Assembly: GCA_964508365.1 (NCBI GenBank)
Contig: CAZDTP010000012.1
Span: 9,573 to 73,572, forward strand
DNA from: an uncultured archaeon
Lineage (GTDB): Archaea > Asgardarchaeota > Lokiarchaeia > Sigyniarchaeales > SOKP01
Length of the DNA stretch: 64,000 nt
Direction of reading: 5' to 3'
Notes under the pieces: model-generated
Databases searched by the model: none
What the model saw: only the letters and a program-made list of their open reading frames with translations
What the model was told of the DNA's origin: nothing
Made by a program: the position numbers and the translations under genes
Shown here: piece by piece, positions 1 through 64,000 of the stretch
Numbering within the stretch: position 1 is the first letter of the stretch
How the letters are laid out: the number at the start of each line of letters is the position of its first letter

Positions 1-111
1 TAGACTTTCGGATTTATTTTGAAATATCTCGTCAAATTCTGTTTCAAACCAATATAAGTGTTGTTGAAATTCTTCCTTTTGCAGATTTTCACTATTATAG
101 TTAAGAAACAT
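1..111 (-). CDS. Hypothetical protein, 5' part only (runs off the left edge)
   Basis: ATG at 111 preceded by AGGAGA SD-like motif; open frame MFLNYNSENLQKEEFQQHLYWFETEFDEIFQNKSESL to position 1; not in ORF track. Confidence 0.6.
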   Translation of the reverse strand, partial: MFLNYNSENLQKEEFQQHLYWFETEFDEIFQNKSESL

Positions 112-423
112 GCGTCTCCTCAATTAATATTTTTAACTACTATCTTAAACTACAATAATAGTTATATAACTTATTTAAAAACTTAAGTATCTCTGCGGGT
201 TTTCTAATATGTCCTAAGACAAAAGGGAAAAATAGCTCTAATAAAAATCAGATAAATGAGTCGGATTTTGATTCGCTAATAACAAAAAAGTTAATGCGCT
301 AATTAAGAACTGAAGATATCGTAATAGAATAATTCTTTTTTTGTCGGAGCTTCTATTAGAGAATAAAAAAAAATTCTCATCAGTTAATAGAAAAAACATT
401 TTTCGCATTACCAAAAATAAAGT

Positions 424-849
424 TTAACCCAATACAACAAGTGCGATTAATCCGTTAAAGATATATCCAAATATTATTGCAATTATGAATAGAATTATCT
501 GAAGCACTAGAACAAAATGAATCGATTCTCCAGGGGCCTTCTTATAAAGCTTCATAACCATAATAATTCCAACTACCGTATTAATCCCAAACCTAATGAT
601 ATCGATTAACGCATTATCTCCAGCAAAAATACTGATTGAAATACCAACAATAAGGCTTGAAACCAACCATATTATATTTATTTCCAAAGCTAATTTATAC
701 GAATCATCCCAAGTTTTCGATTTTGCATACATTTGCATCATGAAAGTCCCGGCTATAAATAGAATAAATGATGTGCCTATAGCAGCAAGCACCACTAGAA
801 ATATCGTTAGTGTTAAAAGATCTAGCTGAAACAACATATTTTTCCTCAC
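424..849 (-). CDS. Hypothetical membrane protein (about 4 TM helices)
   Basis: 141 aa, alternating hydrophobic stretches. Confidence 0.7.
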   Translation of the reverse strand: MRKNMLFQLDLLTLTIFLVVLAAIGTSFILFIAGTFMMQMYAKSKTWDDSYKLALEINIIWLVSSLIVGISISIFAGDNALIDIIRFGINTVVGIIMVMKLYKKAPGESIHFVLVLQIILFIIAIIFGYIFNGLIALVVLG

Positions 850-989
850 TTTTTAAGTTTTTACTATTATCCAATTGAAAATTACAAACAATTTATATTT
901 TTAATTTATAAAAAGTTAAAAAATTTGATTTAAGCTTTGAATAAGCCGCCATACTAGGAAAAATAGCTCGGAAAAAAAAATTGACAATA

Positions 990-1760
990 TTATTTATCTT
1001 GAAAAAATTCGGCATTAAACTCCTCTAACTTATCAGGTGGCCACGCACGAGGCGTTTTGTAATTTTTTACAAATCTATGAGTGCAAAGAGGAGCACCAAA
1101 TCCAAGAGCTTGAGTCCGAGAAAAACCAAAACCTAACCCTTCAGCTTCGTAGTGATCTCCTAAGCAAATAAACGGAAGGTACTTCTCATTACCCAATTTT
1201 TTGTAAGCTTTTTGAACTCCACACTCCTGTATGTCCCAACCCCATTCAAACGTTATTCCATCTCCCTCTACGAAATCCATTACCCAATCGTCTGGATAAA
1301 GCTTCTTTTGGGTTTCTTCAGTTAATTTTTTTTGGTAGTCCATATATACAGAATCGAAAGGGTATTCGGATGGATCTCTACCCGCTTCTTCTAAAGCTTC
1401 CTTTCTAATTTTATGGGCTGCTATTACATAATTATAGTGAAATTCCCCAATCTCTCGAAATGAAAATCCTGCTTTCTCTAATATTCGAAAAATTGCGAGA
1501 TCAGACACGCATTTAACAAGGACTAGAGTGGTAGGATTCTTTTGTCCACCAATATAGGGAATATCAGGTAGAATTTTCTCGAATTCTGCTTTCATTTGGC
1601 TAATTAACTCCTCGGACTTCTTGTTATCAAATTTCTTGTAAAGTTCCTCATTTACGACAGCTAAACGTTCCTCAAAAGTTCCCATGAATTTTGATTTCTT
1701 TCTAACATAAAAATCTTCTATTATTTTTGCTACCATAATTATTATTTTAGGATCACACAT
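990..1760 (-). CDS. L-2-amino-thiazoline-4-carboxylate hydrolase-like family protein
   Basis: C-terminal pattern WDIQECG...PFICLGDH...GFSRTQALGFGAPLCTHRF; true start may be the ATG at 1685. Confidence 0.7.
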   Translation of the reverse strand: MCDPKIIIMVAKIIEDFYVRKKSKFMGTFEERLAVVNEELYKKFDNKKSEELISQMKAEFEKILPDIPYIGGQKNPTTLVLVKCVSDLAIFRILEKAGFSFREIGEFHYNYVIAAHKIRKEALEEAGRDPSEYPFDSVYMDYQKKLTEETQKKLYPDDWVMDFVEGDGITFEWGWDIQECGVQKAYKKLGNEKYLPFICLGDHYEAEGLGFGFSRTQALGFGAPLCTHRFVKNYKTPRAWPPDKLEEFNAEFFQDK

Positions 1761-1774
1761 TATAAACTATCACA

Positions 1775-2764
1775 TTGACGAGTAATAAAATAGTGAATTC
1801 GACCATTGGTGCTAATAGAAAGCAGGAAATCGTAGCATATGTGTTATTGATCTTAACTACGATTATCTGGGGAGGTACGTGGCCATTAGGGCGATGGTTA
1901 GTCTCAGAGGAAGTTGGCGGAGCTACTATCCCTCCATTCATGATTGCGGTGATTCGTTATTTCCTAGCTGTTATTTGTTTTTTTCTTATTCTTAGATTCA
2001 AGGAAGGAACTTTAAACTGGCAATTTGCAAAAAAGAACTGGAAGATTTTAGCGTTAATGGGACTGTTATCGGTGACGATCTATCAAGCAGGTTATTTAAT
2101 AGGAGAACTTCTTACCAGCGCGAGCGATGCCAGTATCATGGTCGCAACAAATGCGGTTTGGGTCGTAATCATTTCAAGCGCTTTTTTAAAAACTGAGCGA
2201 TTTGCATGGAAAAAGATGGTTGGCTCATTGTTAGCATTCACAGCAATAGTCATTGTTGTTGGGTTTTCTCCGAATCTCAATGTGTTAAATAGAATATTTG
2301 GAGATATTTTAATACTATTAGCAGCATTTGCTTATGCCACATATACAGTTATTTCACGGTTTTTCATAAATAAGACTCGCGAAAACACTAAAGCTTATCA
2401 ACCAAGCTCTATCTGGATCATGACTTATGTTTCCCTGTTTGGATTTTTGATAACCACTCCGATAGCGTTAATTTTTAGTCCAGAGTACTTAATTCCAGCA
2501 ACTTATTTAACTATTCCCCCCCGAGTATGGATTGGTATCTCTTATCTAGCATTTATATCTACGATCGGAGCATACACATTCTACTTAGAAGGAGTAAAAC
2601 GTTTAAATGCTAGTAGAGCAGCAATATTTCAGGCTTTGGTTCCATTATTTGGGGTAGTTTTCTCTGCAATATTTTTGCAGGAAGAATTTGATGTAATTGT
2701 TTATCCTTTTGCCCTATTATTAGTAATCGTGGGAATTACTTTAGTGAATCTAAAAAAAAATTAA
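1775..2764 (+). CDS. DMT/EamA family transporter
   Basis: About 10 TM helices, LTTIIWGGTWP, GDILILLAAFAYATY, two EamA halves. Confidence 0.9.
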   Translation: MTSNKIVNSTIGANRKQEIVAYVLLILTTIIWGGTWPLGRWLVSEEVGGATIPPFMIAVIRYFLAVICFFLILRFKEGTLNWQFAKKNWKILALMGLLSVTIYQAGYLIGELLTSASDASIMVATNAVWVVIISSAFLKTERFAWKKMVGSLLAFTAIVIVVGFSPNLNVLNRIFGDILILLAAFAYATYTVISRFFINKTRENTKAYQPSSIWIMTYVSLFGFLITTPIALIFSPEYLIPATYLTIPPRVWIGISYLAFISTIGAYTFYLEGVKRLNASRAAIFQALVPLFGVVFSAIFLQEEFDVIVYPFALLLVIVGITLVNLKKN

Positions 2765-2799
2765 AATAAACAGACTATTAACAGGGTTGGTTATAAAAA

Positions 2800-3264
2800 G
2801 TGAGAATTCCTATACAAGTATTAATTTATCCGGTTAGGAAAACCAATGAAGATTGGGAATATTTAATGCTTAAAAGGGTTAAAAAGCGAGGAGGCTTCTG
2901 GCAAGGAGTAACAGGTGCCCCTGAAATTGGGGAATCTCTTTATGAGGGCGCAAAAAGAGAATTATATGAGGAGACTGGCTATAATTCGGCTGATTTAACA
3001 AAAACAGAAATCTCCTATATAATTCCAATGGAAGATAGATGGAAAGATATATATCCTAATGGCACTAGAGAAATCCCTGAATATCTTTTTATTGCTATGG
3101 TACATCAACAAGGTCCACCTAAAATAGACCCTATTGAACACAACGATTGGAAATGGTGCTCATACGAAGAGGCCATGAATCTTCTATCATTGGAAGATAA
3201 TAAGAGAGCTCTCGAGTATGTTCAAGAGCTTTTAAAAGAAGATTTAAGTAGAGAAAAAAAGTAA
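2800..3264 (+). CDS. NUDIX hydrolase (NudB-like)
   Basis: Nudix box GAPEIGESLYEGAKRELYEETG preceded by FWQGVTG; EHNDWKW. Confidence 0.9.
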   Translation: MRIPIQVLIYPVRKTNEDWEYLMLKRVKKRGGFWQGVTGAPEIGESLYEGAKRELYEETGYNSADLTKTEISYIIPMEDRWKDIYPNGTREIPEYLFIAMVHQQGPPKIDPIEHNDWKWCSYEEAMNLLSLEDNKRALEYVQELLKEDLSREKK

Positions 3265-3329
3265 ATTTACTATTTTTTAATTAGGTTACCTAACTTGACA
3301 TTTGGAATAATCGCATAGTTAGCCTTCTC

Positions 3330-4445
3330 TTATTTGAGTATTTTAACCTCATTTTTTCCCTTCAATTCTACTACTTTTTTCCCAATGTTAGCTATCCTGC
3401 GTGATAATTCGGAAATCTTCCATTTTTCGTGCCCCTTTACATATGTAGAAAAAGTATTTTGTAGTGGGTCTTTCCATTTTGAAGGGATATTATCAGCACC
3501 TAATCTAGCTCCAAGTATCGCACCAATATTTCCACAATTACAATCAGTATCGTATCCCATCATAGCAGCGACGCAGATGGATCTCCCAATGGGATCTATT
3601 TTGTCTTGAGCACCATATAGAAGAGATAGAATAATAATTCCTATATTAGGAAGAACATGCACTTTTGACTCCCTTCCTTTCAATATTAATGCTCTTTCCG
3701 TTTCAGAAGTAGGTTCATTATTGATTATTTCTTCCTTTATCTTTCTCCAATACTCGTTTATTAAAAGTTCTCTCGCCTTTCTAAAGTCATCGGTATTCTG
3801 TTCATACAGACTTATTGTTTCTTTTACAGTTTTTGTGTATAAACTCTCATTTTCATTAGGTAAAAAGGAGAGAGCCTGATCTATATTTTTTCTAATGTCA
3901 TTTTCAAAGAAAGCGTTAGAAATAAGGAGAGCAACAAAAATTTCACCTTCTATACCAATCCCCGCATGGGAGATAGATCCATCCATTACACAATAATATT
4001 TGACGATATCTGAACATCCTGGGGCAATTTGACCCCAAATATCTGCTCTCATTTGAGCACCTATAAAATCAAAATACGGATTATTATGTATCCCAGATTT
4101 CGGAGGGAAAATGTTTGATCTTATGTTATTTAAAGCCACTTTTTCAGCAGTAAAAACTGCTTTATCGTATTTTAGGAGATTTACCCATTCTATCGCAAGA
4201 TCCTTCGCTGTAAGGTCTAATCCATATTTTTCTAAAGCGATTAGCGCGATGATTTCGTACATCTCATCGTCATTGACATAATTTAGATCAATTTTTTTTG
4301 GATAATCATTAATTTCACCGTATCTTCGTTGAATAGTTTTAATAGGTCTTAATTCTAACGGCGCTCCAACGAAATCACCCGCAACTCTACCTATCCAGGA
4401 GCCAAAAACTTTATTGTAATAATATTTAAATCTTATTTCTTTCAT
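3330..4445 (-). CDS. ADP-ribosylglycohydrolase family protein
   Basis: GDFVGAPLE, NDDEM, DGSISH, GYDTDCNCGNIGAILGA motifs. Confidence 0.88.
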   Translation of the reverse strand: MKEIRFKYYYNKVFGSWIGRVAGDFVGAPLELRPIKTIQRRYGEINDYPKKIDLNYVNDDEMYEIIALIALEKYGLDLTAKDLAIEWVNLLKYDKAVFTAEKVALNNIRSNIFPPKSGIHNNPYFDFIGAQMRADIWGQIAPGCSDIVKYYCVMDGSISHAGIGIEGEIFVALLISNAFFENDIRKNIDQALSFLPNENESLYTKTVKETISLYEQNTDDFRKARELLINEYWRKIKEEIINNEPTSETERALILKGRESKVHVLPNIGIIILSLLYGAQDKIDPIGRSICVAAMMGYDTDCNCGNIGAILGARLGADNIPSKWKDPLQNTFSTYVKGHEKWKISELSRRIANIGKKVVELKGKNEVKILK

Positions 4446-4720
4446 GAGTCTTTTTAACTCTAATTTTTATTTTCGTAAATTTCATTCTTTTGTATAAAGC
4501 AAACAGGAGATTCAATCCTAGGTCAGCAATACGTATTATTCCTAAAATGATAAAACCTACTGAATTTTTTGGCCTAAATTTGATCACACACTTCAAGTTG
4601 GATTATTTATTATAGATTAGATTATAGTAATTTATAAAGATGTCGACCAAACCTGGCTACACTATTGAATAAAGAGGAGATTCGTTCTCAACAATCTTCA
4701 CATCATTTTACAACCGTTTT

Positions 4721-4752
4721 TAGAAAATTCTATATTTAGAAAATTCTATATT
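4721..4752. repeat. Perfect 16-bp tandem duplication, each unit holding a TAGAA-AA-TTCTA palindrome
   Basis: tagaaaattctatatt x2 in the divergent intergenic region between the ARH gene and 4819..5088. Confidence 0.85.
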
Positions 4753-4818
4753 TATAATAATCCTAAATTAATTTATGAAAATCTTTTATTAAAGCTAAAT
4801 TAAAATTCGGATTGCCTT

Positions 4819-5088
4819 ATGACTGACTCCTCAAAAGCCAATTTGGTTAATAAAATTCAGGTCGAATACCATAAAAAGTTAAAAGAACTAGAACAAAAAC
4901 TCGCAGCAAAGCATAAAGAATTAAACCTAATCGAACAAGGAATAAAACATGAATCAAAAAAAATTTATGACTCAAACCTTTCTTCATTAAAGGCTAAAAG
5001 AACGGAGTTGAATGCTTCCATTTTAAAGTTAAAGAAGGATATAAGACATATCAATAAAGAAAAAATTAAAAAGTTGAGAAAGCTATAA
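4819..5088 (+). CDS. Small coiled-coil hypothetical protein
   Basis: 89 aa, Lys/Glu/Leu heptad character. Confidence 0.6.
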   Translation: MTDSSKANLVNKIQVEYHKKLKELEQKLAAKHKELNLIEQGIKHESKKIYDSNLSSLKAKRTELNASILKLKKDIRHINKEKIKKLRKL

Positions 5089-5260
5089 ATTATCTTTATA
5101 ATGATGTCGTCTAATCTTAACAGAAGATTGTATCATTGAACTTTTAAATCTTTTTGATTTCAAACTCCAACAACTCTACCTATACAAGAGCCATAAACTT
5201 TTTTATAATATTCCTTAAATGTTATTTCTTTCATGATTTTTTTGATTATTTATTTGAAAA

Positions 5261-6118
5261 TTAACGTAAGGGAAATTTTGGGTCTCGTTTCTCGATGTAA
5301 GCATTAAATGCTTCCCACACATCTGCAGAACTACCTCCTAAAACTTGCCCGCGGTTTTCTAATTGGATCATTGTTTCTAAACTCGGAGAATCAAGGGATA
5401 GATTAATCGCTTGTTTTGTCATCCGTAAGCCCAAAGGGCTTTTTGTGAGCATTTCTCTCGCCATTTCCATCGCTGAATCAAACAATTTCTCTTCCTCGAC
5501 AATCTTCAAAACAAAACCTATTTTGGTAGCTTCTTCAGCGCCGAAAAACCTTCCTGTATATAATAATTCGGATGCTCTCGACAATCCTATGAGACGCGGT
5601 AGAAAATAACTACTCCCCATATCCGCCCCTGTTAACCCGATATTTATATAACCCGCGTTGAATTTCGCATTCTTTCCAACTATCCGAATATCAGCAGCCA
5701 TTGCGATAGAAAAACCCGCTCCCATTGCAGCACCTTGGATTACAGCAATAATCGGTTGCGAAATCTTTCGCATCTTAATGATAAGATCAGAAATTCTCCA
5801 TTGGTAATACATAAAGCTTTTAACCACTTCGGGAATATCTAAGAAATAAAATTTCTTGAGATGATCCGGCTTCTTTTTTGATTTCAATACGCTGGCATCG
5901 CTCAAATCTTGACCGGCATTAAAGACCTTTCCTTCTGCTTTCATAATCAGGACCCGACAATCAAGATTTGTCATTAATGCATCTAATAATGAATGAAGGT
6001 CCTCAACCATCTGAAAAGATATAGCATTAGCTTTTTCTGGTCTGTTGAATGTTAAAATTCCAATACCGTTTTCTTCCAATTCGAACTTTATCGTTTCAAA
6101 TTCCATACTCTTACACAT
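5261..6118 (-). CDS. Enoyl-CoA hydratase/isomerase (crotonase) family protein
   Basis: LTFNRPEKANAIS, FNAGQDL, QPIIAVIQGAAMGAG, GADMGSSYFLPRLIG; probable start ATG 6106. Confidence 0.93.
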   Translation of the reverse strand: MCKSMEFETIKFELEENGIGILTFNRPEKANAISFQMVEDLHSLLDALMTNLDCRVLIMKAEGKVFNAGQDLSDASVLKSKKKPDHLKKFYFLDIPEVVKSFMYYQWRISDLIIKMRKISQPIIAVIQGAAMGAGFSIAMAADIRIVGKNAKFNAGYINIGLTGADMGSSYFLPRLIGLSRASELLYTGRFFGAEEATKIGFVLKIVEEEKLFDSAMEMAREMLTKSPLGLRMTKQAINLSLDSPSLETMIQLENRGQVLGGSSADVWEAFNAYIEKRDPKFPLR

Positions 6119-6210
6119 AAAAGATCAAATAAAAAGATGTTATGATAACGAAATGGTCATTTCAATAAAAAGTTTAAATCATATTATAATATTTCTTCAA
6201 AAGTTTCAAA

Positions 6211-6366
6211 TTATTTTGAGTTATTTTCTTTATTAAAAGACCAGAAATATACAACAACAATACAAAATATTAGTAATATTGGAATTGAAATCATAATTGA
6301 AATATAATTCTCTCCCTCCGAACTAAGAAGTAATACACCTGGAATGGAAATCAACAACGAAATCAT
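6211..6366 (-). CDS. Small two-TM protein or 3' remnant of a membrane-protein gene (51 aa)
   Basis: Hand-translated MISLLISIPGVLLLSSEGENYISIMISIPILLIFCIVVVYFWSFNKENNSK; below ORF-track cutoff. Confidence 0.45.
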   Translation of the reverse strand: MISLLISIPGVLLLSSEGENYISIMISIPILLIFCIVVVYFWSFNKENNSK

Positions 6367-6373
6367 TTCAGAA

Positions 6374-6459
6374 TAATTAAAAAAAAGGATTTCATAAGAA
6401 GCTGGTATGGTCTAAAGCTTAAGAATTATAGAATAAATCAGAAATATAATAAAAAAAAA
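6374..6459. repeat. 86-bp intergenic direct repeat, copy 1 (includes minus-strand T-tract)
   Basis: Ungapped match to 9461-9546 with 12 mismatches by hand count. Confidence 0.85.
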
Positions 6460-6477
6460 GATTTAATTAATTAAACC

Positions 6478-9345
6478 TTATTCTGGTGTCGCTCGTTTTT
6501 TCATAAATATGTAGAGACCAGCTATGACTGCAACTCCTCCGACTACAGAAACAACAATAATAACGATAAGAATAGTTAGATCATCCCCAGCAGGGGGGAT
6601 GCTTTTCGTTATCGTTAATTCTTCAAAAGATAGATTTCCTATAGTATCATTCGCATAGAAAGTAATAGTTATTGAGCCTTCAGATAAAGCCGACCATGCT
6701 GTTTGGTCAATGGTAGCATTCGTAGTAATAGCATGAGTGGTCACACCTCCATCAAGAGAATACCATATCGAGTCTAAATGGTCATCTGTAATCGTAATAA
6801 TGAAAGCAGGAGCACTAACACCAAATTCACTCCCGGAAGAAGGTGAATTGACAACGATAACTGGCCCTATAGCATCTTTTACGATAATTACATCCTCAGA
6901 TGTTTCATGTCCTAACATATCATTCGCATAGAAAGTAATAGTTATTAAGCCTTCAGATAAAGCCGACCATGCTGTTTGGTCAATGGTAGCATTCGTAGTA
7001 ATAGCATGAGTGGTCACACCTCCATCAAGAGAATACCATATCGAGTCTAAATGGTCATCTGTAATCGTAATAATGAAAGCAGGAGCACTAACACCAAATT
7101 CACTCCCGGAAGAAGGTGAATTGATTATGATAATTGGACCTGTAATATCTTTTACGATATTTACATCAGCAAATCCAATATATCCTGGTATATCAGAAGC
7201 ATAGAAGATTAATGTAATCGTACCATCAGATAAGGCATCCCACGCAGATTGATCAATCGTTCCGTTATCTGTAAAGGTGTAATTATTTAATCCCCCATCA
7301 ATAGTATACCACATTTCATCTATATAATCGTCTGTAATTCTCACATTAAAAGAGGGGGCAGTAGTACCAAATACACCACCGGGATCAGGTGAATTAATCG
7401 CTATCGATGGGGCACCGTCTTCTGCTATGGGTAAATAATCTATACTTCCAGCAGAACCACCTATATATATGTATGGATCATCTACAATTCCATCTTGTGG
7501 GGTTGTATCTGGACTAGTCCAATTATCCCAGTAATTACCAATTGCGGTGCTATTCCAATTGTTATCGGTTCCATCATCAATAGCATGTTTTTCATTTTTC
7601 AGAAAGAAATTTCCATAGATGGAGTTATTATTACTAGAGTCTAAATATATCCCGCTTTGGGTATTGTTACATGCGGTGTTTCCTGTAATGTTATTGTAAT
7701 GAGAAGTTTGTAAAGATATCCCATCACCGTTATAGTTTGCGGTGTTTTTAGAAACCGCGTTGTAATCACTATTAAATAAATATATCCCTATATCCCCAGC
7801 ATGGTCATTTGCAGTGTTTCCTATAATATTATTATAATCGCAAAACCATAAAACAATCCCATGACCATTATCGTTTGCGGTGTTTCCCGAGATACTATTA
7901 TCATCGCAATTATCATTTAACCATATTCCATAATCGCCATTACCATTTGCGGTGTTTCCCGAGATCGTATTATTATTGCAACTATTTTCTAAATATATCC
8001 CATAATAGGTATTATTGCTTGCGGTGTTTCCCGTAATATTATTATAATCACAATCGTATAAATGTATCCCGTGCAGATTATTGTCATTTGCAGTGTTTTT
8101 TGTTATAGTATTGTATTCACAATCTTCTAAATATATTCCAAATTCGGTATTATTGTATGCAGTATTTTCAGAGATAGTGTTATTTTTGGCATGTTCATGT
8201 ATATACATTCCATAAGCGGTGTTATTATTTAATGTATTTCCTGTAACTGTGTTATTATTACTTCCCTCTAAGCGTATTCCGTAATAATTATTATCGTTTG
8301 CTGTATTTCCGATGATACTATTGAAATCATCGTAGAATACTTCTATACCAACATTATTTCTATTTACAATATTTTTCACGACAATGTTATTATCACAATC
8401 ACTTTCTAAGAAAATCCCATCAATATTACCACTTCCAGTATTTTCCGTAATATTATTGTAATCACTGAAAGTTAAATATATTCCCGCAATATTATTGTCG
8501 TTCGCAATATTTCCTGAAATTGTGTTGTAATGTCCATTATTAATTTCAATTCCATCATTGTTATTATCATTCAAATTGTTTTCCGTTATAGTATTATTAT
8601 CACTAAACCACAATAAAATACCATTATCGTTGTTATTATTTGCTTTATTTCTATAAATTTCGTTGAATTTGCTATTACTTACTTTTATCCCGTTTGTATT
8701 GCTATATACGGTGTTGTTGTAGATAATATTATTATCACTAATTGATAAACTGACTCCAATTACAGAACTATATGCAGTATTATCTATTACTTCACTATAA
8801 TTACTCTGAATTAAATATATAGCGTTCATAGTATTATAGACTGTGTTATTAGCAATAATTATATCTTCACATTCGTTTAAATAGACCCCAGTACCCATTC
8901 CATTAATAGCAATATTATTATCACTTACTAAACCATTTGTAGTATTATCTAAGGTTATCGCTTTTTCTGAGCCTATTGAGATGGATCCGTCCCAGAAGAA
9001 TGTGCAGTTTTTAATTATGAAAGATATATTATTTGAATTGCTTATCTTAATACCATCTGCCAAACTATCTATCCCTAATGTGTGATCTTGAATTATATAA
9101 GGATTTTCTAAAGTTCCTAATCCAGAACACCACACTTGATTTTCTGCCCATGTCCAATTATTCCAACTTCCAGGCAGATTGTCAATTGTGATATTTTCAT
9201 ACGTTCCAGAAGTTCTTATCTTAGGTTGCACATAAATGTTAGAATTAGTATTACTTAAATATCCAGAATTTTGTATAAAGAAAAATCCTACAATGAACAT
9301 CAATGCAATAATACTAGTAATAAACTTTCGTTGATTCGGTTTCAT
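6478..9345 (-). CDS. Cell-surface protein: signal peptide, NosD/right-handed beta-helix repeats, three Ig-like repeats, C-terminal TM anchor
   Basis: Repeated N.I.GN.A.NN..GI.L units; IxINSP...APxFxxxITD...WYxxDGG Ig-like units; hydrophobic C-terminus plus KKR. Confidence 0.88.
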   Translation of the reverse strand: MKPNQRKFITSIIALMFIVGFFFIQNSGYLSNTNSNIYVQPKIRTSGTYENITIDNLPGSWNNWTWAENQVWCSGLGTLENPYIIQDHTLGIDSLADGIKISNSNNISFIIKNCTFFWDGSISIGSEKAITLDNTTNGLVSDNNIAINGMGTGVYLNECEDIIIANNTVYNTMNAIYLIQSNYSEVIDNTAYSSVIGVSLSISDNNIIYNNTVYSNTNGIKVSNSKFNEIYRNKANNNNDNGILLWFSDNNTITENNLNDNNNDGIEINNGHYNTISGNIANDNNIAGIYLTFSDYNNITENTGSGNIDGIFLESDCDNNIVVKNIVNRNNVGIEVFYDDFNSIIGNTANDNNYYGIRLEGSNNNTVTGNTLNNNTAYGMYIHEHAKNNTISENTAYNNTEFGIYLEDCEYNTITKNTANDNNLHGIHLYDCDYNNITGNTASNNTYYGIYLENSCNNNTISGNTANGNGDYGIWLNDNCDDNSISGNTANDNGHGIVLWFCDYNNIIGNTANDHAGDIGIYLFNSDYNAVSKNTANYNGDGISLQTSHYNNITGNTACNNTQSGIYLDSSNNNSIYGNFFLKNEKHAIDDGTDNNWNSTAIGNYWDNWTSPDTTPQDGIVDDPYIYIGGSAGSIDYLPIAEDGAPSIAINSPDPGGVFGTTAPSFNVRITDDYIDEMWYTIDGGLNNYTFTDNGTIDQSAWDALSDGTITLIFYASDIPGYIGFADVNIVKDITGPIIIINSPSSGSEFGVSAPAFIITITDDHLDSIWYSLDGGVTTHAITTNATIDQTAWSALSEGLITITFYANDMLGHETSEDVIIVKDAIGPVIVVNSPSSGSEFGVSAPAFIITITDDHLDSIWYSLDGGVTTHAITTNATIDQTAWSALSEGSITITFYANDTIGNLSFEELTITKSIPPAGDDLTILIVIIVVSVVGGVAVIAGLYIFMKKRATPE
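6645..7124. repeat. Near-identical intragenic duplication, period 273 bp (91 aa)
   Basis: 6645-6851 vs 6918-7124 differ at one base in 207. Confidence 0.9.
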
Positions 9346-9460
9346 TCTTAAGACCTTTTTATAAAAAGTATGTGGATTGATATTATTTCTTCTAATTTAA
9401 ATATTATTAAAGACCTTTAAATTTAGGTTTCACTAGGAACCTTACTTCTTTTAGTCTAAA

Positions 9461-9546
9461 TGATTAAAAAAAGAGATTTAATTAGAAACTGATATGTTCT
9501 AAAGCCTTAGAATTATAGAAAAAATCATAAATATAATAAAAAAAAA
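9461..9546. repeat. 86-bp intergenic direct repeat, copy 2
   Basis: Matches 6374-6459; lies just 3' of the acyltransferase gene. Confidence 0.85.
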
Positions 9547-9572
9547 ATTTTGTTTTAAAATTTATAATACCC

Positions 9573-11030
9573 TTAGTTTTTATTAGATAGTGTACAATAC
9601 AACGCAAAAACGAAGTAAGCTCCCATAGGAATCAATAGAATCCAAAATTCGCTTGGCAAGAAAATTTCGACTTGAAGAATCATCGAGATAAAGCTTATAA
9701 TTAGAAAGCCCGTCCATATACTTAATATACGTGTATTTAGTGGTCTTTTAATGACAAAATGGTATATTATCGCAGCGATTGCATAAAGTATAATCACCAT
9801 AAGCGGTATTGGAATCCAGAGTCCTTGTAACCAGAAGGTTAAAAACAACCCGCAAGGAAATAGAATGAAAAAATTGAGGTAATATAATATCCTTCTTGTT
9901 AAATCTTCTTGATGATCAATTTTATACCAGATTATTCCTAACCAAATAAATAGAATCCATGCAGTTACTAAATCGATTAGATCAAAAGGATCGAATGGAA
10001 CATCCATTCCATAGTGAGTCCCCCAGTAAGCCGTGATCATCGCATATCCCAATATCTGGGTGAGCAAAATGTGATATGTCGATTTTCCGATTAAAGAAAT
10101 TGTTCTCGAGATTTTTGCATTAGATGTATTGCGTAAATAGTTAAGTGCAAGCAAGACTAGGAATGCGGAGTACGGAAAGACCAAAAAATGATAGTCTCCT
10201 CTTAGGAGAGGTGTGCCATTAAGCCTGAATCGAAAGTCAAAAAATTGATAAGCAATTAGGTATACCAAGCTAATTGGAAATAATATCCACATGAAGCAAT
10301 TTCTTTTTTCAGTAAGCTTATGACCAAAAGAAAACCACATTCCCAAACCTACTGCAGAAAGATAAAATAAGACGCTATTCATGAACAAGCTTAAGTAATG
10401 TGCTTCTTCCCAAGTTGTTATATCACCTATAATGAAAAAAACAGTAATTTGCAGTACAATTTCCACGACAAAGGTTAAAATTAACGTTATTACTGGTTTT
10501 TTAGTAAAACCCCAATATAGTAATGGTACGACGAGAATTGATTGCAATAAAACGGGGATGAACCAATTACCCGGTCCCCAAAAAGGCAGTATCAAATAAA
10601 ACAGGTTAATAATTCCGTGTTCTGGGGAATATTGAGTATCATACATTGCTATAAAATCGAATCCATACATAAATAAACCAATAAATGTTGATGCGGCATA
10701 CAGAATAAGAAAAGGGACAATATAGCGTAAGATTTTCTTCTTAAAATAACTCCAAGAATATAATTGTTTTAATGATAAATCACCTTGTCCTCTAAAAGAA
10801 TGCCCCATATTAAATCCAAGTATTACTAAAAAAACGGGTATGGAAATTCTTTCCCAGAGAGCGACCCCAATATCACTTTTGATGTTCCAAGAAACCATGT
10901 GATCAAAAATGACCAGAAATATCATTACCGCTTTTAGAAAATCAATCTGAAAGAAAGGGGTTCGTTCTTCAAATCCTCTTGAAGAGGATAGTTCTTCTTG
11001 CTCAGCACTCTGAAATTTGAGATCATTCAT
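9573..11030 (-). CDS. Acyltransferase 3 family (OafA-like) membrane protein
   Basis: QIDFLKAVMIFLVIFDH, IPVFLVILGF, ILRYIVPF, WFIPVL, GKSTYHILLTQ; many TM helices. Confidence 0.85.
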   Translation of the reverse strand: MNDLKFQSAEQEELSSSRGFEERTPFFQIDFLKAVMIFLVIFDHMVSWNIKSDIGVALWERISIPVFLVILGFNMGHSFRGQGDLSLKQLYSWSYFKKKILRYIVPFLILYAASTFIGLFMYGFDFIAMYDTQYSPEHGIINLFYLILPFWGPGNWFIPVLLQSILVVPLLYWGFTKKPVITLILTFVVEIVLQITVFFIIGDITTWEEAHYLSLFMNSVLFYLSAVGLGMWFSFGHKLTEKRNCFMWILFPISLVYLIAYQFFDFRFRLNGTPLLRGDYHFLVFPYSAFLVLLALNYLRNTSNAKISRTISLIGKSTYHILLTQILGYAMITAYWGTHYGMDVPFDPFDLIDLVTAWILFIWLGIIWYKIDHQEDLTRRILYYLNFFILFPCGLFLTFWLQGLWIPIPLMVIILYAIAAIIYHFVIKRPLNTRILSIWTGFLIISFISMILQVEIFLPSEFWILLIPMGAYFVFALYCTLSNKN

Positions 11031-11181
11031 CCTTTACATCATTAATTTTTCATTAGAAATTTTGTTAGAAATTTTATAATAACTTTTAACTACACCTAAT
11101 TATTAACACTAAAGGAGTCCGATTTTTAGAATTTAAGAATATTTTAAAAAAAAAAAGATTGGATAAAAAATTAAATTGTTC

Positions 11182-11514
11182 TTAATAGATTCCAGCCGAA
11201 CTTGAAGGAATCAAAAGAATGTCGTCGCCATTATGAAGATGATAATCACTTAATTGGTCAGCCTCGTCCATCGTAACACCACCAGAACTGAGGTGAAATT
11301 CGTCGGGATCAAGCCCGAATAGATTTCCAAGGGTTCTTTTTACATCACTCACCCGATTAGAGTCATTCACGGTCAACTTTTCCTTCTTTTCTCCCGGTCC
11401 TATAGTTGACATGAAGTAAAGGGTCGACTTTTTACCTGTAGACGGTGTCTTGGAAGCAGGAGTTTTTGATTTAACGGGTTCATATTCATCATCTAAATCT
11501 TCTTCAAAACTCAT
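11182..11514 (-). CDS. Ubiquitin-like (beta-grasp) protein with acidic N-terminal extension
   Basis: KLTVNDSNRVSDVKRTLGNLFGLDPDEFHL...QLSDYHLHNGDDILLIP pattern; ends SSSAG-IY. Confidence 0.75.
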   Translation of the reverse strand: MSFEEDLDDEYEPVKSKTPASKTPSTGKKSTLYFMSTIGPGEKKEKLTVNDSNRVSDVKRTLGNLFGLDPDEFHLSSGGVTMDEADQLSDYHLHNGDDILLIPSSSAGIY

Positions 11515-11683
11515 TCATATCACTCATTATTTTATTTTGAGATTAATTCTATAGCGTTTGCTAACTAATATAAAACCCTTTGGAATGATTTTGAAGTATT
11601 TAACAAAAGTCTGTTATTAGCCTGGAATATTTTTAGCTATGAACTCTATTAAATCTTAAAAAAAATAAAAAAAAAAGGAAAGA

Positions 11684-13102
11684 TTAGAGCCCTAATTCTT
11701 TCAACCGATTTTTATTGGTTAAGGCTTGTTCTTTAGTTATCTTGTAAGTAAAGTAAATAATTAATGTGGCAAAAATATTTATCACCAAAGGAATTAAAGA
11801 CATTTGAAGATTGAGCCCTTGTTTCACGACAGGATCAGTAGCAGGAATAATACTGGCATCAAAACCAGTAATCGCTCCTACAATGGTAAATAATGCTACT
11901 TGGAAGAAATATGTAAAAGCAGTAAAAACGCGTAATATTCCTAAGAAAGATCCTTCTTCACGCTTATTTGTATTGACAACAGTATTGTCAATCGCTTCTG
12001 CTCTTGCGAGAGTTGCAATAACGCCAAAATTTGCAGCCGTAGGAATCCCAGCAATTGAAGTTACGAGGAATAACCCCTCAAAACTGGTAACAAAGAAAAA
12101 CATTACATAAATGAATGTGTGTAAGGTTAAACTTATCAGATATGTTTTTCTGATGCCAATTTTCTTTGCAAACGTAGTCCATATCGGAGCAAATATAACG
12201 GTTAACACACCATATCCTAAACTTGGTAATGCACCATATTCAATTGGCAAATTCAAATAATATATGATAAAATAATTCATGCCATAAAGCATGCAAGCTC
12301 CTGCAGTCCCCCATAATAGAAATGAGAATATTAAACCGACCCATACTTTATCTTTAAACATTTTTTTTAGAACTTCCTTAAATGGAGAAGAGGTTCTTCC
12401 TGTTCGGTCTAATTCTGCTCTGAATTCTTTCCTTGCTTTACTTTCACGTATGCTTCTTATGTATGGAATAAATATCAAATATGCTATAATGACGAAGATA
12501 ATAGTTCTTATTAAGTATGCCGGTTGGTTTAAAGCACCTCCAAAAATCGCTAGTAATATCGGGGAAATGACTGAAAAACTAATTGTTACTAAACCCCCAA
12601 TCACAGCTCCATAAGCACTAGCTTTTCTTCGAGAAGAGTCTTCTCGGAATAAATCAGGATATAGTGAAACGTGATTTACTTCGAGGAGTGTTAGGAAACT
12701 TTCGTAAATTACCATCATAATTATTAACCATATAGCATTCGTTACTACGGCTGATATATCTGCAACTTGAACAAAGGATAAGATTAAGAATATTGGTCCT
12801 ATCAGTCCTCCAACTAGTATCCATAAAAAACGCTTACCAAATCTGGCAGTAAATTTTTTTGATCTATCAGCAAAATATCCAATAATTGGGTCATTAAAAG
12901 CATCTACGAGAGAATAAACCAAAAAAATGAGAGTTACGATAATTTGAGGAATAAATAGCACAGAAGTCGCATAAAACTGCAGATTTCCCCACATCATGAA
13001 TAATAGAGTCGTTACAGGTGCTTGCAGCGAAAAACCAATGACTTTTTTAATTGATATTTCTCCAAATCGTGTATCTGGTAAATCATCTGACATATAGTTC
13101 AC
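11684..13102 (-). CDS. MFS transporter, GPH (Na+/melibiose symporter-like) family
   Basis: VDAFNDPIIGYFADRS..FG.RF motif, 12 TM, C-terminal ITKE. Confidence 0.88.
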   Translation of the reverse strand: MNYMSDDLPDTRFGEISIKKVIGFSLQAPVTTLLFMMWGNLQFYATSVLFIPQIIVTLIFLVYSLVDAFNDPIIGYFADRSKKFTARFGKRFLWILVGGLIGPIFLILSFVQVADISAVVTNAIWLIIMMVIYESFLTLLEVNHVSLYPDLFREDSSRRKASAYGAVIGGLVTISFSVISPILLAIFGGALNQPAYLIRTIIFVIIAYLIFIPYIRSIRESKARKEFRAELDRTGRTSSPFKEVLKKMFKDKVWVGLIFSFLLWGTAGACMLYGMNYFIIYYLNLPIEYGALPSLGYGVLTVIFAPIWTTFAKKIGIRKTYLISLTLHTFIYVMFFFVTSFEGLFLVTSIAGIPTAANFGVIATLARAEAIDNTVVNTNKREEGSFLGILRVFTAFTYFFQVALFTIVGAITGFDASIIPATDPVVKQGLNLQMSLIPLVINIFATLIIYFTYKITKEQALTNKNRLKELGL

Positions 13103-13214
13103 TTTTTAAATATTTAAAATATTTTTTAGTTAAAAATTAGATAAACTAATATATAAAGTTTAAATTTCCAGAAAGTTTTAAATGAAAGAATTCTATTGGA
13201 ATTAACTTTTGGTT

Positions 13215-13367
13215 TTAATCAGGGATATGTATTGAATGATCTTCTTTGATATAATATAGAAAGATCTTAGTCTTAGCCTCCTCAACTCCAGGCATATTAC
13301 GGCGTTTTTCAATAAGATTCATAGAATCATGATGATTTAGATATTTTGCCATAGAGAATATTGGATA
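13215..13367 (-). pseudogene. Decayed remnant of the lrp/asnC 3' end (older copy)
   Basis: Reads YPIFSMAKYLNHHDSMNLIEKRRNMPGVEEAKTKIFLYYIKEDHSIHIPD*; 33/50 aa and about 67% nt identical to the end of 18501..18986; no 5' part. Confidence 0.85.
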
Positions 13368-13513
13368 TTATAAAGATACGATAATTTTAAAAAAAATATA
13401 TCGAGTGTTAAACATTTGGTTTTATTGATTAAAATGATTCACCTATATTACTAATTTCAACAAAAAGACTCCTTCTTTAAGAAATTTTCTTAGCCATATA
13501 AGGTAATTTTACC

Positions 13514-14446
13514 TTACAATGGAAAATAAAGTTTAGATAATGGATGATCCTCAGAATCGAATTTGTTTTTAAAGTTCATTTTTGAGTTTCTACGTATCAT
13601 TGCGTCCACTATCGCAGTTGAAGGAAATATATACTCTGCTTTTTCTAAAGTGCCATAAATAATGAAATCAGTACCCATAGCTAATGCTAAAGAAACCCCA
13701 GCCGCTTCACAAGCTCCTTTAAAATTTCCCTTGAAAATCTCATTTTTAATACACCATCTCCCTATTACTCCCACTGGAGCTGTTCCCGTAGGTAACCCAA
13801 ATTCTTCCTTTAATCTATAAATATTTCTTGAAGCGACCCCTATAGTGGGAATTTCAAACACACTAGTGAAGAGTAGCAATTTTTTTAAGCCAGCTCTTTG
13901 AGCTTTTTCGATTAAACCCTCCTCTTTATCCTTTCCTTTAAGTATATCGATTAAACCTGCAATTCGGGGATTTCTTGGATTAAATGATTGAATTATCGCG
14001 GATTCAACATTACATTCTAAGATGCCATTAAGTTCTTCTTCTGTAAGTGTGTAATTAATTGAGGTGTAGATCGCTCTATTATTTAAACCAATTTCCCTAA
14101 TAAATTTCATTAGGTTTATTCTTATTTCCGAAGAAACAGCATTCAATAAAAATGGGTCCGTTGATATTTCTGCAACAAATTGGACATATTTCTGGAGAGC
14201 GAGTTCACTTGTTCCGGCTATATCGAGCATACATGGATTTCCAGATTGATCGGAGAGTTCCTTTTGCATATATATTAACTCTTCAGTTTTTTTCTTATCA
14301 AATAAACCTTTCTTCTCATCTTTTACCTTTTTATCTCCTTGATGAAATATACTCCCAATCAATACGGTGGGATTTTCTCCAACTGTTCCTCCAAGTTTAA
14401 TTCCGTCTATATCTAACACTTGCTGTTCTTTTCTAAAATTTATCAT
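13514..14446 (-). CDS. mtrH: MtrH-family methyltransferase (methylcorrinoid:pterin methyltransferase)
   Basis: FRKEQQVLDIDGIKLGG..GENPTVLIGSIFH.G, NRAIYTSIN, KEEFGLPTG.AP, GTDFIIYG. Confidence 0.85.
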   Translation of the reverse strand: MINFRKEQQVLDIDGIKLGGTVGENPTVLIGSIFHQGDKKVKDEKKGLFDKKKTEELIYMQKELSDQSGNPCMLDIAGTSELALQKYVQFVAEISTDPFLLNAVSSEIRINLMKFIREIGLNNRAIYTSINYTLTEEELNGILECNVESAIIQSFNPRNPRIAGLIDILKGKDKEEGLIEKAQRAGLKKLLLFTSVFEIPTIGVASRNIYRLKEEFGLPTGTAPVGVIGRWCIKNEIFKGNFKGACEAAGVSLALAMGTDFIIYGTLEKAEYIFPSTAIVDAMIRRNSKMNFKNKFDSEDHPLSKLYFPL

Positions 14447-14545
14447 TTTACTGACCTAATACGAAATTGTAATTTCAAATATAAAAATATCATAATATTA
14501 ATTAATTTTATTCAATCCTTTGAATATCTATTGATATGATCGGAA

Positions 14546-14836
14546 TTAAGTTTTAAAGTCTATAATTCTCGAGCCGTGAAATAATCTTACTATTTGAATT
14601 TTTTTTCCTAAAATTCTATAAATGATACGATAATTTCTTAAGATTAATTTTCGAATATTAGGTTCATCGAGCTCGGGCATTATTTTTCCCATTTTCGGAA
14701 ACTAAATTAAATTTTCAACTTTCTCACGTACTTGTTCATAAAACGAAAGAGCATATTCAAGTGAGTCTTGAACAATATTATCAATAATCTCAATCAAATC
14801 ATTTTCTGCTTTTAATGACCATTCTATTTCAGCCAT
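14546..14836 (-). pseudogene. ParE/RelE-family toxin with in-frame TAG at codon 45
   Basis: MAEIEWSLKAENDLIEIIDNIVQDSLEYALSFYEQVREKVENLI*FPKMGKIMPELDEPNIRKLILRNYRIIYRILGKKIQIVRLFHGSR...; start overlaps antitoxin stop; not in ORF track. Confidence 0.88.
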
Positions 14837-15024
14837 TGTTCCAATCTCTTTTTAGCATTTTCCATGACTTGTTCGTGAGGAAGTACTCTACTTTGCTCAA
14901 TATCTTCAATACCGGAGATGATCTTTTTTTTTACATAAAGATGATACATAATATCATCAATTTTAGCATTTTCTGGCAATTTTTTTATCAATTCTATAAT
15001 CTCTTCCTTAAGATTAGAAGTCAT
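14824..15024 (-). CDS. Putative antitoxin partner of the ParE-like toxin
   Basis: 66 aa, IELIKKLPENAKIDDIMYHLYV..KI..GIEDIEQ.RV.PHE; 13-nt overlap with toxin start. Confidence 0.75.
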   Translation of the reverse strand: MTSNLKEEIIELIKKLPENAKIDDIMYHLYVKKKIISGIEDIEQSRVLPHEQVMENAKKRLEQWLK

Positions 15025-15125
15025 AGTTTCTCACTATCTAAATAACTATTTTCCCTTTTATAATTTCTCTAAAGCTGAATAGGTTCATTAAATTGAACTC
15101 AAACTCTACAAATTACCAAACTATA

Positions 15126-15296
15126 TTAGGATTTTTGCTCTGGAATTATAATCGTGTGATCTTCTTTTATGCTATCCAAGACCAATTGAGTTTTTACCTC
15201 CTCTACTTCTGGAAGATTACGAAGGTTCTCGATAAGATTCATTCAATCATTGTGATCTAAACATTTAGCCATTATAAATATGGGATAATCTCCCGT
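15126..15296 (-). pseudogene. Remnant of the lrp/asnC 3' end (younger copy)
   Basis: 57 codons colinear with 18501-18671; 25 nt differences: 23 synonymous, one TCA>TGA nonsense, one R>S. Confidence 0.92.
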
Positions 15297-15450
15297 GAGT
15301 AAAAAAGATAGTTAAAGTTGTTAATGTTAACAGTACTATAGATTTTTATCCCCCTGATTTAGGAATGAAGATATAAAAGTCATCATAAAATGAAAAAAAA
15401 AATAAAGAAGTTATTATGGACTGAGTTGTTGCTCCATGAAGAATCAAAGT

Positions 15451-18189
15451 TTATTCCGTCCTTTTTTTTAAAAAGAACATTATTACTGCGATAATGATCA
15501 GGGAAACCACGCTAACCAAACTGATTATCAAGCCGAGCATAAAGACAGGATCTAAAGCACCATCTTGCGGTATTTTTCCGGGATAATCGTTCGGATTCAG
15601 GGGATCGGTTCCTGATGCCAGCTCAATACCATCATAGTGCCCATCATCGTCCGAATCGTCATCGAGTGGATCCGTGCCGTACTTGATTTCAAACGCATCA
15701 TTCAGGTTATCTAAATCGGTATCAATCATCGTTGGGTCGGTTCCATGGCTGAGTTCATCGAGATCATCAAGCCCGTCATAATCGCAATCTCCAATGGTTA
15801 TACCTAATAAATCAATGACCGCTTGGATGGCATCAATATCACCTGTAAGGGTGTCATTAATTTGACTTAAATAAACCTCATTTTGCTGGGCCAACGCAAG
15901 AACGGTCTGAATGAGAGTGGCATTTCCTTCCACGTAGGAAATGATATCCATTAACTGGGTGGCATTTCCTTTGATATAGGTGAAGAGGAGATTGATTTCG
16001 CTATTAGCCTCTCCAAGCCACCCGATCACTTGCTGTAGTAGCGTGGCATTCTGCTTTAACTGAAAAATGATGTTATCAAGTAGAGTGGTATTTCCTTCTG
16101 TCCATTCAATCAAGTTTTGGATTAAAGTCCAGTTCCCAGCCAAGTCTGTTACCACATCCATGAGGATCGTCGCATTTCCTTCAAGGTATGTGAAGAGTAG
16201 GTCAATCTCGTCATTGGCATCTCCAAGCCAACCGATCACTTGTTGAAGTAAAGTGGCATTTTGCTCTAACTGATATATAATGGTATCGATGAGACTTGCA
16301 TTTCCATTGGTCCAATCTATTACTTTTTGGAGAAGCGTCCAGTTGCCTTCTAGATATAGCATGAGAGCATCAAAATCGTTCTTCCAAATCTTCGGAAAAT
16401 CATCGGAATTTGTCGCACTGCTGCCATACTCAAGTTCATAGCCATCTAAGAAATTATCACCATCAGTATCTACTGAAAAAGGATTAGTGCCCAATAATAA
16501 TTCAATGCTATCCAGTAATCCATCCCCGTCCCAATCAAAGTCTTCGGGAGAAATAAAAAAGTTTTCAAAAATGTAGTTATCAGTTGTATTACCTTCAAAT
16601 TCTTTATCATTATCCCATATCCAATTTCTATAGAGAATATTATGTTCTGAATCTTGAAAATCCACAGCAATTTGATTATTGGCTAAAATATTTCTAGTTA
16701 TGGTACTATAATTGCTGTATTCCAAGAAAATACCTTTATCCCCATTCGAACTGCAATTATTCTCCAAAACCGTGTTATATTCTGAAGTATATAAGTAAAT
16801 GCCATGCTCTCCATTCGAAGTGCAGTCATTATTCGAGAACATGTTATAATTACTCGACGAATAGAAACAAATCCCGTAACATCCAATTGAGGAGCAATTA
16901 TTCCTTGAGATCGTATTATTGTTAGATGAGTATGCGGAAATCCCGTGATCTTTTGAAGAACAGTTGTTCCCCGAAATCTTATTGTTGTCCGAGAGAATTA
17001 ATCTAATCCCGACATTATTATTCGAAGTACAGTCATTTTTCGAAACCGTATTATAATTACTCGAGGAATACATATGAATCCCACAAATTTCGTTTGAAGT
17101 ACAATCGTTTCCCGAAACCGTGTTATTGTTCGAAGAATCTAAGTAAATTCCTTCATCATTCGAAGTGCATATGTTCTCTGAGATCGTGTTATTACTCGAG
17201 GAATGAACATAAATTCCCTGATAATTCGAGGAGCAGTTATTCTCCGAGATCATGTTATTATTACTCGACAGGGGGTAAATTCCCCTGTAATTCGAAGAGC
17301 AGTTATTTCTCGAGACTTCGTTATCGCTCGCGCTTTGAAAGAGAATACCATTTTCACTATTTGATGAGCAAGTGTTCATTGAGATCTCGTTATTGGTCGA
17401 CCCATCTACTGCAATCCCAGTATGTCCATTCAAGGAGAATATGTTCCTTGAGATCGTGTTATTGCTGGATCCAGATACCACGATTCCCCAATTCAAATTC
17501 AAGGAGCAGTTGTTCCCCAATATGTATATTTTATTCGAGGTATATACATAAATTGCATGACTATCATTCGAAGTGCATTTGTTCTCTGAGATCGTGTTAT
17601 TGCTCGAAGATTGTAATAAAATCCCAACACTATTTGAAGTGCATGTGTTCTCTGAGATCGTATTATCATAGCTTGAATTCCTCAGATAAATTCCTAAGTA
17701 ATTCGATGAGCAGTTATTTCCCGAGATCACTATATTAGTCGAAGCTTGCAAGTAAATCCCATCTTGATTATCATGAATGGTATTATTATAGATTATAGCA
17801 TTTCTACTATTTTGTAGATGAATTCCCGCATCATAAATATCCGTTCCAGAGTTGAAAAGCGTGCAGTTTTTAATTACAAAATATACCGTTGTTCCAGAAA
17901 TATATAAACACGATCCCATCCCTTCCGCGTCAATCGTCCAGTTGGCGATGATATACGGATCATTCTCCGATCCATCTCCCCCTACAACACCGTTTTCAGT
18001 GGTAAATCCAGAATTGCTCGAGATTAGTATGGGAGCGTGGGTAAGACCACTGATTTTCAGATTGCGATTAAAAGGCAAGGAGTAAGTATCTATAGTTTCT
18101 CTTGTAATATCATTCCCAAAGTCCCAGATGAAGGTAAGTAAACCGAAAAAGATTAATCCACCGAGTAAAATGATTTTCATTTTTTTCAT
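15451..18189 (-). CDS. Cell-surface adhesin-like protein: beta-helix head, TSP3-like Ca-binding repeats, 14-residue-repeat stalk, C-terminal TM anchor
   Basis: NNTISENxCxSN units; DTDGD..LDGYE...GTDP...D repeats; GNATLL 14-mers; TM plus KKR. Confidence 0.88.
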   Translation of the reverse strand: MKKMKIILLGGLIFFGLLTFIWDFGNDITRETIDTYSLPFNRNLKISGLTHAPILISSNSGFTTENGVVGGDGSENDPYIIANWTIDAEGMGSCLYISGTTVYFVIKNCTLFNSGTDIYDAGIHLQNSRNAIIYNNTIHDNQDGIYLQASTNIVISGNNCSSNYLGIYLRNSSYDNTISENTCTSNSVGILLQSSSNNTISENKCTSNDSHAIYVYTSNKIYILGNNCSLNLNWGIVVSGSSNNTISRNIFSLNGHTGIAVDGSTNNEISMNTCSSNSENGILFQSASDNEVSRNNCSSNYRGIYPLSSNNNMISENNCSSNYQGIYVHSSSNNTISENICTSNDEGIYLDSSNNNTVSGNDCTSNEICGIHMYSSSNYNTVSKNDCTSNNNVGIRLILSDNNKISGNNCSSKDHGISAYSSNNNTISRNNCSSIGCYGICFYSSSNYNMFSNNDCTSNGEHGIYLYTSEYNTVLENNCSSNGDKGIFLEYSNYSTITRNILANNQIAVDFQDSEHNILYRNWIWDNDKEFEGNTTDNYIFENFFISPEDFDWDGDGLLDSIELLLGTNPFSVDTDGDNFLDGYELEYGSSATNSDDFPKIWKNDFDALMLYLEGNWTLLQKVIDWTNGNASLIDTIIYQLEQNATLLQQVIGWLGDANDEIDLLFTYLEGNATILMDVVTDLAGNWTLIQNLIEWTEGNTTLLDNIIFQLKQNATLLQQVIGWLGEANSEINLLFTYIKGNATQLMDIISYVEGNATLIQTVLALAQQNEVYLSQINDTLTGDIDAIQAVIDLLGITIGDCDYDGLDDLDELSHGTDPTMIDTDLDNLNDAFEIKYGTDPLDDDSDDDGHYDGIELASGTDPLNPNDYPGKIPQDGALDPVFMLGLIISLVSVVSLIIIAVIMFFLKKRTE

Positions 18190-18500
18190 TTTTTCATCTC
18201 ATTTTTCCATTGTTGTTTAATTTTCTAATTCTTGAGAAGAATTATTCTTACATACTATTTAACTTCTTGAGGAAATCAAAATTCATTACGGGTAATGTAA
18301 ATGTTAAAAAAAGACAGATCAGAAATGTTTTTGCATATTTCTTCCTTAAGAGATTAATTAGTTTAATTTTTAGCACCAGTTAATTGTTTGATTTTTGTCA
18401 AAAAATCTAAATGAAATTAAGAAAGTATTGTATATAAATAGTAACTAATCTTACTTTGACAATCAAGACTGCAAATTATCTATTAAAATTTAGATGTGAT

Positions 18501-18986
18501 TTATGATTTTTGCTCAGGAATGATTATAGTGTGGTCTTCTTTAATTCTATCCAAGACAAGTTGAGTCTTTACTTCTTCTACTTCTGGAAGATTGCGAAGA
18601 TTTTCTATAAGATTCATTGAATCATTATGGTCTAAGCATTTAGCCATAATAAAGATAGGATAGTCTCCCGTAATAATATAAGCGTATTTAATTTGATTCA
18701 TTCGTTCGATTTCTTCTTTAATTTGCTCAAGAGGTCGCCTTGAATTAACTCTGAGCGATGCCATCACCATTTCACGATATCCTAATTTTCGACAATCAAT
18801 GATAGCCATGTATTTTTTAATTAGAGTTTCTTCTAATTTTTGAATTCTAGTTCGAATAGCTGTTTGACTCATATCTGTCTTTTCAGCTACTTCCCGAATG
18901 GTCATTTTACCATCTTCTTGTAATAATTCTAAAATTCGTTTATCAACATTATCTATGTTACCATTTGTCAAGCTTACTGATACCAT
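18501..18986 (-). CDS. Lrp/AsnC family transcriptional regulator, divergent from the tusA-dsr-hdr operon
   Basis: DNVDKRILELLQEDGKMTIREVAEKTDMSQTAIRTRIQKLE HTH; ITGDYP in the C-terminal RAM domain. Confidence 0.92.
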   Translation of the reverse strand: MVSVSLTNGNIDNVDKRILELLQEDGKMTIREVAEKTDMSQTAIRTRIQKLEETLIKKYMAIIDCRKLGYREMVMASLRVNSRRPLEQIKEEIERMNQIKYAYIITGDYPIFIMAKCLDHNDSMNLIENLRNLPEVEEVKTQLVLDRIKEDHTIIIPEQKS

Positions 18987-19235
18987 TTAATTTTCACTTT
19001 AAATCTGTTCTTAATCTTGTTCTCTAATACTTAAATTAGTTTAACTTTTATAAAAATTTTTTCACTAATAATTCTAATTCTGTTAGTTTTTTTAATAACT
19101 TAAATACGATTCTTTTAAATTAAAAAACTATGATTTAAATAACAAGTTATATTTTTATTTAGTAAAGAATACCAGAATAGTTTTTTTATGGTATTAAAAC
19201 AAGAAAAACAAAAAAAAAAACTAAAGTGAAAAAAA

Positions 19236-19460
19236 ATGGCTGATAAAACATTAAATGCAATCGGTTTAAAATGTCCCATGCCAGTTTTAAAAACGAAGAA
19301 GGAACTGAAAGGAATGACTTCAGGGCAGGTCTTAGAGCTTATTGTCGATGATAAAGGAGCTTTAAAAGACATTCCAGCCTTATTAGGGAAAACTGGGGAT
19401 GAATTACTCGAAACTAATGAATCTGATGATCAAGTAGTTTTCTTGATTAAAAAAGCATGA
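19236..19460 (+). CDS. tusA: TusA/SirA family sulfur carrier
   Basis: LNAIGLKCPMPVLKTKKEL (CPxP), GQVLELIVDD. Confidence 0.92.
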   Translation: MADKTLNAIGLKCPMPVLKTKKELKGMTSGQVLELIVDDKGALKDIPALLGKTGDELLETNESDDQVVFLIKKA

Positions 19461-19488
19461 ACTTGATAATTTATTTGAGGGACGAGCG

Positions 19489-19857
19489 ATGACGACATAT
19501 ACATTCTTTATTAGTACAGAACCTTATAAATTTGAGGTTACAGATTCGCTAATTGAACTTTGTAAGGCTATCATAAAAAAGGGAAACTCCATCAAGGGAT
19601 TATTCTTTTTTGGATCGGGTGTCTACAACTTAAAGGGAGACATTAGTGCTGGAGCAACGATACGCAATTTACCTAAAAAGTTACAAGATTTTGCTCTTGA
19701 GAACAATATTCCTGTATCGGGTTGTAGTACATGGGTAAGTTTAACTGGTCTAAAGGAAGAGGAATTTATTGAAGGTGCTACTGAAGAAGGGTTAGGTGAC
19801 TTTTCAAATTGGTCAGTAGAATCTGATAAAATAATAGTTTTTGGAACGGGGGGATAA
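19489..19857 (+). CDS. dsrE: DsrE/TusD family sulfurtransferase subunit
   Basis: ISTEPY, LFFFGSGVYN, Cys in VSGCSTW at the usual active-site position; first of an E-F-H triplet. Confidence 0.75.
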   Translation: MTTYTFFISTEPYKFEVTDSLIELCKAIIKKGNSIKGLFFFGSGVYNLKGDISAGATIRNLPKKLQDFALENNIPVSGCSTWVSLTGLKEEEFIEGATEEGLGDFSNWSVESDKIIVFGTGG

Positions 19858-19859
19858 TA

Positions 19860-20228
19860 ATGGTGGAATCAGTAGTAATTATAACAGACCAATCACCCGT
19901 AGGTAAGAATTCTGCAGCAGAAGCAATTAGGATTGGATCTGGTTTTGTGGCGTTAGGAGAATATATCAATTGTCAAGTGGTATTTATGGGTGATGCGTTA
20001 TACTTGTTGAATAAAAATGCAGTTCCTAATGCTATTGACATGGATTCTAATGATGAGGTACTTGAAATCGCAGATTTATCAGATTTAGAGTTGTACATAA
20101 TAGATACAGACTTGAAGAATGCTGGCATGACAGAAGATGATCTAATTGAATATGAGAGTTTAAAGATAATATCTATTGAGGAATTATCTGATTTAATAGA
20201 TCAAGCAGATACATGCTTTAGATTCTAA
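19860..20228 (+). CDS. dsrF: DsrF/TusC family protein
   Basis: QSPVG..SAAEAIRIG, VVFMGDALYLL. Confidence 0.75.
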   Translation: MVESVVIITDQSPVGKNSAAEAIRIGSGFVALGEYINCQVVFMGDALYLLNKNAVPNAIDMDSNDEVLEIADLSDLELYIIDTDLKNAGMTEDDLIEYESLKIISIEELSDLIDQADTCFRF

Positions 20229-20241
20229 TGGAGGGAAAAAG

Positions 20242-20571
20242 ATGGAAATAGTATACTTATTCGGATTTAGTGAAAGGACAGGGAACCATTTAGAAAGGCT
20301 ATTGCCCTTATTAAAAGTGCAAATTCAGAAAGGAGCAAATGTCGGTTTAGTCTTTATACACGATGGAGTGATTGGATTAAACACCAATGGATCAATTCCA
20401 AGCAAATTGGAAGAATTATTAAACTCTAATATTACATTAAAAGCCATGGTTCCAGATATGAAAGCACGAGGAATACCCATTGAGAGCTTGCATGATAAAA
20501 TAAAACCAATTGAATATGATGAGTTAGTAGAAATATTAGATAATACTCAAAAAATAATTTCATGGATGTAA
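20242..20571 (+). CDS. dsrH: DsrH/TusB family protein
   Basis: LVFIHDGVIG, PDMKARGI, IEYDELVEIL...KIISW. Confidence 0.8.
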   Translation: MEIVYLFGFSERTGNHLERLLPLLKVQIQKGANVGLVFIHDGVIGLNTNGSIPSKLEELLNSNITLKAMVPDMKARGIPIESLHDKIKPIEYDELVEILDNTQKIISWM

Positions 20572-20695
20572 AATAATCAAAAATTAAAAATTTTTTAATA
20601 ATTAATAAATCAAAAATAACGGTCATAGATTTGACGTCAATAATTAAGAACAACAAAAAAATTAAAAATAAAATAAAAAATAGAAGTGAAAAAAT

Positions 20696-21112
20696 ATGGG
20701 AGAAACAATAAACTATATAGTAAAGGACAAATCATTCGAAAAGTTCGCAATGATGATGCTCCTAGGTACCACAGCAGACGCTATGGAAACAAAATCCAAC
20801 TTTTTCTTCACCTTTTGGGGTTTGAACTTATTAACCAAAAAGTTTAAACCTAAAGTTGCTGGAATGCCTACACCTATGAAGGGTATGGGTGCAAAGATTT
20901 TTAGAAAAAGGATGGCAAAGTTTGGAATTGAAGATCCATGGGGTATGATTAAAGACGCTGTCGAAAATGGTAATATGAAATTATTTCCATGCCAAATGAC
21001 AATGGATTTAATGGGAATTAAGCGAGAAGATATGCTTGATTTTGTTGAAGATCCTGTAGGTGCCGCAACATTCTTAGAAATGTGTGAAGGCGGAAAAATG
21101 GTCTCACTATAA
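20696..21112 (+). CDS. DsrE2-like (DrsE_2) sulfur-relay protein
   Basis: FFFTFWGLNLL, FPCQMTMDLMGI, VGAATFL. Confidence 0.85.
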   Translation: MGETINYIVKDKSFEKFAMMMLLGTTADAMETKSNFFFTFWGLNLLTKKFKPKVAGMPTPMKGMGAKIFRKRMAKFGIEDPWGMIKDAVENGNMKLFPCQMTMDLMGIKREDMLDFVEDPVGAATFLEMCEGGKMVSL

Positions 21113-21165
21113 ATAAATTTTTAAAAATTTTTTTTTTAATTCAAATTAATGAAATAGTGGAAAAA

Positions 21166-21723
21166 ATGTCAGAAACAAAAGAAGAACACCGAGAATTTAA
21201 GACAGATGAAGATTTCGATAAAGATTATTTTAAAAATATTGAAAGAAAGTCAAATATTTGGCAATGTATTCAGTGTGGAACGTGCACGGCCAGCTGTGAG
21301 TCTGGACGTTGGACTGCACTTAAAACAAGATTAATCATTAGAAAAGTATGTTTAGGAGATCTTAGTGTTCTTAAAGACCCCGATATTTGGCTTTGTACAA
21401 CTTGTTATCAATGTTATGAACGCTGTCCTCGTGATGTAAGGCCAACTGATGTAATAATGGAATTAAGAAATTACGCTACTAAATTAGGAAATATTTCGCC
21501 ATCTCACCGAGCGGTTGTTGGCTATTTAAAGAATTTTGGACATGCCGTACCTATAAATGACGAGATTAGAAAACGAAGGGTCGAATTAGGATTAGAAGAA
21601 CTCCCTCCAACTGCGTTTAAATATAAACAAGAGGGAGATGATAAAGATTTAAAGAAATTTGAAGAACATTTGTTTGATCTTCCTCCAGTTAAGGAGGAAA
21701 AAAAGAAGGAAGAGGAGAAGTAA
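21166..21723 (+). CDS. hdrC: Heterodisulfide reductase subunit C
   Basis: CIQCGTCTASC and CTTCYQCYERCP ferredoxin motifs, GHAVP; ORF track starts at GTG 21157. Confidence 0.93.
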   Translation: MSETKEEHREFKTDEDFDKDYFKNIERKSNIWQCIQCGTCTASCESGRWTALKTRLIIRKVCLGDLSVLKDPDIWLCTTCYQCYERCPRDVRPTDVIMELRNYATKLGNISPSHRAVVGYLKNFGHAVPINDEIRKRRVELGLEELPPTAFKYKQEGDDKDLKKFEEHLFDLPPVKEEKKKEEEK

Positions 21724-21726
21724 GAA

Positions 21727-22644
21727 ATGGTAAAAGAACATACATTTTCATTTTTTCTCGGCTGTCTCATGCCAAATAGATATCCCGCAATTGAAAAAGC
21801 AACAAAGTTTGTAATGGGGAAACTTGGATACGAGCTTTTGGACATGGAACGTGCTAGTTGCTGTCCGGCTCCAGGAGTATTTCGATCATTTAATAAATTT
21901 GATTGGATGGTAGCAGGTGCTAGAAATCTCTGCATTGCTGAAAAACTCGATGCAGACATTCTTACGGTTTGTAATGGATGTTTTGGAACATTACAAGAGA
22001 TTAACAAACACTTGAAAGAAAACGAAGATCACAGAGAATTAGTAAATGAAAAATTAAAACTGCTCGGAGATTACGAGTTTAAAGGTACGATTGATGTCCG
22101 GCACATTGCTGAAGTATTAGGGTACGAAGTAGGCCCATGGGGCATAGAAGATCTAATTACACGAAAAGTAAACGCGCATGCTGCTGTACATTATGGGTGT
22201 CATTTTCTAAAACCTACAAGAATTCGAGAGATTGAAAGCTCAGAAGGACCTACCATCATCGAAGATTTTATTGAGGTATTAGGAGTAGAATCTGTTAGAT
22301 TTAAGGAGCAGTTAACTTGTTGTGGTGCTGGTGGAGGTGTAAAAGCGTATTCTGGTGATACCAGTATGACGATTTTTGGAGAAAAAATGAAAAATATTGA
22401 CGAAGTTGAGCCAGATTTTATTTTGGATATATGTCCTTTCTGTCATTTACAATTTGAGACGGGACAAGATTATCTAAATAAAAATAAGGGTTGTAATTAC
22501 GATTATCCAGTTATTCATCTTTCCCAACTCGTTGCTTATTGTATGGGTATGGACCAAGAATTTGTTGGTCTTCAATATCAAATGATGGGAAAGGATTACA
22601 TTTTTGGTGGAGAAGAAGTAAAAAAAGAAGAGGGGTCGATTTAG
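21727..22644 (+). CDS. hdrB: Heterodisulfide reductase subunit B
   Basis: FLGC, SCCPAPG, VCNGC, HYGCH, CCGAGGG, CPFCHLQF (two CCG domains). Confidence 0.95.
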   Translation: MVKEHTFSFFLGCLMPNRYPAIEKATKFVMGKLGYELLDMERASCCPAPGVFRSFNKFDWMVAGARNLCIAEKLDADILTVCNGCFGTLQEINKHLKENEDHRELVNEKLKLLGDYEFKGTIDVRHIAEVLGYEVGPWGIEDLITRKVNAHAAVHYGCHFLKPTRIREIESSEGPTIIEDFIEVLGVESVRFKEQLTCCGAGGGVKAYSGDTSMTIFGEKMKNIDEVEPDFILDICPFCHLQFETGQDYLNKNKGCNYDYPVIHLSQLVAYCMGMDQEFVGLQYQMMGKDYIFGGEEVKKEEGSI

Positions 22645-24660
22645 ATGGCCGTTAAAGAAGATAAAATGGAAAAAAGCAAAACTGAATCGGGAGACTTTGA
22701 AGAACCCAGAATTGGCGTTTTTGTATGTCATTGTGGTCATAACATTGCTGGAACTGTGGATGTCGCAAAAGTGGCAAATTACGCAAAAGAGTTACCAAAT
22801 GTTGTAAAAGCGGAGCATTATATGTTTATGTGTTCAAAACCAGGCGTTCAGATGGTCAAAGATTCGATTAGAGAATTAGGGGTTAATAGAACTGTTGTAG
22901 CAAGCTGTTCAAAAAATCAACATGGTTTGACTTTTGCGAAAGCTATTGCTGAAGAGGGTATTAATAAACACAAACACCAACAAGTAAACATAAGAGAGTA
23001 TTGTAGTTGGGTTCATAAAAAAGACGAGGAAAAAGCAACTGCAAAAGCACTTCGATTGGTCGAAGCTGGAGTAAATCGAGCTCGAAAACTTGAAGATGTA
23101 GAAACTAGACGAGTATCGACGACTAAAGCAGCTTTAGTTATTGGTGGGGGTATCGCTGGCCTTAGATCCGCTCATGATTTGGCAGAATTAGGAATACCCG
23201 TGTTTTTGGTAGAAAAAAATTCTACAATTGGAGGGCACATGACACAATTAAATAAAACATTTCCAACTTTAGAATGTCCCCAATGCTCGATTTCACCTTT
23301 AACTAATGGAGTAGCGAATCATCCTTTAATTGAACTTTATACAAACGCCCAAATTAAGAGCGTTGAGGGTTCATTAGGAAATTTTGAAGTTGAGATTGAA
23401 ATAAAGCCTCGCTATGTTAAAGATAACTGTACTTCTTGTGGCGAATGTTCTTTACACTGTCCAGTAGAAGTGCCTAGTGAATGGGACAAAGGAATGTCTA
23501 TGCGAAACGCTATTTACAAAGCATATCCGCAAGCAATTCCCGCAACATTCGTAAGGGACAAAAAATCTTGTATTGAGTGTAATACATGTATTAACATATG
23601 TCCAGTCCAAGCGATTGATTTTTCGATGGAAACTGAGACTAAAACGGTGAAAGTTGGTTCGATTGTAGTTGCTGTGGGATATGATGAATACGATCCTACG
23701 GAAATAGAACCATATCATTATGGAAAAGAGGGATATGAAGATGTTATTACTCAATTAAAATTAGAACGAATGTTATCACCAACATCTCTTACTAATTCTG
23801 AAGTGTTGCGACCATCTGACGGAAAACTACCAAAGAGTATTGTAATGATTCAATGCGTGGGTAGTAGAAACGATCAAGTTGGCAATCAGTATTGTACTGG
23901 TGTATGCTGCAAATTTGCGATAAAAAACGCTCGAATTGTAAAAGAAATGTATCCTGATACCGATGTGACGATTTGTTATATAGATATACGAACTCCAGGA
24001 TTAAATTTCGAAGAGTTATATAAATCTGCTCAAGAAGTTGGAGTCAGATTCATCCGAGGTAGACCTTCGGAAATTATTAAAGACCCTATAAATGGAGAAT
24101 TAAAAGTTATAGTAGAGGACACCTTAAGCATGACACCTTTACAATTAAAAGCTGATTTGGTTGTGTTGTCAGCAGCGATGGTGCCACCCGAAGGAATAGG
24201 ACCACTTGGTTCTAAGCTTAAAGTTTTACGTTCCAAGGAAGGTTTTTTAAAAGAATTTCATATTAAGATGAACCCTACATTGAGTAGTAAAGGAGGAATT
24301 TTCTTAGCGGGTGCGATACAAGGACCAAAAGACATTTCTGAAACCGTAGCGCACGCGGGGAGTGCTGCTGCTTTAGCTGCTGCACCTCTAGTTAAAGGTT
24401 ATATAGAAAAGGAAATGTTGGTACCAGTTATAGATTATGATTTATGCGTTAATTGTGGAATTTGTAAGACCATTTGCGCACCAGCCGCAATCGATATTGA
24501 TGATAATGGAAGACCATCAGTCAATGAGATAGCGTGTAGATCATGTGGAATGTGTATGCCAAGTTGTCCGACAATGGCGATTCAACTGATTAATTTTACA
24601 GAGGATCAAATGCATGATGAAATAATTGCCGTATCGGGCGGAGGTGCCGTGTGCGAATGA
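22645..24660 (+). CDS. hdrA: Heterodisulfide reductase subunit A (flavin-bifurcating, all-Cys form)
   Basis: RIGVFVCHCG, NIRE.CSWVH, VIGGGIAG, KTFPTLECPQC, IQCVGSR...YCTGVCC, GPKDI, C-terminal ferredoxin motifs. Confidence 0.96.
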   Translation: MAVKEDKMEKSKTESGDFEEPRIGVFVCHCGHNIAGTVDVAKVANYAKELPNVVKAEHYMFMCSKPGVQMVKDSIRELGVNRTVVASCSKNQHGLTFAKAIAEEGINKHKHQQVNIREYCSWVHKKDEEKATAKALRLVEAGVNRARKLEDVETRRVSTTKAALVIGGGIAGLRSAHDLAELGIPVFLVEKNSTIGGHMTQLNKTFPTLECPQCSISPLTNGVANHPLIELYTNAQIKSVEGSLGNFEVEIEIKPRYVKDNCTSCGECSLHCPVEVPSEWDKGMSMRNAIYKAYPQAIPATFVRDKKSCIECNTCINICPVQAIDFSMETETKTVKVGSIVVAVGYDEYDPTEIEPYHYGKEGYEDVITQLKLERMLSPTSLTNSEVLRPSDGKLPKSIVMIQCVGSRNDQVGNQYCTGVCCKFAIKNARIVKEMYPDTDVTICYIDIRTPGLNFEELYKSAQEVGVRFIRGRPSEIIKDPINGELKVIVEDTLSMTPLQLKADLVVLSAAMVPPEGIGPLGSKLKVLRSKEGFLKEFHIKMNPTLSSKGGIFLAGAIQGPKDISETVAHAGSAAALAAAPLVKGYIEKEMLVPVIDYDLCVNCGICKTICAPAAIDIDDNGRPSVNEIACRSCGMCMPSCPTMAIQLINFTEDQMHDEIIAVSGGGAVCE

Positions 24661-25109
24661 GTGATTGCGAAACTCCTGATGAATATGTTCAAGAAAGGAT
24701 TCAAAATGTTGTTGTATTCATGTGCAACGAATGTGGTCAAGGAAGCGCAAATACTGCGGGTGTCGCTCGAATGTCGTACGATGCTGCAATTAGAATAATT
24801 AGAGTTCAATGCACGGGTCAAGTCGGACCGATTCAGATTATGGAAGCGTTAAATAACGGTGCTGATGCAGTCGCTTGCGTAGGATGTTGTTTAGGCGCCT
24901 GTCATTTTTTTAATGGTAATATAATTTCGATGCACAGAATTAAATTGATGAAAAAACTCTTTAAAGAGTTAGGTTATAGCGATCAATTTGTAAACCAATA
25001 CACTTCGAGAGCTGCGGAGGGTGAAACTGCTGTTGGCGATTTCGAAGATATTATAGACCGATTAACAACTGCAATTCTAGATAAGGGGACGATAAAAGAT
25101 GGATGTTAA
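24657..25109 (+). CDS. mvhD: MvhD-type [2Fe-2S] subunit
   Basis: FMCNEC, RIIRVQCTGQV, GADAV, GC..GACHF..GN; ATG overlaps hdrA TGA. Confidence 0.9.
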   Translation: MSDCETPDEYVQERIQNVVVFMCNECGQGSANTAGVARMSYDAAIRIIRVQCTGQVGPIQIMEALNNGADAVACVGCCLGACHFFNGNIISMHRIKLMKKLFKELGYSDQFVNQYTSRAAEGETAVGDFEDIIDRLTTAILDKGTIKDGC

Positions 25110-26340
25110 AGTATTCCAATTTAACGGTTGTAATAAGTGCTTCAATGAGACTGTATTACTTAAACAAGACGCTAAATATAAAGTCGAGTTTGTCTCTGAT
25201 CCAAAGAATTGGAAAGGAGAAAAAGTTGACATATCAGTTATTACAGGGTATTTACTTCCTAACGATTTGGAGCACGTGGAACGTATAAAGAACAATTCAA
25301 ATAAAGTAATTGCTTATGGAGACTGTCCAGCTACAGGTGGAGTATTTGCTTTAGCAAATCAAAAAGGGCACGACGTTAAACCTTTAGCAACCTTAATTGA
25401 AGGTTCAAGTAGTGTATATGGATGTTTAGGCGAAATTGAAGAATTAAAATTAGCGATTGACGGAAGAGATGTTCCAATATTAAAAAATTTATGTCAAATT
25501 TGCTCCAGAAAAGCAACATGTGACTATTTAGAAAAAATTAATAGACAAATTGAATTAGAGGATTCTGAAACATGTTTTAACGACTTAGGTTTTCTCTGTA
25601 GTGGCTTTACTGCGACTGAGTGTAAAGAAAAATGTATTGATTACAATACTCCTTGTAGAGGTTGTAAACCAAGCATAGATCGTTCTGGAATTCGCATGTT
25701 AGCAATGTTCGGCACATTAGCAGGGAACATTGAAATTGCTACCGAACATTCAGTAAAGGGAGCAACTGACAAATTAGGCGACGCTGACGACGATCTAACA
25801 GACAGCTTACCTGATATCGTCGGCAATTTTTTCAGATTTACATTACCTACTTCTGGTTTGCCAAAAGGTAAAATCTCTTCCTCAGGAACTTTATTAGAAG
25901 ATGTTTTCATTGGTAGGCTGATTGAGGAGATCCCTTTGATAACCGGACTTATAGGGGGGGCTAAATCAATATCTTTTACGCTTAAATTCATAAAGGCATA
26001 CGAGGAAGCAAATCAAATAGAAGTAAGCGAACAAACGAAAAAATACCGGAACGAGCTCCTACAATTAGAAAAAGACCTACAAGATGCTATAATTAAAGAA
26101 GATGCATCGAAATACAAAGAGATTACAAATAAAATCCGATTTATTGCTGGAAATATGAACTTATCAAACGTATTTTTTGGTGGATTCAAGTCAATTATCG
26201 ATCCTAACGATGACTTTAACAATTATAAAACCCATGTTTTTGATGTGGTGGATGGAACCTATAAAAATGGTTCGATAGAATATACCATTAATCCAGATGG
26301 TATTATAAAAGAAATTAAAATTAACGAGGAATTATTATGA
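25099..26340 (+). CDS. MvhG-like Fe-S protein fused to a degenerate [NiFe]-hydrogenase large-subunit fragment
   Basis: aa 1-252: GCNKC, AYGDC.ATGG, GCL, CQIC, CF..G.LC.G....C...C...PCRGC, GNFFRFTLP; aa about 265-320 resemble the MvhA L1 region without its Cys. Confidence 0.8.
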   Translation: MDVKVFQFNGCNKCFNETVLLKQDAKYKVEFVSDPKNWKGEKVDISVITGYLLPNDLEHVERIKNNSNKVIAYGDCPATGGVFALANQKGHDVKPLATLIEGSSSVYGCLGEIEELKLAIDGRDVPILKNLCQICSRKATCDYLEKINRQIELEDSETCFNDLGFLCSGFTATECKEKCIDYNTPCRGCKPSIDRSGIRMLAMFGTLAGNIEIATEHSVKGATDKLGDADDDLTDSLPDIVGNFFRFTLPTSGLPKGKISSSGTLLEDVFIGRLIEEIPLITGLIGGAKSISFTLKFIKAYEEANQIEVSEQTKKYRNELLQLEKDLQDAIIKEDASKYKEITNKIRFIAGNMNLSNVFFGGFKSIIDPNDDFNNYKTHVFDVVDGTYKNGSIEYTINPDGIIKEIKINEELL

Positions 26341-28802
26341 GTTTTGAACTATTAAAAAGTGAGATTATTGACGCGGGTTTATGCCAAGGCTGTGGTTTAT
26401 GTTCAGGGTACTGCAAACATATTGAAATGGAGACGCTAAGACCAATTTTAAAAGATTATTGTATCCTTGAAAGAGAAGGACAGGATTGCGGTAAGTGTTA
26501 CCAAAACTGCCCTCAAGTATTGCAGAAAAAATTTAAGGAGCTACAACCCTTAGGAATTTATTCCTTAAGAAGTAAAGACTCTAAAATATTAGAAAAAGCG
26601 TCAAGTGGAGGATTTGTTACTGCAATCGCAAAGCATCTCCTCGAGGAAAAGGTTTTATCCGAAATTGTAATGGTGCAAAACATTGACGATTTACCTAAGG
26701 CAAGCAGTGTAACTAATCCTGAAGATGTAATTCAAAGGGCAGGGATCGTATATGGGCGATCTGGGGTTTTAGAAAAGTTAGTAGAAGTTTCTGGAGACAA
26801 TTTAGAACCTTTAGGCATCGTGGGAGTTCCATGTGAGATCAGAGGAGCTGCTGAAATGGGCGTAGAAATGAACCGGGAAATCCTTAAAATAGGGTTATTC
26901 TGTAATTCAAGTATCAGAACGGAAGAAACAGATAGAGGTTTAGTTTGTTCACCATGTTGTGGAGGTTGTCCTTCAGGTGTTAATGCACAAGGTTATATAT
27001 CGTTAATACGAGAACATAAATACTTAGAAGCTGTAGAATTAATCCGCAAAGACAATCCATTGCCTTCTATTTGCGGAAGAATCTGTACGCATGAATGCGA
27101 ACACGGTTGCACGTTAATCGGCTCAGATCATCCAGTGGCGATAAGAGAACTAAAAAAATTTATAACAGAGTACGAAATTAAGCAAGGGAAACAAAAAACT
27201 GTAAAGACTAAGAAAAAGCTAGGAAAGAAAGTAGCAATAATAGGTGCTGGACCAGCAGGTTTGACAGCAGGATATTATTTATCGCTTAAAGGATATTCCC
27301 CAACGATTTTTGAAAAAACCGATCATACTGGCGGAATGCTTCGATTTGGAGTGCCTCAATTCAGATTACCTAACTACGTACTAGATTACGATATAGAGAC
27401 GATAAAAAATGCTGGCGTGGAAATTATATTCAACAAACCATTAGGTCCTGACATGACTATTGAAGACCTAAAAAACGACGGATTTAAAGCCATTTTTATC
27501 GCGACGGGTCAATATAAACCAAGAACATTACACTTAGAAGGAGAGGAACTTCCGAACGTACATGTTGCTATTAATTTCCTTATCGATAGAAAATATCGCG
27601 ATTGGCAGAAACAGCAAGAGTTTAAAGGTAAAACCATAGGAATAATAGGAGGTGGAGCGGTAGCCGTTGATGTTGCACAGACAGCACTGAGGTTAGGCGC
27701 AGAAAAAATAGATCTTGTTGATGTCATGACTGAAAAGGATCTTGAACTCGTAATACGAGAGATTCCTGAAGAAGAATTAAAATTCATGGAATATCATTTT
27801 AATACTTCCGTATCAAAAATTACTGAAGGAGAAGGAGAGGAACTATTATTAAATAGTTATAAAATTCAATGGAGCAATGCAGATGATACTGGCAGAAGGT
27901 CAATTAATAAAATCGAGGGTTCTGATTTTGAGATCAATGCAGACGCTATAGTTATCGCTGTTGGTCAAGCCGTTGATTTTAATTTAATAGATATCGCAAC
28001 TGATAATAAACTCAAAAAAGAGCGAAATAAAATTGAGATCAATCCAATAACATTTGAGACTAATATTCCAGGAATATTTGCTGGTGGAGATACAATTACA
28101 AACTCAAAAGCTGTTGCAATTGCCGCAATCGCTCACGGTAAAGAAACAGCTATCTCAATAGATCGATATTTAAATGGAGAAGACCTTTCAGCGGGTCGTT
28201 ATCAACAAAACAAAATGTTTTTCGAAGGAATTTCGAAAACTCCAAAAGACTATTCATTAAAACCAGAATCATTAGAAGAAGCTACTGAAGATGTCCAATG
28301 GAATTTTGAGGAGATCGAAGCAAAATTTAGCGAAGAAATGGCGCTAGCAGAGGCTAGACGTTGTTTAAGTTGTAATCATTACTGCTCGCATTGCCAAGAT
28401 TTTCCTGCAATTTATTCAGACTTTACAGCTGGAGAGGTTGGTTCCAAACCAGGCTTCACAACCGTCGTAGTTTGGACAGAAAGAGGTAAAGAAATCATTG
28501 AAAAAGCCTTAAACCAAGGATTATTTGAAGAAGGCAGCGTTAACAAGGACGAATTGAAGAAAGCAATCACTCTAAAATCAAAACGAGAAATGGAAGTTTT
28601 AGAAAAAACTCCAAGGCAACAAGTTTTAGACTACATCACTCTTCAAGGTCCAACCACAATTAGCAACATGTCTGAAACCTTAAATTTAGAAACTAAAAAA
28701 GTACGCTACGAAGCTTTACGATTGGTTCAATTGAATCAAATTGAGATGAATATTGAACCGGGCTTCGAAGAACCAATGTTTTCACCTATATGTGAAGATT
28801 AA
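26337..28802 (+). CDS. FrhB/FdhB-like protein with inserted GltD/NfnB-type FAD/NAD(P)H oxidoreductase and C-terminal winged helix
   Basis: 2x[4Fe-4S], SSGG.VT, VGVPCEI, IGLFC | C...CP, CGRIC...CE..C, GAGPAG, GGG.VAVD, FAGGD, EARRCLSC | C.HC.DF, DFTAGEVGS, TTVVVWTERG | HTH-like tail. Confidence 0.85.
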   Translation: MSFELLKSEIIDAGLCQGCGLCSGYCKHIEMETLRPILKDYCILEREGQDCGKCYQNCPQVLQKKFKELQPLGIYSLRSKDSKILEKASSGGFVTAIAKHLLEEKVLSEIVMVQNIDDLPKASSVTNPEDVIQRAGIVYGRSGVLEKLVEVSGDNLEPLGIVGVPCEIRGAAEMGVEMNREILKIGLFCNSSIRTEETDRGLVCSPCCGGCPSGVNAQGYISLIREHKYLEAVELIRKDNPLPSICGRICTHECEHGCTLIGSDHPVAIRELKKFITEYEIKQGKQKTVKTKKKLGKKVAIIGAGPAGLTAGYYLSLKGYSPTIFEKTDHTGGMLRFGVPQFRLPNYVLDYDIETIKNAGVEIIFNKPLGPDMTIEDLKNDGFKAIFIATGQYKPRTLHLEGEELPNVHVAINFLIDRKYRDWQKQQEFKGKTIGIIGGGAVAVDVAQTALRLGAEKIDLVDVMTEKDLELVIREIPEEELKFMEYHFNTSVSKITEGEGEELLLNSYKIQWSNADDTGRRSINKIEGSDFEINADAIVIAVGQAVDFNLIDIATDNKLKKERNKIEINPITFETNIPGIFAGGDTITNSKAVAIAAIAHGKETAISIDRYLNGEDLSAGRYQQNKMFFEGISKTPKDYSLKPESLEEATEDVQWNFEEIEAKFSEEMALAEARRCLSCNHYCSHCQDFPAIYSDFTAGEVGSKPGFTTVVVWTERGKEIIEKALNQGLFEEGSVNKDELKKAITLKSKREMEVLEKTPRQQVLDYITLQGPTTISNMSETLNLETKKVRYEALRLVQLNQIEMNIEPGFEEPMFSPICED

Positions 28803-28843
28803 CTAATCAAAAAAAAATATTAAAAAATAACGAGGTAAAAATT

Positions 28844-29080
28844 ATGAATTTCGACCAAGAATTAAACGTGTGTGGCTTAGTTTGTCCCGTACCTGCATTG
28901 AAAACCAAGAAACAACTCATGAAGATGCGACCAGGTACAGTGTTAAAAGTAATAACAGACTATAAACCAGCATCAGAATCAGTTCCACGTGATTTAGCAA
29001 AAACTAAGCACAAGCACTTAGGAACTGATTTTCTCGACGATGATGAGCTATGGCACATCTATTTTGAAGCAGTAAAATAA
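28844..29080 (+). CDS. tusA: Second TusA/SirA family sulfur carrier
   Basis: LNVCGLVCPVPALKTKKQL, GTVLKVITD. Confidence 0.9.
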   Translation: MNFDQELNVCGLVCPVPALKTKKQLMKMRPGTVLKVITDYKPASESVPRDLAKTKHKHLGTDFLDDDELWHIYFEAVK

Positions 29081-29094
29081 CAATATATAACTAG

Positions 29095-29126
29095 TTTTCT
29101 TTATATTTTTTTTCTTACTTATTTTT
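29095..29126 (+). terminator. T-rich archaeal terminator candidate after the hdr operon
   Basis: ttttctttatattttttttcttacttattttt directly after the last gene. Confidence 0.5.
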
Positions 29127-29336
29127 AAATTTTCAGCACTTCAATTTAATTTTCGTATATGTGTTTAATTGATTTTGCTGATCCAAATTTAATCGTATAA
29201 TTAACCTAGGTTCATATCTATATTAAGTTATGCTCTTAGAAAAAAATTAAATTAAGAAACTTTTAGAGTATTAGCAAAGAGCTAATCAATTTGTTTACTT
29301 ATTATGTTTAGATATGTATTTACTCATGATGTATGC

Positions 29337-29373
29337 AACTACTATATATATTGGCGTAGTAGGAAAAATATAG
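29337..29373 (+). pseudogene. Short remnant matching the 3' end of the SagB-family gene
   Basis: TTIYIGVVGKI* vs TTIYVGVVGK* at 39876-39908; 27/31 nt identical, three of the four changes synonymous. Confidence 0.55.
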
Positions 29374-29424
29374 AAAAAAAAAAGAAAAATTTTTTGATGA
29401 AAATTACACTTTTTTCTTATTTAC

Positions 29425-32133
29425 TTAACTTTTGGTTAATTTCTTAGTCCTCTTTCTCATCAATATTATAGAAATTCCAATGAGAGATATAATAAGAACA
29501 CTCAAGTTATATCCCGGTATACCACCATCGCCATTGGTAACTGCGGAAGTTATCTCAAAATATGCAGCACTATCATCATAGGTTGAGGGATTAGAGGAAT
29601 CTTCAATGTGAATTTGATAAGAATCTGCGTAGTTTGTATAACTAGAAGCTAGCGTCCAGGAATAATTCCCATCATTCGAAGTACTTGAAGCAATAGTGCT
29701 ATTATAAACTCCTAAATAATAGAGGTCAATGTCCACATTAGCAATACTTCCCGTAGAAGTCCATGTTATGGAGTGCGTTGAACCTGCCTGCCAAGAACTT
29801 GATGCTGTAGGACTCGTAACTGTTAAGGAATCTGGTACTGTTATCTCGAAATAGTTAGCACTATAATCATAGGTTGAGGGAGTAGAGGAATCTTCAATAC
29901 GAATGGTATAAGAATCTGCATAGTTTGCATAACTAGAAGCTAGCGTCCAAGAATATGACCCGTCGTTCGAAGTACTTGAAGCAATGCTGCTATGAAAAAC
30001 TCCTAAATAATAGAGGTCAATGTCCACATTGGTAATGCTTCCCGTAGAAGTCCATGTAATTGATTGCGTTGAACCTGCCTGCCAAGAACTTGATGCTGTA
30101 GGACTCGTAACTGTTAAGGAATCTGGTACGAGATCATCCCACCATAAATTATAGAGGTTCCCTGCATTAGCACCATAAACCCTAAGGTAATACGTTCCAC
30201 TTGATGGAAGAATATAATCGATATATTCATTATCGGTAGTGGAATAACTCCCTGTAACAAGGGTAGTACCATCGCTAGCGAAAACAGCAACATCAATATT
30301 ACCAGATGCGTGACTGAAAATACAGCTTACTATCAAATTTTCATAACCTGGGGTAATCGAGATTTGATAATAATCGTAATCTGCTTGAATTCCTGCCCCA
30401 TCAACCGCAGATAACCAATCTTGCTCATCGAATGAGATATCATAAGCAGTTAGATAACCATCATTTTCCTCGTAGTTGTCATCACTCGGTCGAGCTAAGT
30501 CATCCCACCATAAATTATATAGGTTTCCAGCGTTATCTCCATAAACTCTTAAGTAATACGTTCCACTTGACGGAAGAAGAGTATCGATGTATTCATTATC
30601 ACTAGTTGAGTAGCTCCCTGCGACAAGGGTAGTACCATCACTGGCGTATATCTGAACATTAATATTTCCATCTGCATCTGTGAATTGAAGATCTACGACT
30701 AAATTCTCATAACCTCCAGTTATCGAGATTTGGTACCAATCGTCATCTGCTTGAATTCCTGCACCATCAACCTCAGTTAACCAATCCGCTTCGCGCGATG
30801 CGATATTATATGCCGATGAATAGACATCGTTTTCCTCGTAGTTATCATCAATTGGTGGAGCTAAGTCATCCCACCATAAATCATATAGGTTCCCTGCGTT
30901 ATCTCCATAAATCCTTAGGTAATACGTTCCACTTGATGCGAGTAATAAATCGATGTATTCATCATTCGTCGTTGAAATGCTAGATGTAAGAAAATTCCCT
31001 ACGCTATCATAAACAGCAATGTTAATATTACCAGCTGCGTCGCTGAAAGTAAGGGAAACAGCTAAAAGTTCTTCACCGGGGCTAATAAAGATTTCGAACC
31101 AATCATCATCGCTCTGAACACCTAATCCCAATGTCATACTACTCAACCATGTATTCTCCATTGAGGAAAGACCATAAGCAGTTGTACGAAGGTCATTCTC
31201 CTCATACCGATCATCACCAGTGGGTAAATCATCCCACCATAGATCGTATGTATTCCCGCCATTGCCCCAATAGACTTGTATATAATAAGTCCCAGCTGAG
31301 GAAGCTGTATAATCAATAACTTCGTTGTTAGTCGTAGACCAGCTATATGTTAAGAGAGTAGTACGATCAGAATTCCAAAGATCAATATCAATATTTCCTG
31401 ATACATCGTTAAAAAGACAAAATATAAGGATACGTAATGCATCAGAAGTAATAGAGATTCGATACCAGTCAGAATCCGATTGAATTCCTAATCCATTAAT
31501 CGAACTTAACCATACTCGTTCATTAGTAGAAATATCAGTTGCTGTTGTATAGAGATCATTTTGTTCATAGAGATCATCTGTTGCCGCCGTACCAATATCA
31601 TCCCATAGTAAATCATAAGTATTTCCTGCATTATCTCCATAAATCCAGAGGTAATAAGTTCCACTTGACGGAAGAACATAATCGATGTATTCATTATCCG
31701 TAGTTGTCGAAACTCCAGTTACATATGTCCCAACGCTATTGTAAACAGCAAGATTAATATTGCCTTCAACATCATAAAAAAGGAGGTGTACGACCAATCG
31801 TAGAAATCCTGAGGTAATATCGATTTCAAACCAGTCACTATCTTTTTGGACTCCAAAACCACCGATGTTGCTCAGCCATGTTCTCTCCATTACGGAAAGA
31901 TCATAAGCTGAAGTACGAATATCATTCTCTTCATAAACATCTTCGGCTTGACTCGTTTGAAGTTTATCAAAAAGAATATCCTGTTTATAGTTCACGTCCG
32001 ATTCTTCGTGTGTTTCCAATTTGGAATTTAATGCAATATTATTAACAACCATTGTGGTAGCGCTGAATAAAAGTACTAAAGTCAAAACGGTAAAAATCAA
32101 TATATGTTTTTTATTAAATTTCATAATAATCAT
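29425..32133 (-). CDS. Cell-surface protein: five PPC-like (pre-peptidase C-terminal) repeats, two Ser/Thr-rich Ig-like repeats, Loki-CTERM-type anchor
   Basis: About 120-aa units DD.YEEND...DWY.I...SGTYYLRVYG...Y.LWWDD x5; 97-aa units LTVTSPT..SSWQAGST..ITW x2; GIPGY plus TM plus basic tail. Confidence 0.85.
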   Translation of the reverse strand: MIIMKFNKKHILIFTVLTLVLLFSATTMVVNNIALNSKLETHEESDVNYKQDILFDKLQTSQAEDVYEENDIRTSAYDLSVMERTWLSNIGGFGVQKDSDWFEIDITSGFLRLVVHLLFYDVEGNINLAVYNSVGTYVTGVSTTTDNEYIDYVLPSSGTYYLWIYGDNAGNTYDLLWDDIGTAATDDLYEQNDLYTTATDISTNERVWLSSINGLGIQSDSDWYRISITSDALRILIFCLFNDVSGNIDIDLWNSDRTTLLTYSWSTTNNEVIDYTASSAGTYYIQVYWGNGGNTYDLWWDDLPTGDDRYEENDLRTTAYGLSSMENTWLSSMTLGLGVQSDDDWFEIFISPGEELLAVSLTFSDAAGNINIAVYDSVGNFLTSSISTTNDEYIDLLLASSGTYYLRIYGDNAGNLYDLWWDDLAPPIDDNYEENDVYSSAYNIASREADWLTEVDGAGIQADDDWYQISITGGYENLVVDLQFTDADGNINVQIYASDGTTLVAGSYSTSDNEYIDTLLPSSGTYYLRVYGDNAGNLYNLWWDDLARPSDDNYEENDGYLTAYDISFDEQDWLSAVDGAGIQADYDYYQISITPGYENLIVSCIFSHASGNIDVAVFASDGTTLVTGSYSTTDNEYIDYILPSSGTYYLRVYGANAGNLYNLWWDDLVPDSLTVTSPTASSSWQAGSTQSITWTSTGSITNVDIDLYYLGVFHSSIASSTSNDGSYSWTLASSYANYADSYTIRIEDSSTPSTYDYSANYFEITVPDSLTVTSPTASSSWQAGSTHSITWTSTGSIANVDIDLYYLGVYNSTIASSTSNDGNYSWTLASSYTNYADSYQIHIEDSSNPSTYDDSAAYFEITSAVTNGDGGIPGYNLSVLIISLIGISIILMRKRTKKLTKS

Positions 32134-32596
32134 TAATACCCTTATTTATTTAAACTTAACATAACATAATTATCAAAATAATCTGTTAAAATTCTTTCAT
32201 TATAAAAATCTGAGAATATAATTAAAGATGCTCAAATTCGCTTATTACTATTAAAAATAGCCTACTATTGAGACATAATACTTCAAACTAACAAATATTA
32301 CATAAATTAAGGTGATAAGTGGGATATCTACAAGGAGATAAGAACGATGGGAACCGGTTACTTTGTATCTTCTCGCACAGTAATAGGTCAAAAGAAACAT
32401 AAACAATCCGTAATATAGTAATCTTGCGCTCAATTTATCTATATCAGGTGTATTAAGTAAAAAAAAGCTAGTTACACTATTAAGTATCCAAAGAATTATC
32501 TTTTTGATTTTAATTCAATTATAAATTAAACTTTTATATTGAATATTACTTCATATAACTTACACATAGTATTTTTTAAAAACAATGTGATTTAAT

Positions 32597-32827
32597 ATGG
32601 CATGGACACCACCAACTAAATTTATAGTTATTCTAAGCTTCCTTTTAATGGCATTTGGTGTATTTATTATACTTGACCAATCTCTTATACTTTGGAGCCC
32701 GTGTTTTTTACCGATTTTTAATCTTGCCGATTTTAACTCTTTCGAATCATGGATAGTGATTGCGGCAATAGTTGTCTTTTTATCCTGGTTTATTTTTTTC
32801 CTTGGAGTTTGGTTTAAAGGCTTATAA
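32597..32827 (+). CDS. Small two-TM membrane protein
   Basis: 76 aa, two hydrophobic helices, ends WFKGL. Confidence 0.65.
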   Translation: MAWTPPTKFIVILSFLLMAFGVFIILDQSLILWSPCFLPIFNLADFNSFESWIVIAAIVVFLSWFIFFLGVWFKGL

Positions 32828-32915
32828 ATTCTAATTTTTCAACATTTTTTTTTATACTTTATTTCTGAGGTGGACTAACTTCTTTATTGTTGAACATGCA
32901 AAAAGAATTCCTATA

Positions 32916-33062
32916 ATGGCAAAAACAGATGTTTAGATTGTTGGTGGGGGACCTGCGGGACTTGTTGCTGCAATTTCGATTAAAGACAAAATTAGTTGCA
33001 GAGATGTCGATATTTTTAAAGTCCAGAAAACCCTTGAAAATCAAGGTATACGAATAAATTAA
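32916..33062 (+). pseudogene. 5' fragment of an FAD/NAD(P)-binding oxidoreductase gene
   Basis: MAKTDV*IVGGGPAGLVAAISIK...; GxGxxG motif, TAG at codon 7, stop after 48 codons. Confidence 0.75.
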
Positions 33063-33084
33063 ATAATTCAAAAATGTGAAATTT

Positions 33085-33840
33085 TTAACTTAATTCTTTA
33101 AAATAACATACTAATCCTCCAAATTTATCTACGATAGCACCAGCCTCAGATTCTTTACTGACGATTTTAGTTTTAATCTCAAGATTTTTTGCGATTTGCA
33201 AAATTCGATGGGTTTTGCTTCTATTTTTTGGATTTTTTAGATATTCTTCAGTTAGAATTATATAATTTGGCTTAGGTAAATTAGGATTTTGCTTAATAAG
33301 TTTTAGTTCATGATCGATTTCTCTCCATGTATAAAGAATCTTTGAAAACTTTTCATTTTTATTAATGACCTCAGTCAGTTCTTCTATTATCAACAAACCC
33401 TCTTGATTTGAAGTTTCATTAACGATGTCTTTAAAATAATCCTGAGTTTTTAGGTAATATACATCCTTTTGATTCTTCGCTTGATTACCTATGATCTTAG
33501 AAAAGACAACCTGTTTATCTCCTTTTTTTAACAACCATGAATGATGCTTATTAATATGATTGAGAAACTCATCTGAATATTTTTCTTTTGGTGGGGAGAG
33601 CAGTATTACACTTCTGATACCTTCATTAAACATAGGTCTTAATATGTTAATGATTTCCTCATGAAAATGATATAGTTGCTTTTCATTTTGGTTTCTTCTC
33701 TTCCTTCCACGATTTATTTTGACGTGTAGCCTAATAGTCTCACTGAATATCCTCCAAAATACCGCATCAGTATCATGCAGGCCAATAAGAATTGCAATTG
33801 GATGACCGCGTTTTGTACGTTTTATTCTTTTTTTAGCCAT
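33085..33840 (-). CDS. Pelota/eRF1-like protein with only the middle and C-terminal domains
   Basis: C-terminus IVSKESEAGAIVDKFGGLVC resembles eRF1 domain 3; RNase H-like middle domain; no GGQ and no N-terminal domain. Confidence 0.65.
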   Translation of the reverse strand: MAKKRIKRTKRGHPIAILIGLHDTDAVFWRIFSETIRLHVKINRGRKRRNQNEKQLYHFHEEIINILRPMFNEGIRSVILLSPPKEKYSDEFLNHINKHHSWLLKKGDKQVVFSKIIGNQAKNQKDVYYLKTQDYFKDIVNETSNQEGLLIIEELTEVINKNEKFSKILYTWREIDHELKLIKQNPNLPKPNYIILTEEYLKNPKNRSKTHRILQIAKNLEIKTKIVSKESEAGAIVDKFGGLVCYFKELS

Positions 33841-34010
33841 GATAAAATAGTAAATTTAATGTTTCCTAACTTTTTTAAATTCTGAATTAGCAAAGAAAAA
33901 GAGAAATATGGACTTCTTTAATTTACATAAATTTAAACAGGTAGTACTTTAAAATTCAAATTCTGAGTATTATGGATCCAGATTTTTTAAAAAAAAAAAT
34001 TAGTTTATAT

Positions 34011-37000
34011 TTATACTTCTACTCCAGCTTTTCGTCTTCTAAGTAATAAAACAACAGTTACAACAGCTACTCCGGCAACGATTGATATAACGATTATAAT
34101 TATAACAACGAAATTATCTTCAGGTGGTGGAAGACTCTTAACTACATCCACGCTTTCAGAAGCAAGATTGCCTAGCGTATCGTTAGCATAGAACGTAATG
34201 GTAACGGTCCCCTCTGCTAAAGCAGTCCATGCTGCTTGGTTAATAGTGCTGTTGTCAGTAAACAAGAAATTAGTTGTTCCACCGTCAAGAGAATACCACA
34301 TGGAATCTAAATCGTCGTCTGAAATTTCAACTACGAAACTTGGAGCGCTAGCGCTAAAAATGTCGGCTGTTTGAGGAGAAATGATAACTATAAGTGGTGC
34401 TTGGCTATTTTTTTCAATTGAAACTTCAGCAGTGCCCATATTTCCAGGTATATCTGACGCATAGAATTTTAATGTGATTAATCCATCTGACATTGCATCC
34501 CAAGCAGATTGATCAATAGTTCCAGTAGATCCAGTGAAGGAGTAGTTATGTAATCCTCCATCAATTGTATACCACATTACATCTAAAAATGTATCGGTAA
34601 TCGTAACGCTAAAACTAGGAGCGTTAACACCAAAAATGTCGTCTGTATTAGGAGAATTAATAGTAATAATTGGTTCTTGACTGTCTTTATCTATACTCGC
34701 GCTTTCAGACGCAAGATTGCCTACCGTATCGTTTGCATAGAAGAAGATAGTAATAGGCCCATCCGATAAAGCGCTCCATACTGCTTGGTCAATAGTGCCA
34801 TTGGTCGTAAACAAGAAATTGGTTATTCCACCGTCGAGAGAATACCACATGGAGTCTAAATTAGCATCTGAGATTTCAACGACGAAACTGGGAGCGCTTG
34901 CACCAAAGGTATCATCCGTATGAGGAGAATTAATTACTATAATAGGTGCTAGACTATCTTTTTCTATATTCACGCTTTCAGACGCAAGATTGCCTACCGT
35001 ATCGTTTGCATAGAAGAAGATAGTAATAGGCCCATCCGATAAAGCGCTCCATACTGCTTGGTCAATAGTGCCATTGGTGACAAATAAGAAGGTAGTTGTT
35101 CCACCGTCAAGAGAATACCACATGGAGTCTAAATTGTCGTCTGAGATTTCAACTATGAAACTTGGAGCAGTTACACCAAAGGTATCATCCGTATGAGGAG
35201 AATTGACAACAATGAGAGGTCCCTGAGTATCCTTTTCTATATTAACGGTAGCAGAGCCTACATTTCCGGGAAGGTCTAATGCGTAGAAGGTTAATACAAT
35301 CGCACCATTTGGCATAGCACCCCACACAGATTGATCAATAGTTCCAGTAGATCCAGTAAAGGTGTAGTTATGTAATCCTCCGTCAATTGTATACCACATA
35401 TCGTCTAGAAAAGTATCGGTAATCGTAACGCTAAAACTGGGAGCGCTAGTACCAAAAACATCATCTTCAGAAGGAGAATTTATCACTATTGAAGGCGGTC
35501 CATCTTCAGCTATTGGCAAGTAATCTATACTACCTGCACCACCCGCAATAAATGTATAGGGGTTATCTACGATTCCGTCATTAGGGCTTGTATCCGGTCC
35601 AGTATGATTACTCCAGTAATTACCTATCGTTGTAGAATTCCAGTCATTATTAGCTCCATCATCAAATGCATGTCTATTGTTACCACTAAAGTAATTTCTA
35701 TAAATTAAATTATTGGAAGATCCTGAATCTACATGGAGTCCATCCATAACATTATCAAGTAAATAATTATCATAGATGGTAGCATAATCACTAATCCAAA
35801 TAGATATACCGTGTTCATAATTACCTTCTGCAACTGATCCCTCGATTGTATTATACATACTATTGTATACGACAATCCCGCTCAAGGTGTTGTTAACGAC
35901 TATATTTCCTAAAAGGATGTTATCATCGCTGCTATCTGCTATTGCAATACCAAATTGCAGATTTTTTAAGGCGGTATTACCCGAAATAGTGTTATTATCC
36001 GCTCCAGAGATATATATCCCTTGCCAACAATTTTCTATTATATTCCCATGAATAGTATTGTTAGTAAAACTACCCTGCATTGCAACCCCCGAACCTGTTC
36101 CATCACCATAAATTCTATTCCCTAATATTTCGTTGTAAGAACCGTACATATAAATTCCATATTGGTGGCCATTAAGGATGTTACCAGAAACTACATTGTG
36201 ATCACTTAATGTTGCATAGATGGCAGCAAATCCATGGTCATTTAGAGCATTATTCATTATATTCCCATTAGTAACATTGAGTAGGCGAATTCCCCCGCTA
36301 GAAAAGAGCGACTTATTAAGGGTACAACCTTGAATTATAAAGTATTTCTCAGAATTAGAAATTGAGATACAACCATCTGTAAAATTTGCATCGATTTTCA
36401 AATTTTCAATTATATAAGGATCTAATTCAGTCCCAGAACCGCTACACCACGCTTGACTTGCTGCCCAAGTCCAGTTATTTAAACTCCCTGGAAGGTCATT
36501 GATTGCAATAGGTCCTTGTAGATTCCAAATCGGCAAGTAATCTAAGCTCCCACCAGAGGGAGGAACATCATATGGAGTATCTCCGATGCCATCTAAATCC
36601 ATGTCATATCCAATATAATCGTCCCAATAATTTCCAATCAAGGTATTGTTCCAATCGTTATTTGCACCATTATCAACAGCACTATCAGTATTATTTATGA
36701 AATAATTCTGATAAAGTAAATTTCCGTCAGAGTTTAAGCTTACATAGATTCCAGTATTATCGTTTTCCCTTAGTTCATTATCATAGATAATGCTATCATC
36801 ACTATTTTCTAAATTTATTCCATGTAGCATATTATCAGTTGCAATATTACCTTCAATTGTACTTTCATGGCTCGAAATTGTATAAATTCCACTCAATACG
36901 TTATTTTCTACTTTATTCCCTGATAGAACAGTATAATAACTACCTTGCAATACAATGATTCCGTTTTGTAAATTATCGGATGCTTCGTTTCCAAAAAGAG

Positions 37001-38945
37001 TGGTATTTTGAGCGCCTAATACCCCAATTCCTTGCCAACAGTCTTTTATAGTATTTTCAGTAATAATGTTGTAATCAAAGTCCCAAATTACAATACCCGT
37101 CCCTGTACCATCTCCATATATTTCGTTATCAATAAATTCGTTGTAAGAACCTGTAGTGTATATTCCATGTCGGCTATTAGTAAGTAAATTTCCTGAGACT
37201 ATATTATGATCACTTGAAGATAAAAGCATTGCTGAATCTCGATGGTTATCAAAAGAGTTATCGACTATATTTCCATTTGTAACATTAAAAAGATAAATGC
37301 CTGCATCAGTACCAGATAAGACCGAGTTATTGAGTGTACAATGCTGAATTGTAAAGTAAGCCTCAGAATTTGAAATCGAAATGCAACTATCAATAAGATT
37401 GCCATCTACAATTAAATCTTCTAAAATATAAGGATCTAATTCAGTTCCAGAGCCACTACACCAAGCTTGACTTTCTGCCCAAGTCCAATTATTTAGACTG
37501 CCAGGAAAGTCATTAATTGTTATTGGCCCTTTTATGTCCCAAATTGGTAAATAATCGAAATTTCCAGCGCTCCCGGCAATACTATATGGATCATCACCGA
37601 TTCCATCTAAATCTAAATCGTATCCAGTATAATCATCCCAATAATTTCCAATAACAGTATTGTTCCAATCATTATTATTCCCACTATCATAAGCATGCCC
37701 GAGATTTGGATTTGTAAAGTAATTATTATAGAGAAGATTATTATCACCATATATTTCTACTCCATACCAACCATTATTATCAAAGATATTTCCGGTAAAC
37801 GTGTTGTTTTCACTAGTTGAAGTTGAATATATTCCTCTCCAACTATTATTGTATATTTCATTACTTGAAAAAAGTATTCCATCAGCGTCCGATAACTGTA
37901 TACCATCAGTATCACTATTCAAAATAGAACTATTGAGAACTTGTCCATTAGTGACATTACTTAAAAAAAGCCCTACAGCACCTAATTTTGAATTTCTAAT
38001 TGTACAATTATCAATGATAAAATGTCTTCTGGAATTTAAAATACTAAAGCAGGCTAATCCCGCTAGAGATTTAAATGTCTGGTCTTCAATAATGTATGGG
38101 GCTCCTGGCGTACCAGATCCGCCTCCAAACCAAGGTTGAGTAGCAGCCCATGACCAATTCGTCAAACTTCCTGGAAGATCATCAATTACAATATCGTAAA
38201 ATACTCCATAAGGTTGTTCATAAGTAAATAATATTGTAAAATCATCAGTTAAATTGTTTAAGCCTTGATACGAATTATAATATTGTACGTCCGCGCCCAA
38301 ATTTAATCCACATGTATATCCACCTTCTGTATAGTTAAGATAATCGTAGTTAAAGATTATTTCTCCCGATTCATGCAATACCACTTCAAACGTTCCAACT
38401 AAGGGACCTGATGGGTAGTGTATTATATTTCGCCATTCAGCAACCCAATAAGTGCCAAAAGATTGCACAGTAATATTTCCACTTCCTCCGCCAGAATAAG
38501 GGATTAGATCATCCCAAAATGGAGCGATTAAATAATAATTTTCAAGGTCTCCCGATGGAATTGGATCGTTACTAAAATCACTGGGAGAAGAATCATTGAA
38601 ACTAAGATACCCGTTTGCTCCTAGATAGATTGTTGAAAAGGTTTCATTGTAGAATCGAAAATCAAAAGGTAAAGATTGGGTCGAAAAACCATCATCAGTT
38701 AAAAAAAGTTCTGTTCCCCCTGAAACATCGATCCAATTATATGCATAACCTGTCGTCATTGTATAATTTTGTAGAGAGCTAATTGACGCCGTTGCGAGAT
38801 TATTTTCTATATTGAATTCGTCAGGGATAGGAGGAGCATAAGCAGTGAAATTATTGGCCCCATATTCAATTGAAGTCCACATAAAGACAATGATCAATGA
38901 AGTTAAAATAATTTTTTTAGTTGTTTTTGTTTTTAAATAACTCAT
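34011..38945 (-). CDS. Very large cell-surface protein: nidogen-like N-domain, three beta-helix modules, five Ig-like repeats, TM anchor
   Basis: LPFDFRFYNETF.TIY...NGYLSF...IAPFWDDL; I.D.PGSL.NW.WA..Q.W..G.GT...PYI x3; 91-aa Ig-like units; hydrophobic C-terminus plus RRRK. Confidence 0.88.
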   Translation of the reverse strand: MSYLKTKTTKKIILTSLIIVFMWTSIEYGANNFTAYAPPIPDEFNIENNLATASISSLQNYTMTTGYAYNWIDVSGGTELFLTDDGFSTQSLPFDFRFYNETFSTIYLGANGYLSFNDSSPSDFSNDPIPSGDLENYYLIAPFWDDLIPYSGGGSGNITVQSFGTYWVAEWRNIIHYPSGPLVGTFEVVLHESGEIIFNYDYLNYTEGGYTCGLNLGADVQYYNSYQGLNNLTDDFTILFTYEQPYGVFYDIVIDDLPGSLTNWSWAATQPWFGGGSGTPGAPYIIEDQTFKSLAGLACFSILNSRRHFIIDNCTIRNSKLGAVGLFLSNVTNGQVLNSSILNSDTDGIQLSDADGILFSSNEIYNNSWRGIYSTSTSENNTFTGNIFDNNGWYGVEIYGDNNLLYNNYFTNPNLGHAYDSGNNNDWNNTVIGNYWDDYTGYDLDLDGIGDDPYSIAGSAGNFDYLPIWDIKGPITINDFPGSLNNWTWAESQAWCSGSGTELDPYILEDLIVDGNLIDSCISISNSEAYFTIQHCTLNNSVLSGTDAGIYLFNVTNGNIVDNSFDNHRDSAMLLSSSDHNIVSGNLLTNSRHGIYTTGSYNEFIDNEIYGDGTGTGIVIWDFDYNIITENTIKDCWQGIGVLGAQNTTLFGNEASDNLQNGIIVLQGSYYTVLSGNKVENNVLSGIYTISSHESTIEGNIATDNMLHGINLENSDDSIIYDNELRENDNTGIYVSLNSDGNLLYQNYFINNTDSAVDNGANNDWNNTLIGNYWDDYIGYDMDLDGIGDTPYDVPPSGGSLDYLPIWNLQGPIAINDLPGSLNNWTWAASQAWCSGSGTELDPYIIENLKIDANFTDGCISISNSEKYFIIQGCTLNKSLFSSGGIRLLNVTNGNIMNNALNDHGFAAIYATLSDHNVVSGNILNGHQYGIYMYGSYNEILGNRIYGDGTGSGVAMQGSFTNNTIHGNIIENCWQGIYISGADNNTISGNTALKNLQFGIAIADSSDDNILLGNIVVNNTLSGIVVYNSMYNTIEGSVAEGNYEHGISIWISDYATIYDNYLLDNVMDGLHVDSGSSNNLIYRNYFSGNNRHAFDDGANNDWNSTTIGNYWSNHTGPDTSPNDGIVDNPYTFIAGGAGSIDYLPIAEDGPPSIVINSPSEDDVFGTSAPSFSVTITDTFLDDMWYTIDGGLHNYTFTGSTGTIDQSVWGAMPNGAIVLTFYALDLPGNVGSATVNIEKDTQGPLIVVNSPHTDDTFGVTAPSFIVEISDDNLDSMWYSLDGGTTTFLFVTNGTIDQAVWSALSDGPITIFFYANDTVGNLASESVNIEKDSLAPIIVINSPHTDDTFGASAPSFVVEISDANLDSMWYSLDGGITNFLFTTNGTIDQAVWSALSDGPITIFFYANDTVGNLASESASIDKDSQEPIITINSPNTDDIFGVNAPSFSVTITDTFLDVMWYTIDGGLHNYSFTGSTGTIDQSAWDAMSDGLITLKFYASDIPGNMGTAEVSIEKNSQAPLIVIISPQTADIFSASAPSFVVEISDDDLDSMWYSLDGGTTNFLFTDNSTINQAAWTALAEGTVTITFYANDTLGNLASESVDVVKSLPPPEDNFVVIIIIVISIVAGVAVVTVVLLLRRRKAGVEV

Positions 38946-39173
38946 TTTTTATTTCGCACTCTTTTGTGATTAAAAATGATTTTTTTTAGATTATCGTTGA
39001 GTTATCTTAATTATTAGCAGTATAAAAAGTTGAGTGAACTAATTATTATTATAAAATGATTAGAGATTTTTAGGAAAAGGGAAGGAACTTAATATTACAA
39101 GTTGTAAAAGCATACCTTCAGCTTATTTTTGATTGAAATAAGCTTTAAATACATCGGATTTATTTTTCATATT

Positions 39174-39908
39174 ATGAACGAGTTTAGAGACAATTTTGGG
39201 GATGGATTCCAACAGAAGTCTAAATACATTAGGAATAAGTTACCTCGACACGCTTTAGATTGGTCAAGAAAGCCAAAGACATTTAAAACTTATCCTGATG
39301 CTGTTAAAAAGATCAATCTACCTGACCCGAAATTTGACGAAACAATCCAATTCTGGAGCGTAATTAAAAATAGACATTCGACTAGAAAATTCACCGAAGA
39401 ACCTTTAACTTTGATGGAAATTAGCCTACTATTATTTGGAATGTCTGGTTTAAATAGAATTTTTCCACAATTTTCGTTTAGAACAGTACCCTCAGCTGGA
39501 GGTTTGTATCCAATTGAAATTTATCCAGTTGTCAATAGCGTAACGAATTTACAAGAAGGATTGTATCACTACGATATTCAGAACCATTCAATAGAGCTAT
39601 TAAAAGAAGGAGATTTTCGAAGAAAAGTAGCAGAAGGGTGTCTTGATCAAAACATAGCATACAACTCCGCTGTAAACTTCATTTGGACAGCTATGATTGA
39701 GCGATCTCAATGGAAATATCTTCAAAGATGTTACAGATACATTTATTTAGATGCGGGGCATATTGGTCAAAACTTTTACCTAGTAGCAGAAGCTCTCAAT
39801 CTGGGCGCATGTACGATAGGAGCTATATATGACGATGAGTTAAATCAATTTCTCGAAATCGATGGAATAAATGAAACTACTATATATGTTGGAGTCGTAG
39901 GTAAATAG
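39174..39908 (+). CDS. SagB/ThcOx family (nitroreductase-like) dehydrogenase
   Basis: RHSTRKF, RTVPSAGGLYPIEIY, GLYHYD, YRYIYLDAGHIGQN, LGACTIGA; ORF track starts at TTG 39129. Confidence 0.92.
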   Translation: MNEFRDNFGDGFQQKSKYIRNKLPRHALDWSRKPKTFKTYPDAVKKINLPDPKFDETIQFWSVIKNRHSTRKFTEEPLTLMEISLLLFGMSGLNRIFPQFSFRTVPSAGGLYPIEIYPVVNSVTNLQEGLYHYDIQNHSIELLKEGDFRRKVAEGCLDQNIAYNSAVNFIWTAMIERSQWKYLQRCYRYIYLDAGHIGQNFYLVAEALNLGACTIGAIYDDELNQFLEIDGINETTIYVGVVGK

Positions 39909-39953
39909 AATAAATTAATTAAAAATAAAAAAAAGGATTAAGTTAAGGTTATT

Positions 39954-40160
39954 TTACTTTCTAAGCTTATTTCGTTTACTTAGAACTAAAGTTAATACGC
40001 CTGTAATTATAAGCATTGTTGAAATTAGAGATATTAATTCATAACCGCGTATCCCTACCAAAGAAGGCTTGGGCTCAGGAGGGCTAGGAGGTATCTCGAC
40101 TGTGATTTCGATACAATTTGATAAAGCTTTTCCGTAACATCCATCTCCTAAGAAGCTCAT
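39954..40160 (-). pseudogene. Orphan C-terminal anchor of a surface protein (Pro linker, GIRGY, TM, basic tail)
   Basis: 68 aa ...SNCIEITVEIPPSPPEPKPSLVGIRGYELISLISTMLIITGVLTLVLSKRNKLRK; no signal peptide or ectodomain. Confidence 0.6.
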
Positions 40161-40245
40161 CGAAATAGAATTGTATTATTAATATTTAACATGATATAAA
40201 TAGAATGATGACTTCATTAGATTATATATTGGAGGGTATAAAGTT

Positions 40246-41619
40246 ATGAATGAAACTAGCAAGTTTTCAAAGATAACAGAGAGATTAAGCAAATTATTTC
40301 ATAAAATATTTGAACCAAGTCATATTTTTTATACAATTACATTTTTTATTGTAGTTATAATGATTTCTTTACTTAGTTTTATCGCAAATCCAATTATTGG
40401 AAATGTGTTACTATTTATTGCATCAACTTTCTCATTAGCATTTATATTTTTAATGATTTTTGGAGTAGTTCCAAAAATGAAATCATTTTTATTTTCACCT
40501 GATAAAAAATTTGATCGAAAGAAGATTTTAAGTTTAATAATCGCATTTGGAATTAGCGTAGTTATCATGGCAATATACTTTATTTTTACTTCTCTTCCTG
40601 GATTCCCGATTCAATTCTTAAGATGGGATTACATTCTTCCATATTTTGTTGTTGTTATATATTTTGGTTGGAATGTAATTCAAATATTTTTTATTAGAAC
40701 AGGATTTGAACAATATTCTATAAAAGCTGACGGTTGGATATTGAAAGATAAAGAAGATTTTAAGCAGAATCTCTTCTTAAGCTCGATATTTCTAATTTTA
40801 GCCTTAGCAGTACCTGTTTTAATCCAATTAGGCACATATTTTGGATTTATTGATTATTTTCAGGCTGATCCGGGTAATTTTTTAGATCCATTGTTATGGT
40901 TTAATGGTTGGAATATTGTTATGTTTGTAGTTATTGCTGTTACATCTTGGCGTTTAATTACTATATTCATTAAAAGCAAAAGAAATGAAACTCCAAATGT
41001 ATTTTCATCAATATTTTACATTTTAATTTGGATTATAATTTGGTATAGATCCTTTAGTTTTATAAATTCGTTTAGAAGCGTGACTCAAGCTGTTGGAATT
41101 GATATTTTCAGAATATTAATGGATGTTCTTTTAATGATCTTTACTGCGATAATGGTTTTAAGAGGATTAGGAGCAAAAGTTACTAGGCTAAGAATTTTAA
41201 ATGAAGACAATTTAGCTTTTTTACTTTTTGCTTTTACCATTTTATATATTGAAGGCCAAATTGTTATGATAACTGGAGCTGGTGCATTAACAGGATCTTT
41301 TACTGATAGAAAACAGATAAGTATGCTAAATAACTTTTTGATTTTAATAGTGACTATAAGCTTTTACTGGTGGTATTCAGAATATACATTAGAAAGAAAA
41401 GGTCTAATTCTTAGGAAAGCCTTTAAACCAGAGGAAGTTATCGTTGTTGTTAGAGATTTTAAACAATACTTAATTAATAGTGGTGCTTTAGGCTCAGATA
41501 AAATAAGTGAAATGGAATTCCAGAACTTTCTCAGAAAAGAAAAGTTAAACATTGAAGAAAAAAAGGTATCTGAAAATAATACACTCGACAATCTAACTAA
41601 AAATAAGACTGATATTTAG
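40246..41619 (+). CDS. Polytopic membrane protein of unknown function
   Basis: 457 aa, about 10 TM helices, charged C-terminal tail. Confidence 0.75.
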   Translation: MNETSKFSKITERLSKLFHKIFEPSHIFYTITFFIVVIMISLLSFIANPIIGNVLLFIASTFSLAFIFLMIFGVVPKMKSFLFSPDKKFDRKKILSLIIAFGISVVIMAIYFIFTSLPGFPIQFLRWDYILPYFVVVIYFGWNVIQIFFIRTGFEQYSIKADGWILKDKEDFKQNLFLSSIFLILALAVPVLIQLGTYFGFIDYFQADPGNFLDPLLWFNGWNIVMFVVIAVTSWRLITIFIKSKRNETPNVFSSIFYILIWIIIWYRSFSFINSFRSVTQAVGIDIFRILMDVLLMIFTAIMVLRGLGAKVTRLRILNEDNLAFLLFAFTILYIEGQIVMITGAGALTGSFTDRKQISMLNNFLILIVTISFYWWYSEYTLERKGLILRKAFKPEEVIVVVRDFKQYLINSGALGSDKISEMEFQNFLRKEKLNIEEKKVSENNTLDNLTKNKTDI

Positions 41620-41629
41620 TTTTATTTAA

Positions 41630-42859
41630 TTATTTAGTATTTTCGTAATTTTTAAGAATTGCATCAATACATTCGTTTGAATATATTATCTCGTTGAAAA
41701 TTTTAATTAATAATTTTATAATCGCTCTTGGATTACCTTCAGCTCTTTCAAATATATTCTTTAAAATACGCTTATTTAAGGGGTAATAAGGATTTTGGAA
41801 CGCATTGGCAAATTCGCTAGTATTAATGCTTTCATAGAACTTACTCATTGTACTACTATATAACTCGTAAACATCTTCTTCTTTGAATTCCAAAAGATAA
41901 AACGGTTCCATTATAAATGATAACAGTTCGGGGATTTTTTCACTATATTTTTTCCTAATATCTACTAGAGATTCCTTCGATTTCAAGGTGAAAATAATAC
42001 GCAAACCCTTAATATTTTGAAGTTGAACTATTTTATCAAATAGTTTATCAGCAGCAATATCATTTGGAGTCACTTCGGTTCCATATAACCAGCTAGGATC
42101 GAAAATCTCTTCAGCTCGTTCAGATTGAGGGCTTGTAATTGAAATTATCTTTTCAAAATCGTCTATAAATAGAATTGTTCCCGATTTAGAGTTTTCAATA
42201 AGAAGTTTTAGCATTAAATAGGCGTTTTTCCCTTTGCGAAGATCGTGAATGAGATTTAATGTTGATAATTCCTTCGCATCCATTATTTCGCCGAGTAACC
42301 ATCTCTCTGCCTCGATTTTCCTATAAGGGTCTAATTGATGGATTGTAATTCCATTTATCACATCTTTTAACGTTTCAGGTTCTACTTCTTTATATTTATT
42401 TGATAGCTGTTCGAAGGCGTATTTTTGCACTTTTTCGATATCCACAACATGAAAGAATCCAAATTTTCGTTCTAATGCACCCCATTTGTCACACAATTGA
42501 TTTACGATAAATTTCAAGGGTTCCATTTCAAGATTTTCTATAAATTCGGAATAAATATTAGAAAAAAGTTTTTTATAGACATATTCAAGCGAAATATAAA
42601 TACTATTATAATAATAAAGATTATTTCTTAAAGCCCAAAATAGGTGTGTTTTTCCAGACCCTACACCTCCAATGATAGGCAGAACGAAGTTAGTCTCATT
42701 TTCTACTAGTTCTTTAATTTTTTGAATTAAATTTATTCTCGAATTAACTAAATCGATATCCTCCTTAATCTCACCAGTACTAACAAATTTTTTAAAAGGG
42801 TTATTCCCCCATTTGATTATGTTGAGTAATAATTCTTTTCTGTTTTCGTATAGTATCAT
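41630..42859 (-). CDS. P-loop NTPase (AAA+-like)
   Basis: Walker A GGVGSGKT, Walker B ILFIDD, C-terminal GNPRAIIK. Confidence 0.8.
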   Translation of the reverse strand: MILYENRKELLLNIIKWGNNPFKKFVSTGEIKEDIDLVNSRINLIQKIKELVENETNFVLPIIGGVGSGKTHLFWALRNNLYYYNSIYISLEYVYKKLFSNIYSEFIENLEMEPLKFIVNQLCDKWGALERKFGFFHVVDIEKVQKYAFEQLSNKYKEVEPETLKDVINGITIHQLDPYRKIEAERWLLGEIMDAKELSTLNLIHDLRKGKNAYLMLKLLIENSKSGTILFIDDFEKIISITSPQSERAEEIFDPSWLYGTEVTPNDIAADKLFDKIVQLQNIKGLRIIFTLKSKESLVDIRKKYSEKIPELLSFIMEPFYLLEFKEEDVYELYSSTMSKFYESINTSEFANAFQNPYYPLNKRILKNIFERAEGNPRAIIKLLIKIFNEIIYSNECIDAILKNYENTK

Positions 42860-42873
42860 GTTTACAAAAAAAC

Positions 42874-43521
42874 TTATAGCTTTAATTCTTCAATCCCGAG
42901 TATTATAATATATTTCACATCAGTTAACGATTTTTTAACATTTATATACGGCTCAAAAGAAACGAGAAGATCTCCATTCTCATCGCGTCCTACGATCAAA
43001 CAATCGTAAAATACCGGATCAATTCTCTCATCAATTACTACTCTATCAGCTATGATGACTCCATTTCCTACTAATGACACCGGATTCCTGAGCATTTCTT
43101 CTCTAAAAAATTCTAGATGATTGATTCCATATTCTTCATCGTTTAAATACAGGGCGGCAGTGTTTAACTTGTTTAAAGTGTAAGGAAAAGCGTCAGAGAA
43201 CTGACCTTCATCGTAAACTTGCATTATATCTTCTGATATTAGAATTGAATATTCAATCGACTCAAAATCCTCGTACCACTGCGCCTCTATCTTTCTAGAA
43301 AATGCTAACTTTTTATTATAAATTAATTCGAATCCTACTCTAAGGCCATTAGTAATGAAAATACCCTCTGAAGCAGTTATTTTTAAGTTGTCTGAGAAAA
43401 TAATAGAATCGTTCTCATCCTTGCATCGAGTAATTATCGATCCTTGGAACTCTCCTTCTAAATTTATGCCTTTTGTAGAATCGAATATAATAATGTTATC
43501 GCTATTATTCATAATTAGCAT
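42874..43521 (-). CDS. Hypothetical protein, co-oriented with the NTPase (14-bp gap)
   Basis: 215 aa acidic ORF with host-like codon use. Confidence 0.7.
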   Translation of the reverse strand: MLIMNNSDNIIIFDSTKGINLEGEFQGSIITRCKDENDSIIFSDNLKITASEGIFITNGLRVGFELIYNKKLAFSRKIEAQWYEDFESIEYSILISEDIMQVYDEGQFSDAFPYTLNKLNTAALYLNDEEYGINHLEFFREEMLRNPVSLVGNGVIIADRVVIDERIDPVFYDCLIVGRDENGDLLVSFEPYINVKKSLTDVKYIIILGIEELKL

Positions 43522-43598
43522 TGAATCAAGTTTGCTTTCCCTTAATACTAAAGATAGGATTGTATATATAAGTATAAGTATAATACTATATAATTAGT

Positions 43599-44843
43599 AT
43601 GGGTTCAATTAGTCTATCCAATAAAATATGTGAACTGTCAAAGGAAGATTTACTTCAGAGAGCAAAAAAATATATCTTTTCTTCGGGATTGAATGATGGC
43701 GCTTCGAAATTGTGCAAAGCAAATATGAAATATGGCTTAGCTCAATTCCATCTTATTCAAGAGAAATATGGTTTTGAACCTAAAGCAACCTTTATTTCAT
43801 CCCCTGATGAAACGATTTCAAGAAATAATTTCCGTTGGAATTCTGGATTAGGATATGGTGGAAGATTAAATTGGGGAAATGGGGATGATAAATTAATATT
43901 TCTAAACATTAAGCCTAATTGTTGTGGATTACTAGTCGGAGGATTAGAAGAGTTACCTGATCCTTACGATATCATAAAAAAAATTGACAATGTAAAGAGT
44001 ACCGAATTATATTACGATAACATTCAACTCAATTGGGATTATGACATTTCTAATCATTTTATTAATTGTTTTAAAATGAAAAACCTATCTGATACCAACT
44101 TTCCTCCTTATATGTTCATGATTCATGGATCCGCCCCGGAATTTCGCGACGATAAGCATGGAATTGGTTTGTACATTGATATTTCGAAGACATTAAAAGA
44201 ACTTGCTATTGAAGAACAAACGATGTTTGGAAAGCAATATATTTTATTAGACTCTGATGCGAGAGAATATCTTGAATTTAATAAAAAAGCACTTCTTTTT
44301 TCGAATAAGAAGAGAGAAATGATAGCTCGCAATATTTTTAATCCTGATTACAAAATAATATGTAATACTCCACACCAATTCTTAAAAGATTTTAATAATA
44401 TGTATTTAGGGAGTAATTGCACTGATATTAATACTAATACTCATCAAACTAATATTTTCCCTACTGCCCTTCGAGCTGATTTAGCTTGTTATCTCTTTCG
44501 AGGTAAAAAAAGTTTTTCAAGAACGGCACTTGTAAACAACAACTTCTTTGCAAGAGCCGAAGATTTAGAGCTTCTAAACTTACTGAGCAATGCGGATATA
44601 CTGCCCCACGGTGGAGGTTATATGCTACCTGATATAAAGAGAGTTCAGAAAGTTTTGGAATACAAATATCAAAGATATTTTGCATGCGAACTAGTAAAAG
44701 ACCAAAAAAAATTAAAAATTGTGAGAAATGTAAAGGAGTTACAATTCGAATACAGAGGACGAGATGTTATACTCAAATCGATTCAGTTAGAACTTGGCGA
44801 AGTTATAGCCCGATTAAATCCAATTTTTTCTTTGAAGTTATAA
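43599..44843 (+). CDS. Divergent RtcB-fold protein (RNA ligase-like)
   Basis: Colinear motifs SPD..., GLGYGG, PNCCG, SNHFI, MIHGS, PHQ, LPHGGG, VIARLNP..SLK. Confidence 0.7.
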   Translation: MGSISLSNKICELSKEDLLQRAKKYIFSSGLNDGASKLCKANMKYGLAQFHLIQEKYGFEPKATFISSPDETISRNNFRWNSGLGYGGRLNWGNGDDKLIFLNIKPNCCGLLVGGLEELPDPYDIIKKIDNVKSTELYYDNIQLNWDYDISNHFINCFKMKNLSDTNFPPYMFMIHGSAPEFRDDKHGIGLYIDISKTLKELAIEEQTMFGKQYILLDSDAREYLEFNKKALLFSNKKREMIARNIFNPDYKIICNTPHQFLKDFNNMYLGSNCTDINTNTHQTNIFPTALRADLACYLFRGKKSFSRTALVNNNFFARAEDLELLNLLSNADILPHGGGYMLPDIKRVQKVLEYKYQRYFACELVKDQKKLKIVRNVKELQFEYRGRDVILKSIQLELGEVIARLNPIFSLKL

Positions 44844-44844
44844 A

Positions 44845-46896
44845 TTATTCTACTTTTGCGCCTGAGGGGATTTCTTTATCAGGTGTTAATACAGATACGA
44901 TATCTCCATCAACAGCAGCAAGAAGCATACCTTCGCTTAGAATCCCTTTAAGTTTTCTCGGTTCCAAGTTTGCAAGTATTGCGATTTTTTTACCTTTTAG
45001 TTCGTCTGCTTTATATTGTTCAGCTAAACCCGCAACTAATGTCCTCTTTTCGCCTCCTAAAGCAATAGATAGTTTATATAATTTGTCAGCTTTCGGAACC
45101 TTTTCTACATTCTCAATGAGTGCTACTCGTATATCGAGCTTCTTAAATTCTTCGTAGGAAACCAATTCTTTACCACCTTTTTTAGGTTTTTCTTCTTTTA
45201 AGTTTTTATATTCTTTTTTAATTTCCTCAATCTCTAATTTTTGAAAAAGAGGTTGAGGTTTCTTGATTTTCTGTCCTGCTTTTAATGCGTTACTATTGAT
45301 ACTATCCCATGACAATTCGCTTAATTTTGGAGCATTTAAAGAAGAGAGAATCTTTTCAGAAGTATTTGGTATAAATGGACCTAATAGAATAGCTAACGCA
45401 TACACTGCTTGAGCACATATATTAAATACATGTCCGGCAGCTTTTTTATCTTCTTTGATCAAATGCCAAGGGGCTCTTTCATTCAAAAATATATTCCCCT
45501 CTTTTCCAAAATTGACGATATCTCTTATTGCTTTTCTTATTTTAAAGTTTAGTAAACTTTCTCCCACCTGTAAGCTTATTGTATTTATTTTCTCTATAAA
45601 CTTTCTATCGGGTTCAATAGATTCTACTTTCTCGGGAATAATATTATTAAATTGCTTTTCAATAAATGTTAACGTACGATGGATGAAATTACCAATATTA
45701 TCATTAAGAGTTTTTATATTATTTTCAAATTCGGACCATAAAAACGATGTATCACTAGTTTCTGGGCGATTAAATAACAAATTAAATCTCCAATAATCAA
45801 GAGGAGCTAATTTTAGCGCCTCATCAATCCATATCCCAATTCCTCTAGATTTAGAAAGTTTCTCATTCTCATACAATAACCATTCTGTTGAGGAGACATT
45901 ATATGGTAACACAAGTTTTTCACTATCTCCTTTATCTTCGTTATATGCAATTAACAAACCTGGAAAAACTATTAAGTGAAATATAATGTTATCCTTCCCG
46001 ATAAAAAACACTGTTTTCGTATTAGGATCTTTCCAAAAGGAATTAAATCTACCAGGTTCTTTGATTATTTTATCTGCCCATTCTTTCACTGCGGTGATAT
46101 ATCCCAATACAGCTTCAAACCATACATAAATCGTCTTATGTTCAGCACCTTTGAAAGGTGCAGGAATCCCCCATTCAAGATCTCGTGTAATTGCTCGTTC
46201 TGGTAATCCCTCTTCAATACTATTTAAGCACATTTTTCGTGCATTAGGGGGGATTATTTCATTTTCATCAATCAATTTTTTCAATCGGTCTTGTAATTTA
46301 GGTAAATTCAAGTACCAGTGTTTTGTTTTCTTATTTACAGGCGTGTTTCCACATATTGCACATCTTGGTTTTATCAATTCTAATGGTGTGAGGATTTTTT
46401 GGCACTTATCACACTGATCTCCTCTGGCGCCATCATCTTTGCAGTTAGGACAAGTACCTTCTACAAATCTATCAGGCAAGAACAAGTTATCATTTTCACA
46501 ATAGAGAGATTCAATTTCTTTTTCTTTTACATATCCATTTTTTTGAATATCCAAATACATCTTTTTTACATATTCAATATGAGTAGGATTATGAGTTATT
46601 GTATAATTATCAAAAGAGATCTGCCATTTCTCGTGTAATTCTTTAATAATATTATGATATTTCAAAGCTAATTCTTTGGCAGGAACTTTAGATCTTTTTG
46701 CTTCCACAGAAATGGGCGTTCCATGAGAATCCGATCCTGAAACAAAAACCACATCTTCACCCTTCATTCTCAAAAATCTTGCAAACACATCCGCTGATAG
46801 TGTACTTCCAATTAAATTGCCCAAATGTGGTGTAGCATTTACATAAGGCCATGCTGAAGTAATTACCCATTTATCTTTTTTAGTGTTGGACATCAT
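44845..46896 (-). CDS. metG: Methionyl-tRNA synthetase with C-terminal tRNA-binding domain
   Basis: TSAWPYVNATPHLGN, SGSDSHG, Zn knuckles, YVWFEA, GKDNIIFH, KLSKS, OB domain ANLEPRKLKG..SEGM. Confidence 0.97.
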   Translation of the reverse strand: MMSNTKKDKWVITSAWPYVNATPHLGNLIGSTLSADVFARFLRMKGEDVVFVSGSDSHGTPISVEAKRSKVPAKELALKYHNIIKELHEKWQISFDNYTITHNPTHIEYVKKMYLDIQKNGYVKEKEIESLYCENDNLFLPDRFVEGTCPNCKDDGARGDQCDKCQKILTPLELIKPRCAICGNTPVNKKTKHWYLNLPKLQDRLKKLIDENEIIPPNARKMCLNSIEEGLPERAITRDLEWGIPAPFKGAEHKTIYVWFEAVLGYITAVKEWADKIIKEPGRFNSFWKDPNTKTVFFIGKDNIIFHLIVFPGLLIAYNEDKGDSEKLVLPYNVSSTEWLLYENEKLSKSRGIGIWIDEALKLAPLDYWRFNLLFNRPETSDTSFLWSEFENNIKTLNDNIGNFIHRTLTFIEKQFNNIIPEKVESIEPDRKFIEKINTISLQVGESLLNFKIRKAIRDIVNFGKEGNIFLNERAPWHLIKEDKKAAGHVFNICAQAVYALAILLGPFIPNTSEKILSSLNAPKLSELSWDSINSNALKAGQKIKKPQPLFQKLEIEEIKKEYKNLKEEKPKKGGKELVSYEEFKKLDIRVALIENVEKVPKADKLYKLSIALGGEKRTLVAGLAEQYKADELKGKKIAILANLEPRKLKGILSEGMLLAAVDGDIVSVLTPDKEIPSGAKVE

Positions 46897-47022
46897 AGAA
46901 CTCCAAATTGGATTATACCAGTTTATTCTTAACTAACAATTACATTGATACTACTTTTAATGATTGTATAAGTAATTTACTTTCTTATTTCAACTTTATG
47001 AGAGAAATCTGATTACTAACAC

Positions 47023-48198
47023 TTATATGATTTGCGCTCCACAAGCTCTACAAGCTTTAATTTCAGAATGCATTTTCTTTAAACAAGGTTCGTGGTAATA
47101 CGCTCCACATTTTTGGCATTGAAATACCTGATAATCACCTAAAAAAATACTGTGGCAATAAGTACAAGATGAATTGATATCTTCAATATCATTTTCTGGA
47201 ATTGAAGCCATTTTAGTAGTGTTAATACCACTTTCATCGATTAATTTGATTTTTGGTTCTTCCTCAGTTTTCTCTTCTATTAACTTTGCTGCTGCCGATG
47301 GAAGTTCTAACAAAAAAAAACAAAATGGACATCTGAACACATTTTCTTTATATTCAGTTTTCTTTGCCCACATAGCCACACACGATAGGTGCATTGGTCG
47401 TTCACATGAAGGACAATATCGTCCTTCACTAAAAAAATCAGAACTCGTTATTGGTGCTTTTACGGAGTGACAGATTTGACATTTTTCTTGACCTCTCTCT
47501 CTACTGCTCATCATGAGCCTTATATCCAAAACGCTAGGTCTTCTCAGTTGTAGTGCTATTTCACTTATTAATGGCGCCAAGTCGCTTTTTTTGTCTGGAG
47601 AAAAATAATCTGTTGAAGTCTTAAGTTCTTTTTTTGATGCAAACGACATTCCAGCATTTAATAATGCTTTTGAATTGTTAAAGAATCCAAATTGCCCTCC
47701 AGTCAGTCTTACAATTTTCTTTAAGATGCTTTGAGAATAATCTTGGGTTTTCCCCAATTGACAAGCATCAATATAAATTCCCAAACCTTTAGCAACATCC
47801 ATTGTCTTTTGGATTTTTTCTTTATATTCCAATTTATTGTCTGATATAATAAAAATTCTACTGGTTTTACCTCCTAATTTTCGCATTTCACCAACTAGAA
47901 ATTGAATTGCAAAAGCTAATCCTTCATCAAGCAGACCATTACCAGAAACTTGGATTTTTTCTAAAGATTTAACCAATTGTTCTTCATCATTACTAAATGA
48001 AAAAAGTTTCTTGATCGTAGCACCAAAAGATAGAATTGCTATTCTATCCTTCGGGTCTAGTATAAATTTCTCGTGAATAAAGTTTTTTGCTGTTTCCAGT
48101 GCAGTTAATAGACGACTAGGTTTAAAATCTTTCCTAACCATAGATCTCGAAGAATCTATAAGAACTACGCAATCTTCTATTTTTATTAAATCTTGCAT
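47023..48198 (-). CDS. vWA domain protein with two C4HC3 RING-like zinc fingers (Ssl1/p44- or Rpn10-like vWA)
   Basis: IDSSRSMVRKDFKPSRL (MIDAS DxSxS); CQIC..CPSC..H.SC..CPFC and CTYC..CQKC..H.PC..CRAC. Confidence 0.8.
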   Translation of the reverse strand: MQDLIKIEDCVVLIDSSRSMVRKDFKPSRLLTALETAKNFIHEKFILDPKDRIAILSFGATIKKLFSFSNDEEQLVKSLEKIQVSGNGLLDEGLAFAIQFLVGEMRKLGGKTSRIFIISDNKLEYKEKIQKTMDVAKGLGIYIDACQLGKTQDYSQSILKKIVRLTGGQFGFFNNSKALLNAGMSFASKKELKTSTDYFSPDKKSDLAPLISEIALQLRRPSVLDIRLMMSSRERGQEKCQICHSVKAPITSSDFFSEGRYCPSCERPMHLSCVAMWAKKTEYKENVFRCPFCFFLLELPSAAAKLIEEKTEEEPKIKLIDESGINTTKMASIPENDIEDINSSCTYCHSIFLGDYQVFQCQKCGAYYHEPCLKKMHSEIKACRACGAQII

Positions 48199-48235
48199 TA
48201 TTAGAAAATTTGTTGATATTTTTATTTCAATTAAA

Positions 48236-49594
48236 TCATTTCTTACTTAGAAAATTGTATGCAAAAATCGCATAAACCTTTATCGCTCTAATGAAATCTA
48301 AAATTTCTATATTTTCATCAATTGCATGAGCGGTTCTTCCTTTTCCAGGTCCGAATAAGATGGTTTGTGGACAGTATCCGTCGTTGCGTATAAAATGCGC
48401 ATCAGCAGAAGCGGGTAGAAGAAAAAATAATGGTTTTTTTTCGTAGATCTTTTCAACAAGCTCATAAAAATTATTTAATTCCTCTGATTCTTCCCAATTT
48501 TCCCAATAAGAGCCTTCAGAAGCCGTTATTATTTCAATCTCAACAAAAACTTTTTCCGAAGGACTAGTTGAAATATCCTTCACTAAATATCCTATATCAT
48601 TAGTAATTAGTTTCTTTAAAGCTTCTATAATGGGTTCGACTTGTTGTCCCGGTAAAAGTCTAACATCAAGAATAGCCTCACAAGAGTCGGGAATTACATT
48701 CTCTTTAATTCCCCCCTTTATCATGGTAAGCGCTTTTGAATAACTAACAAGAGATTGGAGCAAGCTTTCTAGTTCAGGTTGTTCGTTAAAAATCCTGTTA
48801 AAAATATCTTCAGTTGGAAAGGCAACGGCTAATAATTTTTTTAGTTTTTCTAATTTAATCGGTGGTTCACTTTTAGGGATATATCCATCGATTTTTTCAA
48901 GGTTTTCAATGATCTCACTCATCATATAAATTGCGTTTTTACTCATTGCTGGCATTGAAGAATGACCTGAAATCCCATTTGTTCTTATTTTTATGATAAG
49001 ATGCCCCTTTTCCCCTACGAGAATTGCTTTAGGTAGTGGACTTAGACCTGTTGATTCACCTATCACTGCAAAATCAAACTTTATAGGCTTTAATGGATTC
49101 TCAACGCACCAACCTGTTCCAAACATCCCACCTGTTTCTTCATCTGCGACAGCATTCAAAATTAAATTTCCAGTAAAATCTAACTCTAACTCTTTTAAAA
49201 CTTTTAAAGCAATAGCCATAGCTGCTAACCCGCTCTTCATATCAGAACTTCCTCTACCATATATAATTTTATTACGCTTAACTAGCGCCGAGAAGGGGGG
49301 ATATTTCCAATCTGTTTCGGATCCTGGAGGAACGACATCCATGTGCCCGTTGTATAACAGATTTTTTACTTCAAAATTTTCGTTTAAATAAGCTATTAGA
49401 TTTGCACGATTATTTCCAAAGGGAAAAATTTCAGTTTTAATGTTTACATCTTTTAAGAAATCTTCAATAATCAATGCTACATTTTTTTCATTACCAGGTG
49501 GGTTGACAGAATCGCTTTGAATAAGTTTCCTTAAAAATTCAACATAAATCTCTTTATTTTGCTCAATTTTGGATATAATTGATTCTATACTCAT
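48236..49594 (-). CDS. M20 family metallopeptidase (ArgE/DapE-like)
   Basis: NGHMDVVP, YGRGSSDMKSG, DEETGG, GHSSMP, NVIPD, ADAHF, AHAIDE. Confidence 0.93.
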   Translation of the reverse strand: MSIESIISKIEQNKEIYVEFLRKLIQSDSVNPPGNEKNVALIIEDFLKDVNIKTEIFPFGNNRANLIAYLNENFEVKNLLYNGHMDVVPPGSETDWKYPPFSALVKRNKIIYGRGSSDMKSGLAAMAIALKVLKELELDFTGNLILNAVADEETGGMFGTGWCVENPLKPIKFDFAVIGESTGLSPLPKAILVGEKGHLIIKIRTNGISGHSSMPAMSKNAIYMMSEIIENLEKIDGYIPKSEPPIKLEKLKKLLAVAFPTEDIFNRIFNEQPELESLLQSLVSYSKALTMIKGGIKENVIPDSCEAILDVRLLPGQQVEPIIEALKKLITNDIGYLVKDISTSPSEKVFVEIEIITASEGSYWENWEESEELNNFYELVEKIYEKKPLFFLLPASADAHFIRNDGYCPQTILFGPGKGRTAHAIDENIEILDFIRAIKVYAIFAYNFLSKK

Positions 49595-49747
49595 TTAATC
49601 TTTCGACCTTATATATATTTTAATTCTCTAATCATACTTATTATCTTAATATCCCACCATTAAGTAATCTATCGAATAAATTTAATATAAATTAGCAAAT
49701 TTTAATATTCTTAGATTATTTAATAACTAAAATATTGACAATTACGG

Positions 49748-52700
49748 TTGGTATATTTGATTTTGCGACGAACAAAGAAGGTTAAAAGAATTTTATTGGC
49801 GATTATATTCATCTTTTCAATGTTAGTACTAAATACTTGGATAGTGAGTGACTTTAATATAGACATGAACAATAGCCAACAACATAATTGGTTAAATGAT
49901 GAAAATCATATTCTAACTTCTGATGCCGACCCGTATTTGACAGATTATTACATATCAGGCACAGGAGATAATCGAGATGTAAGAATTTACGTTTTAAATA
50001 ATTCCTTTTCAAATGATAACAATCAAAATTCTTTTAATATTCCATCTATGTCAACTACAGAATCAACTTATTTGACATATGGAAATTTTAATTTCACATT
50101 TCAGAATAATTTCACAACCGATTATATTATGGAAGATACAAACGCTTTAGAAGCAGATGGTTTTATTGAATTTGTATATAACGAGGGTACCTCTTCTATG
50201 AAGATTAATACTGGTGAAAACCTTACTTTAATAGATTTTGGTAATCTAGTGGACGGACTCTCATCTAATATAGAATTGAATTCGTCTAGTGGCGTATTAA
50301 ATTTCACAATAGCATCAAACTTTGCAAGTACGATTTATGATGGATCATTGTTTGATGTCAATTTTGATAGATCGACAATATTAGGGTTGATTTCGCAATT
50401 TTCAGGTAGTATCACCAAAAATGTTACCTTAACGCTTAGAATGTTTGATGTATCAAGCTCATCTTGGAAAAGCGTAGTTGACCCTTTTTTCATAGATAGT
50501 AATTTAGGTACACAAGTATTTAAGAATAAGTTCATTAATGAAAATTTAAATTATATTAATGCGTCAGATATAAGCCAAATACAGTTTTATTTCAATAGAT
50601 CTGATACAACTGATTTTATCCTTACATTAAGAGAATTCGAATTGGCGTCCACATATGGATTTGATTTACCAATCACCGATAGCAAGCAAGTGGCTTTAGA
50701 GTTTGATTTAAAGGGGGAAAGCTCAAGTGTAAACGGATTTTATGCCTGGATAAGAACTTTGAACCTCACCCAAGCTTTAAATGCAGAATTAAATATAACC
50801 CTATATGAAGCAAATGCAACTATAACTAGAACACCATCAAATCTAATAGCTGAAAATTTAGAACCTGACACTTCGAAATTAATAGATTCTCAAATATTTG
50901 ACTATAACGATTATCATGGCGATTCTTTATCATATTTTGAATTTAATCTTTCAAATACACAAGACTTAGGTCTCAAAAACTATTTTATTGTTATTAAATC
51001 AAACCGCTCAGAACAGATTTTTAGTTTAGTTACATTACCTAAGCAAACCTTTGGGGATCCTGATTCGAAAGTAGATCATCAATTAAGAACAAGCAGTAAC
51101 AATGGAACAACATGGAATGTAGCGAAAAAACAAATACCTTCCATACCTATCTACACCTCTGAAATACTTGACGCAGCAGCTTTTAAATTGAATGTCACTA
51201 GAGCATATATGCCCTCAGATTTTACGAATCCTTACGATAGTCAAGATACATTAAAGATTCAAGATATTCCTATTATTAACCAGATCAACAATGATCCTCC
51301 TTACGATACAAGTTCGTCCTTAACCTGGGGTTTAGGTCAATGGGATTATAATTTTACTACTTCAATTACAAACAATTCTTTGAATAATTTCCAAATAGAC
51401 TTAACATGGAATAATAGCATAATTCAAGGATTTAATTTTAATGTTACCTATAGGGTAAAGGCATATTGGATAGAACAAGCTAATAGTGTATATCGAGTGT
51501 CTTATGATACTACTCCGATATGGGAGTTAAACTATACTATGAACACGGGTTATAAAAACTTCGATAACTGGAATTTGCTCGAATTTTGGTATTTATTTCC
51601 GAGCGATTATACTGCAAAAAATTTAACAAATCCAAACTTCGTCGAGATTTACGAAGACATAGTAAACAAGACGGGCGGAGAACAGATACTGCCCAATCAA
51701 CCTTCATACGAATATGTATCAGTCCCAAACGATATTATAAGTGGTATAAGCGGTATTTACTCACTTAACCTTACTAGTAGCAACCTCATATATGATATGA
51801 ATAGTTACATTAATTACAAAAACATTCTTTGGGAAACTAACGGTTTTATGTACGGGGATAATGTATCAATAAAACTCGATATAAGAGATCCTAATTCTAA
51901 TGCTCCTATTAGTGGTAACGCTAATGTGGTTCTTTTTTATCCAAATAATGCAACAAAAGTACCAGGAGCCGAATTAAATTCAGGATCAGGAGTAATAAAT
52001 GGAAATTCTCTCGTTTACGATTTTAATAATCAATCCATTTACGAAGTGACAAACGCTATACCTGTTCTTGGTAATTATTATTTAGGATTCTTCTGGGAAA
52101 ATGGCTCTGCTATAGGATGTCAAAAACTTAAGCTTTATATTGATAAGTACGATGTTGAGATGAATAATTTAATCTTCGAACCAACATTAAACCAGAATAT
52201 TCTTGATGGAATTGTTGATAAGGTATATGAAGAATATTCGATACTGATTAGTACTGTTAATGTCACGGATGATAAATACTATCCTTCGTTTTATGCTGTA
52301 AATAAAACAGATGTTAATCAAGAGTTTATTTATACTATTGGTAATGAAGAAATCCCGATTGAAATTGAAAATTTTCTTCAAAACGAGACAATTTTGAATC
52401 CTAATGAAGACATACGAATTACCACAAGAATTCAAAATAAACACAACTTTGTCGAGATTAAATTAAAGTTAAACGTTCAGCTTGTATCTTTAGCTAATGA
52501 AGAATGGGTTATCGCTGAAAAAATGACAGATCTTAAAACTTTAAAACCGAGTATTGATCCTAATGGCGAAGACACCCAAGAGTTTTCTGTTGATATCACA
52601 ATGCCAACTCTTCTCGGAGATGGAATTTGGCATGGAGTGAATGCTCCAATAAGAAAAGGTGGAGCAAAAACAATATTTACAGTTTTTATAGAATATGGTG

Positions 52701-53944
52701 GCGAAAGCTTTGAGATTGATACTTTTGAAAGTAGTGAATATTCCTTAATTATCAATAGTACAGAAGATGTGTTTGAAGGTTATATCATCGCTTTAAAATC
52801 AAACAATGATATTACAGGAGGTTCAATTGTAAAGCCTTTTGAAAGAGATGAATGTCAATATCTCCCAAATCAAACTACTTTTGTAATAAATATTTACGAT
52901 AAAAATTATGTAAGTAGCTACAATCAATTTATTGAAAGTTTTTCTCTGAAAACTAATAGTGATTTTTCAGAAATTCAAACACAACCTCAAACACCGAATT
53001 ATGGTCAATCATTCAATATAAGTTCTGTATTAAAAACGGAGTTTGGAGATATACTTCCAAATAAGAATGTTTCTTGTCAATTTTATCATAGTGGAATATG
53101 GGAAACACTTTCAACTCAAATTTCGGATATGGATGGTGTTACAAATTTTGAAATTGATACATTAAACCTACCAAGCGATGATCAGTTTAAATTTCGCTTA
53201 ACTTGGCAAGGAGATCAATATACTTTAGAAAACGCTCAAAATGTTACTGTTTTTATGAATCGCGCGTTCAATGCCATATCCTTAGCGCTTCGATCGAATG
53301 TAGTGCAGATTTATAGAAACGCTCAAATCATCATCCAATTAACATTACATAATATAGGAGACTCGGAACTCAGAGTAATCGTTCCTAATATTTCTATAGG
53401 GATCACGCCCTCATTAACATATAGCGTTGTTGAAATTGATTATTTAGCGTTAGAACAATTTAAACCCGGAGATATTACAGTTATTTTGATGAGAATTGAT
53501 GTTCCAGCAATCGAACAAATGAATGTATCTGTTTCAATAGGCGTAAAAAATGATATAACCGATGAGGAACTTACTTTTCAAGTTTCAAAGTTGTTTGATA
53601 TATATGATGTGCAACTTATTGATTATTTACTAAACCTTTTTACCCTTATCATGGTCTCTATTTTTATTTTAATCTGGGGAATCATGTTCTTTTATGTGAG
53701 AAGGACTATAAAGAGAATTGAAACTCCTTATGAAGAACCTGACAAAACAAAACAACGAAAAGGAAGATATGTATCAGTAAGCGAATTACCGAAAGAAGAA
53801 ATTCCAGAAGCACAACCAACAGAGGATACCGAAAAAAAAACCAAGAAGAGATTTAAGAAGAAAAAACCAGAAGCCGAGAAAAAAGATGAATCTCCTGCTA
53901 CAGATTTAGATTCGTTATTAGAAGAAAAAGGTCTTAAGGATTAA
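49748..53944 (+). CDS. Large single-pass surface glycoprotein with charged cytoplasmic tail
   Basis: N-terminal signal/TM, many NxS/T sequons, beta-rich ectodomain, TM near the C-terminus, about 80-aa Lys/Glu tail. Confidence 0.8.
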   Translation: MVYLILRRTKKVKRILLAIIFIFSMLVLNTWIVSDFNIDMNNSQQHNWLNDENHILTSDADPYLTDYYISGTGDNRDVRIYVLNNSFSNDNNQNSFNIPSMSTTESTYLTYGNFNFTFQNNFTTDYIMEDTNALEADGFIEFVYNEGTSSMKINTGENLTLIDFGNLVDGLSSNIELNSSSGVLNFTIASNFASTIYDGSLFDVNFDRSTILGLISQFSGSITKNVTLTLRMFDVSSSSWKSVVDPFFIDSNLGTQVFKNKFINENLNYINASDISQIQFYFNRSDTTDFILTLREFELASTYGFDLPITDSKQVALEFDLKGESSSVNGFYAWIRTLNLTQALNAELNITLYEANATITRTPSNLIAENLEPDTSKLIDSQIFDYNDYHGDSLSYFEFNLSNTQDLGLKNYFIVIKSNRSEQIFSLVTLPKQTFGDPDSKVDHQLRTSSNNGTTWNVAKKQIPSIPIYTSEILDAAAFKLNVTRAYMPSDFTNPYDSQDTLKIQDIPIINQINNDPPYDTSSSLTWGLGQWDYNFTTSITNNSLNNFQIDLTWNNSIIQGFNFNVTYRVKAYWIEQANSVYRVSYDTTPIWELNYTMNTGYKNFDNWNLLEFWYLFPSDYTAKNLTNPNFVEIYEDIVNKTGGEQILPNQPSYEYVSVPNDIISGISGIYSLNLTSSNLIYDMNSYINYKNILWETNGFMYGDNVSIKLDIRDPNSNAPISGNANVVLFYPNNATKVPGAELNSGSGVINGNSLVYDFNNQSIYEVTNAIPVLGNYYLGFFWENGSAIGCQKLKLYIDKYDVEMNNLIFEPTLNQNILDGIVDKVYEEYSILISTVNVTDDKYYPSFYAVNKTDVNQEFIYTIGNEEIPIEIENFLQNETILNPNEDIRITTRIQNKHNFVEIKLKLNVQLVSLANEEWVIAEKMTDLKTLKPSIDPNGEDTQEFSVDITMPTLLGDGIWHGVNAPIRKGGAKTIFTVFIEYGGESFEIDTFESSEYSLIINSTEDVFEGYIIALKSNNDITGGSIVKPFERDECQYLPNQTTFVINIYDKNYVSSYNQFIESFSLKTNSDFSEIQTQPQTPNYGQSFNISSVLKTEFGDILPNKNVSCQFYHSGIWETLSTQISDMDGVTNFEIDTLNLPSDDQFKFRLTWQGDQYTLENAQNVTVFMNRAFNAISLALRSNVVQIYRNAQIIIQLTLHNIGDSELRVIVPNISIGITPSLTYSVVEIDYLALEQFKPGDITVILMRIDVPAIEQMNVSVSIGVKNDITDEELTFQVSKLFDIYDVQLIDYLLNLFTLIMVSIFILIWGIMFFYVRRTIKRIETPYEEPDKTKQRKGRYVSVSELPKEEIPEAQPTEDTEKKTKKRFKKKKPEAEKKDESPATDLDSLLEEKGLKD

Positions 53945-54000
53945 TTCTCAAAACTATTTACTTCCTATATTACTTTTTTTTAAAAAAAGAGGAAATAATT

Positions 54001-54354
54001 TTATAAGTTTGAAATTGAAATTAAGTTTCTTTTAAGAAGAGATAAAGACGCTTTACCATCTAATCCTGCTAAAGCGATTAAGATTCCCTTATCAGAGCTA
54101 ACTATTACTCCATATCCGTCTTCTAATTCTAGAGTTGCTGATTTTACGCTTCCCTTACCTGTGTTTTCCCCTAAAGCATTAGAGTTTTTTATGAGTGTAG
54201 CGCATGATTTCGCGATTCCATTGAGGTCCATATCCGTAATAGTTTGTCCTACGATAACTTTTCCTTCCATATCAGAAGCTATTAAACCCTCAGTTTCAGG
54301 TACGACATCAAACAATTCTGCTAATTTCTTTTCAATAACTTCCTTGTCTACCAT
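54001..54354 (-). CDS. Roadblock/LC7 domain protein
   Basis: EGLIASDMEGKVI, helix, VKSATLELEDG.GVIV. Confidence 0.8.
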   Translation of the reverse strand: MVDKEVIEKKLAELFDVVPETEGLIASDMEGKVIVGQTITDMDLNGIAKSCATLIKNSNALGENTGKGSVKSATLELEDGYGVIVSSDKGILIALAGLDGKASLSLLKRNLISISNL

Positions 54355-54636
54355 AGTTACACGACTCTTTATTTTTTTAGTAATAAGTTTGCATTCTAAA
54401 TTAGCTTAGCTAAATCTTGTAGTTTAATACTTAAATATATATATATATTAGCCTAATTTAAATTTATTTCCCTTCGTGTATCTCACGCTTTTTTTTCTAA
54501 CATAACGCTTAATAATTTACAACTTATTAAAAGAATTAAAAGAAGATGATAATTTTTTAAATAGGGAATATATTATAATTATATCATTAAAAATAAAAAT
54601 TTATTAAATAACCAATTAAATGGTGAAAATTAGAGT

Positions 54637-54921
54637 TTGATTAATCGAGCAGAAGTCAAGGCTATCATTCGACGCTTCGAAGAACGCGAGGGAATAAGGG
54701 GTGTGATCATTTGTGATTCGAGTGGCTTACCGATAGATTCTAACATGGAAATAGAAATAAGCGAAGAGATCTCAGCTTATGTTACGTCTTTAATTGGTAA
54801 GGGAAAACAGGTCGTGGATGCTTTGAAAGAAGGTGGACTAAAATTTATACGCTTAGAAACTTCGAAAGGAGAAACTATGATTGCTTTAGAGGAACAACTT
54901 ATTCTAATTATCCTTAAATAA
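54637..54921 (+). CDS. Roadblock/LC7 protein resembling dynein light chain roadblock
   Basis: AEV..I.R...EGIRGVIICDSSGLPIDSNM...LKFIRLETSKGE.MIA; TTG start. Confidence 0.85.
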   Translation: MINRAEVKAIIRRFEEREGIRGVIICDSSGLPIDSNMEIEISEEISAYVTSLIGKGKQVVDALKEGGLKFIRLETSKGETMIALEEQLILIILK

Positions 54922-54987
54922 TCAATCTTTGATTGTATTGATCCTATCTGATCAAACTACTTGCTGTTATATGGATTTTTTCAAAAA

Positions 54988-55620
54988 TTAAAGAAAAAAT
55001 TTCCTAAACATATTATTTGCTCTTTCTTCTCCTACAGTTGATAAACCCATATGCCCAGGGCATATGATAAAGTTATCGTTTATTTCTTTATTATACATAA
55101 TCTTCTTTCGTATACTTTCAAATAATAAATTCTGATTCCCACCCTGAAAATCCGATCTTCCAATACTTCCTCTAAAAATTAAATCACCTGTGAACAAGAT
55201 GCCGTTAATTTCTTTTCCTTTAAACTTATCAACATCGGAAGTGTAAAAGCATAAGGATCCAGGACTATGACCTGGTGTTTCTAAAGTAAGGAGTTTAATC
55301 TCTCCGATTTCAATAATATCTCCCTCAACTAGCCACCGATTAGCTTCTTTTTGATTAAATGTTCCAGAATCGTACTCTTTCTTATTATACATTAGTGGTA
55401 TTTCAAAATGGCGGAGAATTTTCCCTACTTTTGTTGTGTGATCAAAATGACCATGTGTTAATAAAACAGCAATTGGTTTTCCTTTTAATTCATCAATACT
55501 ATTAATTATTGCTTCGGCATTTCCTCCAGGATCTATTACAACAAGTTCGTTGGTCTTGTCTGATCCAAAGATATAGCAATTTGTACCCAATGGTCCTACG
55601 ATAAGCTTTTCGAAAATCAT
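54988..55620 (-). CDS. MBL-fold metallo-hydrolase (glyoxalase II-like)
   Basis: THGHFDH, TPGHSPG, FTGDLIF, GRSDF, PGHM. Confidence 0.93.
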   Translation of the reverse strand: MIFEKLIVGPLGTNCYIFGSDKTNELVVIDPGGNAEAIINSIDELKGKPIAVLLTHGHFDHTTKVGKILRHFEIPLMYNKKEYDSGTFNQKEANRWLVEGDIIEIGEIKLLTLETPGHSPGSLCFYTSDVDKFKGKEINGILFTGDLIFRGSIGRSDFQGGNQNLLFESIRKKIMYNKEINDNFIICPGHMGLSTVGEERANNMFRKFFL

Positions 55621-55726
55621 TTTTCTTAACTCCTTCTAATCAGGTGAATATATCTTTTTAATAAAAAAAGAAAGAAAGATTTAAAAATAACTGCTGAGAA
55701 TATGAGATTTTAGTATAAAATGAAGT

Positions 55727-56014
55727 CTATTTATTGCTTATTAGATTATTGATTTCTTCTAATCTATTATACACTTCTAAACCTTTAGACGTTAATTTTA
55801 CGAACTTCTTTTTGTTGTTTTGCTCAATCGTAATCAACCCCCTCTCGATTAAATCCTCTTTAACTCGGAAATACGAATTGTAGTAGCTAAACTTGTTCAA
55901 TTCGTTATAAAAGGAGTGTTTATCGATCTTATGCCCTTTAGAGTTCATAAGGACTTCTAATGTATCTCTAAAACCTTTCTTCTTTAAAAAGCTTATCAAA
56001 TCATCAATAGCCAA
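55727..56014 (-). CDS. Winged-helix DNA-binding protein
   Basis: DLIERGLITIE...KFVKLTSKG; probable TTG start 56014 after GAGGTAAG (ORF track starts 56095). Confidence 0.7.
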   Translation of the reverse strand: MAIDDLISFLKKKGFRDTLEVLMNSKGHKIDKHSFYNELNKFSYYNSYFRVKEDLIERGLITIEQNNKKKFVKLTSKGLEVYNRLEEINNLISNK

Positions 56015-56279
56015 TCTATCCCTTACCTCAATTAAATAATAACAACTTAATTTACTTAAATGTAATAAACAAAAATATTCAAAATTAAAAAACATTTTGA
56101 AAATAATTATTAAGCTAATAATGAAATAAACAAATAATTTAAATCATGAGCTTAAATTCCACAACGACAAAATGATCCTTAAAGTTAATGCCACCTCAAA
56201 ATAAACTAGAATAAATTAGATTACAATTCTCATATTAATTTATTAAAATTTATTACTTGGAAATAATTTTTAAACTTGA

Positions 56280-57005
56280 ATGGACTTTAGTAGATATTTT
56301 GAATTTGCAAAAGGTAACACACCAGTTATCCTATCTTGTCCTCATGGAGGTTTTAAAAAGCCAAACAGAATACTAGATAAGACAGTCGGTCCTCGAATTG
56401 CAGACAAGAATACATATTTCATCGCAAAGTTGATTATAAGATCATTAAAAGATAAAAATATCAGCATTTTCCACATTCTTAACAAAATCCACAGAAGCAA
56501 AGTAGATTTAAACCGACCCTCGCAATCAGAAAGTTCCTTCAATCATAAATCTATTGAAGCACAGACGATTTTTCATTCTTATCATGAACTTTTGAACAGT
56601 TTCGCTCAAGAGTGCGTATCTAACCATGGAAGAGTATTAATTATAGATTTCCATGGATTTACAAAGCCTTATAGCGAATATCCTGATGTTATTTTTGGTC
56701 ACATATTCGGAAAAACCCTTGATCTCCTTGAAGATTCAAAAGAACAAGATTGTAATAAATACTGGGGCTGTTCACAGTTGCAAAACGAAATTTCTAAACA
56801 CTTCAAAATGGATGACGGGCTAGCTTTAACAGGACACAATTTATCCTATTCTGGGGGATATATAACTCAGCAGTTTTTTAAAAAAAGCCAAATAAACGCA
56901 ATTCAAATTGAGGTTGCAAAAAGTATTCGATTAGACTTCCAACTTACAGAAACGCTTGTAAAAGCATTAACCAACGCAATAGTCAATTTGAACTCAAAGA
57001 AGTAA
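56280..57005 (+). CDS. N-formylglutamate amidohydrolase family protein
   Basis: LSCPHGG, RSKVDLNR, IDFHGF, YSGGYIT, AIQIEV. Confidence 0.8.
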   Translation: MDFSRYFEFAKGNTPVILSCPHGGFKKPNRILDKTVGPRIADKNTYFIAKLIIRSLKDKNISIFHILNKIHRSKVDLNRPSQSESSFNHKSIEAQTIFHSYHELLNSFAQECVSNHGRVLIIDFHGFTKPYSEYPDVIFGHIFGKTLDLLEDSKEQDCNKYWGCSQLQNEISKHFKMDDGLALTGHNLSYSGGYITQQFFKKSQINAIQIEVAKSIRLDFQLTETLVKALTNAIVNLNSKK

Positions 57006-57034
57006 ATACTAGTATTATTTGCTTTAACTGCAAA

Positions 57035-57241
57035 TCATCTTCGGATAATATAATGGAACGCCGAAAAGAAGAAAAAACTCGTAAAGAAGATTAATGCAAC
57101 CATAACAATAATCGAAATCTGATACTCTATCCAATTGCTAAACTCTGTTATTACTAAAAATATAATCGCATAGATAACAACCATTAAAAATATAATAAAG
57201 AGCAAGAAATATTTTAAAAATTCCTTTTTCCGTTCATGCAT
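57035..57241 (-). CDS. Small two-TM membrane protein
   Basis: 68 aa, two hydrophobic helices. Confidence 0.55.
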   Translation of the reverse strand: MHERKKEFLKYFLLFIIFLMVVIYAIIFLVITEFSNWIEYQISIIVMVALIFFTSFFFFSAFHYIIRR

Positions 57242-57606
57242 TATTAAAAATGTAAATGAACATCCATCTTTAAGAGTTATTAGTATAAATGTTTATATAA
57301 ACAATCTATAAATATTTCTTGCTTACAAAATCCACATTTGGGCATATTAACATTTATACAAGTTTTCTTTATTTTCTTTTTTTTTATATGACCATCTAAA
57401 GCTATTAATATTAGAATAATAGATGTAAGGTAGATTATACGAAAAAGACTAAATTTGTCTCGACCTTTAGGAACAAGTGGATTACTTCAGATGCGGGTTC
57501 TATCGACGATTTTATCAAAACTTACGATGAGCTAGCAAAGAAGTTTAAAGAATGGAAAAAAATGGGGATTATGTTATATTTTGGAAGCTCGGTAGGAAAC
57601 GATCTG

Positions 57607-57921
57607 TTATGATGACCCTGTCCGTTGTGAAGACATTAAATCAATCAAAGATTCGGTCGTTATTACAGAATCACATTTTGCACAAGAGTGGACTATTAGT
57701 GGTATAGCTCCAATTTTATCCAAATATCGGCCAACAAATTTTAAACTATAGCTTGCCATCTTTTTTAACATTTTTCCCCCAAATGGTACAACTTCAGATT
57801 GAATTTCTATGAAATTCTCATAAGATACTAAGATATCACTTCTAAATTTATCATTGATGGGTGTTGGGGAAATTTCTAGCTTTAATTCAAGCTCTTCTTT
57901 ACAATATGGACATTTTGGCAA
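57607..57921 (-). CDS. Small zinc-ribbon protein
   Basis: N-terminal CPYC and C-terminal CAKC. Confidence 0.7.
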   Translation of the reverse strand: MPKCPYCKEELELKLEISPTPINDKFRSDILVSYENFIEIQSEVVPFGGKMLKKMASYSLKFVGRYLDKIGAIPLIVHSCAKCDSVITTESLIDLMSSQRTGSS

Positions 57922-58276
57922 TTTAAATCACATTTTCACTTTTATAATTCTTGAATTTTTTACAGAAAAGTAATTTATACTATTTAAAGTTTAGGGAACT
58001 TCTTTAATAAGATTAATCTTCATTATGAATTTTTGTTTAAATAGTCTCAACAACATTTTTACATATAAAATATCTTAAATCCCTAAATAAGAACCCATCT
58101 GTGACACATTTGGGTAGTGATGCCTATGATCTTGCTTTGTTGGCGAGAAGAGCAGTTTCTGATGGTGATTATGATTTAGGCGCCTTCATTTTAGGATTAA
58201 TGTCTCTATATTTAAGAATTATACCTTACTGTGCTAGAATAAATTAGAAGAGCATCAATTTTTAAGATTCGGTGAT

Positions 58277-58504
58277 GTGAAAAAAAAAGTGATTAAATGT
58301 GAAAAATGCGGTATGCATCATGCTTTATACCACGATTGTAATCAGATTTCAATAAATCATGGAGTAGTGTTTGAAGACGATCGAAAATGTTACGATTGGA
58401 ATTGTCTTATAACTGACGCTCTGAGCATATATAAAATTGAAGAGAGAATTTTAGATAGTATTCTAAACGATTCAAAGGAAAATCCTTTATTGATTTATGA
58501 GTAA
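58277..58504 (+). CDS. Small Cys/His-rich hypothetical protein
   Basis: GTG start, CEKC..HH...H.C, CYDWNC. Confidence 0.5.
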   Translation: MKKKVIKCEKCGMHHALYHDCNQISINHGVVFEDDRKCYDWNCLITDALSIYKIEERILDSILNDSKENPLLIYE

Positions 58505-58621
58505 TTTATTTTTATTATTTTTATTATTTCTTTTTTTTAATCTTATTTCGAGAAATTTCTGACTTTATAAAATAAAAAAGATAATTTCTTAAACAAATAG
58601 TTCATTTTTAAATCATTCATT

Positions 58622-59521
58622 ATGGATAAAGAAGAATATGAGTCAGATATTGTAATTATTGGGCATATAGCAAAGGATATCATAGAAATCGATGGAGTGA
58701 GTAAATCGGTACTAGGAGGAGCAGTATATTACGGGGGGTTAGCCGGTAGTCGAATGGGATTGAAATTAGCAATCATTACGAGGTTAAAGATCGAAGATTT
58801 CCCAATTTTGAGTTCGTTTGAGAAAAACAATATCAAATACTTTGCGTATCCAGCTAAAGAAACTTCAGGAATTAAAAACATATACTCCTCACAAAATATG
58901 GAATATAGGAGTTACGAGCCTCTAGGTTTTGCGGGTGCGTTTAATAAGGAAGAAATCCCAGATATTAACACAAAATTTTTTGTTATAGGTTCGATAATTG
59001 CTGGTGAAATCGATTTAGAGATATTAAAATATTTGAATGAGAGATATAACGGCAGATTGGGGCTTGACATCCAAGGTTTTATTAGAGGGTTAAAAGATAG
59101 TAAATTACAATATTTCAGCTTAAGTGAAAAAGAGAAGGTTGAAATAATATCTAAAGTAGATTACTTAAAAGTTGACGAAACTGAAGCGAAAATCCTCACA
59201 AACCTATCTTCTTTATCAAAAGCAGGAAAGAAACTAATCAAATTAGGACCGAAAGAAGTTCTTATCACCCACAAAAGCGGAATAAACTTAAGTTTAAAAA
59301 ATGAATTGTACTTCTTTCCTTGGAAAAATAAAAGTAGCGTAGGAAGGACAGGTAGAGGGGATACTGCCTTTATAAGTTATCTAGGATCACGAATAACCAA
59401 AAGTCCAGAAGATTCCTTAAGATTTTCTGCAGCGTTAACATCGCTAAAAATGGAATCAATAGAACCCTTTTCATTACCTTTAAGTGCGGTTGAAAAATTA
59501 ATAAGGGAAGAATATGTTTAA
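58622..59521 (+). CDS. PfkB family carbohydrate kinase
   Basis: IGHIAKD, GGAVYY, LKVDETEA, GRTGRGDT. Confidence 0.9.
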   Translation: MDKEEYESDIVIIGHIAKDIIEIDGVSKSVLGGAVYYGGLAGSRMGLKLAIITRLKIEDFPILSSFEKNNIKYFAYPAKETSGIKNIYSSQNMEYRSYEPLGFAGAFNKEEIPDINTKFFVIGSIIAGEIDLEILKYLNERYNGRLGLDIQGFIRGLKDSKLQYFSLSEKEKVEIISKVDYLKVDETEAKILTNLSSLSKAGKKLIKLGPKEVLITHKSGINLSLKNELYFFPWKNKSSVGRTGRGDTAFISYLGSRITKSPEDSLRFSAALTSLKMESIEPFSLPLSAVEKLIREEYV

Positions 59522-59523
59522 AG

Positions 59524-60753
59524 TTATTTGCCCCACATTCTAATCATTTCCTTTGTAATGATATATCTCATAATTTCTGATGTGCCTGCTGAGATTTGTC
59601 CGATCTTTGCATCACGATAATAGCGCTCTAAGGGATATTCTTCGGAGTATCCAAGACCTCCAGTAACTTGAATTGCGTCTTGAGTAATTCTCACAGTTGC
59701 GTCTGCGATCCGAGTTTTAACAGCAGCAACAAAAGCTCTACAATTATGACCATCATCAAGCATTCTTGCGATTTGAGCTATTGCCATTCTATTAAGTTCT
59801 ACATCCATGAACATTTCGCTAAGTTTGAATGATATTCCCTCAAAAGAATAAAGTGGTTTTTTGAATTGCACGCGTTTATGAGAGTATTTGTATGCAACTT
59901 CTAAGGCACTTCGAGCAAGACCAAGGTATTGAGAAGCAGTAAAAGTTCTTTCACCATCAAGGCCAAACAACAACACATCTAAACCTTCGTTTTCTCTATG
60001 AAGCAGATTTTCAACGGGAACTTTACAGTTATTAAAGCGAAGATGAGAATTGGGCATCCCTCTGCGTCCCATATGCTTGTAATCCTTAACTACATCAAAC
60101 CCAGGAGTGTCCGTTTCGAAGATAAATGCAGATATTCCTTGATGCGCTTTTACTTGATCGTTTGTTTTAGCATATAGACAAATATAATCCGCAACGCTAC
60201 CATTTGTTATGAAACATTTTTCTCCATTAAGAACATAGTGATCGCCTTCTCTCACTGCTTTTAATCTCATACCACCTATCGCGTCTGAGCCTCCTGTAGG
60301 TTCAGTAATGCCAATAGCACCTATTTTCGATCCATCAGCTATACCTGAGAGATATTTCATTTTCTGGTCTTGAGTTCCAAACTCTATTATTGGACCAGCA
60401 AACAAACAAGAGGAGGCCCCGAAAATTCCCGCGAGAGCGTAGTTAAAAGCTGTAAGTTCCTCACCAAATATCGTTCGGTATAAAACTCCTTTCCCAAGTC
60501 CTCCAGCTTCTTTTGGGATGATAATATTCAAAAAAGGTTTCATCTTACGTAAAACTTCTACTGCTAAACCATAATTTCTCTCCCGATCTATCTTCTCGGC
60601 TACAGGTTCAACATTATCTTTACACCATTCGCGCACGTCCATTCGGAAATCATTTTCCTCTTTTGTATAGAAGTGCAACCTATCAGGCATACAAGAATAT
60701 CCAAACTCAAAATCCAAATCGCTAAATTGAACATGTCCTTCCAAATTTATCAC
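59524..60753 (-). CDS. Acyl-CoA dehydrogenase
   Basis: AIGITEPTGGSDA, YVLNGEKCFITNG, GISAFI, RVQF.KPL..F, QVTGG.GY..EYPLERYYRDAK..QI..GT.EI. Confidence 0.95.
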   Translation of the reverse strand: MINLEGHVQFSDLDFEFGYSCMPDRLHFYTKEENDFRMDVREWCKDNVEPVAEKIDRERNYGLAVEVLRKMKPFLNIIIPKEAGGLGKGVLYRTIFGEELTAFNYALAGIFGASSCLFAGPIIEFGTQDQKMKYLSGIADGSKIGAIGITEPTGGSDAIGGMRLKAVREGDHYVLNGEKCFITNGSVADYICLYAKTNDQVKAHQGISAFIFETDTPGFDVVKDYKHMGRRGMPNSHLRFNNCKVPVENLLHRENEGLDVLLFGLDGERTFTASQYLGLARSALEVAYKYSHKRVQFKKPLYSFEGISFKLSEMFMDVELNRMAIAQIARMLDDGHNCRAFVAAVKTRIADATVRITQDAIQVTGGLGYSEEYPLERYYRDAKIGQISAGTSEIMRYIITKEMIRMWGK

Positions 60754-60880
60754 ATCAAGTTTTAATTAGTATAATATAACAATCATCTAAAATAAAAGAT
60801 TATTTTTTATATTTGATATACTTTTTAGAAAACATATTGTAATGTTGAAATTTAATAATATCTAAAATTAATCCTTATCA

Positions 60881-61639
60881 ATGAGAGTCGGTGGAATTGT
60901 AGATATCTCAACAAAGGATATCCCTAATAAGTCAACAATGGTTATTTTCACGGTTGGGTGCAATCTAAGTTGTGAATTTTGCCACAATAAATATCTACTA
61001 AATATGGGAGTAGGGAGAGATGTCTATGTTCCTGAATTAATGGAACAAATTAAAAGTAACATGTTAGTCAGTGGTGTGAGCATTTCTGGAGGAGAACCTA
61101 CACTTCAAAAAGATTTACTTGAATTATGTAAAGAAATAAAGATTGTTGGAAAATATATCAGTATTGACACAAATGGAACAAATCCGAAATTTATTACAGA
61201 ATTACTACCATATATCAACAGAGTTGCTTTAGATATGAAAGGTCCACTCAACAGTAAAAGAATAACTAAAATAACTGGAAATAAAGTAAATATCAACCTA
61301 ATTGTTGAAACATTTGAAACTGTAAATAATCACAAGGATATTGATTTTGAAATAAGAACGACTTATGTGGAAAATTTGATGAAACCAGACGATATCGATA
61401 AGATTATTCTATTCCTAAGAAAAAATAAGTTCCGAGGTAGTTTTGTCCTTCAACAGTATCAATATTCCGAAGGCGTTGGGGAGGAATATAAACAGAAATT
61501 TCAAAAGCCAGAGCACATTACGCTACTCAATATACTAAAACCTTATAGAAATATGGAATTACCGTTCCAAATCTATTTAAGAGATGAGATTATTGGTTAT
61601 AGTGCGATAGATAAGTTGTATGACTATCTAGATAATTAA
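60881..61639 (+). CDS. Radical SAM protein, anaerobic ribonucleotide-reductase activating-enzyme family
   Basis: GCNLSCEFCHN, ISGGEPTLQ, IDTNG, ALDMKG, EIRTT. Confidence 0.85.
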   Translation: MRVGGIVDISTKDIPNKSTMVIFTVGCNLSCEFCHNKYLLNMGVGRDVYVPELMEQIKSNMLVSGVSISGGEPTLQKDLLELCKEIKIVGKYISIDTNGTNPKFITELLPYINRVALDMKGPLNSKRITKITGNKVNINLIVETFETVNNHKDIDFEIRTTYVENLMKPDDIDKIILFLRKNKFRGSFVLQQYQYSEGVGEEYKQKFQKPEHITLLNILKPYRNMELPFQIYLRDEIIGYSAIDKLYDYLDN

Positions 61640-61651
61640 TAGGTGAATTAA

Positions 61652-61819
61652 GTGAATGAGAAGAAGAAAGAATTTAGAAAAGAAAATGACAGTAAGAATG
61701 AGGATCTCGAAGAAGAATTAGAGAGACAATGGGAAATGCAGGACCAAATTCACAAATCATGCAAAATGAAAGGAGACAGTGAAGAAAAGCAAAAGAAATG
61801 GAAAGAAAAATATAGTTAA
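61652..61819 (+). CDS. Small highly charged protein (55 aa)
   Basis: GTG start after AGGTGA; MNEKKKEFRKENDSKNEDLEEELERQWEMQDQIHKSCKMKGDSEEKQKKWKEKYS; below ORF-track cutoff. Confidence 0.45.
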   Translation: MNEKKKEFRKENDSKNEDLEEELERQWEMQDQIHKSCKMKGDSEEKQKKWKEKYS

Positions 61820-61837
61820 TTTAATATTCTCTATGAT

Positions 61838-63193
61838 TTATCTTTGAGCTTTCGTTTCGATTTTTGATTTCATAGCATAGAAAACTGCTACGCCACAAAT
61901 AACAATTATTCCTTGAATAATTATCGTCAATAGACCTTCTAAATCTGCAAATGAAAAAAATAATCCAAAACAAGCAATGCATCCTAATAGAGCAACAATT
62001 GGGAACCATCTAATATTAGGCTTTAGTTTAAAGGGTCGTTCAAGCTCTGGTTTTTTCTTACGTAAAAAGATAAGGCTTAGATTCACGATGAAAAAAGTAA
62101 TTAGTACTCCAAAAACGGTGGCATCTGCAAAAGTAGATATGTCCCCAAAAATATATAACCCTAAGGGAATTATGGTTAGAATTGTTGTTGTTAAAATGGC
62201 TACTGCAGGTGTTCTAAATTTAGGTGAAATTTTACTTATTCCTTCTGGTAACGCTTTATCTCTCGCCATCCCGTACATCATTCTTGAAGTGACAATCATC
62301 ATTATCAGAACTGTGTTCGCTGTAGCAAAGAGGGCAATAAATGACATGATTATACCTCCAACGGGACCTAATATTACTGAAACAACATCGCTTAAAGGTG
62401 CTGGAGAAACGGCAATCAATTCATAATCCAGAATGCCAACTATGGAGATAGCAGTTAAACAATATAAAACTGTTGTAATGAAAATCGAATAGATTATAGC
62501 TCGAGGGAGATTTCTAGCGGGCTTTTTAACTTCTTCAGCAATATTTGCGATATCTTCAAATCCAATATAGGCAAAAAATACTAACGCAACCGCTGAAAAG
62601 ATAGTACTAAACGAACTTCCGATAGGTAGCAGAAAATAATTGACTGTCCCTAAATGCGGTATGCCAATTATAATAATTAAAATGAGTCCTGAAGCCTCAA
62701 TTAAGGTAAATAGTATATTTGTCCACGTAGATGCCCTTATACCAACGAAATTAATTAGACTTAGAATAACTATCAGTATAACAGCAAAACTAACAACAGG
62801 TATAATCGTGGGAACCCCAATTAAAGCGGCCAAATACCCCCCAAAACCTAATGCAACCGTAGCTGCTGAGAGTATACCCGAAAAAATAATTATCCATCCA
62901 AGCAGAAAGGATAAAAGCCGTATTTTAAAAGCTTCTTCTGTATATACAAATTCAGCAGCGCTTTTTGGAAACATAGCAGATAGTTCAGCATATGATAAAC
63001 CAGTTAAAGCTCCAATAATTGAAGCTATTATAAATACCACCCATGAAAAATTACCAGTATATCCTACTACTTCTCCAATTAAGGCATATATGCCTGCTCC
63101 TAAAACATTTCCAACCCCGTAGACAGTAACTCCGAACAAAGATACCCTTCTCTTAAGCTCAGGTCGTTCCCTAACTTCTTCCAATAATATCAC
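61838..63193 (-). CDS. APC family amino acid permease
   Basis: GNVLGAGIYAL, SYAELSAMFP, FFAYIGFEDIANIAEE.K.P.RNLP, RMMYGMARD, RPF. Confidence 0.93.
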   Translation of the reverse strand: MILLEEVRERPELKRRVSLFGVTVYGVGNVLGAGIYALIGEVVGYTGNFSWVVFIIASIIGALTGLSYAELSAMFPKSAAEFVYTEEAFKIRLLSFLLGWIIIFSGILSAATVALGFGGYLAALIGVPTIIPVVSFAVILIVILSLINFVGIRASTWTNILFTLIEASGLILIIIIGIPHLGTVNYFLLPIGSSFSTIFSAVALVFFAYIGFEDIANIAEEVKKPARNLPRAIIYSIFITTVLYCLTAISIVGILDYELIAVSPAPLSDVVSVILGPVGGIIMSFIALFATANTVLIMMIVTSRMMYGMARDKALPEGISKISPKFRTPAVAILTTTILTIIPLGLYIFGDISTFADATVFGVLITFFIVNLSLIFLRKKKPELERPFKLKPNIRWFPIVALLGCIACFGLFFSFADLEGLLTIIIQGIIVICGVAVFYAMKSKIETKAQR

Positions 63194-63457
63194 CTATCTA
63201 AATATAAATAATTTTATACTTCGCCTAATAAAAAGTTAATATTTTAAATCTTAAAATAATAGTAATTCAGAAAAAAATGTAGTTTTATTTTAATTTTTCT
63301 GGTCTAACTATACACGCCTGTTGACGATGATGATTTAAAATATGTAAAAAAAGATATCTCTATAGCGTCTCTTCCAATTAGAGAAATTTATATAAAATTT
63401 AATATTCTATAACCTATATGATTTATGAATATATATTTAAAAAAATTTCATTAAAAA

Positions 63458-63967
63458 GTGATAAAAATGCCAAATTTTAAAGAGACATATGAAGCTATCA
63501 AAAAAGATATTTCAAATGGGGAAAAGAATTTCAATGTTAGTTGTGAAATGATACCTGAAGGCCAAAAATGTAGAGTAATCATGGGTGCTTCTAATCATGA
63601 ATTTTTAATTGACGCCCCTGTAGGATTAGATGGTACAGATGAAGGACCATCGCCTTTGTTAGCAATATTAGGGGCTATTGGTGCCTGCATTATAGCAGTG
63701 ACAAGGTTTTGGGCAAAAATTATGGATATTAAAATCGAATCACTCACTGTAAATTCGCGAGGTCATCTCAATCTTGGAGCTCTTTTTGGAATTGACGACA
63801 ATATGCTTCCAGGTTACGATAAGCTTGAGCCTGTCATTAGAATTAAAGCAGACGCCCCTAAAGAAAAAATAGAAGAAATGATGGAAAAAGTGTTTAGCCA
63901 CTGTCCAGTTATCACCAACTTCAATGGAGCATCTCCAATTAAACCTAAATTACAAATTAGAGAATAG
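63458..63967 (+). CDS. OsmC family protein
   Basis: DAPVGLDG.D.GPSP...LGA.GAC, HCPV; probable start ATG 63467. Confidence 0.88.
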   Translation: MIKMPNFKETYEAIKKDISNGEKNFNVSCEMIPEGQKCRVIMGASNHEFLIDAPVGLDGTDEGPSPLLAILGAIGACIIAVTRFWAKIMDIKIESLTVNSRGHLNLGALFGIDDNMLPGYDKLEPVIRIKADAPKEKIEEMMEKVFSHCPVITNFNGASPIKPKLQIRE

Positions 63968-63978
63968 GATCTAGGCAA

Positions 63979-63996
63979 TTTTATTTTTTTTTTTTT
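63979..63996 (+). terminator. Poly-T terminator candidate after the OsmC gene
   Basis: Long T run 12 bp downstream of the stop codon. Confidence 0.55.
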
Positions 63997-64000
63997 GATT

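Follow-up and report, generated by a model that had tools for sequence, protein, structure and literature searches.

Phage 21 and e14 integrate at the 3' end of the icd gene of E. coli, and islands accrete in tandem at the 3' ends of tRNA and tmRNA genes; the Prochlorococcus tycheposon islands are said to belong beside the latter. In marine bacteria, homologous recombination within conserved flanks mediates the exchange of flexible islands, both of the 'replacement' and of the 'additive' kind. Another precedent is presented by rhs and cdiA, in which arriving 3' modules enter by recombination within a conserved stretch of the gene and displace the old ends downstream as promoterless tandem orphans. 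Homology-facilitated illegitimate recombination, for its part, was reportedly demonstrated by experiment in naturally transformable bacteria, by de Vries and Wackernagel in 2002. As to the Asgard archaea, two reports, in their passages on integrases, direct repeats, homologous recombination and target sites, describe mobile elements that encode tyrosine integrases and have tRNA genes or an 11-bp motif as insertion sites, and these passages hold no account of integrase-free displaced protein-gene tails (PMC8813620, PMC11529989).

The locus described here is part of a window of 64,000 nucleotides, the whole stretch of DNA analyzed, to which all positions refer. The window belongs to G000, a metagenome-assembled genome (MAG) represented by 149 contigs and 4.07 Mb, from a genus of Promethearchaeota (Lokiarchaeia-type Asgard archaea), and 42 genomes of this genus were compared. 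As an earlier note on this DNA had pointed out, the last ~55 codons of lrp, a gene for an Lrp/AsnC regulator, are present there three times in direct orientation, once within the intact gene and twice as truncated remnants, one near and one far (Table 1). A repeat search returns one three-copy direct family (13206-13400, 15126-15320, 18501-18695), and a BLAST search of the whole 4.07-Mb genome with lrp, which the earlier note had called for, returns these three copies only. Pfam agrees with the original gene calls for Lrp/AsnC, the NosD/beta-helix/TSP3 protein of 912 aa, MtrH, ParE, and MFS_2. The tusA-dsrE-hdr genes are divergent from lrp, and lrp orthologues adjoin TusA-DsrE-HdrC in all the relatives examined that possess lrp; among the loci of the genus that were examined, the order from tusA to hdrC is nearly always kept (the dsrE genes are missing from G041 and G008).

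Table 1. Features of the lrp locus, in window positions.
Feature	Position	Strand	Remarks
Acyltransferase-3	9573-11030	-	Far flank, common to several relatives
Ubiquitin-like gene (UBL)	11182-11514	-	Far flank, common to several relatives
MFS_2 transporter	11684..13102	-	Pfam MFS_2 5e-50
Far lrp remnant, aa 109-158	13215..13367	-	45-codon ORF 13215-13352
MtrH-family methyltransferase, 310 aa	13514..14446	-	Pfam MtrH 1e-77
ParE toxin pseudogene	14546..14836	-	In-frame stop 14702-14704; Pfam ParE_toxin on both halves
Antitoxin gene of ParDE-like pair, 66 aa	14824..15024	-	No Pfam match
Spacer past near remnant, then left edge of toxin-antitoxin (TA) cassette	15025..15125	-	Cassette edge at about 15074
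Near lrp remnant, aa 105-161	15126..15296	-	TGA at 15243-15245
Cargo B: NosD/right-handed beta-helix/TSP3 surface protein, 912 aa	15451..18189	-	Pfam NosD 5e-67, Beta_helix 1.5e-60, TSP3_bac 1e-10
Spacer between lrp stop and adhesin start	18190..18500	-
Leader common to other NosD genes, inside lrp-adhesin spacer	18269-18439	-
Copy 1, tail within intact lrp, aa 105-161 and stop	18501..18671	-
Intact lrp, Lrp/AsnC regulator, 161 aa	18501..18986	-	Pfam HTH_AsnC-type 1.5e-14, AsnC_trans_reg 1e-10
Conserved flank: tusA, three dsrE-like genes, 138-aa gene, hdrC	19236..21723	+

Cargo B, which separates the intact gene from the near remnant, has no close DNA homologue across the 42 genus genomes; the leader that precedes it, single-copy in the G000 genome, is 84-90% identical to stretches 5' of two NosD genes in G043. 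Cargo A, between the two remnants, is made up of the TA cassette and the MtrH gene. Copies of the antitoxin that are 86-92% identical in amino acids sit 5' of ParE in G002, G043, G049, and G008, and homology of the cassette with other genomes begins at query position 52-58. Read-through translation of the ParE pseudogene meets one stop only, and intact ParE, of 96 aa, is present in G043, G002, and G049. Homologues of the MtrH gene (82 and 77% nt) adjoin an acyltransferase in G007 and G045, where they are apart from TA. The MFS_2 gene past the far remnant is variable DNA, outside the conserved flank; no MFS orthologue is found at the lrp locus in any relative examined, and an MFS_2 gene is among the cargo of at least one metagenomic array.

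Similarity to the intact gene sets in at ITGDYP (aa 105) in the near remnant; in the far one it begins with YP (aa 109). The near remnant is 85.4% identical to the intact tail in nucleotides and, of the 25 differences over 171 nt, 23 are synonymous, the other two being S122 to TGA and R146S. With a pS of 0.69 against a pN of 0.015 (pN/pS 0.02), it diverged while a functional allele, as the earlier note had proposed, and, since pS is nearly saturated at such a low pN, truncation must be recent relative to the allelic split. The far remnant, again as originally counted, matches the intact gene at 101 of 150 nt (67%) and 33 of 50 aa; its local score is 55 versus 12.3 +/- 1.8 for shuffles (about 24 SD higher), and its pN/pS is 0.19. 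The idea that decay rises with distance from intact lrp describes the window correctly but does not extend to every array elsewhere (L145, contig Ga0307379_10003223). In the tree the near remnant occupies a long branch within the G000/G056/G001/G023 group, thus looking foreign, while its surroundings, spacer and TA, suggest an origin within the species group, the spacer aligning with sequence 3' of the intact lrp stop in G023. A mosaicism scan of the intact G000 lrp against its closest relative, G056, detects no clear dip in the 3' third, and which of the G000 tails is native and which is foreign is ambiguous.

At this locus, G000 can be aligned with G056 (87% identity) as far as position 18506, the lrp stop, past which the two are unrelated, and across the genus the tusA-hdr side is conserved and the DNA past the lrp stop differs between species. 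One relative, G051, presents an empty site, with lrp followed by 233 bp and then by the UBL gene; in G024 the UBL gene comes 1.3 kb after lrp, and G002 possesses a UBL-TA-acyltransferase arrangement, the ubiquitin-like gene and the acyltransferase making up the common far flank. Such empty and variably filled sites bear out the proposal that the 3' end of lrp has served repeatedly as an insertion point, and the empty site had been predicted, but with the MFS gene next to lrp where the UBL gene is found instead. Between species that have 71-78% identity in lrp, the TA cassette reaches 89-92%. Cargo in these islands is mainly represented by TA modules and NosD/beta-helix surface proteins, and neither recombinases nor other mobile-element genes are found among annotated cargo in Pfam screens (the metagenomic screen covering the best 25 of 35 families). 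Conserved flanks, content varying between close relatives, an empty state, and cargo of this kind without mobility genes are all features of flexible islands. The loci of the G017/G049/G050 clade record several superimposed insertions and deletions and contain no unambiguous single-step junction, and G049 may be a mixed bin. At a locus other than lrp, G011 and G048 share 96-97% identity with G000; at lrp-hdr, G011 offers no matching stretch and the block in G048 is a 72% haplotype. A small family, F10, is found beside lrp and, in G014 and G052, between the copies; considered as a mobility gene, this 89-aa coiled-coil protein was rejected as such, being genus-conserved and usually convergent to lrp, and it is probably an ancestral lrp neighbor.

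About 15 downstream lrp remnants are present in about 10 of the 42 species and two in WORC5, and 16 of 80 metagenomic lrp contigs, from many samples, possess downstream remnants, with up to five copies. The remnants are always located downstream of lrp and on the same strand, and all keep the extreme 3' end and the stop codon. The remnant of G043 is frameshifted and others carry stops, and most are closest to the lrp of their own clade. Their 5' boundaries are scattered, at aa 40 and then from aa 89 to 145, and mosaic breakpoints within lrp fall near aa 97, 109, and 150, so that the conserved crossover expected at TGDYP is not seen. About a quarter of the boundaries are at aa 108-112, a cluster that could mark a preferred site or could reflect alignments starting at a conserved block. 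Some inserts, in G001, G014, and G010, amount to just 0.2-0.6 kb or zero. In G010, a foreign-type full lrp runs to its stop and, within about 3 nt, the older copy resumes at about aa 44 (the partial copy covers aa 40-160); this join is non-homologous, and the two copies fall in different haplotype groups.

The intact lrp genes of the genus are mosaic as well. The N part is 72% and the C part 99.4% identical in nucleotides between G017 and G050, and the respective values are 96 and 79% for G005 and G041, and 97 and 87% for G021 and G017. Between G050 and G017, identity jumps sharply about 185 nt 5' of the lrp stop, with the block downstream 96% identical and the hdr side 87%. The breakpoints named above, at least three in number, are accompanied by incongruence of the N-part and C-part trees, and breakpoints and phylogenetic incongruence inside a flanking core gene are a further feature of flexible islands. 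Replacement of the tail by other alleles is demonstrably frequent in lrp, and comparison of the sequences supports the notion that its 3' third travels between lineages together with downstream DNA. Such scars are not limited to lrp, which the earlier note had treated as a special site. A genome-wide scan for displaced ends identifies the same type of scar at no fewer than 10 other housekeeping genes in G000, with pN/pS of 0.10-0.47 in ten further scars and of 0.02-0.47 over all 11 loci. Scars of 3' ends outnumber those of 5' ends in this genome by 11 to 2.

The lrp arrays are, on balance, probably explained by homology-driven exchange of a flexible island, combined with occasional additive joins. 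The lrp stop codon would represent the edge of a flexible genomic island common to the genus, whose contents would be exchanged between related lineages by homologous recombination, with the last third of lrp as one of the arms; a homology arm so placed is expected to be mosaic and to travel with the downstream DNA. Most exchanges would result in clean replacement. Occasionally, incoming DNA would be added and not swapped, by one homologous junction and one non-homologous join, through either a Campbell-type single crossover with a circularized fragment carrying an lrp end or homology-facilitated illegitimate recombination. The result would be a tandem of two allelic lrp tails, of which the first completes the gene and the second, farther downstream, is orphaned, and repeats of the additive process would produce the three-copy array of the window. 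TA cargo may let arrays survive by penalizing loop-out between the repeats. How the DNA recombined, in what order the events took place, and which tail was the incoming one are inferred from the sequences. A donor-like copy of the adhesin cassette with its junction was sought in the 42 genus genomes, which offered a leader match only, and, as no donor state was found for any event, we infer the additive step from its products. The near and intact tails of the window are ~85% identical, their longest identical run being about 17 nt, and in bacteria recombination at only about 85% identity would be inefficient; tolerance of such divergence by these archaea is assumed here. It is also conceivable, if rather doubtful, that fragments of ordinary gene ends serve as portable homology arms, related cells passing on cargo joined to such a tail and host recombination machinery adding it at the matching gene, in an integrase-free, integron-like stacking at many genes, with lrp the busiest.

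The model originally put forward, of serial integrative elements whose attP includes a replacement lrp 3' end and whose site-specific recombinase acts in trans or has been lost, now appears unlikely. The geometry is exactly that of tandem attL/attR accretion, with direct repeats of the target 3' end and the gene restored, the divergence of the near remnant is that of a functional allele, the G010 join is right at the stop codon, and starts at aa 105-112 are seen in both window remnants, in G010c32 and G049c193, and in several metagenomic remnants. However, no tyrosine or serine recombinase, TnpB, or DDE_Tnp_1 transposase was found on the window contig, in agreement with the earlier note, which had seen no integrase in the window, and TnpB and DDE genes are found in G000 on other contigs only. 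No tyrosine recombinase (PF00589) is encoded on any lrp contig of the 42 genomes, each of which has one Xer-like gene as the enzyme available in trans, and no serine recombinase or resolvase (PF00239) is found in G000, in Pfam-based searches that are able to miss a novel recombinase. The four spacers, compared with the whole genome, contain no repeated end sequence or att-like motif, no tRNA, tmRNA, or Rfam RNA was found as the real target, and searches for an element-borne lrp tail among IMG/VR viral contigs gave 0 matches. The cargo is likewise free of recombinases, independent insertions share no common crossover position, with boundaries as far apart as aa 40 and 145 in addition to the mosaic breakpoints, some inserts are tiny or absent, and, to serve 11 unrelated target genes within a single genome, many specificities would be required. 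Neither is an integron platform seen: IntI next to attI is not found, no tyrosine recombinase is near lrp in any genome, and the repeats are coding gene tails. The homology-driven route, to which the earlier note had resorted as a fallback, fits better than an integrative element.

Tandem duplication of lrp, with or without neighbors, followed by 5' deletion of the downstream copy and by later tail replacement as the source of divergence, is quite improbable for the window. It finds some support in G010, where a full copy abuts one starting at aa 40, in G024, which possesses two full-length lrp paralogues on one contig, in the closeness of most remnants to the lrp of their own clade, and in the frequency of tail allelic replacement. 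One displaced-end locus, C4, in a genus-wide comparison, shows a gene order in relatives that suggests permutation, and it would fit duplication and deletion equally well, so that the genome-wide class of scars may be mixed. However, the excess of pS over pN in the near remnant is not that of neutral divergence from a recent common sequence, the cargo units retain no homology to each other, and the haplotype group is not the same for the two G010 copies. Full-length paralogues in invariant gene order, named in the earlier note as the refuting case, were sought and not found; the partial copy of G010 aside, the remnant positions in relatives are never occupied by a full-length paralogue, and gene order is variable everywhere.

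That remnants are kept for a function, as a RAM-half peptide (the far 45-codon ORF) or as promoter or terminator for neighbors, is very improbable: the far copy is an open frame with an ATG and a low pN/pS, and the extreme 3' end and stop are kept in all, but the near copy has an in-frame TGA, the G043 copy a frameshift and others stops, lengths and boundaries vary, and a low pN/pS is expected from a past as part of a functional gene. An artefact of metagenome assembly joining strain variants of the locus, to which a MAG of 149 contigs and the breakage of contigs inside the lrp 3' end in several relatives (G009, G019) might point, is almost certainly not the cause, as the copies differ by 15-33% and cannot be collapsed repeats, one remnant is 96-100% alike in the independent MAGs G017, G049, and G050, arrays recur in metagenomic contigs from many samples, and the remnants carry pseudogene lesions.

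Gene gain and shuffling in Asgard archaea matter to any model of gene flow at the boundary between prokaryotes and eukaryotes, and the lrp locus presents a recurrent route, common in natural populations, that leaves a readable allelic-tail scar and has no linked recombinase. These scars provide a handle for finding insertion hotspots, for dating events through pS and pN, and for tracing exchange partners in metagenomes. A regulator gene can also be a chimera, with its C-terminal ligand-binding half swapped between species together with accessory neighbors.

With the Asgard elements, as far as the passages cited at the outset describe them, the lrp island shares the phylum-level host group and gene flow via integrated DNA (PMC8813620, PMC11529989). 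The likeness to the icd and tRNA islands is in a duplicated tail flanking the insert, an upstream copy that keeps the gene whole, an alternative tail with mostly synonymous differences, and serial insertions resulting in tandem remnants; those islands, however, need an integrase encoded by the element and a core site that is fixed, while at lrp no recombinase is linked, boundaries vary, many inserts are too small for elements, and the gene is one of about 11 unrelated protein-gene targets. Like the orphan C-terminal/immunity cassettes of rhs and cdiA, old lrp 3' ends are pushed downstream in tandem, but the gene encodes a regulator and not a toxin, its tails all specify one protein and not alternative toxic domains, and gene and cargo have no relation to each other. 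The route proposed for lrp shares with homology-facilitated and Campbell-type integration a homologous anchor, a non-homologous join, and independence of a dedicated recombinase; the bacterial case is an experimental one, and we know of no archaeal genomes in which such integration acts as a recurrent, locus-marking process. With the flexible islands of marine bacteria, the lrp locus shares conserved flanks, strain- or species-specific content rich in surface genes and TA modules, and breakpoints inside the flanking core gene. To our knowledge, descriptions of such islands do not list arrays of displaced allelic tails among their characteristic features, whereas in these Asgard archaea the arrays are common and reach five copies.

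Repeat searches, BLAST and alignments confirm the three tandem lrp 3' ends described in the earlier note, whose figures all prove correct. A repeat search of the window recovers a three-copy direct repeat family, with copies at 18501-18695 (within the intact gene), 15126-15320 (near remnant) and 13206-13400 (far remnant), and an lrp BLAST search of the complete 4.07-Mb assembly (G000, in which the window is contig C12, 9573-73572) finds these copies only. The near remnant differs from intact lrp at 25 positions over 171 nt, 23 of them synonymous, one changing Ser122 to TGA (window 15243-15245) and one being R146S (pS 0.69, pN 0.015). The far remnant shares 101 of 150 nt and 33 of 50 residues with intact lrp, scoring ~24 SD above shuffled sequence. 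The near remnant begins to resemble lrp at ITGDYP (aa 105), the far one at YP (aa 109). Pfam agrees with the gene calls: Lrp/AsnC, a 912-aa NosD/beta-helix/TSP3 protein, MtrH, ParE (in two pieces, the gene being interrupted by one in-frame stop) and MFS_2.

We compared the locus across 42 species representatives from one genus of Promethearchaeota (Lokiarchaeia-type Asgard) MAGs. In nearly all lrp-bearing relatives, lrp is divergent beside tusA, three dsrE-like genes, a 138-aa gene and hdrC (G041 and G008 are without the dsrE genes), and the DNA 3' of its stop codon varies from genome to genome. The closest relative, G056, is colinear with the window at 87% from 20837 to 18506, ending at the lrp stop codon. 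G051 has an empty site, in which a ubiquitin-like gene (UBL) follows lrp after 233 bp; the same gene is 7 kb away in the window, and the gap from lrp to UBL measures 1.3 kb in G024 and about 15 kb in G014. The MFS gene, formerly taken as the far flank, belongs to the variable DNA, since none of the relatives examined has an orthologue at the lrp locus. Variation is also seen on the other side: between window 18513-21352 and G048:C161:565-3432, the lrp-tusA-dsrE block is 72% identical and the G048 flanks 88-95%, and DsrE identities across the genus cluster at about 77-81% and at about 60-65% aa, in two classes. Lineages thus seem to exchange divergent versions (haplotypes) of the sulfur-relay genes, the "conserved" side too being swapped as alleles.

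Downstream lrp tails in the same orientation are present in G001, G010 (two), G014 (two), G017, G043, G049 (four, on three contigs), G050, G052 and WORC5 (two). A metagenome scan by degenerate pattern returned 112 matches, and among the 80 loci listed, 16 contain more than one Lrp piece, always on the same strand and with the full-length copy, where present, always upstream. Five lrp copies lie on one metagenomic contig (Ga0307379_10003223, 2892-11240), the longest array found, with intact lrp followed by four remnants over 8 kb (aa 127-158, 111-143, 138-158 and 108-130) and a 1367-aa protein among the cargo. The remnants all extend to the gene end, and their 5' boundaries vary widely (aa 40, 89, 93, 98, 100, 105, 134-138 and 145), with more populated positions at aa 108-112 (several) and 116-129 (many). 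Because of this scatter over aa 40-145, the near-coincidence of the two boundaries in the window is not a general fixed crossover. Some of the "inserts" span only 0.2-0.6 kb, and that of G010 is zero: a full-length, foreign-haplotype lrp runs to its stop, and the older copy picks up within ~3 nt, at ~aa 44, a clearly non-homologous join.

The lrp gene itself is a mosaic. When the orthologues are codon-aligned and divided at ~aa 97, the N and C parts show identities of 72% and 99.4% for G017 and G050 and of 71% and 94% for G041 and G050, whereas the opposite direction is seen for G005 and G041 (96% and 79%) and for G021 and G017 (97% and 87%). Between G050 and G017, identity rises from 62-86% to 98-100% ~185 nt ahead of the lrp stop, the cargo block 3' of lrp being 96% identical and the hdr side 87%. 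Breakpoints read from mismatch tracks fall near aa 97, 109 and 150, depending on the pair, and the N-part and C-part trees are incongruent with strong support. These data bear out the proposal that the last third of lrp moves with the downstream DNA, and the several exchange points are, on these alignments, the pattern of homologous recombination tracts. On balance, the lrp tail probably serves as the homology arm that borders a flexible island. Related lineages would mostly replace the island content by homologous exchange, and an occasional additive exchange, combining one homologous and one illegitimate junction, would leave two allelic tails in tandem; repeated additive events would build arrays. 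Toxin-antitoxin (TA) cargo may favor array retention, since a crossover that joins the direct repeats would remove the addiction module.

The cargo between or below the copies includes NosD/beta-helix proteins, a TrmB-like regulator, PIN/MazE and other TA pairs, dehydrogenases, an MFS transporter and similar genes. One example is the ParDE-like cassette (~14544-15074), which G000, the genome of the window, shares at 89-92% identity with seven other species, against only 71-78% for the lrp tails, and which has thus spread recently. This cassette is more alike across species than core genes, and in most of the seven, G041 aside, it resides within the lrp-UBL-acyltransferase neighborhood. It adjoins an lrp tail in G000, G043 and G049, with differing spacers, and in G002 it is found between UBL and the acyltransferase gene. 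The mtrH homologues of G007 and G045 adjoin the acyltransferase gene, without TA, and thus the segment with TA and mtrH in the window is composite. The near remnant, a ~60-nt spacer and TA align with the intact lrp stop, spacer and 5'-deleted TA of G023, which suggests that the species group had lrp-spacer-TA as an older arrangement before the adhesin segment came in. In the lrp tree, however, the near remnant is on a long, mostly synonymous branch and the intact tail is close to G056, so that either tail may be the immigrant.

Upstream of the 912-aa adhesin gene, a leader (18269-18439) is 84-90% identical to regions upstream of two G043 NosD genes (G043:C18:2648-2782 and 6945-7077), with coding regions unlike at the DNA level, and could serve the NosD gene family as a common promoter, leader or recombination handle. 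Immediately below the stop codon of the acyltransferase gene, a 110-nt direct repeat (83%; window 9459-9565 and 6372-6481) flanks a second NosD/beta-helix gene, of 955 aa, so that the island has one more bracketed adhesin cassette. An 89-aa coiled-coil gene (4819-5088) is bracketed by a 73-nt direct repeat (85%; window 4382-4454 and 5171-5243) that contains the 5' end of a 371-aa minus-strand gene. As the coiled-coil gene is convergent to lrp in most relatives, it appears to have been moved to its present position, with a 5'-end scar as the trace.

As to site-specific accretion of successive elements at the lrp end, the geometry is right, but enzyme, fixed site and element-like inserts are all lacking, and we regard this explanation as improbable. 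Across the 42 genomes, Pfam identified essentially one Xer-like Phage_integrase gene each, none on lrp contigs; resolvase-type genes are absent from G000, whose few TnpB and DDE transposases are all on contigs other than that of lrp. No mobility genes were found in the cargo between or below lrp copies, no second copy of the window's four spacers anywhere in the genome, no tRNA or Rfam RNA near the lrp locus, and no lrp tail on IMG/VR contigs.

A self-BLAST of G000 for local same-strand repeats detected 11 loci, lrp among them, at which the 3' end of an intact gene is repeated 0.2-7.6 kb downstream, and only two with repeated 5' ends. The targets are ordinary housekeeping genes (methyltransferase, PAC2, RNase H, thioredoxin-like, OB-fold protein, KaiC-like ATPase, enoyl-CoA hydratase and others), and among the cargo are an ABC transporter, an LRR protein and a 974-aa NosD protein, the last on C51; lrp cargo is also NosD.

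Displaced 3' ends of genes other than lrp in G000 (C, contig)
Feature	Position	Orientation	Search
Displaced 3' end	C1:163220-163664	same-strand	G000 self-BLAST
Displaced 3' end	C4:79889-80907	same-strand	G000 self-BLAST
Displaced 3' end	C11:38734-43801	same-strand	G000 self-BLAST
Displaced 3' end	C30:1014-3095	same-strand	G000 self-BLAST
Displaced 3' end	C34:15960-18202	same-strand	G000 self-BLAST
Displaced 3' end	C48:1-2324	same-strand	G000 self-BLAST
Displaced 3' end	C51:24239-27849	same-strand	G000 self-BLAST
Displaced 3' end	C51:5386-13204	same-strand	G000 self-BLAST
Displaced 3' end	C56:55-1339	same-strand	G000 self-BLAST
Displaced 3' end	C62:1-1015	same-strand	G000 self-BLAST

Tail-versus-remnant pN/pS is 0.02-0.47 over all 11 loci (0.10-0.47 at the ten non-lrp loci, with cargo between the copies), so that most are displaced functional alleles, and these loci probably form a mixed class. 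The methyltransferase (MTase) locus has the order JAB-MTase-next or MTase-next in relatives and MTase-JAB-remnant-next in G000, an order that duplication plus deletion could also produce. Local duplication plus deletion may contribute at loci other than the near remnant, for which it is contradicted by saturated synonymous divergence with almost no non-synonymous change; as the general explanation it is a little less probable even than site-specific accretion. Selection of the remnants for a function is decidedly unlikely. Assembly artefact, the least likely of all, can be set aside since the arrays recur among metagenomic loci, the remnants bear stops and frameshifts, and G017, G049 and G050, independent MAGs, share one remnant at 96-100% identity.

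The Asgard mobile elements described in PMC8813620 and PMC11529989 bear integrases and are found at tRNA genes or an 11-bp motif, and term searches of these two papers found no pattern like the lrp-tail arrays. Integrative elements and integrons are expected to have a recombinase and a fixed site, and the lrp locus shows neither. The closest likenesses are partial ones: integrase-driven insertion at icd and tRNA genes has the same geometry and the same synonymous-rich alternative tail, the orphan modules of rhs/cdiA present stacked displaced tails, and the flexible genomic islands exchanged by homologous recombination match the lrp locus in their island biology.

Follow-up and report, generated by a model that had tools for sequence, protein, structure and literature searches.

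FlxABCD-HdrABC of Desulfovibrio is NADH-dependent and has been proposed to reduce DsrC, and TusA and TusBCD of E. coli are biosynthetic sulfur carriers. Hydrogenotrophic methanogens have MvhAGD-HdrABC or VhuAGD-HdrABC (PDB 5ODC, 9SW2). In the closest solved analogue of the locus described here, ElpABC-HdrABC of Methanothermobacter marburgensis (PDB 8RJA/8RIU), a dead FdhA serves as scaffold, an FrhB-like subunit oxidises F420H2 and the substrate is CoM-S-S-CoB (PMC12350162). In the oxidative sHdr-LbpA systems with TusA/DsrE3, HdrA is short and does not bifurcate, HdrBC occurs as two pairs and LbpA is obligatory (PMC11094781). The substrate of HdrABC in archaea that do not make methane is an old question, and Asgard genomes are rich in Hdr paralogues: the genome studied here has about 20 HdrA-like ORFs. 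Imachi 2020 listed the MK-D1 orthologues of our locus among the Hdr complexes and applied the Flx-Hdr label to other Asgard clusters. The idea that Hdr reduces persulfides on sulfur carriers is not wholly new: a 2025 preprint (10.1101/2025.07.22.663070) draws Hdr reducing persulfides bound to TusA/DsrE.

The analysed window is a stretch of 64,000 nucleotides on contig C12 of a genome assigned to Lokiarchaeia/Promethearchaeota, in agreement with the Asgard origin that had been claimed for the cluster. The ORF list has all twelve genes of the block on the plus strand between positions 19236 and 29080, as in the original prediction, and in the order given in Table 1. Neighbouring genes are spaced by -11 to +44 nucleotides, with the gap between dsrH and dsrE2 as the sole exception. 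Both the TTTAAATA box and a TTTTTTCACTA motif are kept in an intergenic alignment of eight relatives, and the region of the conserved TTTAAATA box probably acts as the promoter.

Table 1. Features of the Lokiarchaeial locus, with positions in the window
Feature	Position	Strand	Evidence and remarks
Lrp/AsnC-family regulator	18501..18986	-	divergent from tusA1; HTH_AsnC and AsnC_trans_reg matches
Divergent intergenic region	18987..19235	.	TATA-like TTTAAATA box ~95 nt 5' of the tusA1 ATG
TusA1, 74 aa	19236..19460	+	PF01206, E 2e-24; CPxP Cys13
DsrE/TusD-like, 122 aa	19489..19857	+	PF02635; TIGR03012 below cut-off; Cys79
DsrF/TusC-like, 122 aa	19860..20228	+	PF02635; TIGR03010 below cut-off; Cys38
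DsrH/TusB-like, 109 aa	20242..20571	+	PF04077, TIGR03011
dsrH-dsrE2 gap, 124 nt	20572..20695	.	T6 run 24 nt past the dsrH stop
DsrE2-like carrier (PF13686/COG2210 type), 138 aa	20696..21112	+	PF13686, E 4e-22; Cys99
HdrC, two [4Fe-4S] sites	21157..21723	+	TIGR03290, 175.9 bits (cut-off 160)
HdrB; non-cubane [4Fe-4S] cluster sites in two CCG domains	21727..22644	+	TIGR03288, 362 bits (cut-off 345)
HdrA, full-length bifurcating type, 671 aa	22645..24660	+	NF040770, 736 bits, profile positions 1-640
MvhD, [2Fe-2S] connector	24651..25109	+	PF02662, E 6e-31
G*, MvhG fused to [NiFe] large-subunit relic, 413 aa	25099..26340	+	profile, structure and alignment evidence
ElpB/FrhB-like flavoprotein with NfnB/GltD-type insert, 821 aa	26337..28802	+	Pfam domains and PDB matches
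TusA2, 78 aa	28844..29080	+	PF01206, E 7e-19; CPxP Cys14 plus Cys10

The Hdr core has what is expected of a soluble bifurcating HdrABC of the methanogen type, including the MvhD partner. HdrB and HdrC both pass their equivalog cut-offs, and HdrB matches methanogen HdrB (5odc_B) with an E-value of 7e-90; its ten CCG cysteines (C13, C45, C46, C82, C85, C158, C198, C199, C236, C239) are invariant in 14 orthologues. HdrA is full length, with the FAD region and four Fer4 stretches detected, in line with the N-terminal, inserted and C-terminal ferredoxin domains of this type. The methanogen-type motifs that had been claimed for the three subunits are present, and the three belong with the reductive Hdr of methanogens rather than with sHdr.

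MvhA, Fdh, DsrAB, DsrC/TusE and LbpA are absent from the window, as the original prediction had stated. Family searches across the whole genome detected neither DsrC/TusE (PF04358) nor a NIR_SIR sulfite reductase, and placed the remaining families on other contigs: the two [NiFe] large subunits on C8 and C2 and nowhere else, molybdopterin enzymes on C1, C50 and C4 with none on C12, and GcvH/LbpA-like genes only on C2 and C35. Each of the two hydrogenase loci has Hdr genes of its own: VhuGAU on C8 is paired with HdrCB, and MvhAG on C2 with an HdrA-MvhD fusion.

Two subunits had been called novel, and both can now be assigned. The 413-aa protein (G*) is a fusion. Its residues ~1-255 are an MvhG small subunit, for which the nearest solved chains are 9sw2_E (E about 1e-15) and 5odc_E (Z 11.6), with the equipment for three [4Fe-4S] clusters: 12 cysteines are invariant across 20 diverse orthologues. 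Residues ~260-413 are a cysteine-less relic, about 150 aa long, of a [NiFe] large subunit. This part matches FrhA, NuoD and MbsL (Z 10.4, 9.3 and 8.7) and is 30% identical to VhuA of the same genome, with RICGIC changed to GLIGGA. The Ni-Fe ligand motifs of an Mvh/Vhu (group 3c) large subunit, RxCGxC and DPCxxC, are missing from G*, no conserved cysteine was found past residue 189 among the orthologues, and the large-subunit profile PF00374 has no match on C12. An active hydrogenase is encoded nowhere in the cluster, which had been described as hydrogenase-free; judged by its sequence, the operon is without hydrogenase function, yet it retains a hydrogenase fossil.

The 821-aa protein is a flavoprotein of the ElpB/FrhB type that is interrupted by an NADPH module of the NfnB/GltD type (FrhB_N at residues 75-146, Fer4_20 with Pyr_redox_2 at 194-601, FrhB_C at 637-736), with two [4Fe-4S] sites at the N-terminus and a winged helix at the C-terminus. 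The best solved FrhB-type chain for its FrhB part is ElpB (8rja_E, E 2e-27), and the insert is closest to NfnA (9n5u_A, E 5e-85) and NfnB (E 1e-62). The proposal that the two additional subunits are electron-input modules is plausible: G* would be an MvhG-type FeS wire, and the flavoprotein would supply the electrons. The genome has the F420 synthesis genes CofH (470 bits, cut-off 374) and CofE, which makes F420 plausible as donor cofactor, and the NADPH-type insert plausibly offers an alternative to F420H2. NADPH or F420H2 looks the likelier electron donor, compared to NADH.

Both TusA proteins have the CPxP motif (KCPMPV and VCPVPA), and Cys13 of TusA1 is conserved in 11 of 11 orthologues. 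Cys79 of the DsrE/TusD-like protein is conserved in 13 of 13 sequences; we take it to be the positional equivalent of the active-site Cys78 of reference DsrE/TusD proteins. Cys38 of the DsrF/TusC-like and Cys99 of the DsrE2-like protein are equally constant (12/12 and 10/10), and in the DsrH/TusB-like alignment no conserved cysteine was found. The TusBCD/DsrEFH-type proteins do not reach the NCBIfam equivalog cut-offs, and the DsrE2-like protein, which scores 49.7 bits with NF047629 (cut-off 210), belongs to the broader Pfam family DrsE_2 only. The cluster had been said to have a full protein sulfur relay; this is too strong, as a terminal acceptor of the DsrC/TusE type is missing and DsrH has no conserved cysteine. 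A short T-run soon 3' of dsrH is kept in most of the eight aligned relatives, suggesting that tusA1-dsrEFH may form a separate transcript. The gap is possibly a partial terminator or an internal promoter; the small hairpin within it is not significant (z -0.18).

In relatives, too, the genes for sulfur carriers are neighbours of hdr, which removes the main objection that had been foreseen to the original prediction. The complete gene order is retained in 40 of the 44 named Asgard loci with sufficient flank, among them those of the cultured P. syntrophicum MK-D1 and L. ossiferum, and a sulfur carrier is present in 72 of 76 loci. The FrhB-like gene follows G* in 67/76 loci and TusA2 is directly 3' of the FrhB-like gene in 64/67. 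Variants labelled Thorarchaeota have a rearranged order and retain TusA; some also retain DsrEFH, which then abuts the cluster at TusA2. An Lrp orthologue is found upstream wherever the flank reaches. The divergent orientation claimed for it holds for most of these loci; in L110, L111 and L117 the gene is co-directional and lies within the cluster. In MK-D1, the orthologues (DSAG12_01139-01151) are expressed, with RPKM values of 182-348. At the Ca. Harpocratesius locus, ThiF and a cysteine desulfurase adjoin DsrE2 and TusA, a hint of biosynthetic sulfur traffic. Sulfur carriers also occur next to another Hdr module: in the present genome, VhuGA-HdrCB adjoins TusA-TsuA-DsrEFH. In relatives this adjacency is sporadic, with hydrogenase-HdrCB and the full sulfur module together in 3 of the 20 loci examined and TusA alone in one more.

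Most likely, the products of the block form a single soluble complex with the general build of Mvh-Hdr or Elp-Hdr. Hydride would enter the 821-aa flavoprotein from NADPH at the NfnB/GltD module and/or from F420H2 at the ElpB/FrhB module, and from the FeS clusters of this protein the electrons would move on to G*, whose MvhG part would contribute three [4Fe-4S] clusters and whose nickel-free relic would be a scaffold only. MvhD, with its [2Fe-2S] cluster, would hand them to HdrA, where the FAD would bifurcate: one branch would reduce ferredoxin, and HdrC would conduct the other to HdrB and its two non-cubane clusters. HdrB would reduce to sulfide not CoM-S-S-CoB, but sulfane sulfur (persulfide or thiosulfate-derived) that arrives on TusA, DsrEFH or DsrE2. 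An organism that uses CoM-S-S-CoB is expected to make CoM and CoB and to have Mcr; neither McrA (PF02249) nor ComA (PF02679), the marker searched for CoM synthesis, was found in this genome of 100% estimated completeness. We give this overall explanation, a flavoprotein-fed bifurcating Hdr complex with carrier-bound sulfane sulfur as substrate, a probability of about 0.5. Only tentatively do we propose that the Lokiarchaeial HdrABC is an NADPH- or F420H2-driven bifurcating reductase of protein-bound sulfane sulfur from TusA, DsrE2 or DsrEFH. As the S0/HS- couple lies near -270 mV, compared to -140 mV for CoM-S-S-CoB, NADPH or F420H2 could feed a bifurcation to ferredoxin only if sulfide is low or if the protein-bound couple is more positive.

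It is the gene linkage that suggests the action of HdrB on persulfide bound to TusA or DsrE proteins, and this linkage could reflect co-regulation only. The same hydrogenase-less Hdr would then reduce some other disulfide, of a small molecule or a protein and unrelated to the carriers (a pair of low-molecular-weight thiols, for instance), and the carriers, simply co-located or co-regulated, would traffic sulfur for the biosynthesis of Fe-S clusters, thio-cofactors or tRNA. The biosynthetic role of the E. coli carriers, the Harpocratesius neighbourhood and the T-run and gap that may split tusA1-dsrEFH from dsrE2-hdr are all consistent with such a separation. However, with TusE/DsrC and full-length MnmA not found in the genome, the outlet of the bacterial TusBCD is missing, and C3 separately encodes a cysteine desulfurase paired with a TusA; the fixed position of TusA2 just after the Hdr genes and the DsrEFH genes that, where present in rearranged loci, abut it also argue against this explanation, and we consider it rather unlikely. 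In the opposite direction, the complex would oxidise sulfide to carrier persulfide together with reduced ferredoxin, for biosynthetic activation or detoxification, and electrons would confurcate to NADP+ or F420. This would be downhill, as the mean of ferredoxin (~-500 mV) and sulfide/sulfane (~-270 mV) is below NADP+/F420, and the host archaea inhabit sulfidic sediments. The sHdr systems with TusA and DsrE indeed work oxidatively (PMC11094781), but the Hdr subunits here belong to the reductive type and LbpA is absent from the cluster. Cysteine desulfurases are moreover present as a conventional supply of persulfide, and spending reduced ferredoxin would be costly for a fermenter; we consider the reverse reaction distinctly improbable.

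A further possibility, an ordinary H2-dependent or H2-evolving Mvh-Hdr in which a functional hydrogenase from the VhuGAU or the MvhAG locus joins the Hdr core, appears highly implausible. Two [NiFe] large subunits are available in the genome and Imachi 2020 modelled MK-D1 with MvhADG-HdrABC, but the MvhG/MvhA position is occupied by G*, with stop and start codons overlapping those of its neighbours and with all 12 cysteines invariant, and each of the two hydrogenases is already provided with Hdr proteins at its own locus.

Our preferred reading, reduction of carrier-bound sulfane sulfur, provides TusA/DsrE-carried sulfur as a concrete candidate substrate for a non-methanogenic HdrABC, and is biochemically testable, as the block is present in the cultured L. 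ossiferum and transcribed in MK-D1. If the more tentative reading is true, with bifurcation driven by NADPH or F420H2, the complex would catalyse an energy-coupled sulfur reaction of a new kind: a fermentative Asgard archaeon would raise NADPH-level electrons to ferredoxin, and hence H2, paid for by sulfur reduction. The sulfur cycle and the hydrogen syntrophy of Asgard archaea would then be connected, and the block also bears on hydrogen-sulfur syntrophy models for the origin of eukaryotes.

Among the known systems, TusA-TusBCD-TusE of E. coli and TusA-DsrEFH-DsrC of Allochromatium share with the block the CPxP cysteine of TusA, the single conserved cysteine of the DsrE/TusD-like protein and the DsrF and DsrH partners; the acceptor TusE/DsrC, full MnmA and DsrAB were not found in the Asgard genome. 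In the sHdr-LbpA systems, too, sulfur transferases of the TusA and DsrE families keep their place next to Hdr-like genes, but the short sHdrA, the duplicated HdrB/HdrC and the LbpA and maturation genes are not found in our cluster, which has a full-length HdrA of 671 aa, one HdrBC pair and MvhD. FlxABCD-HdrABC is similar in being a non-methanogen Hdr that takes electrons from a pyridine nucleotide via an MvhD-like subunit, with a sulfur-carrier protein as proposed substrate; its input subunits are of other families, and TusA/DsrE would here stand in the place of DsrC. HdrA, HdrB, HdrC and MvhD are close homologues of those of Mvh/Vhu-Hdr, and G* keeps all 12 cluster cysteines of MvhG; unlike the methanogen complexes, the Asgard one has a large subunit cut to ~150 residues, without Ni-Fe ligands and fused to MvhG, an additional NADPH/F420-type flavoprotein, and a host genome without detected Mcr or ComA. 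Elp-Hdr differs in its host, a methanogen, in its substrate, in its scaffold (truncated FdhA rather than MvhG fused to an MvhA relic; no molybdopterin-family gene is on C12) and in its ElpB, which has neither the GltD/NfnB insert nor the winged helix, and sulfur-carrier genes are not described for it. Common to both are HdrABC with an MvhD homologue and an electron-input arm made of a dead catalytic remnant without cofactor and, adjacent to MvhD/HdrABC, an FrhB-like flavoprotein of the kind that oxidises a hydride carrier: the Asgard block is, after Elp-Hdr, the second natural case of a catalytic subunit decayed to a scaffold with a flavoprotein taking over the electron input.

Twelve co-oriented genes had been proposed to form an operon, and the ORF listing and the family scans confirm the genes and their shared orientation (see table). 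The spacing between most of the twelve genes is -11 to +44 nt; the single larger gap lies between dsrH and dsrE2. HdrB and HdrC both score above cut-off against their NCBIfam equivalog models (CoB-CoM type), HdrB matches methanogen HdrB structures with an E value of about 1e-90, and its ten CCG cysteines are all retained in 14 orthologues. TusA1 and TusA2 both have the CPxP cysteine (Cys13 and Cys14, respectively), DsrE and DsrE2 have one invariant cysteine each (79 and 99, respectively), and DsrH has none in the orthologue alignment.

Positions of the features discussed, within the window unless another contig is named
Feature	Position	Strand	Description
Twelve-gene cluster	19236-29080	+	TusA1, DsrE/TusD-like, DsrF/TusC-like, DsrH/TusB-like, DrsE_2 (DsrE2-like), HdrC, HdrB, HdrA, MvhD, G*, P0002, TusA2
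dsrH-dsrE2 gap	20572-20695		124 nt
G*	25099-26340	+	413 aa
P0002	26337-28802	+	821 aa, FrhB-like
C-terminus of P0002	28560-28802	+	winged-helix domain, then tail ending F[ST]xxC[DE]
MtrH-family methyltransferase gene	13514-14446	-	PF02007, E 1e-77
Hydrogenase-Hdr locus (L048)	C8, about 44356-51534		VhuG-VhuA-VhuU-HdrC-HdrB run and the divergent TusA, transporter and DsrEFH genes
Further stand-alone DsrEFH set (L050)	C44, 20615-21716		43-49% identical to the set of the window

G* is a fusion of an MvhG/VhuG small subunit with a remnant of a [NiFe] large subunit. The first 255 residues or so hit Oxidored_q6 and the VhuG model of NCBIfam; this half is similar to 9sw2_E and 5odc_E (E about 1e-15), the structural match to 5odc_E has a Z score of 11.6 and the best Foldseek match to the G* model is 5odi_E. 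Twelve cysteines are invariant among 20 diverse orthologues, which suffices for three [4Fe-4S] clusters. Residues about 260-413 are the large-subunit relic. The match to VhuA is weak (E 0.004, residues 266-323); a profile alignment with the VhuA of the same genome spans 82 columns at 30% identity (E 0.002), and here RICGIC of VhuA is replaced by GLIGGA. The relic is modelled by AlphaFold with a pLDDT of about 70-92 across most of its length and matches FrhA (6qgt_A: Z 10.4, rmsd 2.6, 139 residues), NuoD of complex I (Z 9.3) and MbsL (Z 8.7). Foldseek with the whole model detects the small-subunit half only and the relic is visible solely with VIA-align and hhalign. An exhaustive search with the relic alone against 1.84 billion representative proteins (E <= 0.001) returned only 22 clusters, every one of them the G* fusion family or its fragments, and no true [NiFe] large subunit. 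A Ni-Fe site is impossible in G*, because the orthologue alignment has no conserved cysteine beyond residue 189.

P0002 consists of an N-terminal segment for two [4Fe-4S] clusters, FrhB_N, an inserted Fer4_20 and Pyr_redox_2 module, FrhB_C and a winged helix. For the insert, the matches are NfnA 9n5u_A (E 5e-85), NfnB 5jca_L and GltD; the FrhB halves are closer to ElpB (8rja_E, E 2e-27) than to FrhB proper (about 1e-13). The original prediction had regarded both proteins as novel subunits; G* is instead MvhG plus relic, and P0002 can be assigned too, as ElpB/FrhB with an NfnB/GltD-type module. With these assignments the operon is hydrogenase-free in function, as had been claimed, yet it holds a hydrogenase fossil. 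The cysteine in the C-terminal tail of P0002 is retained in most long forms, and a DsrC-like 'swinging arm' was considered; it was rejected as a general mechanism because the cysteine is missing from the MK-D1, L. ossiferum, Harpocratesius and Thorarchaeota-labelled forms.

There are at least 351 homologues of G* and all named ones are from Asgard archaea. Of 300 genomes sampled from the phylum, 85 have a match to G* at E <= 1e-10: about 40 of these, mostly from the family of the window, have the full-length protein, and the remainder match through ordinary MvhG proteins about 257 aa long. Synteny was surveyed at 77 named loci, including those of Promethearchaeum syntrophicum MK-D1, Ca. Lokiarchaeum ossiferum B35 and Ca. 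Sigynarchaeum. The complete order of twelve genes is retained in 40 of the 44 loci with sufficient upstream flank. The gene directly after the FrhB-like one is TusA2 in 64 of 67 loci (54 meet the strict distance filter and 10 miss it solely through ORF-start overlap). Sulfur carriers thus stay beside hdr, with at least one present in 72 of 76 loci; this survey had been proposed as a check of the original prediction. Thorarchaeota-labelled variants (34-41% identity) have HdrCBA-MvhD-G* and a short FrhB of 345-385 aa that lacks the insert; TusA is directly next in most, and TusA-DsrEFH abut in two (L121, L124). Since carriers persist in these rearranged loci, the linkage outlasts rearrangement.

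Further variants occur. Three loci of the window's own family (L055, L074 and L090, the last identical to L047) have a short FrhB-like subunit of 380-399 aa that lacks the NADPH insert, and in these loci TusA2 is immediately followed by an additional HdrC/HdrB-like pair. In L117 (G210, Ca. Harpocratesius repetitus) and L041 the FrhB-like subunit has just 142 aa (ferredoxin segment and winged helix), and directly upstream are genes for Lrp, DsrE2, ThiF, a TusA-like protein, cysteine desulfurase and a DsrH-like protein.

The contig of the window, C12, belongs to a 4.07-Mb genome with an estimated completeness of 100%. Whole-genome family searches found [NiFe] large subunits on contigs C8 and C2 only, molybdopterin enzymes on C1, C50 and C4 and GcvH-like genes on C2 and C35; neither DsrC/TusE nor NIR_SIR sulfite reductase was found. 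As such genes are either on other contigs or not found, the absence of MvhA, Fdh, DsrAB, DsrC/TusE and LbpA from the window had been correctly stated. Neither McrA nor ComA was found in the genome, although the window contains an MtrH-family methyltransferase gene. Cysteine desulfurase genes are present on C11 and on C3, where the copy adjoins its own TusA-like gene. HdrA-like ORFs number about 20, and MvhD and FrhB have many paralogues; on C46, C72, C99 and C24, giant HdrA-like fusions (1004-1161 aa) stand in arrays together with MvhD-like and FrhB-like genes. The stand-alone DsrEFH set on C44 has a thioredoxin and a TrmB/MarR regulator near it and no Hdr gene nearby.

By analogy to the solved Mvh-Hdr and Elp-Hdr complexes, P0002 would accept electrons from NADPH and/or F420H2 (F420 is plausible, since CofE is present and CofH scores above its cut-off) and pass them through the FeS chain of G* and MvhD to the FAD of HdrA. 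Bifurcation at this FAD would send one branch to ferredoxin and the other via HdrC to HdrB. We infer that the substrate of HdrB is carrier-bound sulfane sulfur: the linkage with sulfur-carrier genes persists, CoM/CoB metabolism and DsrC are both lacking, and a biosynthetic desulfurase-TusA pair exists separately. The predicted complex of HdrB and TusA2 (score 0.01, mark 0.32) counts neither for nor against binding. A role of the carriers in bacterial-type tRNA thiolation via TusE and MnmA was rejected, as neither TusE/DsrC nor a full-length MnmA was found in the genome. Thermodynamically, reductive bifurcation needs either low sulfide or a protein-bound couple that is fairly positive, and given this restriction the complex may instead run in the confurcating, sulfide-oxidising direction.

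The Lrp-family gene, originally described as divergent, is upstream of the cluster in loci with long enough flank and divergent in most; in L110, L111 and L117 it sits within the cluster and is co-directional. A TATA-like box upstream of tusA1 is conserved among the aligned relatives. The MK-D1 orthologues (DSAG12_01139-01151) are all transcribed (RPKM 182-348). Soon past the dsrH stop there is a T6 run, and most aligned relatives likewise have a short T-run here, so that, judging from sequence, tusA1-dsrEFH may partly be a transcript of its own. In the gaps of L035-L047 the T-run is in several cases followed by short inverted repeats that differ in sequence. A conserved RNA hairpin was rejected: the repeats of relatives are lineage-specific, and that of the window has 4 bp and is not significant (z -0.18).

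Outside the window, the C8 locus encodes, in this order, a VhuG-like small subunit of 438 aa with 22 Cys, a [NiFe] large subunit that ends in LPDPWIN without DPCxxC, a small VhuU-like ORF, and HdrC- and HdrB-like proteins. In the VhuU-like ORF an in-frame TGA occupies the Ni-ligand position (RCFDC[TGA]LSCAAH); the large subunit looks like the selenocysteine split type. Divergent from this run are genes for TusA, a YeeE/TsuA-type transporter and a third DsrEFH set. The hydrogenase-HdrCB unit is common: 69 of 80 genomes of the class have it. Its proximity to TusA-TsuA-DsrEFH was rejected as a general rule: only 3 of 20 sampled loci have the full module, and one more has TusA alone.

The literature searched contains no dedicated description of the block: its genes are listed by Imachi 2020, and a preprint (10.1101/2025.07.22.663070) draws Hdr as reducing TusA- and DsrE-bound persulfides, together with a 3c hydrogenase. 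The hypothesis is open to testing in cultured strains. The block is not an Mvh hydrogenase, because the Ni-Fe ligands are missing. Membership of sHdr was rejected: HdrA is full length, there is a single HdrBC pair and LbpA is absent. The carriers are not the 'full' relay originally predicted but an incomplete Tus or Dsr relay, as TusE/DsrC is absent. The Elp-Hdr complex (PMC12350162) combines an F420H2-oxidising ElpB with ElpC, which is an MvhD, and ElpA, a remnant of FdhA free of molybdopterin. In this complex a dead catalytic scaffold has a direct precedent. The Asgard block is not strictly Elp, since its scaffold stems from MvhG and MvhA rather than from FdhA, but by analogy it would be most like Elp-Hdr or Flx-Hdr in its working.

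Follow-up and report, generated by a model that had tools for sequence, protein, structure and literature searches.

An MvhG-type small subunit fused to a nickel-free relic of a [NiFe]-hydrogenase large subunit in an Hdr operon of Lokiarchaeia

In canonical Mvh-Hdr complexes (5odc), the gene order is mvhDGA, and the large subunit is a protein of about 440-480 amino acids with a maturation-dependent C-terminus. FrhABG (PDB 6QGT and 4OMF) combines an FrhG-type small subunit with the catalytic subunit FrhA and an FrhB partner. In complex I (NuoB/NuoD) and in Mbx/MBS-type complexes, which are membrane complexes derived from group 4 hydrogenases, the small/large pair lacks the Ni-Fe site and keeps the proximal cluster and the interface; the large-subunit descendants are full length (about 370-430 amino acids) and are separate polypeptides. 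In complex I, NuoD and NuoB became a quinone pocket. In the ElpABC-HdrABC complex of Methanothermobacter marburgensis, ElpA is a truncated FdhA, ElpB is of the FdhB/FrhB type, and ElpC is of the MvhD type (PMC12350162). ElpA, which lacks a cofactor, is a precedent for a truncated catalytic subunit that is retained as a scaffold within a nickel-free donor arm for Hdr (PMC12350162).

We analyzed a 64,000-nt window from an uncultured member of the Lokiarchaeia (Sigyniarchaeales; SOKP01): positions 9,573-73,572 of contig CAZDTP010000012.1 in assembly GCA_964508365.1. It contains an operon (Table 1) whose hdr genes match TIGR03290 (175.9 bits) and TIGR03288 (362 bits), each above the cut-off, and HdrA2/HdrA (E = 1e-221). 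A fusion gene lies between mvhD and a gene of the FrhB family, in the slot that is canonically occupied by mvhG and mvhA, and it overlaps these neighbors by 11 nt and 4 nt, respectively. Neither this operon nor any of 8 related loci includes a gene for a large subunit (PF00374). As in canonical Mvh-Hdr, there is an MvhG-type small subunit with three sets of [4Fe-4S] ligands, MvhD and HdrABC are encoded upstream, and the order is D-G-(A). But the large subunit is represented by just ~150 amino acids, which are fused to the small subunit and have none of the Ni-Fe cysteines; the maturation-dependent C-terminus is gone; and the FrhB-family gene replaces the rest of mvhA/mvhB.

These ~150 amino acids (the relic) are what remains of a group-3 (VhuA/MvhA-like) [NiFe] large subunit after drastic shortening. 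Gone from it are ~40 residues at the start, the greater part of the interior, the DPCxxC segment at the C-terminus, and both cysteines of the L1 motif. Five tests back this origin: an HMM match, a database-wide profile match, a profile-profile comparison with null controls, a fold search with a high-confidence model, and language-model neighbors.

Table 1. Features of the operon and of the fusion gene (positions in the window)
Feature	Position	Strand	Size or residues	Basis or remarks
tusA, dsrE, dsrE/F-like, dsrH, dsrE2 (sulfur-relay set, upstream)	19236-21112	+		Pfam TusA, DsrE (two), DsrH, DrsE_2
hdrC, hdrB, hdrA (methanogen-type soluble heterodisulfide reductase)	21157-24660	+		TIGR03290, TIGR03288, HdrA2/HdrA
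mvhD ([2Fe-2S] connector to HdrA)	24651-25109	+		PF02662, E = 6e-31; VhuD, E = 1e-26; overlaps start of fusion gene
Fusion gene (MvhG-type small subunit plus large-subunit relic)	25099-26340	+	413 aa	Working id P0001
MvhG/VhuG-like small subunit	25099-25875	+	aa 1-259	PF01058, PDB matches, VIA fold, aligned cysteines
Linker	25876-25893	+	aa 260-265	MvhG alignment stops at aa 259; large-subunit homology from aa 266
Helices homologous to large-subunit ~42-107 (L1 region and next long helix)	25894-26091	+	aa 266-331	hhalign, VhuA HMM, P0144 match
LIGGAK, at the site of the Ni-binding RxCGxC	25948-25965	+	aa 284-289	hhalign register; both Cys lost, central Gly kept
Rest of relic (second helix pair, invariant G-N-x-x-L-S-N...GGF loop, three-stranded sheet)	26092-26337	+	aa 332-413	Recognizable by fold only
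FrhB-family protein with inserted GltD/NfnB-like NAD(P)H flavoenzyme	26337-28802	+	821 aa	FrhB_N, Fer4_20, Pyr_redox_2, FrhB_C
Second tusA	28844-29080			

The locus shares some features with the other systems as well. As in FrhABG, a small subunit is accompanied by an FrhB partner, and FrhA is the best fold match of the relic; but the small subunit is of the MvhG type, not the FrhG type, there is no catalytic FrhA, and the module is coupled to MvhD-Hdr. As in complex I and the Mbx/MBS-type complexes, the pair has no Ni-Fe site, but it is of group 3 origin and belongs to a soluble complex, two thirds of the large subunit are deleted, and the subunits are fused. Elp-Hdr is similar in that a nickel-independent arm would donate electrons to HdrABC, with an FrhB/FdhB-type flavoprotein feeding in via an MvhD homolog and with a truncated catalytic subunit. 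But ElpA derives from FdhA, which is a molybdopterin enzyme, Elp-Hdr has no hydrogenase small subunit, and its hosts are methanogens rather than Asgard archaea. Our locus does include FrhB-type and MvhD-type partners, and the truncated subunit is hydrogenase-derived; the resemblance to Elp-Hdr is best described as analogy rather than homology.

The N-terminal part of the fusion protein matches the flavodoxin-like domain PF01058 (Oxidored_q6; E = 2.3e-11, 43.9 bits versus a cut-off of 27). In PDB, its sequence matches 9sw2_E (E = 1.4e-15) and 5odc_E (E = 6.7e-15), with the pattern CxxC...C...C...CxxxC...CxxC aligned. Its fold aligns to 5odc_E (MvhG) over 245 residues (VIA Z = 21.0; Foldseek E = 7e-17). 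The score against the VhuG equivalog from NCBIfam (NF045875) is 47.8 bits, versus a cut-off of 450, which marks this part as a divergent relative and not an ortholog. Matches to FrhG-type proteins are weak (TIGR03294, E = 0.0016; 3zfs_B, E = 0.97). Of the cysteines of the fusion protein, 11, 14, 76, and 109 correspond to the proximal cluster, while 132, 135, 159, 167, 175, 179, 186, and 189 correspond to the medial and distal clusters. Among 60 diverse family members, each of these twelve either is fully invariant, as for C76 and C109, or reaches at least 90% conservation, as for C11 and C14. The predicted ligands for all three [4Fe-4S] clusters are thereby kept. The alignment to MvhG and VhuG from PDB agrees with the twelve-cysteine MvhG pattern in the first-pass annotation of this DNA, which had missed one more cysteine, C141; it is invariant only within the close subfamily.

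The linker stands where the stop codon of mvhG, the intergenic gap, and the first ~40 codons of the large-subunit gene would be. For the sequence beyond it, the first-pass annotation had proposed that aa ~265-320 align without gaps to the N-terminal helices of large subunits, and our comparisons confirm this. When we aligned 60 family members to 28 Asgard large subunits with hhalign, 64-66 columns matched without gaps and paired aa 266-331 with large-subunit positions 42-107 (Prob 93.5, P = 2.2e-7, score 54.8). Across 31 null comparisons (30 column shuffles and the reversed alignment), scores were 9.7-18.5, with P ≥ 0.09. The VhuA HMM from NCBIfam matches aa 266-323 at profile positions 41-97 (E = 0.0044). 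Against 1.84 billion proteins, the family profile found a PF00374 fragment that carries RICGAC (P0144, E = 4.8e-4). Single large subunits also match the family in the same register (23/28, with P from 1e-7 to 1e-3), and the best of these are Asgard proteins of the VhuA type; overall, the best sequence matches of the relic are large subunits of the VhuA/MvhA type. The register is the same in four independent comparisons. In this register, the conserved GR, EE, P-x-I, E302, and R317 of the family align with GR, EE, PRI, the glutamate of A-x-E-x-A after L1, and LR of the large subunits. PF00374 clusters are also among the nearest language-model neighbors (0.86-0.87), which we consider just a lead.

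Sequence homology to the large-subunit family was found for aa 266-331 only. There is no sequence-level match between aa 332-394 and large subunits, and any relationship of aa 330-379 to the L3 region (HP....PGG) is undetectable (P = 0.27), so that the visual likeness is only a lead. The first-pass annotation had suggested a profile search of aa 255-413: hhalign links aa 266-331 to the large-subunit profile, but a Pfam search of aa 255-413 at E ≤ 10 gave no match to PF00374, and only noise (DUF272 and YbaB). Among PDB sequences, the family HMM found no large subunit or other hydrogenase at E ≤ 10, and the best matches were chance ones to PTS IIB and designed proteins.

The replacement of RxCGxC by LIGGAK, another claim of that annotation, holds in the hhalign register. 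Thor-type relatives have TIYGSK at this site, and other relatives have RVFGVR (P0131) or RIYGSR (P0134), in which both the arginine and the glycine are kept. The L1 motif seems to have decayed from RICGIC via RVFGVR/RIYGSR to TIYGSK/LIGGAK. The fusion protein has no cysteine after C189 and no DPCxxC. In other words, neither the L1 (RxCGxC) nor the L5 (DPCxxC(xxH)) ligands of [NiFe] large subunits are present, and all four Ni-Fe cysteines are gone. Across 60 members, the relic has 0 to 3 cysteines each, and none are conserved. The relic, aa 332-413 included, and the Fe-S part are equally well conserved, and purifying selection is as strong on the one as on the other. In the most conserved stretch of the relic, G351, N352, S356, N357, and G362 are invariant, and F363 is nearly so.

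We obtained a confident AF2 model of the fusion protein (pLDDT 93.4, pTM 0.91) from a 60-sequence alignment that reaches 31-37% identity; an alignment of 116 close homologs instead gave pLDDT 53. A model of the same family from the ESM Atlas agrees (TM 0.90). Foldseek and a second look with VIA, both on the whole model, found small subunits only, because the MvhG part dominates. The large-subunit matches were exposed only by a VIA-wide search, which does not depend on Foldseek. There, aa 264-413 superposes on six chains of the large-subunit family (FrhA, HyhL, NuoD, NDUFS2, MbsL, and NdhH) over 144-151 residues, at rmsd 2.5-2.6 Å and with Z = 8.7-11.9, although matches with Z of 9-12 can be generic when, as here, the domain is mostly helical. 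The top match among these is FrhA (Z = 11.9), and NuoD, NDUFS2, NdhH, and MbsL have Z = 8.7-10.1. Within the top 50 of the VIA-wide search, no family besides the large-subunit superfamily covers aa 264-413. HyhL 43-379 and NdhH 50-359 each align with the model from 264/265 to 413. With the remaining four chains, the model range given begins earlier, at 7, 15, 33, or 83, but the aligned length is still 149-151 (for example, FrhA 41-404).

The relic does not have the full-length large-subunit fold, which takes about 400-600 amino acids: its 144-151 aligned residues are spread over chain positions ~41-404, which leaves out about two thirds of the fold. The first-pass annotation had inferred that only large-subunit helices were kept, with the rest of the large subunit, including DPCxxC, absent. 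DPCxxC is indeed missing, but more survives than was thought, as the entire domain of ~150 amino acids superposes on the large-subunit core. The same annotation had likened the last 25 amino acids to the first beta-hairpin of the large subunit, which would imply a permutation. We rejected this (P = 0.22): aa 395-408 match a collinear late hairpin instead (large-subunit positions 382-395), albeit weakly (P = 0.008-0.05), and the chain ranges of the fold matches start at 38-50, which favors collinearity. A significant profile or structural match within aa 255-413 to large subunits, on which the original idea depended, was found by both hhalign (aa 266-331) and the fold search (aa 264-413).

Orthologs of the fusion protein have 403-431 amino acids. 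In the nine loci that we checked, which include DSAG12_01149 from Promethearchaeum syntrophicum, the order hdrA-mvhD-fusion gene-frhB is kept: mvhD is directly upstream in 9/9 and an FrhB-family gene is downstream in 8/9. (At L038, a 142-aa ferredoxin-like ORF stands where FrhB would be.) The FrhB::GltD fusion is found in the window and at L036 (P. syntrophicum), L041, and L042, while L035, L039, L040, and L043 have a plain FrhB of 345-356 amino acids. The TusA/DsrE sulfur-relay set is also present at the P. syntrophicum locus. When we searched 1.84 billion representatives without regard to length, there were 24 matches: fusions of 403-421 amino acids or fragments, the large-subunit fragment P0144, and weak, short matches in two long proteins (1301 and 2087 amino acids). 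The search was aimed at split forms and at the intermediate stages of loss for which the first-pass annotation had hoped, but none of these matches has a longer relic. One candidate for a stand-alone relic (P0124) was rejected: it is on a broken 1.1-kb contig, with the tail of MvhG in frame upstream. Another protein (P0132) is encoded on a contig of just 774 bp, where an overlapping ORF precedes it.

Other contigs of the source genome encode two genuine NiFe(Se) large subunits, both with an intact RxCGxC at L1. The one on contig C8 adjoins its own small-subunit gene, and the locus on contig C2 is linked to MvhD. Split large subunits (VhuA/VhuU) are also present in the genome. Because there are genuine large subunits elsewhere, the fusion operon is a paralogous module rather than the sole hydrogenase of the organism. 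Genes for F420 biosynthesis (CofG, CofD, and CofE) were found above their cut-offs.

We think it likely that the product of the fusion gene serves in a soluble Hdr complex, as an electron-transfer subunit without nickel. Since there is no large subunit in the operon and an FrhB-family gene is present in 8/9 loci, a nickel-independent Fe-S wire or adaptor is the most economical explanation. This is what the first-pass annotation had proposed, and the loss of the Ni-Fe cysteines also supports it. As the small subunit is fused to a cysteine-free relic and is encoded next to a flavoprotein, the electron source of the complex is probably F420H2 or NAD(P)H and not H2. The FrhB::GltD-type protein is likely the electron-input subunit. 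The predicted role as a donor arm, in a complex with MvhD-HdrA and FrhB, would fit the conserved order of overlapping genes and the F420 biosynthesis genes. In the mechanism that we propose, an ancestral mvhG-mvhA pair would have fused, and all that was kept of the catalytic subunit would be the scaffold packed against the small subunit. The fusion protein should be unable to bind Ni-Fe or to activate H2. Electrons from F420H2 or NAD(P)H would enter at the FrhB or FrhB::GltD flavoprotein, and HdrBC might act on a disulfide or a persulfide from the TusA/DsrE relay; the flow of electrons might also be reversed. The relic may shield the proximal cluster, provide a docking surface for FrhB, or both.

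We considered whether the C-terminal domain might be an unrelated helical add-on that resembles large subunits by chance or convergence. The failure of hmmsearch to find a large subunit in PDB, the lack of a Pfam match, and the middling Z scores, which are frequent for helical bundles, would all fit. However, chance would have to account for the hhalign P value of 2.2e-7 with clean nulls, for one register from four independent comparisons, for a motif-by-motif correspondence that extends in some members to the R and G of RxCGxC, for fold matches over aa 264-413 that all belong to one superfamily, and for a gene order that corresponds to mvhD-G-A. We consider this very improbable. We give almost no credence to the idea that the fusion protein still serves a real hydrogenase, with the relic being only an N-terminal piece that pairs with a large subunit elsewhere or with a split remainder. 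Although the genome does encode two genuine large subunits, as well as split VhuA/VhuU, both genuine ones have their own RxCGxC (and the one on C8 has its own small-subunit neighbor), and without the two L1 cysteines in the relic, no complementing fragment could complete the Ni-Fe site. Also, the fold match reaches nearly to the C-terminus of the large subunit, which makes the relic a whole subunit with internal deletions, and none of the 9 operons has an orphan large-subunit fragment.

It is unlikely, in our view, that the relic and the proximal cluster form a new binding or catalytic pocket, comparable to the quinone pocket of NuoD and NuoB. Such a pocket might bind a small redox substrate or a protein that carries sulfur, or it might be the specific docking site at which FrhB injects electrons into the proximal cluster. 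All four cysteines of the proximal cluster are kept, which would make no sense unless this cluster is in use. A pocket would also fit with a relic that is conserved like the Fe-S domains, with a most conserved stretch (G351-F363) that has no detectable counterpart in large subunits, and with the presence of NuoD and NDUFS2 from complex I among the fold matches. But conserved Cys or His residues, which would suggest a new metal or persulfide site, are absent from the relic, and a structural cap explains the conservation equally well. A bolder proposal, which we consider improbable, is that the relic and the proximal cluster represent a second case, independent of complex I, in which a [NiFe]-hydrogenase heterodimer was converted to a redox site for something other than hydrogen. 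An entry port would have arisen from the emptied active-site face, and there the proximal cluster would exchange electrons with FrhB or with a sulfur species bound to TusA/DsrE. The TusA/DsrE-linked Hdr of Asgard archaea would then be an undescribed bifurcating sulfur-reducing enzyme that is driven by F420H2 or NAD(P)H and is independent of H2.

A full-text literature search found no paper that describes a fusion of the small subunit to such a relic. In metabolic reconstructions of Asgard archaea, Hdr/Mvh-like clusters are usually taken to be linked to H2, and hydrogen syntrophy is central to models of eukaryogenesis. For example, in Nerearchaeum a group 3c hydrogenase is described as coupled to Hdr with TusA/DsrE (preprint, 10.1101/2025.07.22.663070). 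An operon with the nickel-free relic is also present in the cultured Promethearchaeum syntrophicum. More broadly, the relic is a rare visible end-state in which the catalytic subunit of a metalloenzyme has been whittled down to the piece that its partner needs, in parallel to ElpA.

P0001, a 413-amino-acid protein, had been read in the first-pass annotation as an MvhG-type small subunit fused to a nickel-less vestige of a [NiFe]-hydrogenase large subunit. The analysis confirms the fusion and supports the interpretation, although the extent of the vestige (the relic) and the identity of its last hairpin needed correcting.

The N-terminal part (amino acids 1-259) matches PF01058 (Pfam) and aligns with solved MvhG/VhuG chains, including the medial and distal cluster cysteines (9sw2_E, E = 1.4e-15; 5odc_E, E = 6.7e-15). 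This part of the AF2 model superposes on 245 residues of 5odc_E (Z = 21.0, rmsd 3.2 Å; Foldseek E = 7e-17). All twelve cysteines that had been assigned to the MvhG pattern are present (11, 14, 76, 109, 132, 135, 159, 167, 175, 179, 186, and 189), along with C141, and each of the twelve is invariant or at least 90% conserved across 60 family members with identities down to 31-37%. P0001 misses the VhuG equivalog cut-off by far (47.8 vs. 450 bits, NCBIfam). Because the sequence and the fold match MvhG/VhuG and all twelve ligand cysteines are kept, this part is a cluster-competent, MvhG-type subunit.

When P0001 was scanned as a single sequence against NCBIfam, amino acids 266-323 matched positions 41-97 of the VhuA profile (E = 0.0044). 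We also used hhalign to compare a diverse alignment of the 60 family members to an alignment of 28 genuine Asgard large subunits. These match over 64-66 columns without gaps (Prob 93.5, P = 2.2e-7, score 54.8), which places amino acids 266-331 of P0001 opposite large-subunit residues 42-107. As controls, 30 column shuffles and the reversed alignment gave scores of 9.7-18.5 (P ≥ 0.09). The family also matches 23 of the 28 large subunits individually in that same register (P = 1e-7 to 1e-3), and the best matches are of the Asgard VhuA type. So, the proposed gapless match of residues ~265-320 to the N-terminal region of large subunits holds up.

In the hhalign register, the GR, EE, and PRI of large subunits correspond to R273, E276/E277, and P279-x-I281, while the glutamate of the A-x-E-x-A stretch after L1 (the N-terminal RxCGxC motif) corresponds to E302, and LR to R317; all of these P0001 residues are invariant or nearly so. 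The register also bears out the claim that LIGGAK replaces RxCGxC. At the position of RICGIC, Thor-type members have TIYGSK, and the relatives P0131 and P0134 have RVFGVR and RIYGSR, which still keep the arginine and the glycine. Cysteines in the relic number 0-3 across the family, with no position conserved.

A profile of amino acids 255-413, built from 116 homologues, found just 24 proteins among 1.84 billion representatives. The majority share the architecture of P0001, as fusions of 403-421 amino acids or as pieces of such fusions. Another two, of 1301 and 2087 amino acids, are long proteins that give short, weak matches. P0144, a 151-amino-acid PF00374 fragment with RICGAC, was found in the same register as in the other comparisons (E = 4.8e-4). 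The language-model neighbours of amino acids 260-413 include three PF00374 clusters, but at 0.86-0.87 these lie below the reliability line and are a lead only.

With close homologues only, AF2 reached a pLDDT of 53; with the diverse alignment, pLDDT was 93.4 and pTM was 0.91. The ESM Atlas model of the family agrees with the AF2 model (TM 0.90); its cluster has 203 members, all from Archaea and predominantly from Promethearchaeota. In a fold search that is independent of Foldseek, against 48,161 PDB representatives, six large-subunit-family chains cover the C-terminal domain of the AF2 model, and no other family covers it in the top 50 matches.

PDB chains of the large-subunit family matched to the C-terminal domain of the AF2 model
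Chain	Protein	Z	Aligned residues	rmsd (Å)	Chain range	Model range
6qgt_A	FrhA	11.9	149	2.5	41-404	
7zm7_C	NDUFS2	10.1	149	2.8	126-465	
8qby_D	NuoD	10.1	151	2.6	39-378	
6u8y_l	MbsL	9.6	150	2.6	38-356	
5yxy_A	HyhL	9.2	144	2.6	43-379	264-413
7wfg_H	NdhH	8.7	146	2.5	50-359	265-413

Because all of the fold matches over the domain are to this family, the model indicates that the entire domain of ~150 amino acids, beyond the two L1 helices, is a shrunken large-subunit core. Compared with a full large subunit, this core has lost ~40 residues from its start, the bulk of the interior, and the metal-binding segment at the C-terminus. The annotation's derivation from a large subunit stands, but its limit to the L1-region helices does not, as the matches span the whole domain (144-151 residues aligned). 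It had also likened the last 25 amino acids to the large subunit's first β-hairpin, for which we obtained P = 0.22 only; the terminal hairpin (amino acids 395-408) matches a late hairpin (large-subunit residues 382-395) with P = 0.008-0.05. The better sequence match to the late hairpin, together with chain ranges that start at 38-50 (or at 126 in NDUFS2, which we take to reflect a longer N-terminus), argues for collinearity with the late hairpin.

Rather than decaying sequence, the relic is a functional part of the protein, because its mean pairwise identity in the 60-member alignment (0.44 for amino acids 262-331 and 0.42 for 332-413) is comparable to that of the Fe-S domains (proximal-cluster domain, 0.40; medial/distal domain, 0.53). 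We found the relic domain in 43 of the 300 Asgard genomes that were sampled, and in 22 of 90 genomes of high quality. It occurs mainly in the window's family (33/68), and three further families have members. In these genomes it is single copy, and always in frames of 412-452 amino acids except for fragments at contig ends. The member from Promethearchaeum syntrophicum, DSAG12_01149, is annotated as "hypothetical."

Judging by the sources given for close homologues, the organism belongs to the Asgard archaea, of the Loki/Promethearchaeota kind. The P0001 gene overlaps mvhD by 11 nt and the FrhB-family gene by 4 nt. The co-oriented cluster (identified with Pfam and NCBIfam) runs tusA, dsrE, dsrE/F-like, dsrH, dsrE2, hdrC, hdrB, hdrA, mvhD, the P0001 gene, the FrhB-family gene, and a second tusA.

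The P0001 gene and its immediate neighbours
Feature	Position	Strand	Basis
mvhD, directly upstream of the P0001 gene	24651-25109	+	Pfam/NCBIfam
P0001 gene, 413 amino acids	25099-26340	+	ORF
FrhB family with inserted GltD/NfnB-like flavoenzyme, 821 amino acids	26337-28802	+	Pfam/NCBIfam

The FrhB-family protein has a complete GltD/NfnB-like unit (Fer4_20 and Pyr_redox_2) between its FrhB_N and FrhB_C halves. This insertion is lineage-specific, because Thor-type relatives have a plain FrhB of 345-356 amino acids at the same position. The order hdrA-mvhD-fusion gene is constant at 9/9 loci, and TusA/DsrE genes accompany the cluster. An FrhB::GltD fusion (819-826 amino acids) follows in the window and at L036 (P. 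syntrophicum), L041, and L042, while the plain FrhB follows at L035, L039, L040, and L043. At L038 (G210:C1:3065000-3075500, in a complete 4.36-Mb Asgard genome), FrhB's place is taken by a 4Fe-4S ferredoxin-like ORF of 142 amino acids together with a DsrE gene; this arrangement may represent a third kind of input module, or else a module that has degraded. The linkage of the fusion gene is obligatory to mvhD-hdrABC and near-obligatory to the FrhB-family gene. In the Methanothermobacter operon, the canonical order is mvhDGA(B), and the fusion gene occupies the position of mvhG-mvhA.

Genuine large subunits are encoded on other contigs of the same genome. One (434 amino acids; within the locus G000 C8:45501-48737) lacks DPCxxC, as do the main ORFs of 12 of the 28 Asgard large subunits we examined. 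A short ORF just downstream, on the minus strand, has the motif FDC-TGA-LSCAAH, with an in-frame TGA in the DPCxxC equivalent. This is a split gene of the VhuA/VhuU type, and the TGA is a probable selenocysteine; Lokiarchaeota have been reported to have such selenoproteins. The Fe-S region of P0001 aligns to two stretches of the paired small subunit (438 amino acids; positions 1865-3181 of that locus, minus strand), its residues ~180-225 and ~276-424, so that a ferredoxin-like cluster domain may be duplicated there. Another large subunit (444 amino acids; within the locus G000 C2:97440-100697) has RICGLC and DPCISC. Next to it are an MvhD-like protein that begins with a 4Fe-4S domain, and a 128-amino-acid ORF that matches nothing in Pfam; we saw no canonical small-subunit gene in the 3.2 kb covered. 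The organism probably makes F420, because CofG, CofD, and CofE score above curated cut-offs.

Among known systems, MvhAGD/VhuAGD-HdrABC (5ODC, 9SW2) is the nearest by homology. The nearest by function is the analogous Elp-Hdr, which retains a truncated FdhA (ElpA) alongside a flavoprotein of the FdhB type and a homologue of MvhD (PMC12350162). NuoB/NuoD of complex I and MBS are also nickel-free hydrogenase descendants, but their large subunit is full-length and a chain of its own. A preprint modelled the TusA/DsrE-linked Hdr of Asgard archaea as coupled to hydrogenase (10.1101/2025.07.22.663070). A full-text literature search found no published description of the small-subunit/relic fusion. 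The ESM Atlas also has bacterial protein clusters that join an MvhG-like domain to other modules: cNMP-binding + Oxidored_q6 (627 amino acids, Thermodesulfobacteriota) and FlpD/MvhD + Oxidored_q6 (483 amino acids, Myxococcota). These bacterial fusions hint that hydrogenase small subunits were re-used as wires elsewhere too.

Overall, the sequences show an intact small subunit of the three-cluster type, fused to a conserved, cysteine-free large-subunit relic. P0001 would be unable to bind Ni-Fe or to use H2. Instead, it would wire the FrhB or FrhB::GltD flavoprotein (using F420H2 or NAD(P)H) to the [2Fe-2S] cluster of MvhD and the bifurcating FAD of HdrA, possibly reversibly. That every proximal-cluster ligand is kept favours a path through all three clusters. 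The relic may shield the proximal cluster, or it may form the entry point through which FrhB passes electrons to it. HdrBC would act on a disulfide or persulfide derived from the sulfur relay.

Follow-up and report, generated by a model that had tools for sequence, protein, structure and literature searches.

A circularly permuted NfnL-type cassette inserted into the FrhB-like subunit of a hydrogenase-less Hdr operon in Lokiarchaeia

Background

Proteins of the FrhB family (FrhB, FdhB, FpoF and the N-terminal part of Fsr; PDB: 4OMF, 7NP8, 8RJA, 7BKB) have in common a GG(I/V)VT FAD helix, a PC...C...CxxC cluster motif and a conserved CxxCxDF...G..GS...TV stretch, and one of them, FdhB, reportedly docks onto MvhD-HdrABC in 7BKB. 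The NADH-dependent, Hdr-linked FlxABCD-HdrABC of Desulfovibrio follows a logic similar to that of the locus described below, in that HdrABC works there with an MvhD-like protein, a relative of FrhB with Fe-S clusters and a flavoprotein that binds NAD(P)H, and a hydrogenase is lacking; the flavoprotein, FlxA, is separate and sulfhydrogenase-gamma-like. FloxABCD is listed for Promethearchaeum syntrophicum MK-D1 (Imachi 2020). In FrhB, the cluster motif comprises C104, C134, C192 and C195 (PMC10229431, PMC3591093), the F420 "lid" (residues 135–191; 204–253 in Fsr) bears an IGKGK loop assigned to the F420 phosphate, and the small residues S209/V210 adjoin the deazaflavin ring (PMC3591093).

The NfnL-like domains of NfnA (Caldicellulosiruptor, 9BOV/9BP5; Thermococcus sibiricus, 9N5U) and StnC (Sporomusa ovata, 8OH5) are NADPH-oxidising, non-bifurcating entry modules that end an Fe-S chain (PMC11829005); their host consists of a 2Fe-2S domain and an Fdh/NuoG-like domain, and their partners are the HydB/HydC-like NfnB/NfnC. 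GltD/NfnB modules are also found in the Fe-S domain of an Hdr-complex subunit, the type III HdrA (HdrA9–11; ANME-1, Bathyarchaeota), where they occupy an inserted ferredoxin domain and are taken as NAD(P)H entry points (PMC9012536, PMC12054007).

Here we describe, in a 64,000-nucleotide window of the genome of an uncultured lokiarchaeon, a gene in which the cassette of NfnA and StnC (colinear over ~480 residues, 35–42% identity) is instead hosted by an FrhB-like fold, with Hdr, MvhD and MvhG-like proteins as partners. In contrast to the type III systems, HdrA is ordinary here (671 aa) and it is the FrhB-like terminal subunit that hosts the cassette; in contrast to Flx, whose FlxA is unrelated, the cassette is built into the FrhB-like protein and is accompanied by an MvhG-like protein and a sulfur relay. 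The ortholog in MK-D1, DSAG12_01150, appears in Supplementary Table 4 of Imachi et al. 2020, where its expression is in the range of that of HdrA, but that paper describes neither the insertion and its permutation nor the lost lid or the tail, and we found no other paper on this protein. For the metabolism of the archaeon from which eukaryotes descend, Lokiarchaeia, both cultured strains included, serve as models, and their route of NADH re-oxidation in syntrophic amino-acid degradation is not settled.

Architecture of the fusion protein

The gene occupies positions 26337–28802 of the window (forward strand, like all features below) as a single ORF of 821 aa. An earlier note on this DNA had read the product as an FrhB-like protein with an inserted GltD/NfnB unit and a winged-helix end, a reading that is upheld by Pfam, by alignments, by an uninserted ortholog and, for the tail, by a predicted structure. 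FrhB_FdhB_N (PF04422) covers aa 75–146 with 53 bits (gathering score 22), and FrhB_FdhB_C (PF04432) is hit in two pieces, aa 159–198 and about 637–736 (66 bits), which correspond to profile positions 4–47 and about 52/79–148 and lie ~440–490 aa apart; a contiguous C domain is absent, and paralogs in the same genome score 130–138 bits over profile positions 2–149. Fer4_20 is matched at aa 194–284 (93.1 bits) and Pyr_redox_2 at aa 297–601 (94.5 bits), and the motifs IGLFC and YCSHCQDF stand at aa 185–189 and 682–689. A protein search retrieves the same single-ORF architecture in over 120 clusters of homologs (~820 aa), and it is seen at 77 genomic loci, two closed chromosomes among them; it is therefore not an assembly artefact.

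The protein begins with a ferredoxin domain (aa 1–66; 26337–26534) predicted to hold two [4Fe-4S] clusters, as do the N-terminal domains of Fsr, FpoF and FwdI. Its eight cysteines (16, 19, 22, 26, 42, 51, 54 and 58) are all invariant, and it aligns with its N-terminal counterparts in Fsr (7np8_A) and FwdI/ACDS-zeta (8rja_E, 8riu_B); its pLDDT is low, in a full-length predicted structure that is mediocre (pLDDT 68.7, pTM 0.52, Fe-S loops below 50). The FrhB-like N half (aa 67–197; 26535–26927), defined by FrhB_FdhB_N/C, PDB alignments and the alignment to the uninserted ortholog, contains the FAD-helix motif SGGFVT (aa 90–95) and, in PC166 and LFC189, the first two predicted ligands of an FrhB-type [4Fe-4S] cluster. 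The C half (aa 683–750; 28383–28586), with C683-x2-C686-QDF, AGE700VGS and a basic C-terminal helix, LKSKRE, aligns to residues 192–265 of FrhB (3zfs_C), 272–337 of 8rja_E and 255–325 of Fsr. C166, C189, C683 and C686 never vary and fall on the cluster ligands of FrhB and Fsr in the alignments, and in 29 aligned members all 20 cysteines required for five [4Fe-4S] clusters are invariant. A PDB search with the protein also matches the 7BKB entry.

The boundaries of the insert are given by P0271, a Thorarchaeota-type ortholog of about 346 aa encoded in the same operon type. BLASTP aligns it to aa 1–197 (42% identity) and aa 683–808 (38%), with nine P0271 residues between the two blocks, which fixes the insert, missing from the Thor ortholog, at aa 198–682 (26928–28382); the insertion itself had been recognized before, and its limits are shifted from the earlier estimate of aa 203–680. 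The insert interrupts the loop that leads from the second cysteine ligand of the FrhB-type cluster to the third, the position of the F420 lid in canonical FrhB, and the uninserted ortholog is already lid-less. This is a natural case of domain insertion in which the before state (Thor) and the after state (Loki) are found in the same operon.

The inserted cassette is a complete NfnB/GltD-type unit, as had been supposed, with two [4Fe-4S] sites and one fold each for FAD and NAD(P), Fer4_20 and Pyr_redox_2 both scoring above threshold. What the earlier note did not have is its permutation and kinship: it is of the same circularly permuted "NfnL-like" type as NfnA (of NfnABC) and StnC. Residues 200–681 are colinear with residues 97–568 of NfnA (9bov_A) and StnC (8oh5_C), and in all three proteins the cassette, with sites for FAD and two [4Fe-4S] clusters, is embedded between other Fe-S domains and carries at its C-terminal end the helix and RCLxC motif that canonical NfnB has at its N-terminus. 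Against NfnB (4ylf_B and 5jca_L) HMMER accordingly returns two swapped domains, the RCLSC piece following the Rossmann folds; this displaced "N-terminal" segment (aa 653–680; 28293–28376; HMMER query 450–484 against NfnB 9–43) is also matched by Fer4_20 profile positions 4–35. The best Foldseek matches of the cassette are 9n5u_A, 9bov_A, 8oh5_C and 5jca_L. Its cysteines for two [4Fe-4S] clusters (C207, C211, C246, C250, C254, C258, C676 and C679) are all invariant, and RCxxCNxxCxxCQDF is present in 121/121 family members. By analogy with the numbering of Csac NfnA (PMC11829005), C676 and C679 would join C207 and C258 as ligands of the distal cluster. Both ends of the insert would then meet at one [4Fe-4S] cluster, adjoining the FrhB cluster, and the ligands of the two are contiguous in the chain (C676-x2-C679-x3-C683-x2-C686). 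The BfuABC context, that is, an Fdh/NuoG-like domain and HydB/HydC-like partners, is found neither in the protein nor in the operon; the cassette type is one that has been inserted into varied Fe-S hosts (FrhB-like, HdrC/HdrB-like, HdrA, MvhD and NfnA/StnC).

In the second Rossmann β-α-β unit (aa 433–466; 27633–27734; GGGAVAVD ... LVDVM) the strand ends L460-V461-D462-V463-M464 where NfnA, StnC and NfnB have vvYRR, placing D462-V463-M464 at the end of β2, where YRR, the NADPH 2'-phosphate motif, is expected. VD(I/V)M replaces YRR in 120/121 family members, the divergent P0122 retaining YRR, and YRR is kept in 75 of the 99 other cassette relatives. The alignments and the motif count agree with the non-NADPH, NADH-type signature pointed out earlier, and judging from this motif NADH is most likely the favoured nucleotide. 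The nucleotide subdomain is further derived, with EMPA changed to DLEL besides YRR to VDVM, and could bind an alternative ligand or none. By one rule of thumb GxGxxA goes with NADP, and this pattern is kept.

Operon context and proposed function

Upstream of the fusion gene, Pfam and NCBIfam identify HdrC (21157–21723), HdrB (21727–22644), HdrA (22645–24660) and MvhD (24651–25109), followed by an MvhG-like Fe-S protein of 413 aa (25099–26340; Pfam Oxidored_q6, partial NCBIfam VhuG) whose stop codon overlaps the start of the fusion gene. The operon is headed by a candidate TusA-like ORF and sulfur-relay genes for two DsrE, DsrH and DsrE2-like proteins (19236–21112; Pfam for the four Dsr-type genes). 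The order DsrE-DsrE-DsrH-DsrE2-HdrC-HdrB-HdrA-MvhD-MvhG-like-fusion is found in every locus with enough flanking sequence, including those of L. ossiferum and MK-D1, where DSAG12_01150 (55% identity) has the equal operon position, and the MvhG-like gene is syntenic at all loci. This strict synteny bears out the earlier placement of the fusion at the end of an Hdr/MvhD/MvhG-like wire. No gene for a NiFe large subunit lies within the operon, and its HdrA has neither a Fer4_20 nor a second Pyr_redox_2 match in Pfam. At the Thor loci two DsrE genes and DsrH lie downstream of the FrhB-like gene, and DsrE2 was not found there. A gene for an Lrp-type regulator adjoins the operon in the window and lies inside it in MK-D1. 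Synteny and distribution, like the domain order, insertion boundaries, permutation and motif states given above, are direct observations.

The explanation that we favour, with a probability of about 0.6 for the whole, starts from an ancestral FrhB-like Fe-S flavoprotein that had a winged-helix tail but no lid, a form that persists in Thorarchaeota-type genomes, and that gained the cassette in Lokiarchaeia. The fusion would be the subunit through which electrons enter (or leave) a hydrogenase-less HdrABC-MvhD-MvhG-like complex, fed by NADH rather than F420. As we infer cofactor occupancy, cluster-to-cluster order, nucleotide preference, flow direction and complex formation, NAD(P)H, most likely NADH, would donate a hydride to the cassette FAD, from which single electrons would pass to the proximal and then the distal cassette [4Fe-4S] cluster and on to the FrhB-type cluster; the two N-terminal ferredoxin clusters, the MvhG-like protein and MvhD would then relay them to HdrA and its bifurcating FAD. 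Electrons may also flow the other way. If this is correct, the protein provides a direct, probably NADH-specific, entry into a hydrogenase-less bifurcating HdrABC that travels with a sulfur relay.

The winged-helix tail and alternative explanations

The C-terminal tail (aa 756–817; 28602–28787) has the topology H-H-H-β-β in a predicted structure of the tail by itself (tail residues 21–80, pLDDT 91–98). Foldseek returns winged-helix structures only, with probability 1.00, and VIA-align superposes 62–64 residues with Z 10–11 and rmsd 1.7–2.8 Å, in agreement with the winged-helix-turn-helix fold suspected earlier; a profile search of the PDB matches the Zalpha domain of PKZ (E = 8e-4). Such a fold could make the protein a trigger enzyme, the winged helix binding DNA, for example the operon promoter around 19000–19235, according to the redox state of flavin or clusters. 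PutA is reportedly a redox-dependent DNA-binding enzyme of this kind; the nearest matches of the tail are DNA binders of the MarR, ArsR and Zalpha types, K787, R790 and R795 are conserved in helix 3 of Lokiarchaeia, and JGI pipelines annotate some homologs as "predicted transcriptional regulator". We nevertheless consider DNA binding unlikely. The tail is net acidic (mean charge -2.2 in 121 Loki members and -3.8 in 32 Thor members), as is the wing loop (PGFEEP), and the Thor "recognition" helix 3, VHYHLLVLQQ, has not a single Lys or Arg; no HTH model of Pfam reaches threshold (15 bits against 27.6), and the signature Asn and Tyr of Zalpha are not aligned with identical residues. A dedicated Lrp-type regulator is moreover encoded beside the operon, and winged helices also dock proteins, ESCRT-II, SelB and TFE being among the structural matches. 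Since the tail is acidic and older than the insertion, docking is likelier than DNA binding, and the most probable role of the winged helix is in docking or structure; of the two roles offered in the earlier note, docking is retained and redox-coupled DNA binding is disfavoured.

The model of that note, dual input in which the FrhB flavin serves F420H2 and the inserted one NAD(P)H, is decidedly unlikely, and so is its variant, a transhydrogenase between F420 and NAD(P). Both draw on the conserved FAD and cluster motifs of the FrhB family and on the basic C-terminal helix, which Mills et al. put at the F420 channel; moreover, CofD scores 311.8 bits and CofH 469.9 bits in the present genome, each above its cut-off, and CofD is present in 129/134 genomes of its family. 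CofD presence within this family, however, does not go along with that of the fusion, and neither CofD nor CofH was found in five fusion carriers (G131, G138, G139, G141 and G142), of which G142 and G138 are single-contig closed genomes matching P. syntrophicum MK-D1 and L. ossiferum, or in any of the five Thor genomes with the uninserted form. The protein itself lacks the lid sheet with its IGKGK loop, the insert standing in its place, and the counterpart of FrhB S209, E700, is Glu or Asp in 121/121 members and Phe in Thor. From these residues the FrhB-like subunit probably retains FAD and is predicted to have no F420 site, and its use of F420 appears unlikely, although CofD and CofH together with the conserved LKSKRE helix leave some room for it in this organism. 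An "FrhB" annotation in Asgard genomes should not be taken for evidence of F420 metabolism.

Because the Thor complex works with no NfnL module, some partner or substrate must serve the FrhB-like flavin itself. This flavin might be no relic but a new active site, its substrate (e.g. a protein persulfide) brought by the co-conserved TusA/DsrE/DsrH relay and the acidic winged helix docking the carrier, to which Lokiarchaeia added an NADH module. We regard this as a long shot; if true, the FrhB-like flavin would be the sole non-Hdr redox site of the Thor complex, and the Loki protein an NADH:(per)sulfide oxidoreductase wired to a bifurcating Hdr, a kind of enzyme so far undescribed.

Equally improbable is a degenerate insert that serves structure or electron storage without a nucleotide substrate, electrons coming only from ferredoxin or another partner: the NAD(P) subdomain does lack YRR and EMPA, and the Thor complex works without the module, but in members that are 45–96% identical the FAD motifs (GAGPAG, GGMLRFGVPQFRLP, FAGGD), the GGGxVAxD loop and the cluster cysteines are invariant or nearly so, which points to purifying selection on both dinucleotide folds, and a paralogous HdrC-NfnL-HdrB protein keeps the same derived motif (FVDILTE).

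Architecture of the fusion and its operon

The fusion is encoded by a single uninterrupted ORF (26337-28802, + strand; 821 aa), in which Pfam recognizes FrhB_FdhB_N at aa 75-146 and FrhB_FdhB_C in two pieces, aa 159-198 (profile positions 4-47) and about aa 637-736 (profile positions 52-148), around Fer4_20 (aa 194-284) and Pyr_redox_2 (aa 297-601). NCBIfam agrees, with the GltD-type model PRK12771 over aa 204-687 and frhB/FpoF models flanking it on both sides. This parsing, in particular the FrhB_C match to the C-terminal segment, bears out the earlier note, which had described an FrhB-like protein split by a GltD/NfnB unit.

The uninserted counterpart is found in a separate Asgard family with proteins labelled Thorarchaeota at NCBI, in an operon of the order HdrC-HdrB-HdrA-MvhD-MvhG-like-FrhB-like followed by DsrE-DsrE-DsrH (L095:8521-15953, - strand, in genome G311; L096:3764-11176, + strand, in genome G319), with no GltD-like gene within 10 kb. 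The FrhB-like protein of these operons, about 346 aa long, has neither lid nor NfnL module and ends in the same winged-helix tail. BLASTP aligns the fusion with one such ortholog, P0271, in two blocks, aa 1-197 at 42% and aa 683-808 at 38% identity, which only nine residues separate in P0271; this sets the insert at aa 198-682 (nt 26928-28382), so that the insertion proposed at aa about 203-680 stands with revised borders.

The fusion gene is the 3'-most of a + strand operon that opens with a candidate TusA-like ORF, a name taken from the annotation of the syntenic gene in Promethearchaeum syntrophicum MK-D1, and continues with two DsrE, DsrH and DsrE2-like genes and then HdrC, HdrB, HdrA, MvhD and an MvhG-like gene (25099-26340, + strand; 413 aa). 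The six genes from hdrC through the fusion span 21157-28802 and correspond to DSAG12_01145-01150 of MK-D1. Pfam and NCBIfam annotation of the operon reveals no NiFe large-subunit gene among its members; such genes are present elsewhere in the genome. The Oxidored_q6/VhuG match of the MvhG-like protein is confined to its first ~200 aa, the C-terminal half matching no profile, and across the same loci this protein is about 68-70% identical, versus 82-96% for HdrA/B/C. A gene for an Lrp/AsnC-type regulator (18501-18986, - strand) lies divergently, directly upstream of the operon; in MK-D1 and Candidatus Lokiarchaeum ossiferum an ORF of ~170 aa, annotated as an Lrp/AsnC regulator in MK-D1 (DSAG12_01144), lies within the operon, flanked by the DsrE2-like gene and hdrC. 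Inverted repeats at 18950-19500 are AT-rich low-complexity pairs only and uninformative.

A single tight family in Lokiarchaeia

The full domain set is common to all of more than 120 protein clusters (~820 aa) at 70% identity or higher, and clustering at 50% adds only two further full-length representatives, which indicates one tight family. A scan of species-representative genomes gave 77 loci. Apart from two closed chromosomes, those of MK-D1 (55% identity to the fusion) and L. ossiferum (54%), and one named genus, Sigynarchaeum (51%), all come from MAGs of the Promethearchaeota/Lokiarchaeia type. Strong full-length matches occur in ~78 of 399 sampled genomes of the phylum, nearly all of them in the family to which the window belongs and two sister families within its order.

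An assembly or frameshift artefact is rejected by the identical single-ORF form in the 77 loci, including both closed genomes. The automatic name of the MK-D1 ortholog (DSAG12_01150), sulfide dehydrogenase/NfnI, is likewise rejected, as the likeness to SudA/NfnB is confined to the insert; the window operon has no NfnA/SudB-like gene. Nor is the protein an F420-dependent glutamate synthase (FGltS), in which FrhB joins GltB-type domains and not, as here, a GltD/NfnL module; Pfam and NCBIfam searches detected no glutamate synthase large-subunit domains. The MK-D1 ortholog has an expression value of 304, versus 318 for HdrA (Imachi et al.). We found no description of the fusion architecture in the literature, where GltD/NfnB insertions are known in HdrA (PMC9012536, PMC12054007).

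The insert is a permuted NfnL-like cassette

Among solved structures, the insert is closest to the NfnL-like domains of NfnA (Bfu-type NfnABC; 9N5U, 9BOV) and StnC (8OH5), followed by canonical NfnB, GltD and DPD. HMMER splits the match of the insert to NfnB (4YLF_B) into two domains whose order is swapped, residues 9-419 of the insert corresponding to NfnB 45-462 and residues 450-484 to NfnB 9-43; the N-terminal helix and RCLxC motif of NfnB thus follow the Rossmann folds in the fusion, which constitutes a circular permutation. Since residues 97-567 of the characterized NfnA and StnC are colinear with the insert, the permuted cassette is common to both enzymes. As a result of the permutation, both cassette ends converge at the distal [4Fe-4S] cluster. 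By correspondence with Csac NfnA (PMC11829005), C207, C258, C676 and C679 would be the ligands of this cluster, and C211, C250 and C254, with C246 as candidate fourth ligand, those of the proximal one; all eight cysteines are invariant in 29 aligned members. The motif RCxxCNxxCxxCQDF, found in 121/121 members, places two distal-cluster and two FrhB-cluster ligands inside 11 residues. The full-length model is of moderate quality (pLDDT 68.7, pTM 0.52, Fe-S loops below 50) and fold searches with it are dominated by the insert.

Cassettes of this type are found in many hosts: between the halves of a ferredoxin domain (P0167), within an HdrA-MvhD fusion (P0131) and between HdrC-like and HdrB-like domains (P0126). 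The window's own genome encodes a protein of the last kind, P0325 (920 aa; L098:694-3453, contig C82, about 2848-5607, - strand), composed of an HdrC-like domain for two [4Fe-4S] clusters, a permuted NfnL cassette that shares 53% identity with the fusion insert, and two CCG (HdrB-like) domains. P0325 may act on its own as an NADH-linked heterodisulfide-type reductase; its gene is adjoined by a canonical NfnB/GltD-like gene (494 aa). In IQ-TREE, cassettes hosted by FrhB-like and by HdrC/HdrB-like domains group in one clade (SH-aLRT 100), inside which the two kinds are mixed; this quick analysis informs on the clade and not on the number or direction of transfers.

Loss of the lid and the question of F420

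FrhB coordinates its [4Fe-4S] cluster through C104, C134, C192 and C195 (Mills et al. 2013, PMC3591093), and between the second and third ligand lies a three-stranded sheet (148-172) with a conserved 163-IGKGK turn beside F420 (PMC3591093). The corresponding segment of Fsr, residues 204-253 in the motif PCX40CX54CX2C, is called the "lid" (PMC10229431). The corresponding motif of the fusion, PC166-X22-C189-X493-C683-X2-C686, shows that the cassette sits at the lid position. In canonical FrhB paralogs encoded in this genome the lid measures 58 residues and the FrhB_C match is contiguous (130-138 bits). The Thorarchaeota-type ortholog has just 17 residues there (31/32 clusters), so the lineage that took up the cassette no longer had the lid.

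The fusion might nonetheless use F420, given that the window's organism makes this cofactor (both CofD and CofH are encoded) and that the C-terminal helix begins with a conserved basic stretch, LKSKRE. Against this, the lid with its IGKGK loop is absent, and the equivalent of Ser209, beside the F420 ring, is Glu/Asp in 121/121 fusion members and Phe in the Thorarchaeota-type ortholog. F420 biosynthesis also fails to travel with the fusion: CofD is present in 129/134 genomes of the window's family, with or without it, and neither CofD nor CofH was detected in the fusion-bearing G142 and G138 (single contigs whose match coordinates are those of MK-D1 and L. ossiferum), in G131, G139 and G141 (best CofH 29 bits, cut-off 374) or in five Thorarchaeota-type genomes (87-98% complete) that have the lid-less FrhB flavoprotein and no cassette. 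CofD and CofH are likewise absent from G311 and G319. F420 use by the fusion in this organism is accordingly quite improbable. Of the two flavin entry points into the Mvh/Hdr wire that the earlier note envisaged, the F420-type one is unsupported on these grounds; motif and cassette homology favour the NAD-type one, and synteny supports its place on the wire.

One FrhB paralog with a normal lid (439 aa; L094:9-1328, contig C46, about 15508-16827, + strand) has an N-terminal extension of ~95 aa that is helix-turn-helix-like by eye; genes for a second FrhB paralog (370 aa) and for an HdrD-like Fer4+CCG protein come after it. Several Lokiarchaeia genomes (e.g. G171:C36, G263:C59, G169:C8) contain frames of 605-631 aa, the length of Fsr-type F420-dependent sulfite reductases, in which the matched part is the FrhB C-half; the genome of the window yielded none.

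Nucleotide preference and the proposed electron path

In NfnA, StnC and NfnB, β2 of the second Rossmann fold ends in vvYRR, followed by emPA; the fusion has LVDVM and then DLEL, with GxGxxA kept. The reading of VDVM in place of YRR extends to the family, the 121 full-length members being LVD(I/V)M-like except for two LVEIM variants and one divergent protein. YRR is kept in 75/99 other cassette relatives, and P0325 shares the derived state (FVDILTE). A strand end that has lost both arginines and gained an acidic residue is a classical mark of NAD over NADP. From these motifs, NADH is the most likely nucleotide ligand of the cassette, with a probability of roughly 0.6. The divergent member, P0122 (L077, from a Promethearchaeum sp. 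MAG; 47% identity), retains VIYRR...ELPA, the canonical pair of NADPH motifs, and in the cassette tree it does not fall in the main fusion clade. This suggests that specificity switched, or that the cassette was replaced, within the family.

By homology to NfnA/StnC, the cassette FAD would be a chain-end flavin and not a bifurcating site, and by homology to Fsr the FrhB cluster would pass electrons to the N-terminal ferredoxin domain; on the strength of both homologies the fusion is read as a subunit for nicotinamide-linked electron input or output. We infer the cofactor content, order and direction of a path that would lead from NAD(P)H through FAD, two [4Fe-4S] clusters, the FrhB [4Fe-4S] cluster and two further [4Fe-4S] clusters to the MvhG-like protein, MvhD and HdrA. 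Strict synteny supports a predicted complex of the fusion with its operon partners.

The winged-helix tail

The tail (aa 736-821) was modelled with an alignment of 13 tails; the core of the model reaches pLDDT 91-98, and its topology is H-H-H-β-β. Foldseek and VIA-align retrieve winged-helix proteins only (MarR, ArsR, Zalpha, TFE, SelB, ESCRT-II; Z 10-11), and a profile run against PDB sequences picks out the Zalpha domain of PKZ (E = 8e-4), the Z-DNA contact residues of which are missing from the tail. The winged HTH proposed at about 758-805 thus holds as a fold and not as a Pfam match, none of the HTH models being over threshold. Kinship with DsrD is rejected, there being no DsrD profile match even at E ≤ 10, and likeness to the N-terminal extension of the C46 FrhB paralog is unsupported (hhalign probability 1.2%).

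Because Thorarchaeota-type orthologs carry the tail, it is older than the insertion. It is acidic, with a net charge of -2.2 in Loki- and -3.8 in Thorarchaeota-type proteins, and helix 3 of the latter has no Lys or Arg. For these reasons we lean towards a docking or structural role, and DNA binding appears unlikely.
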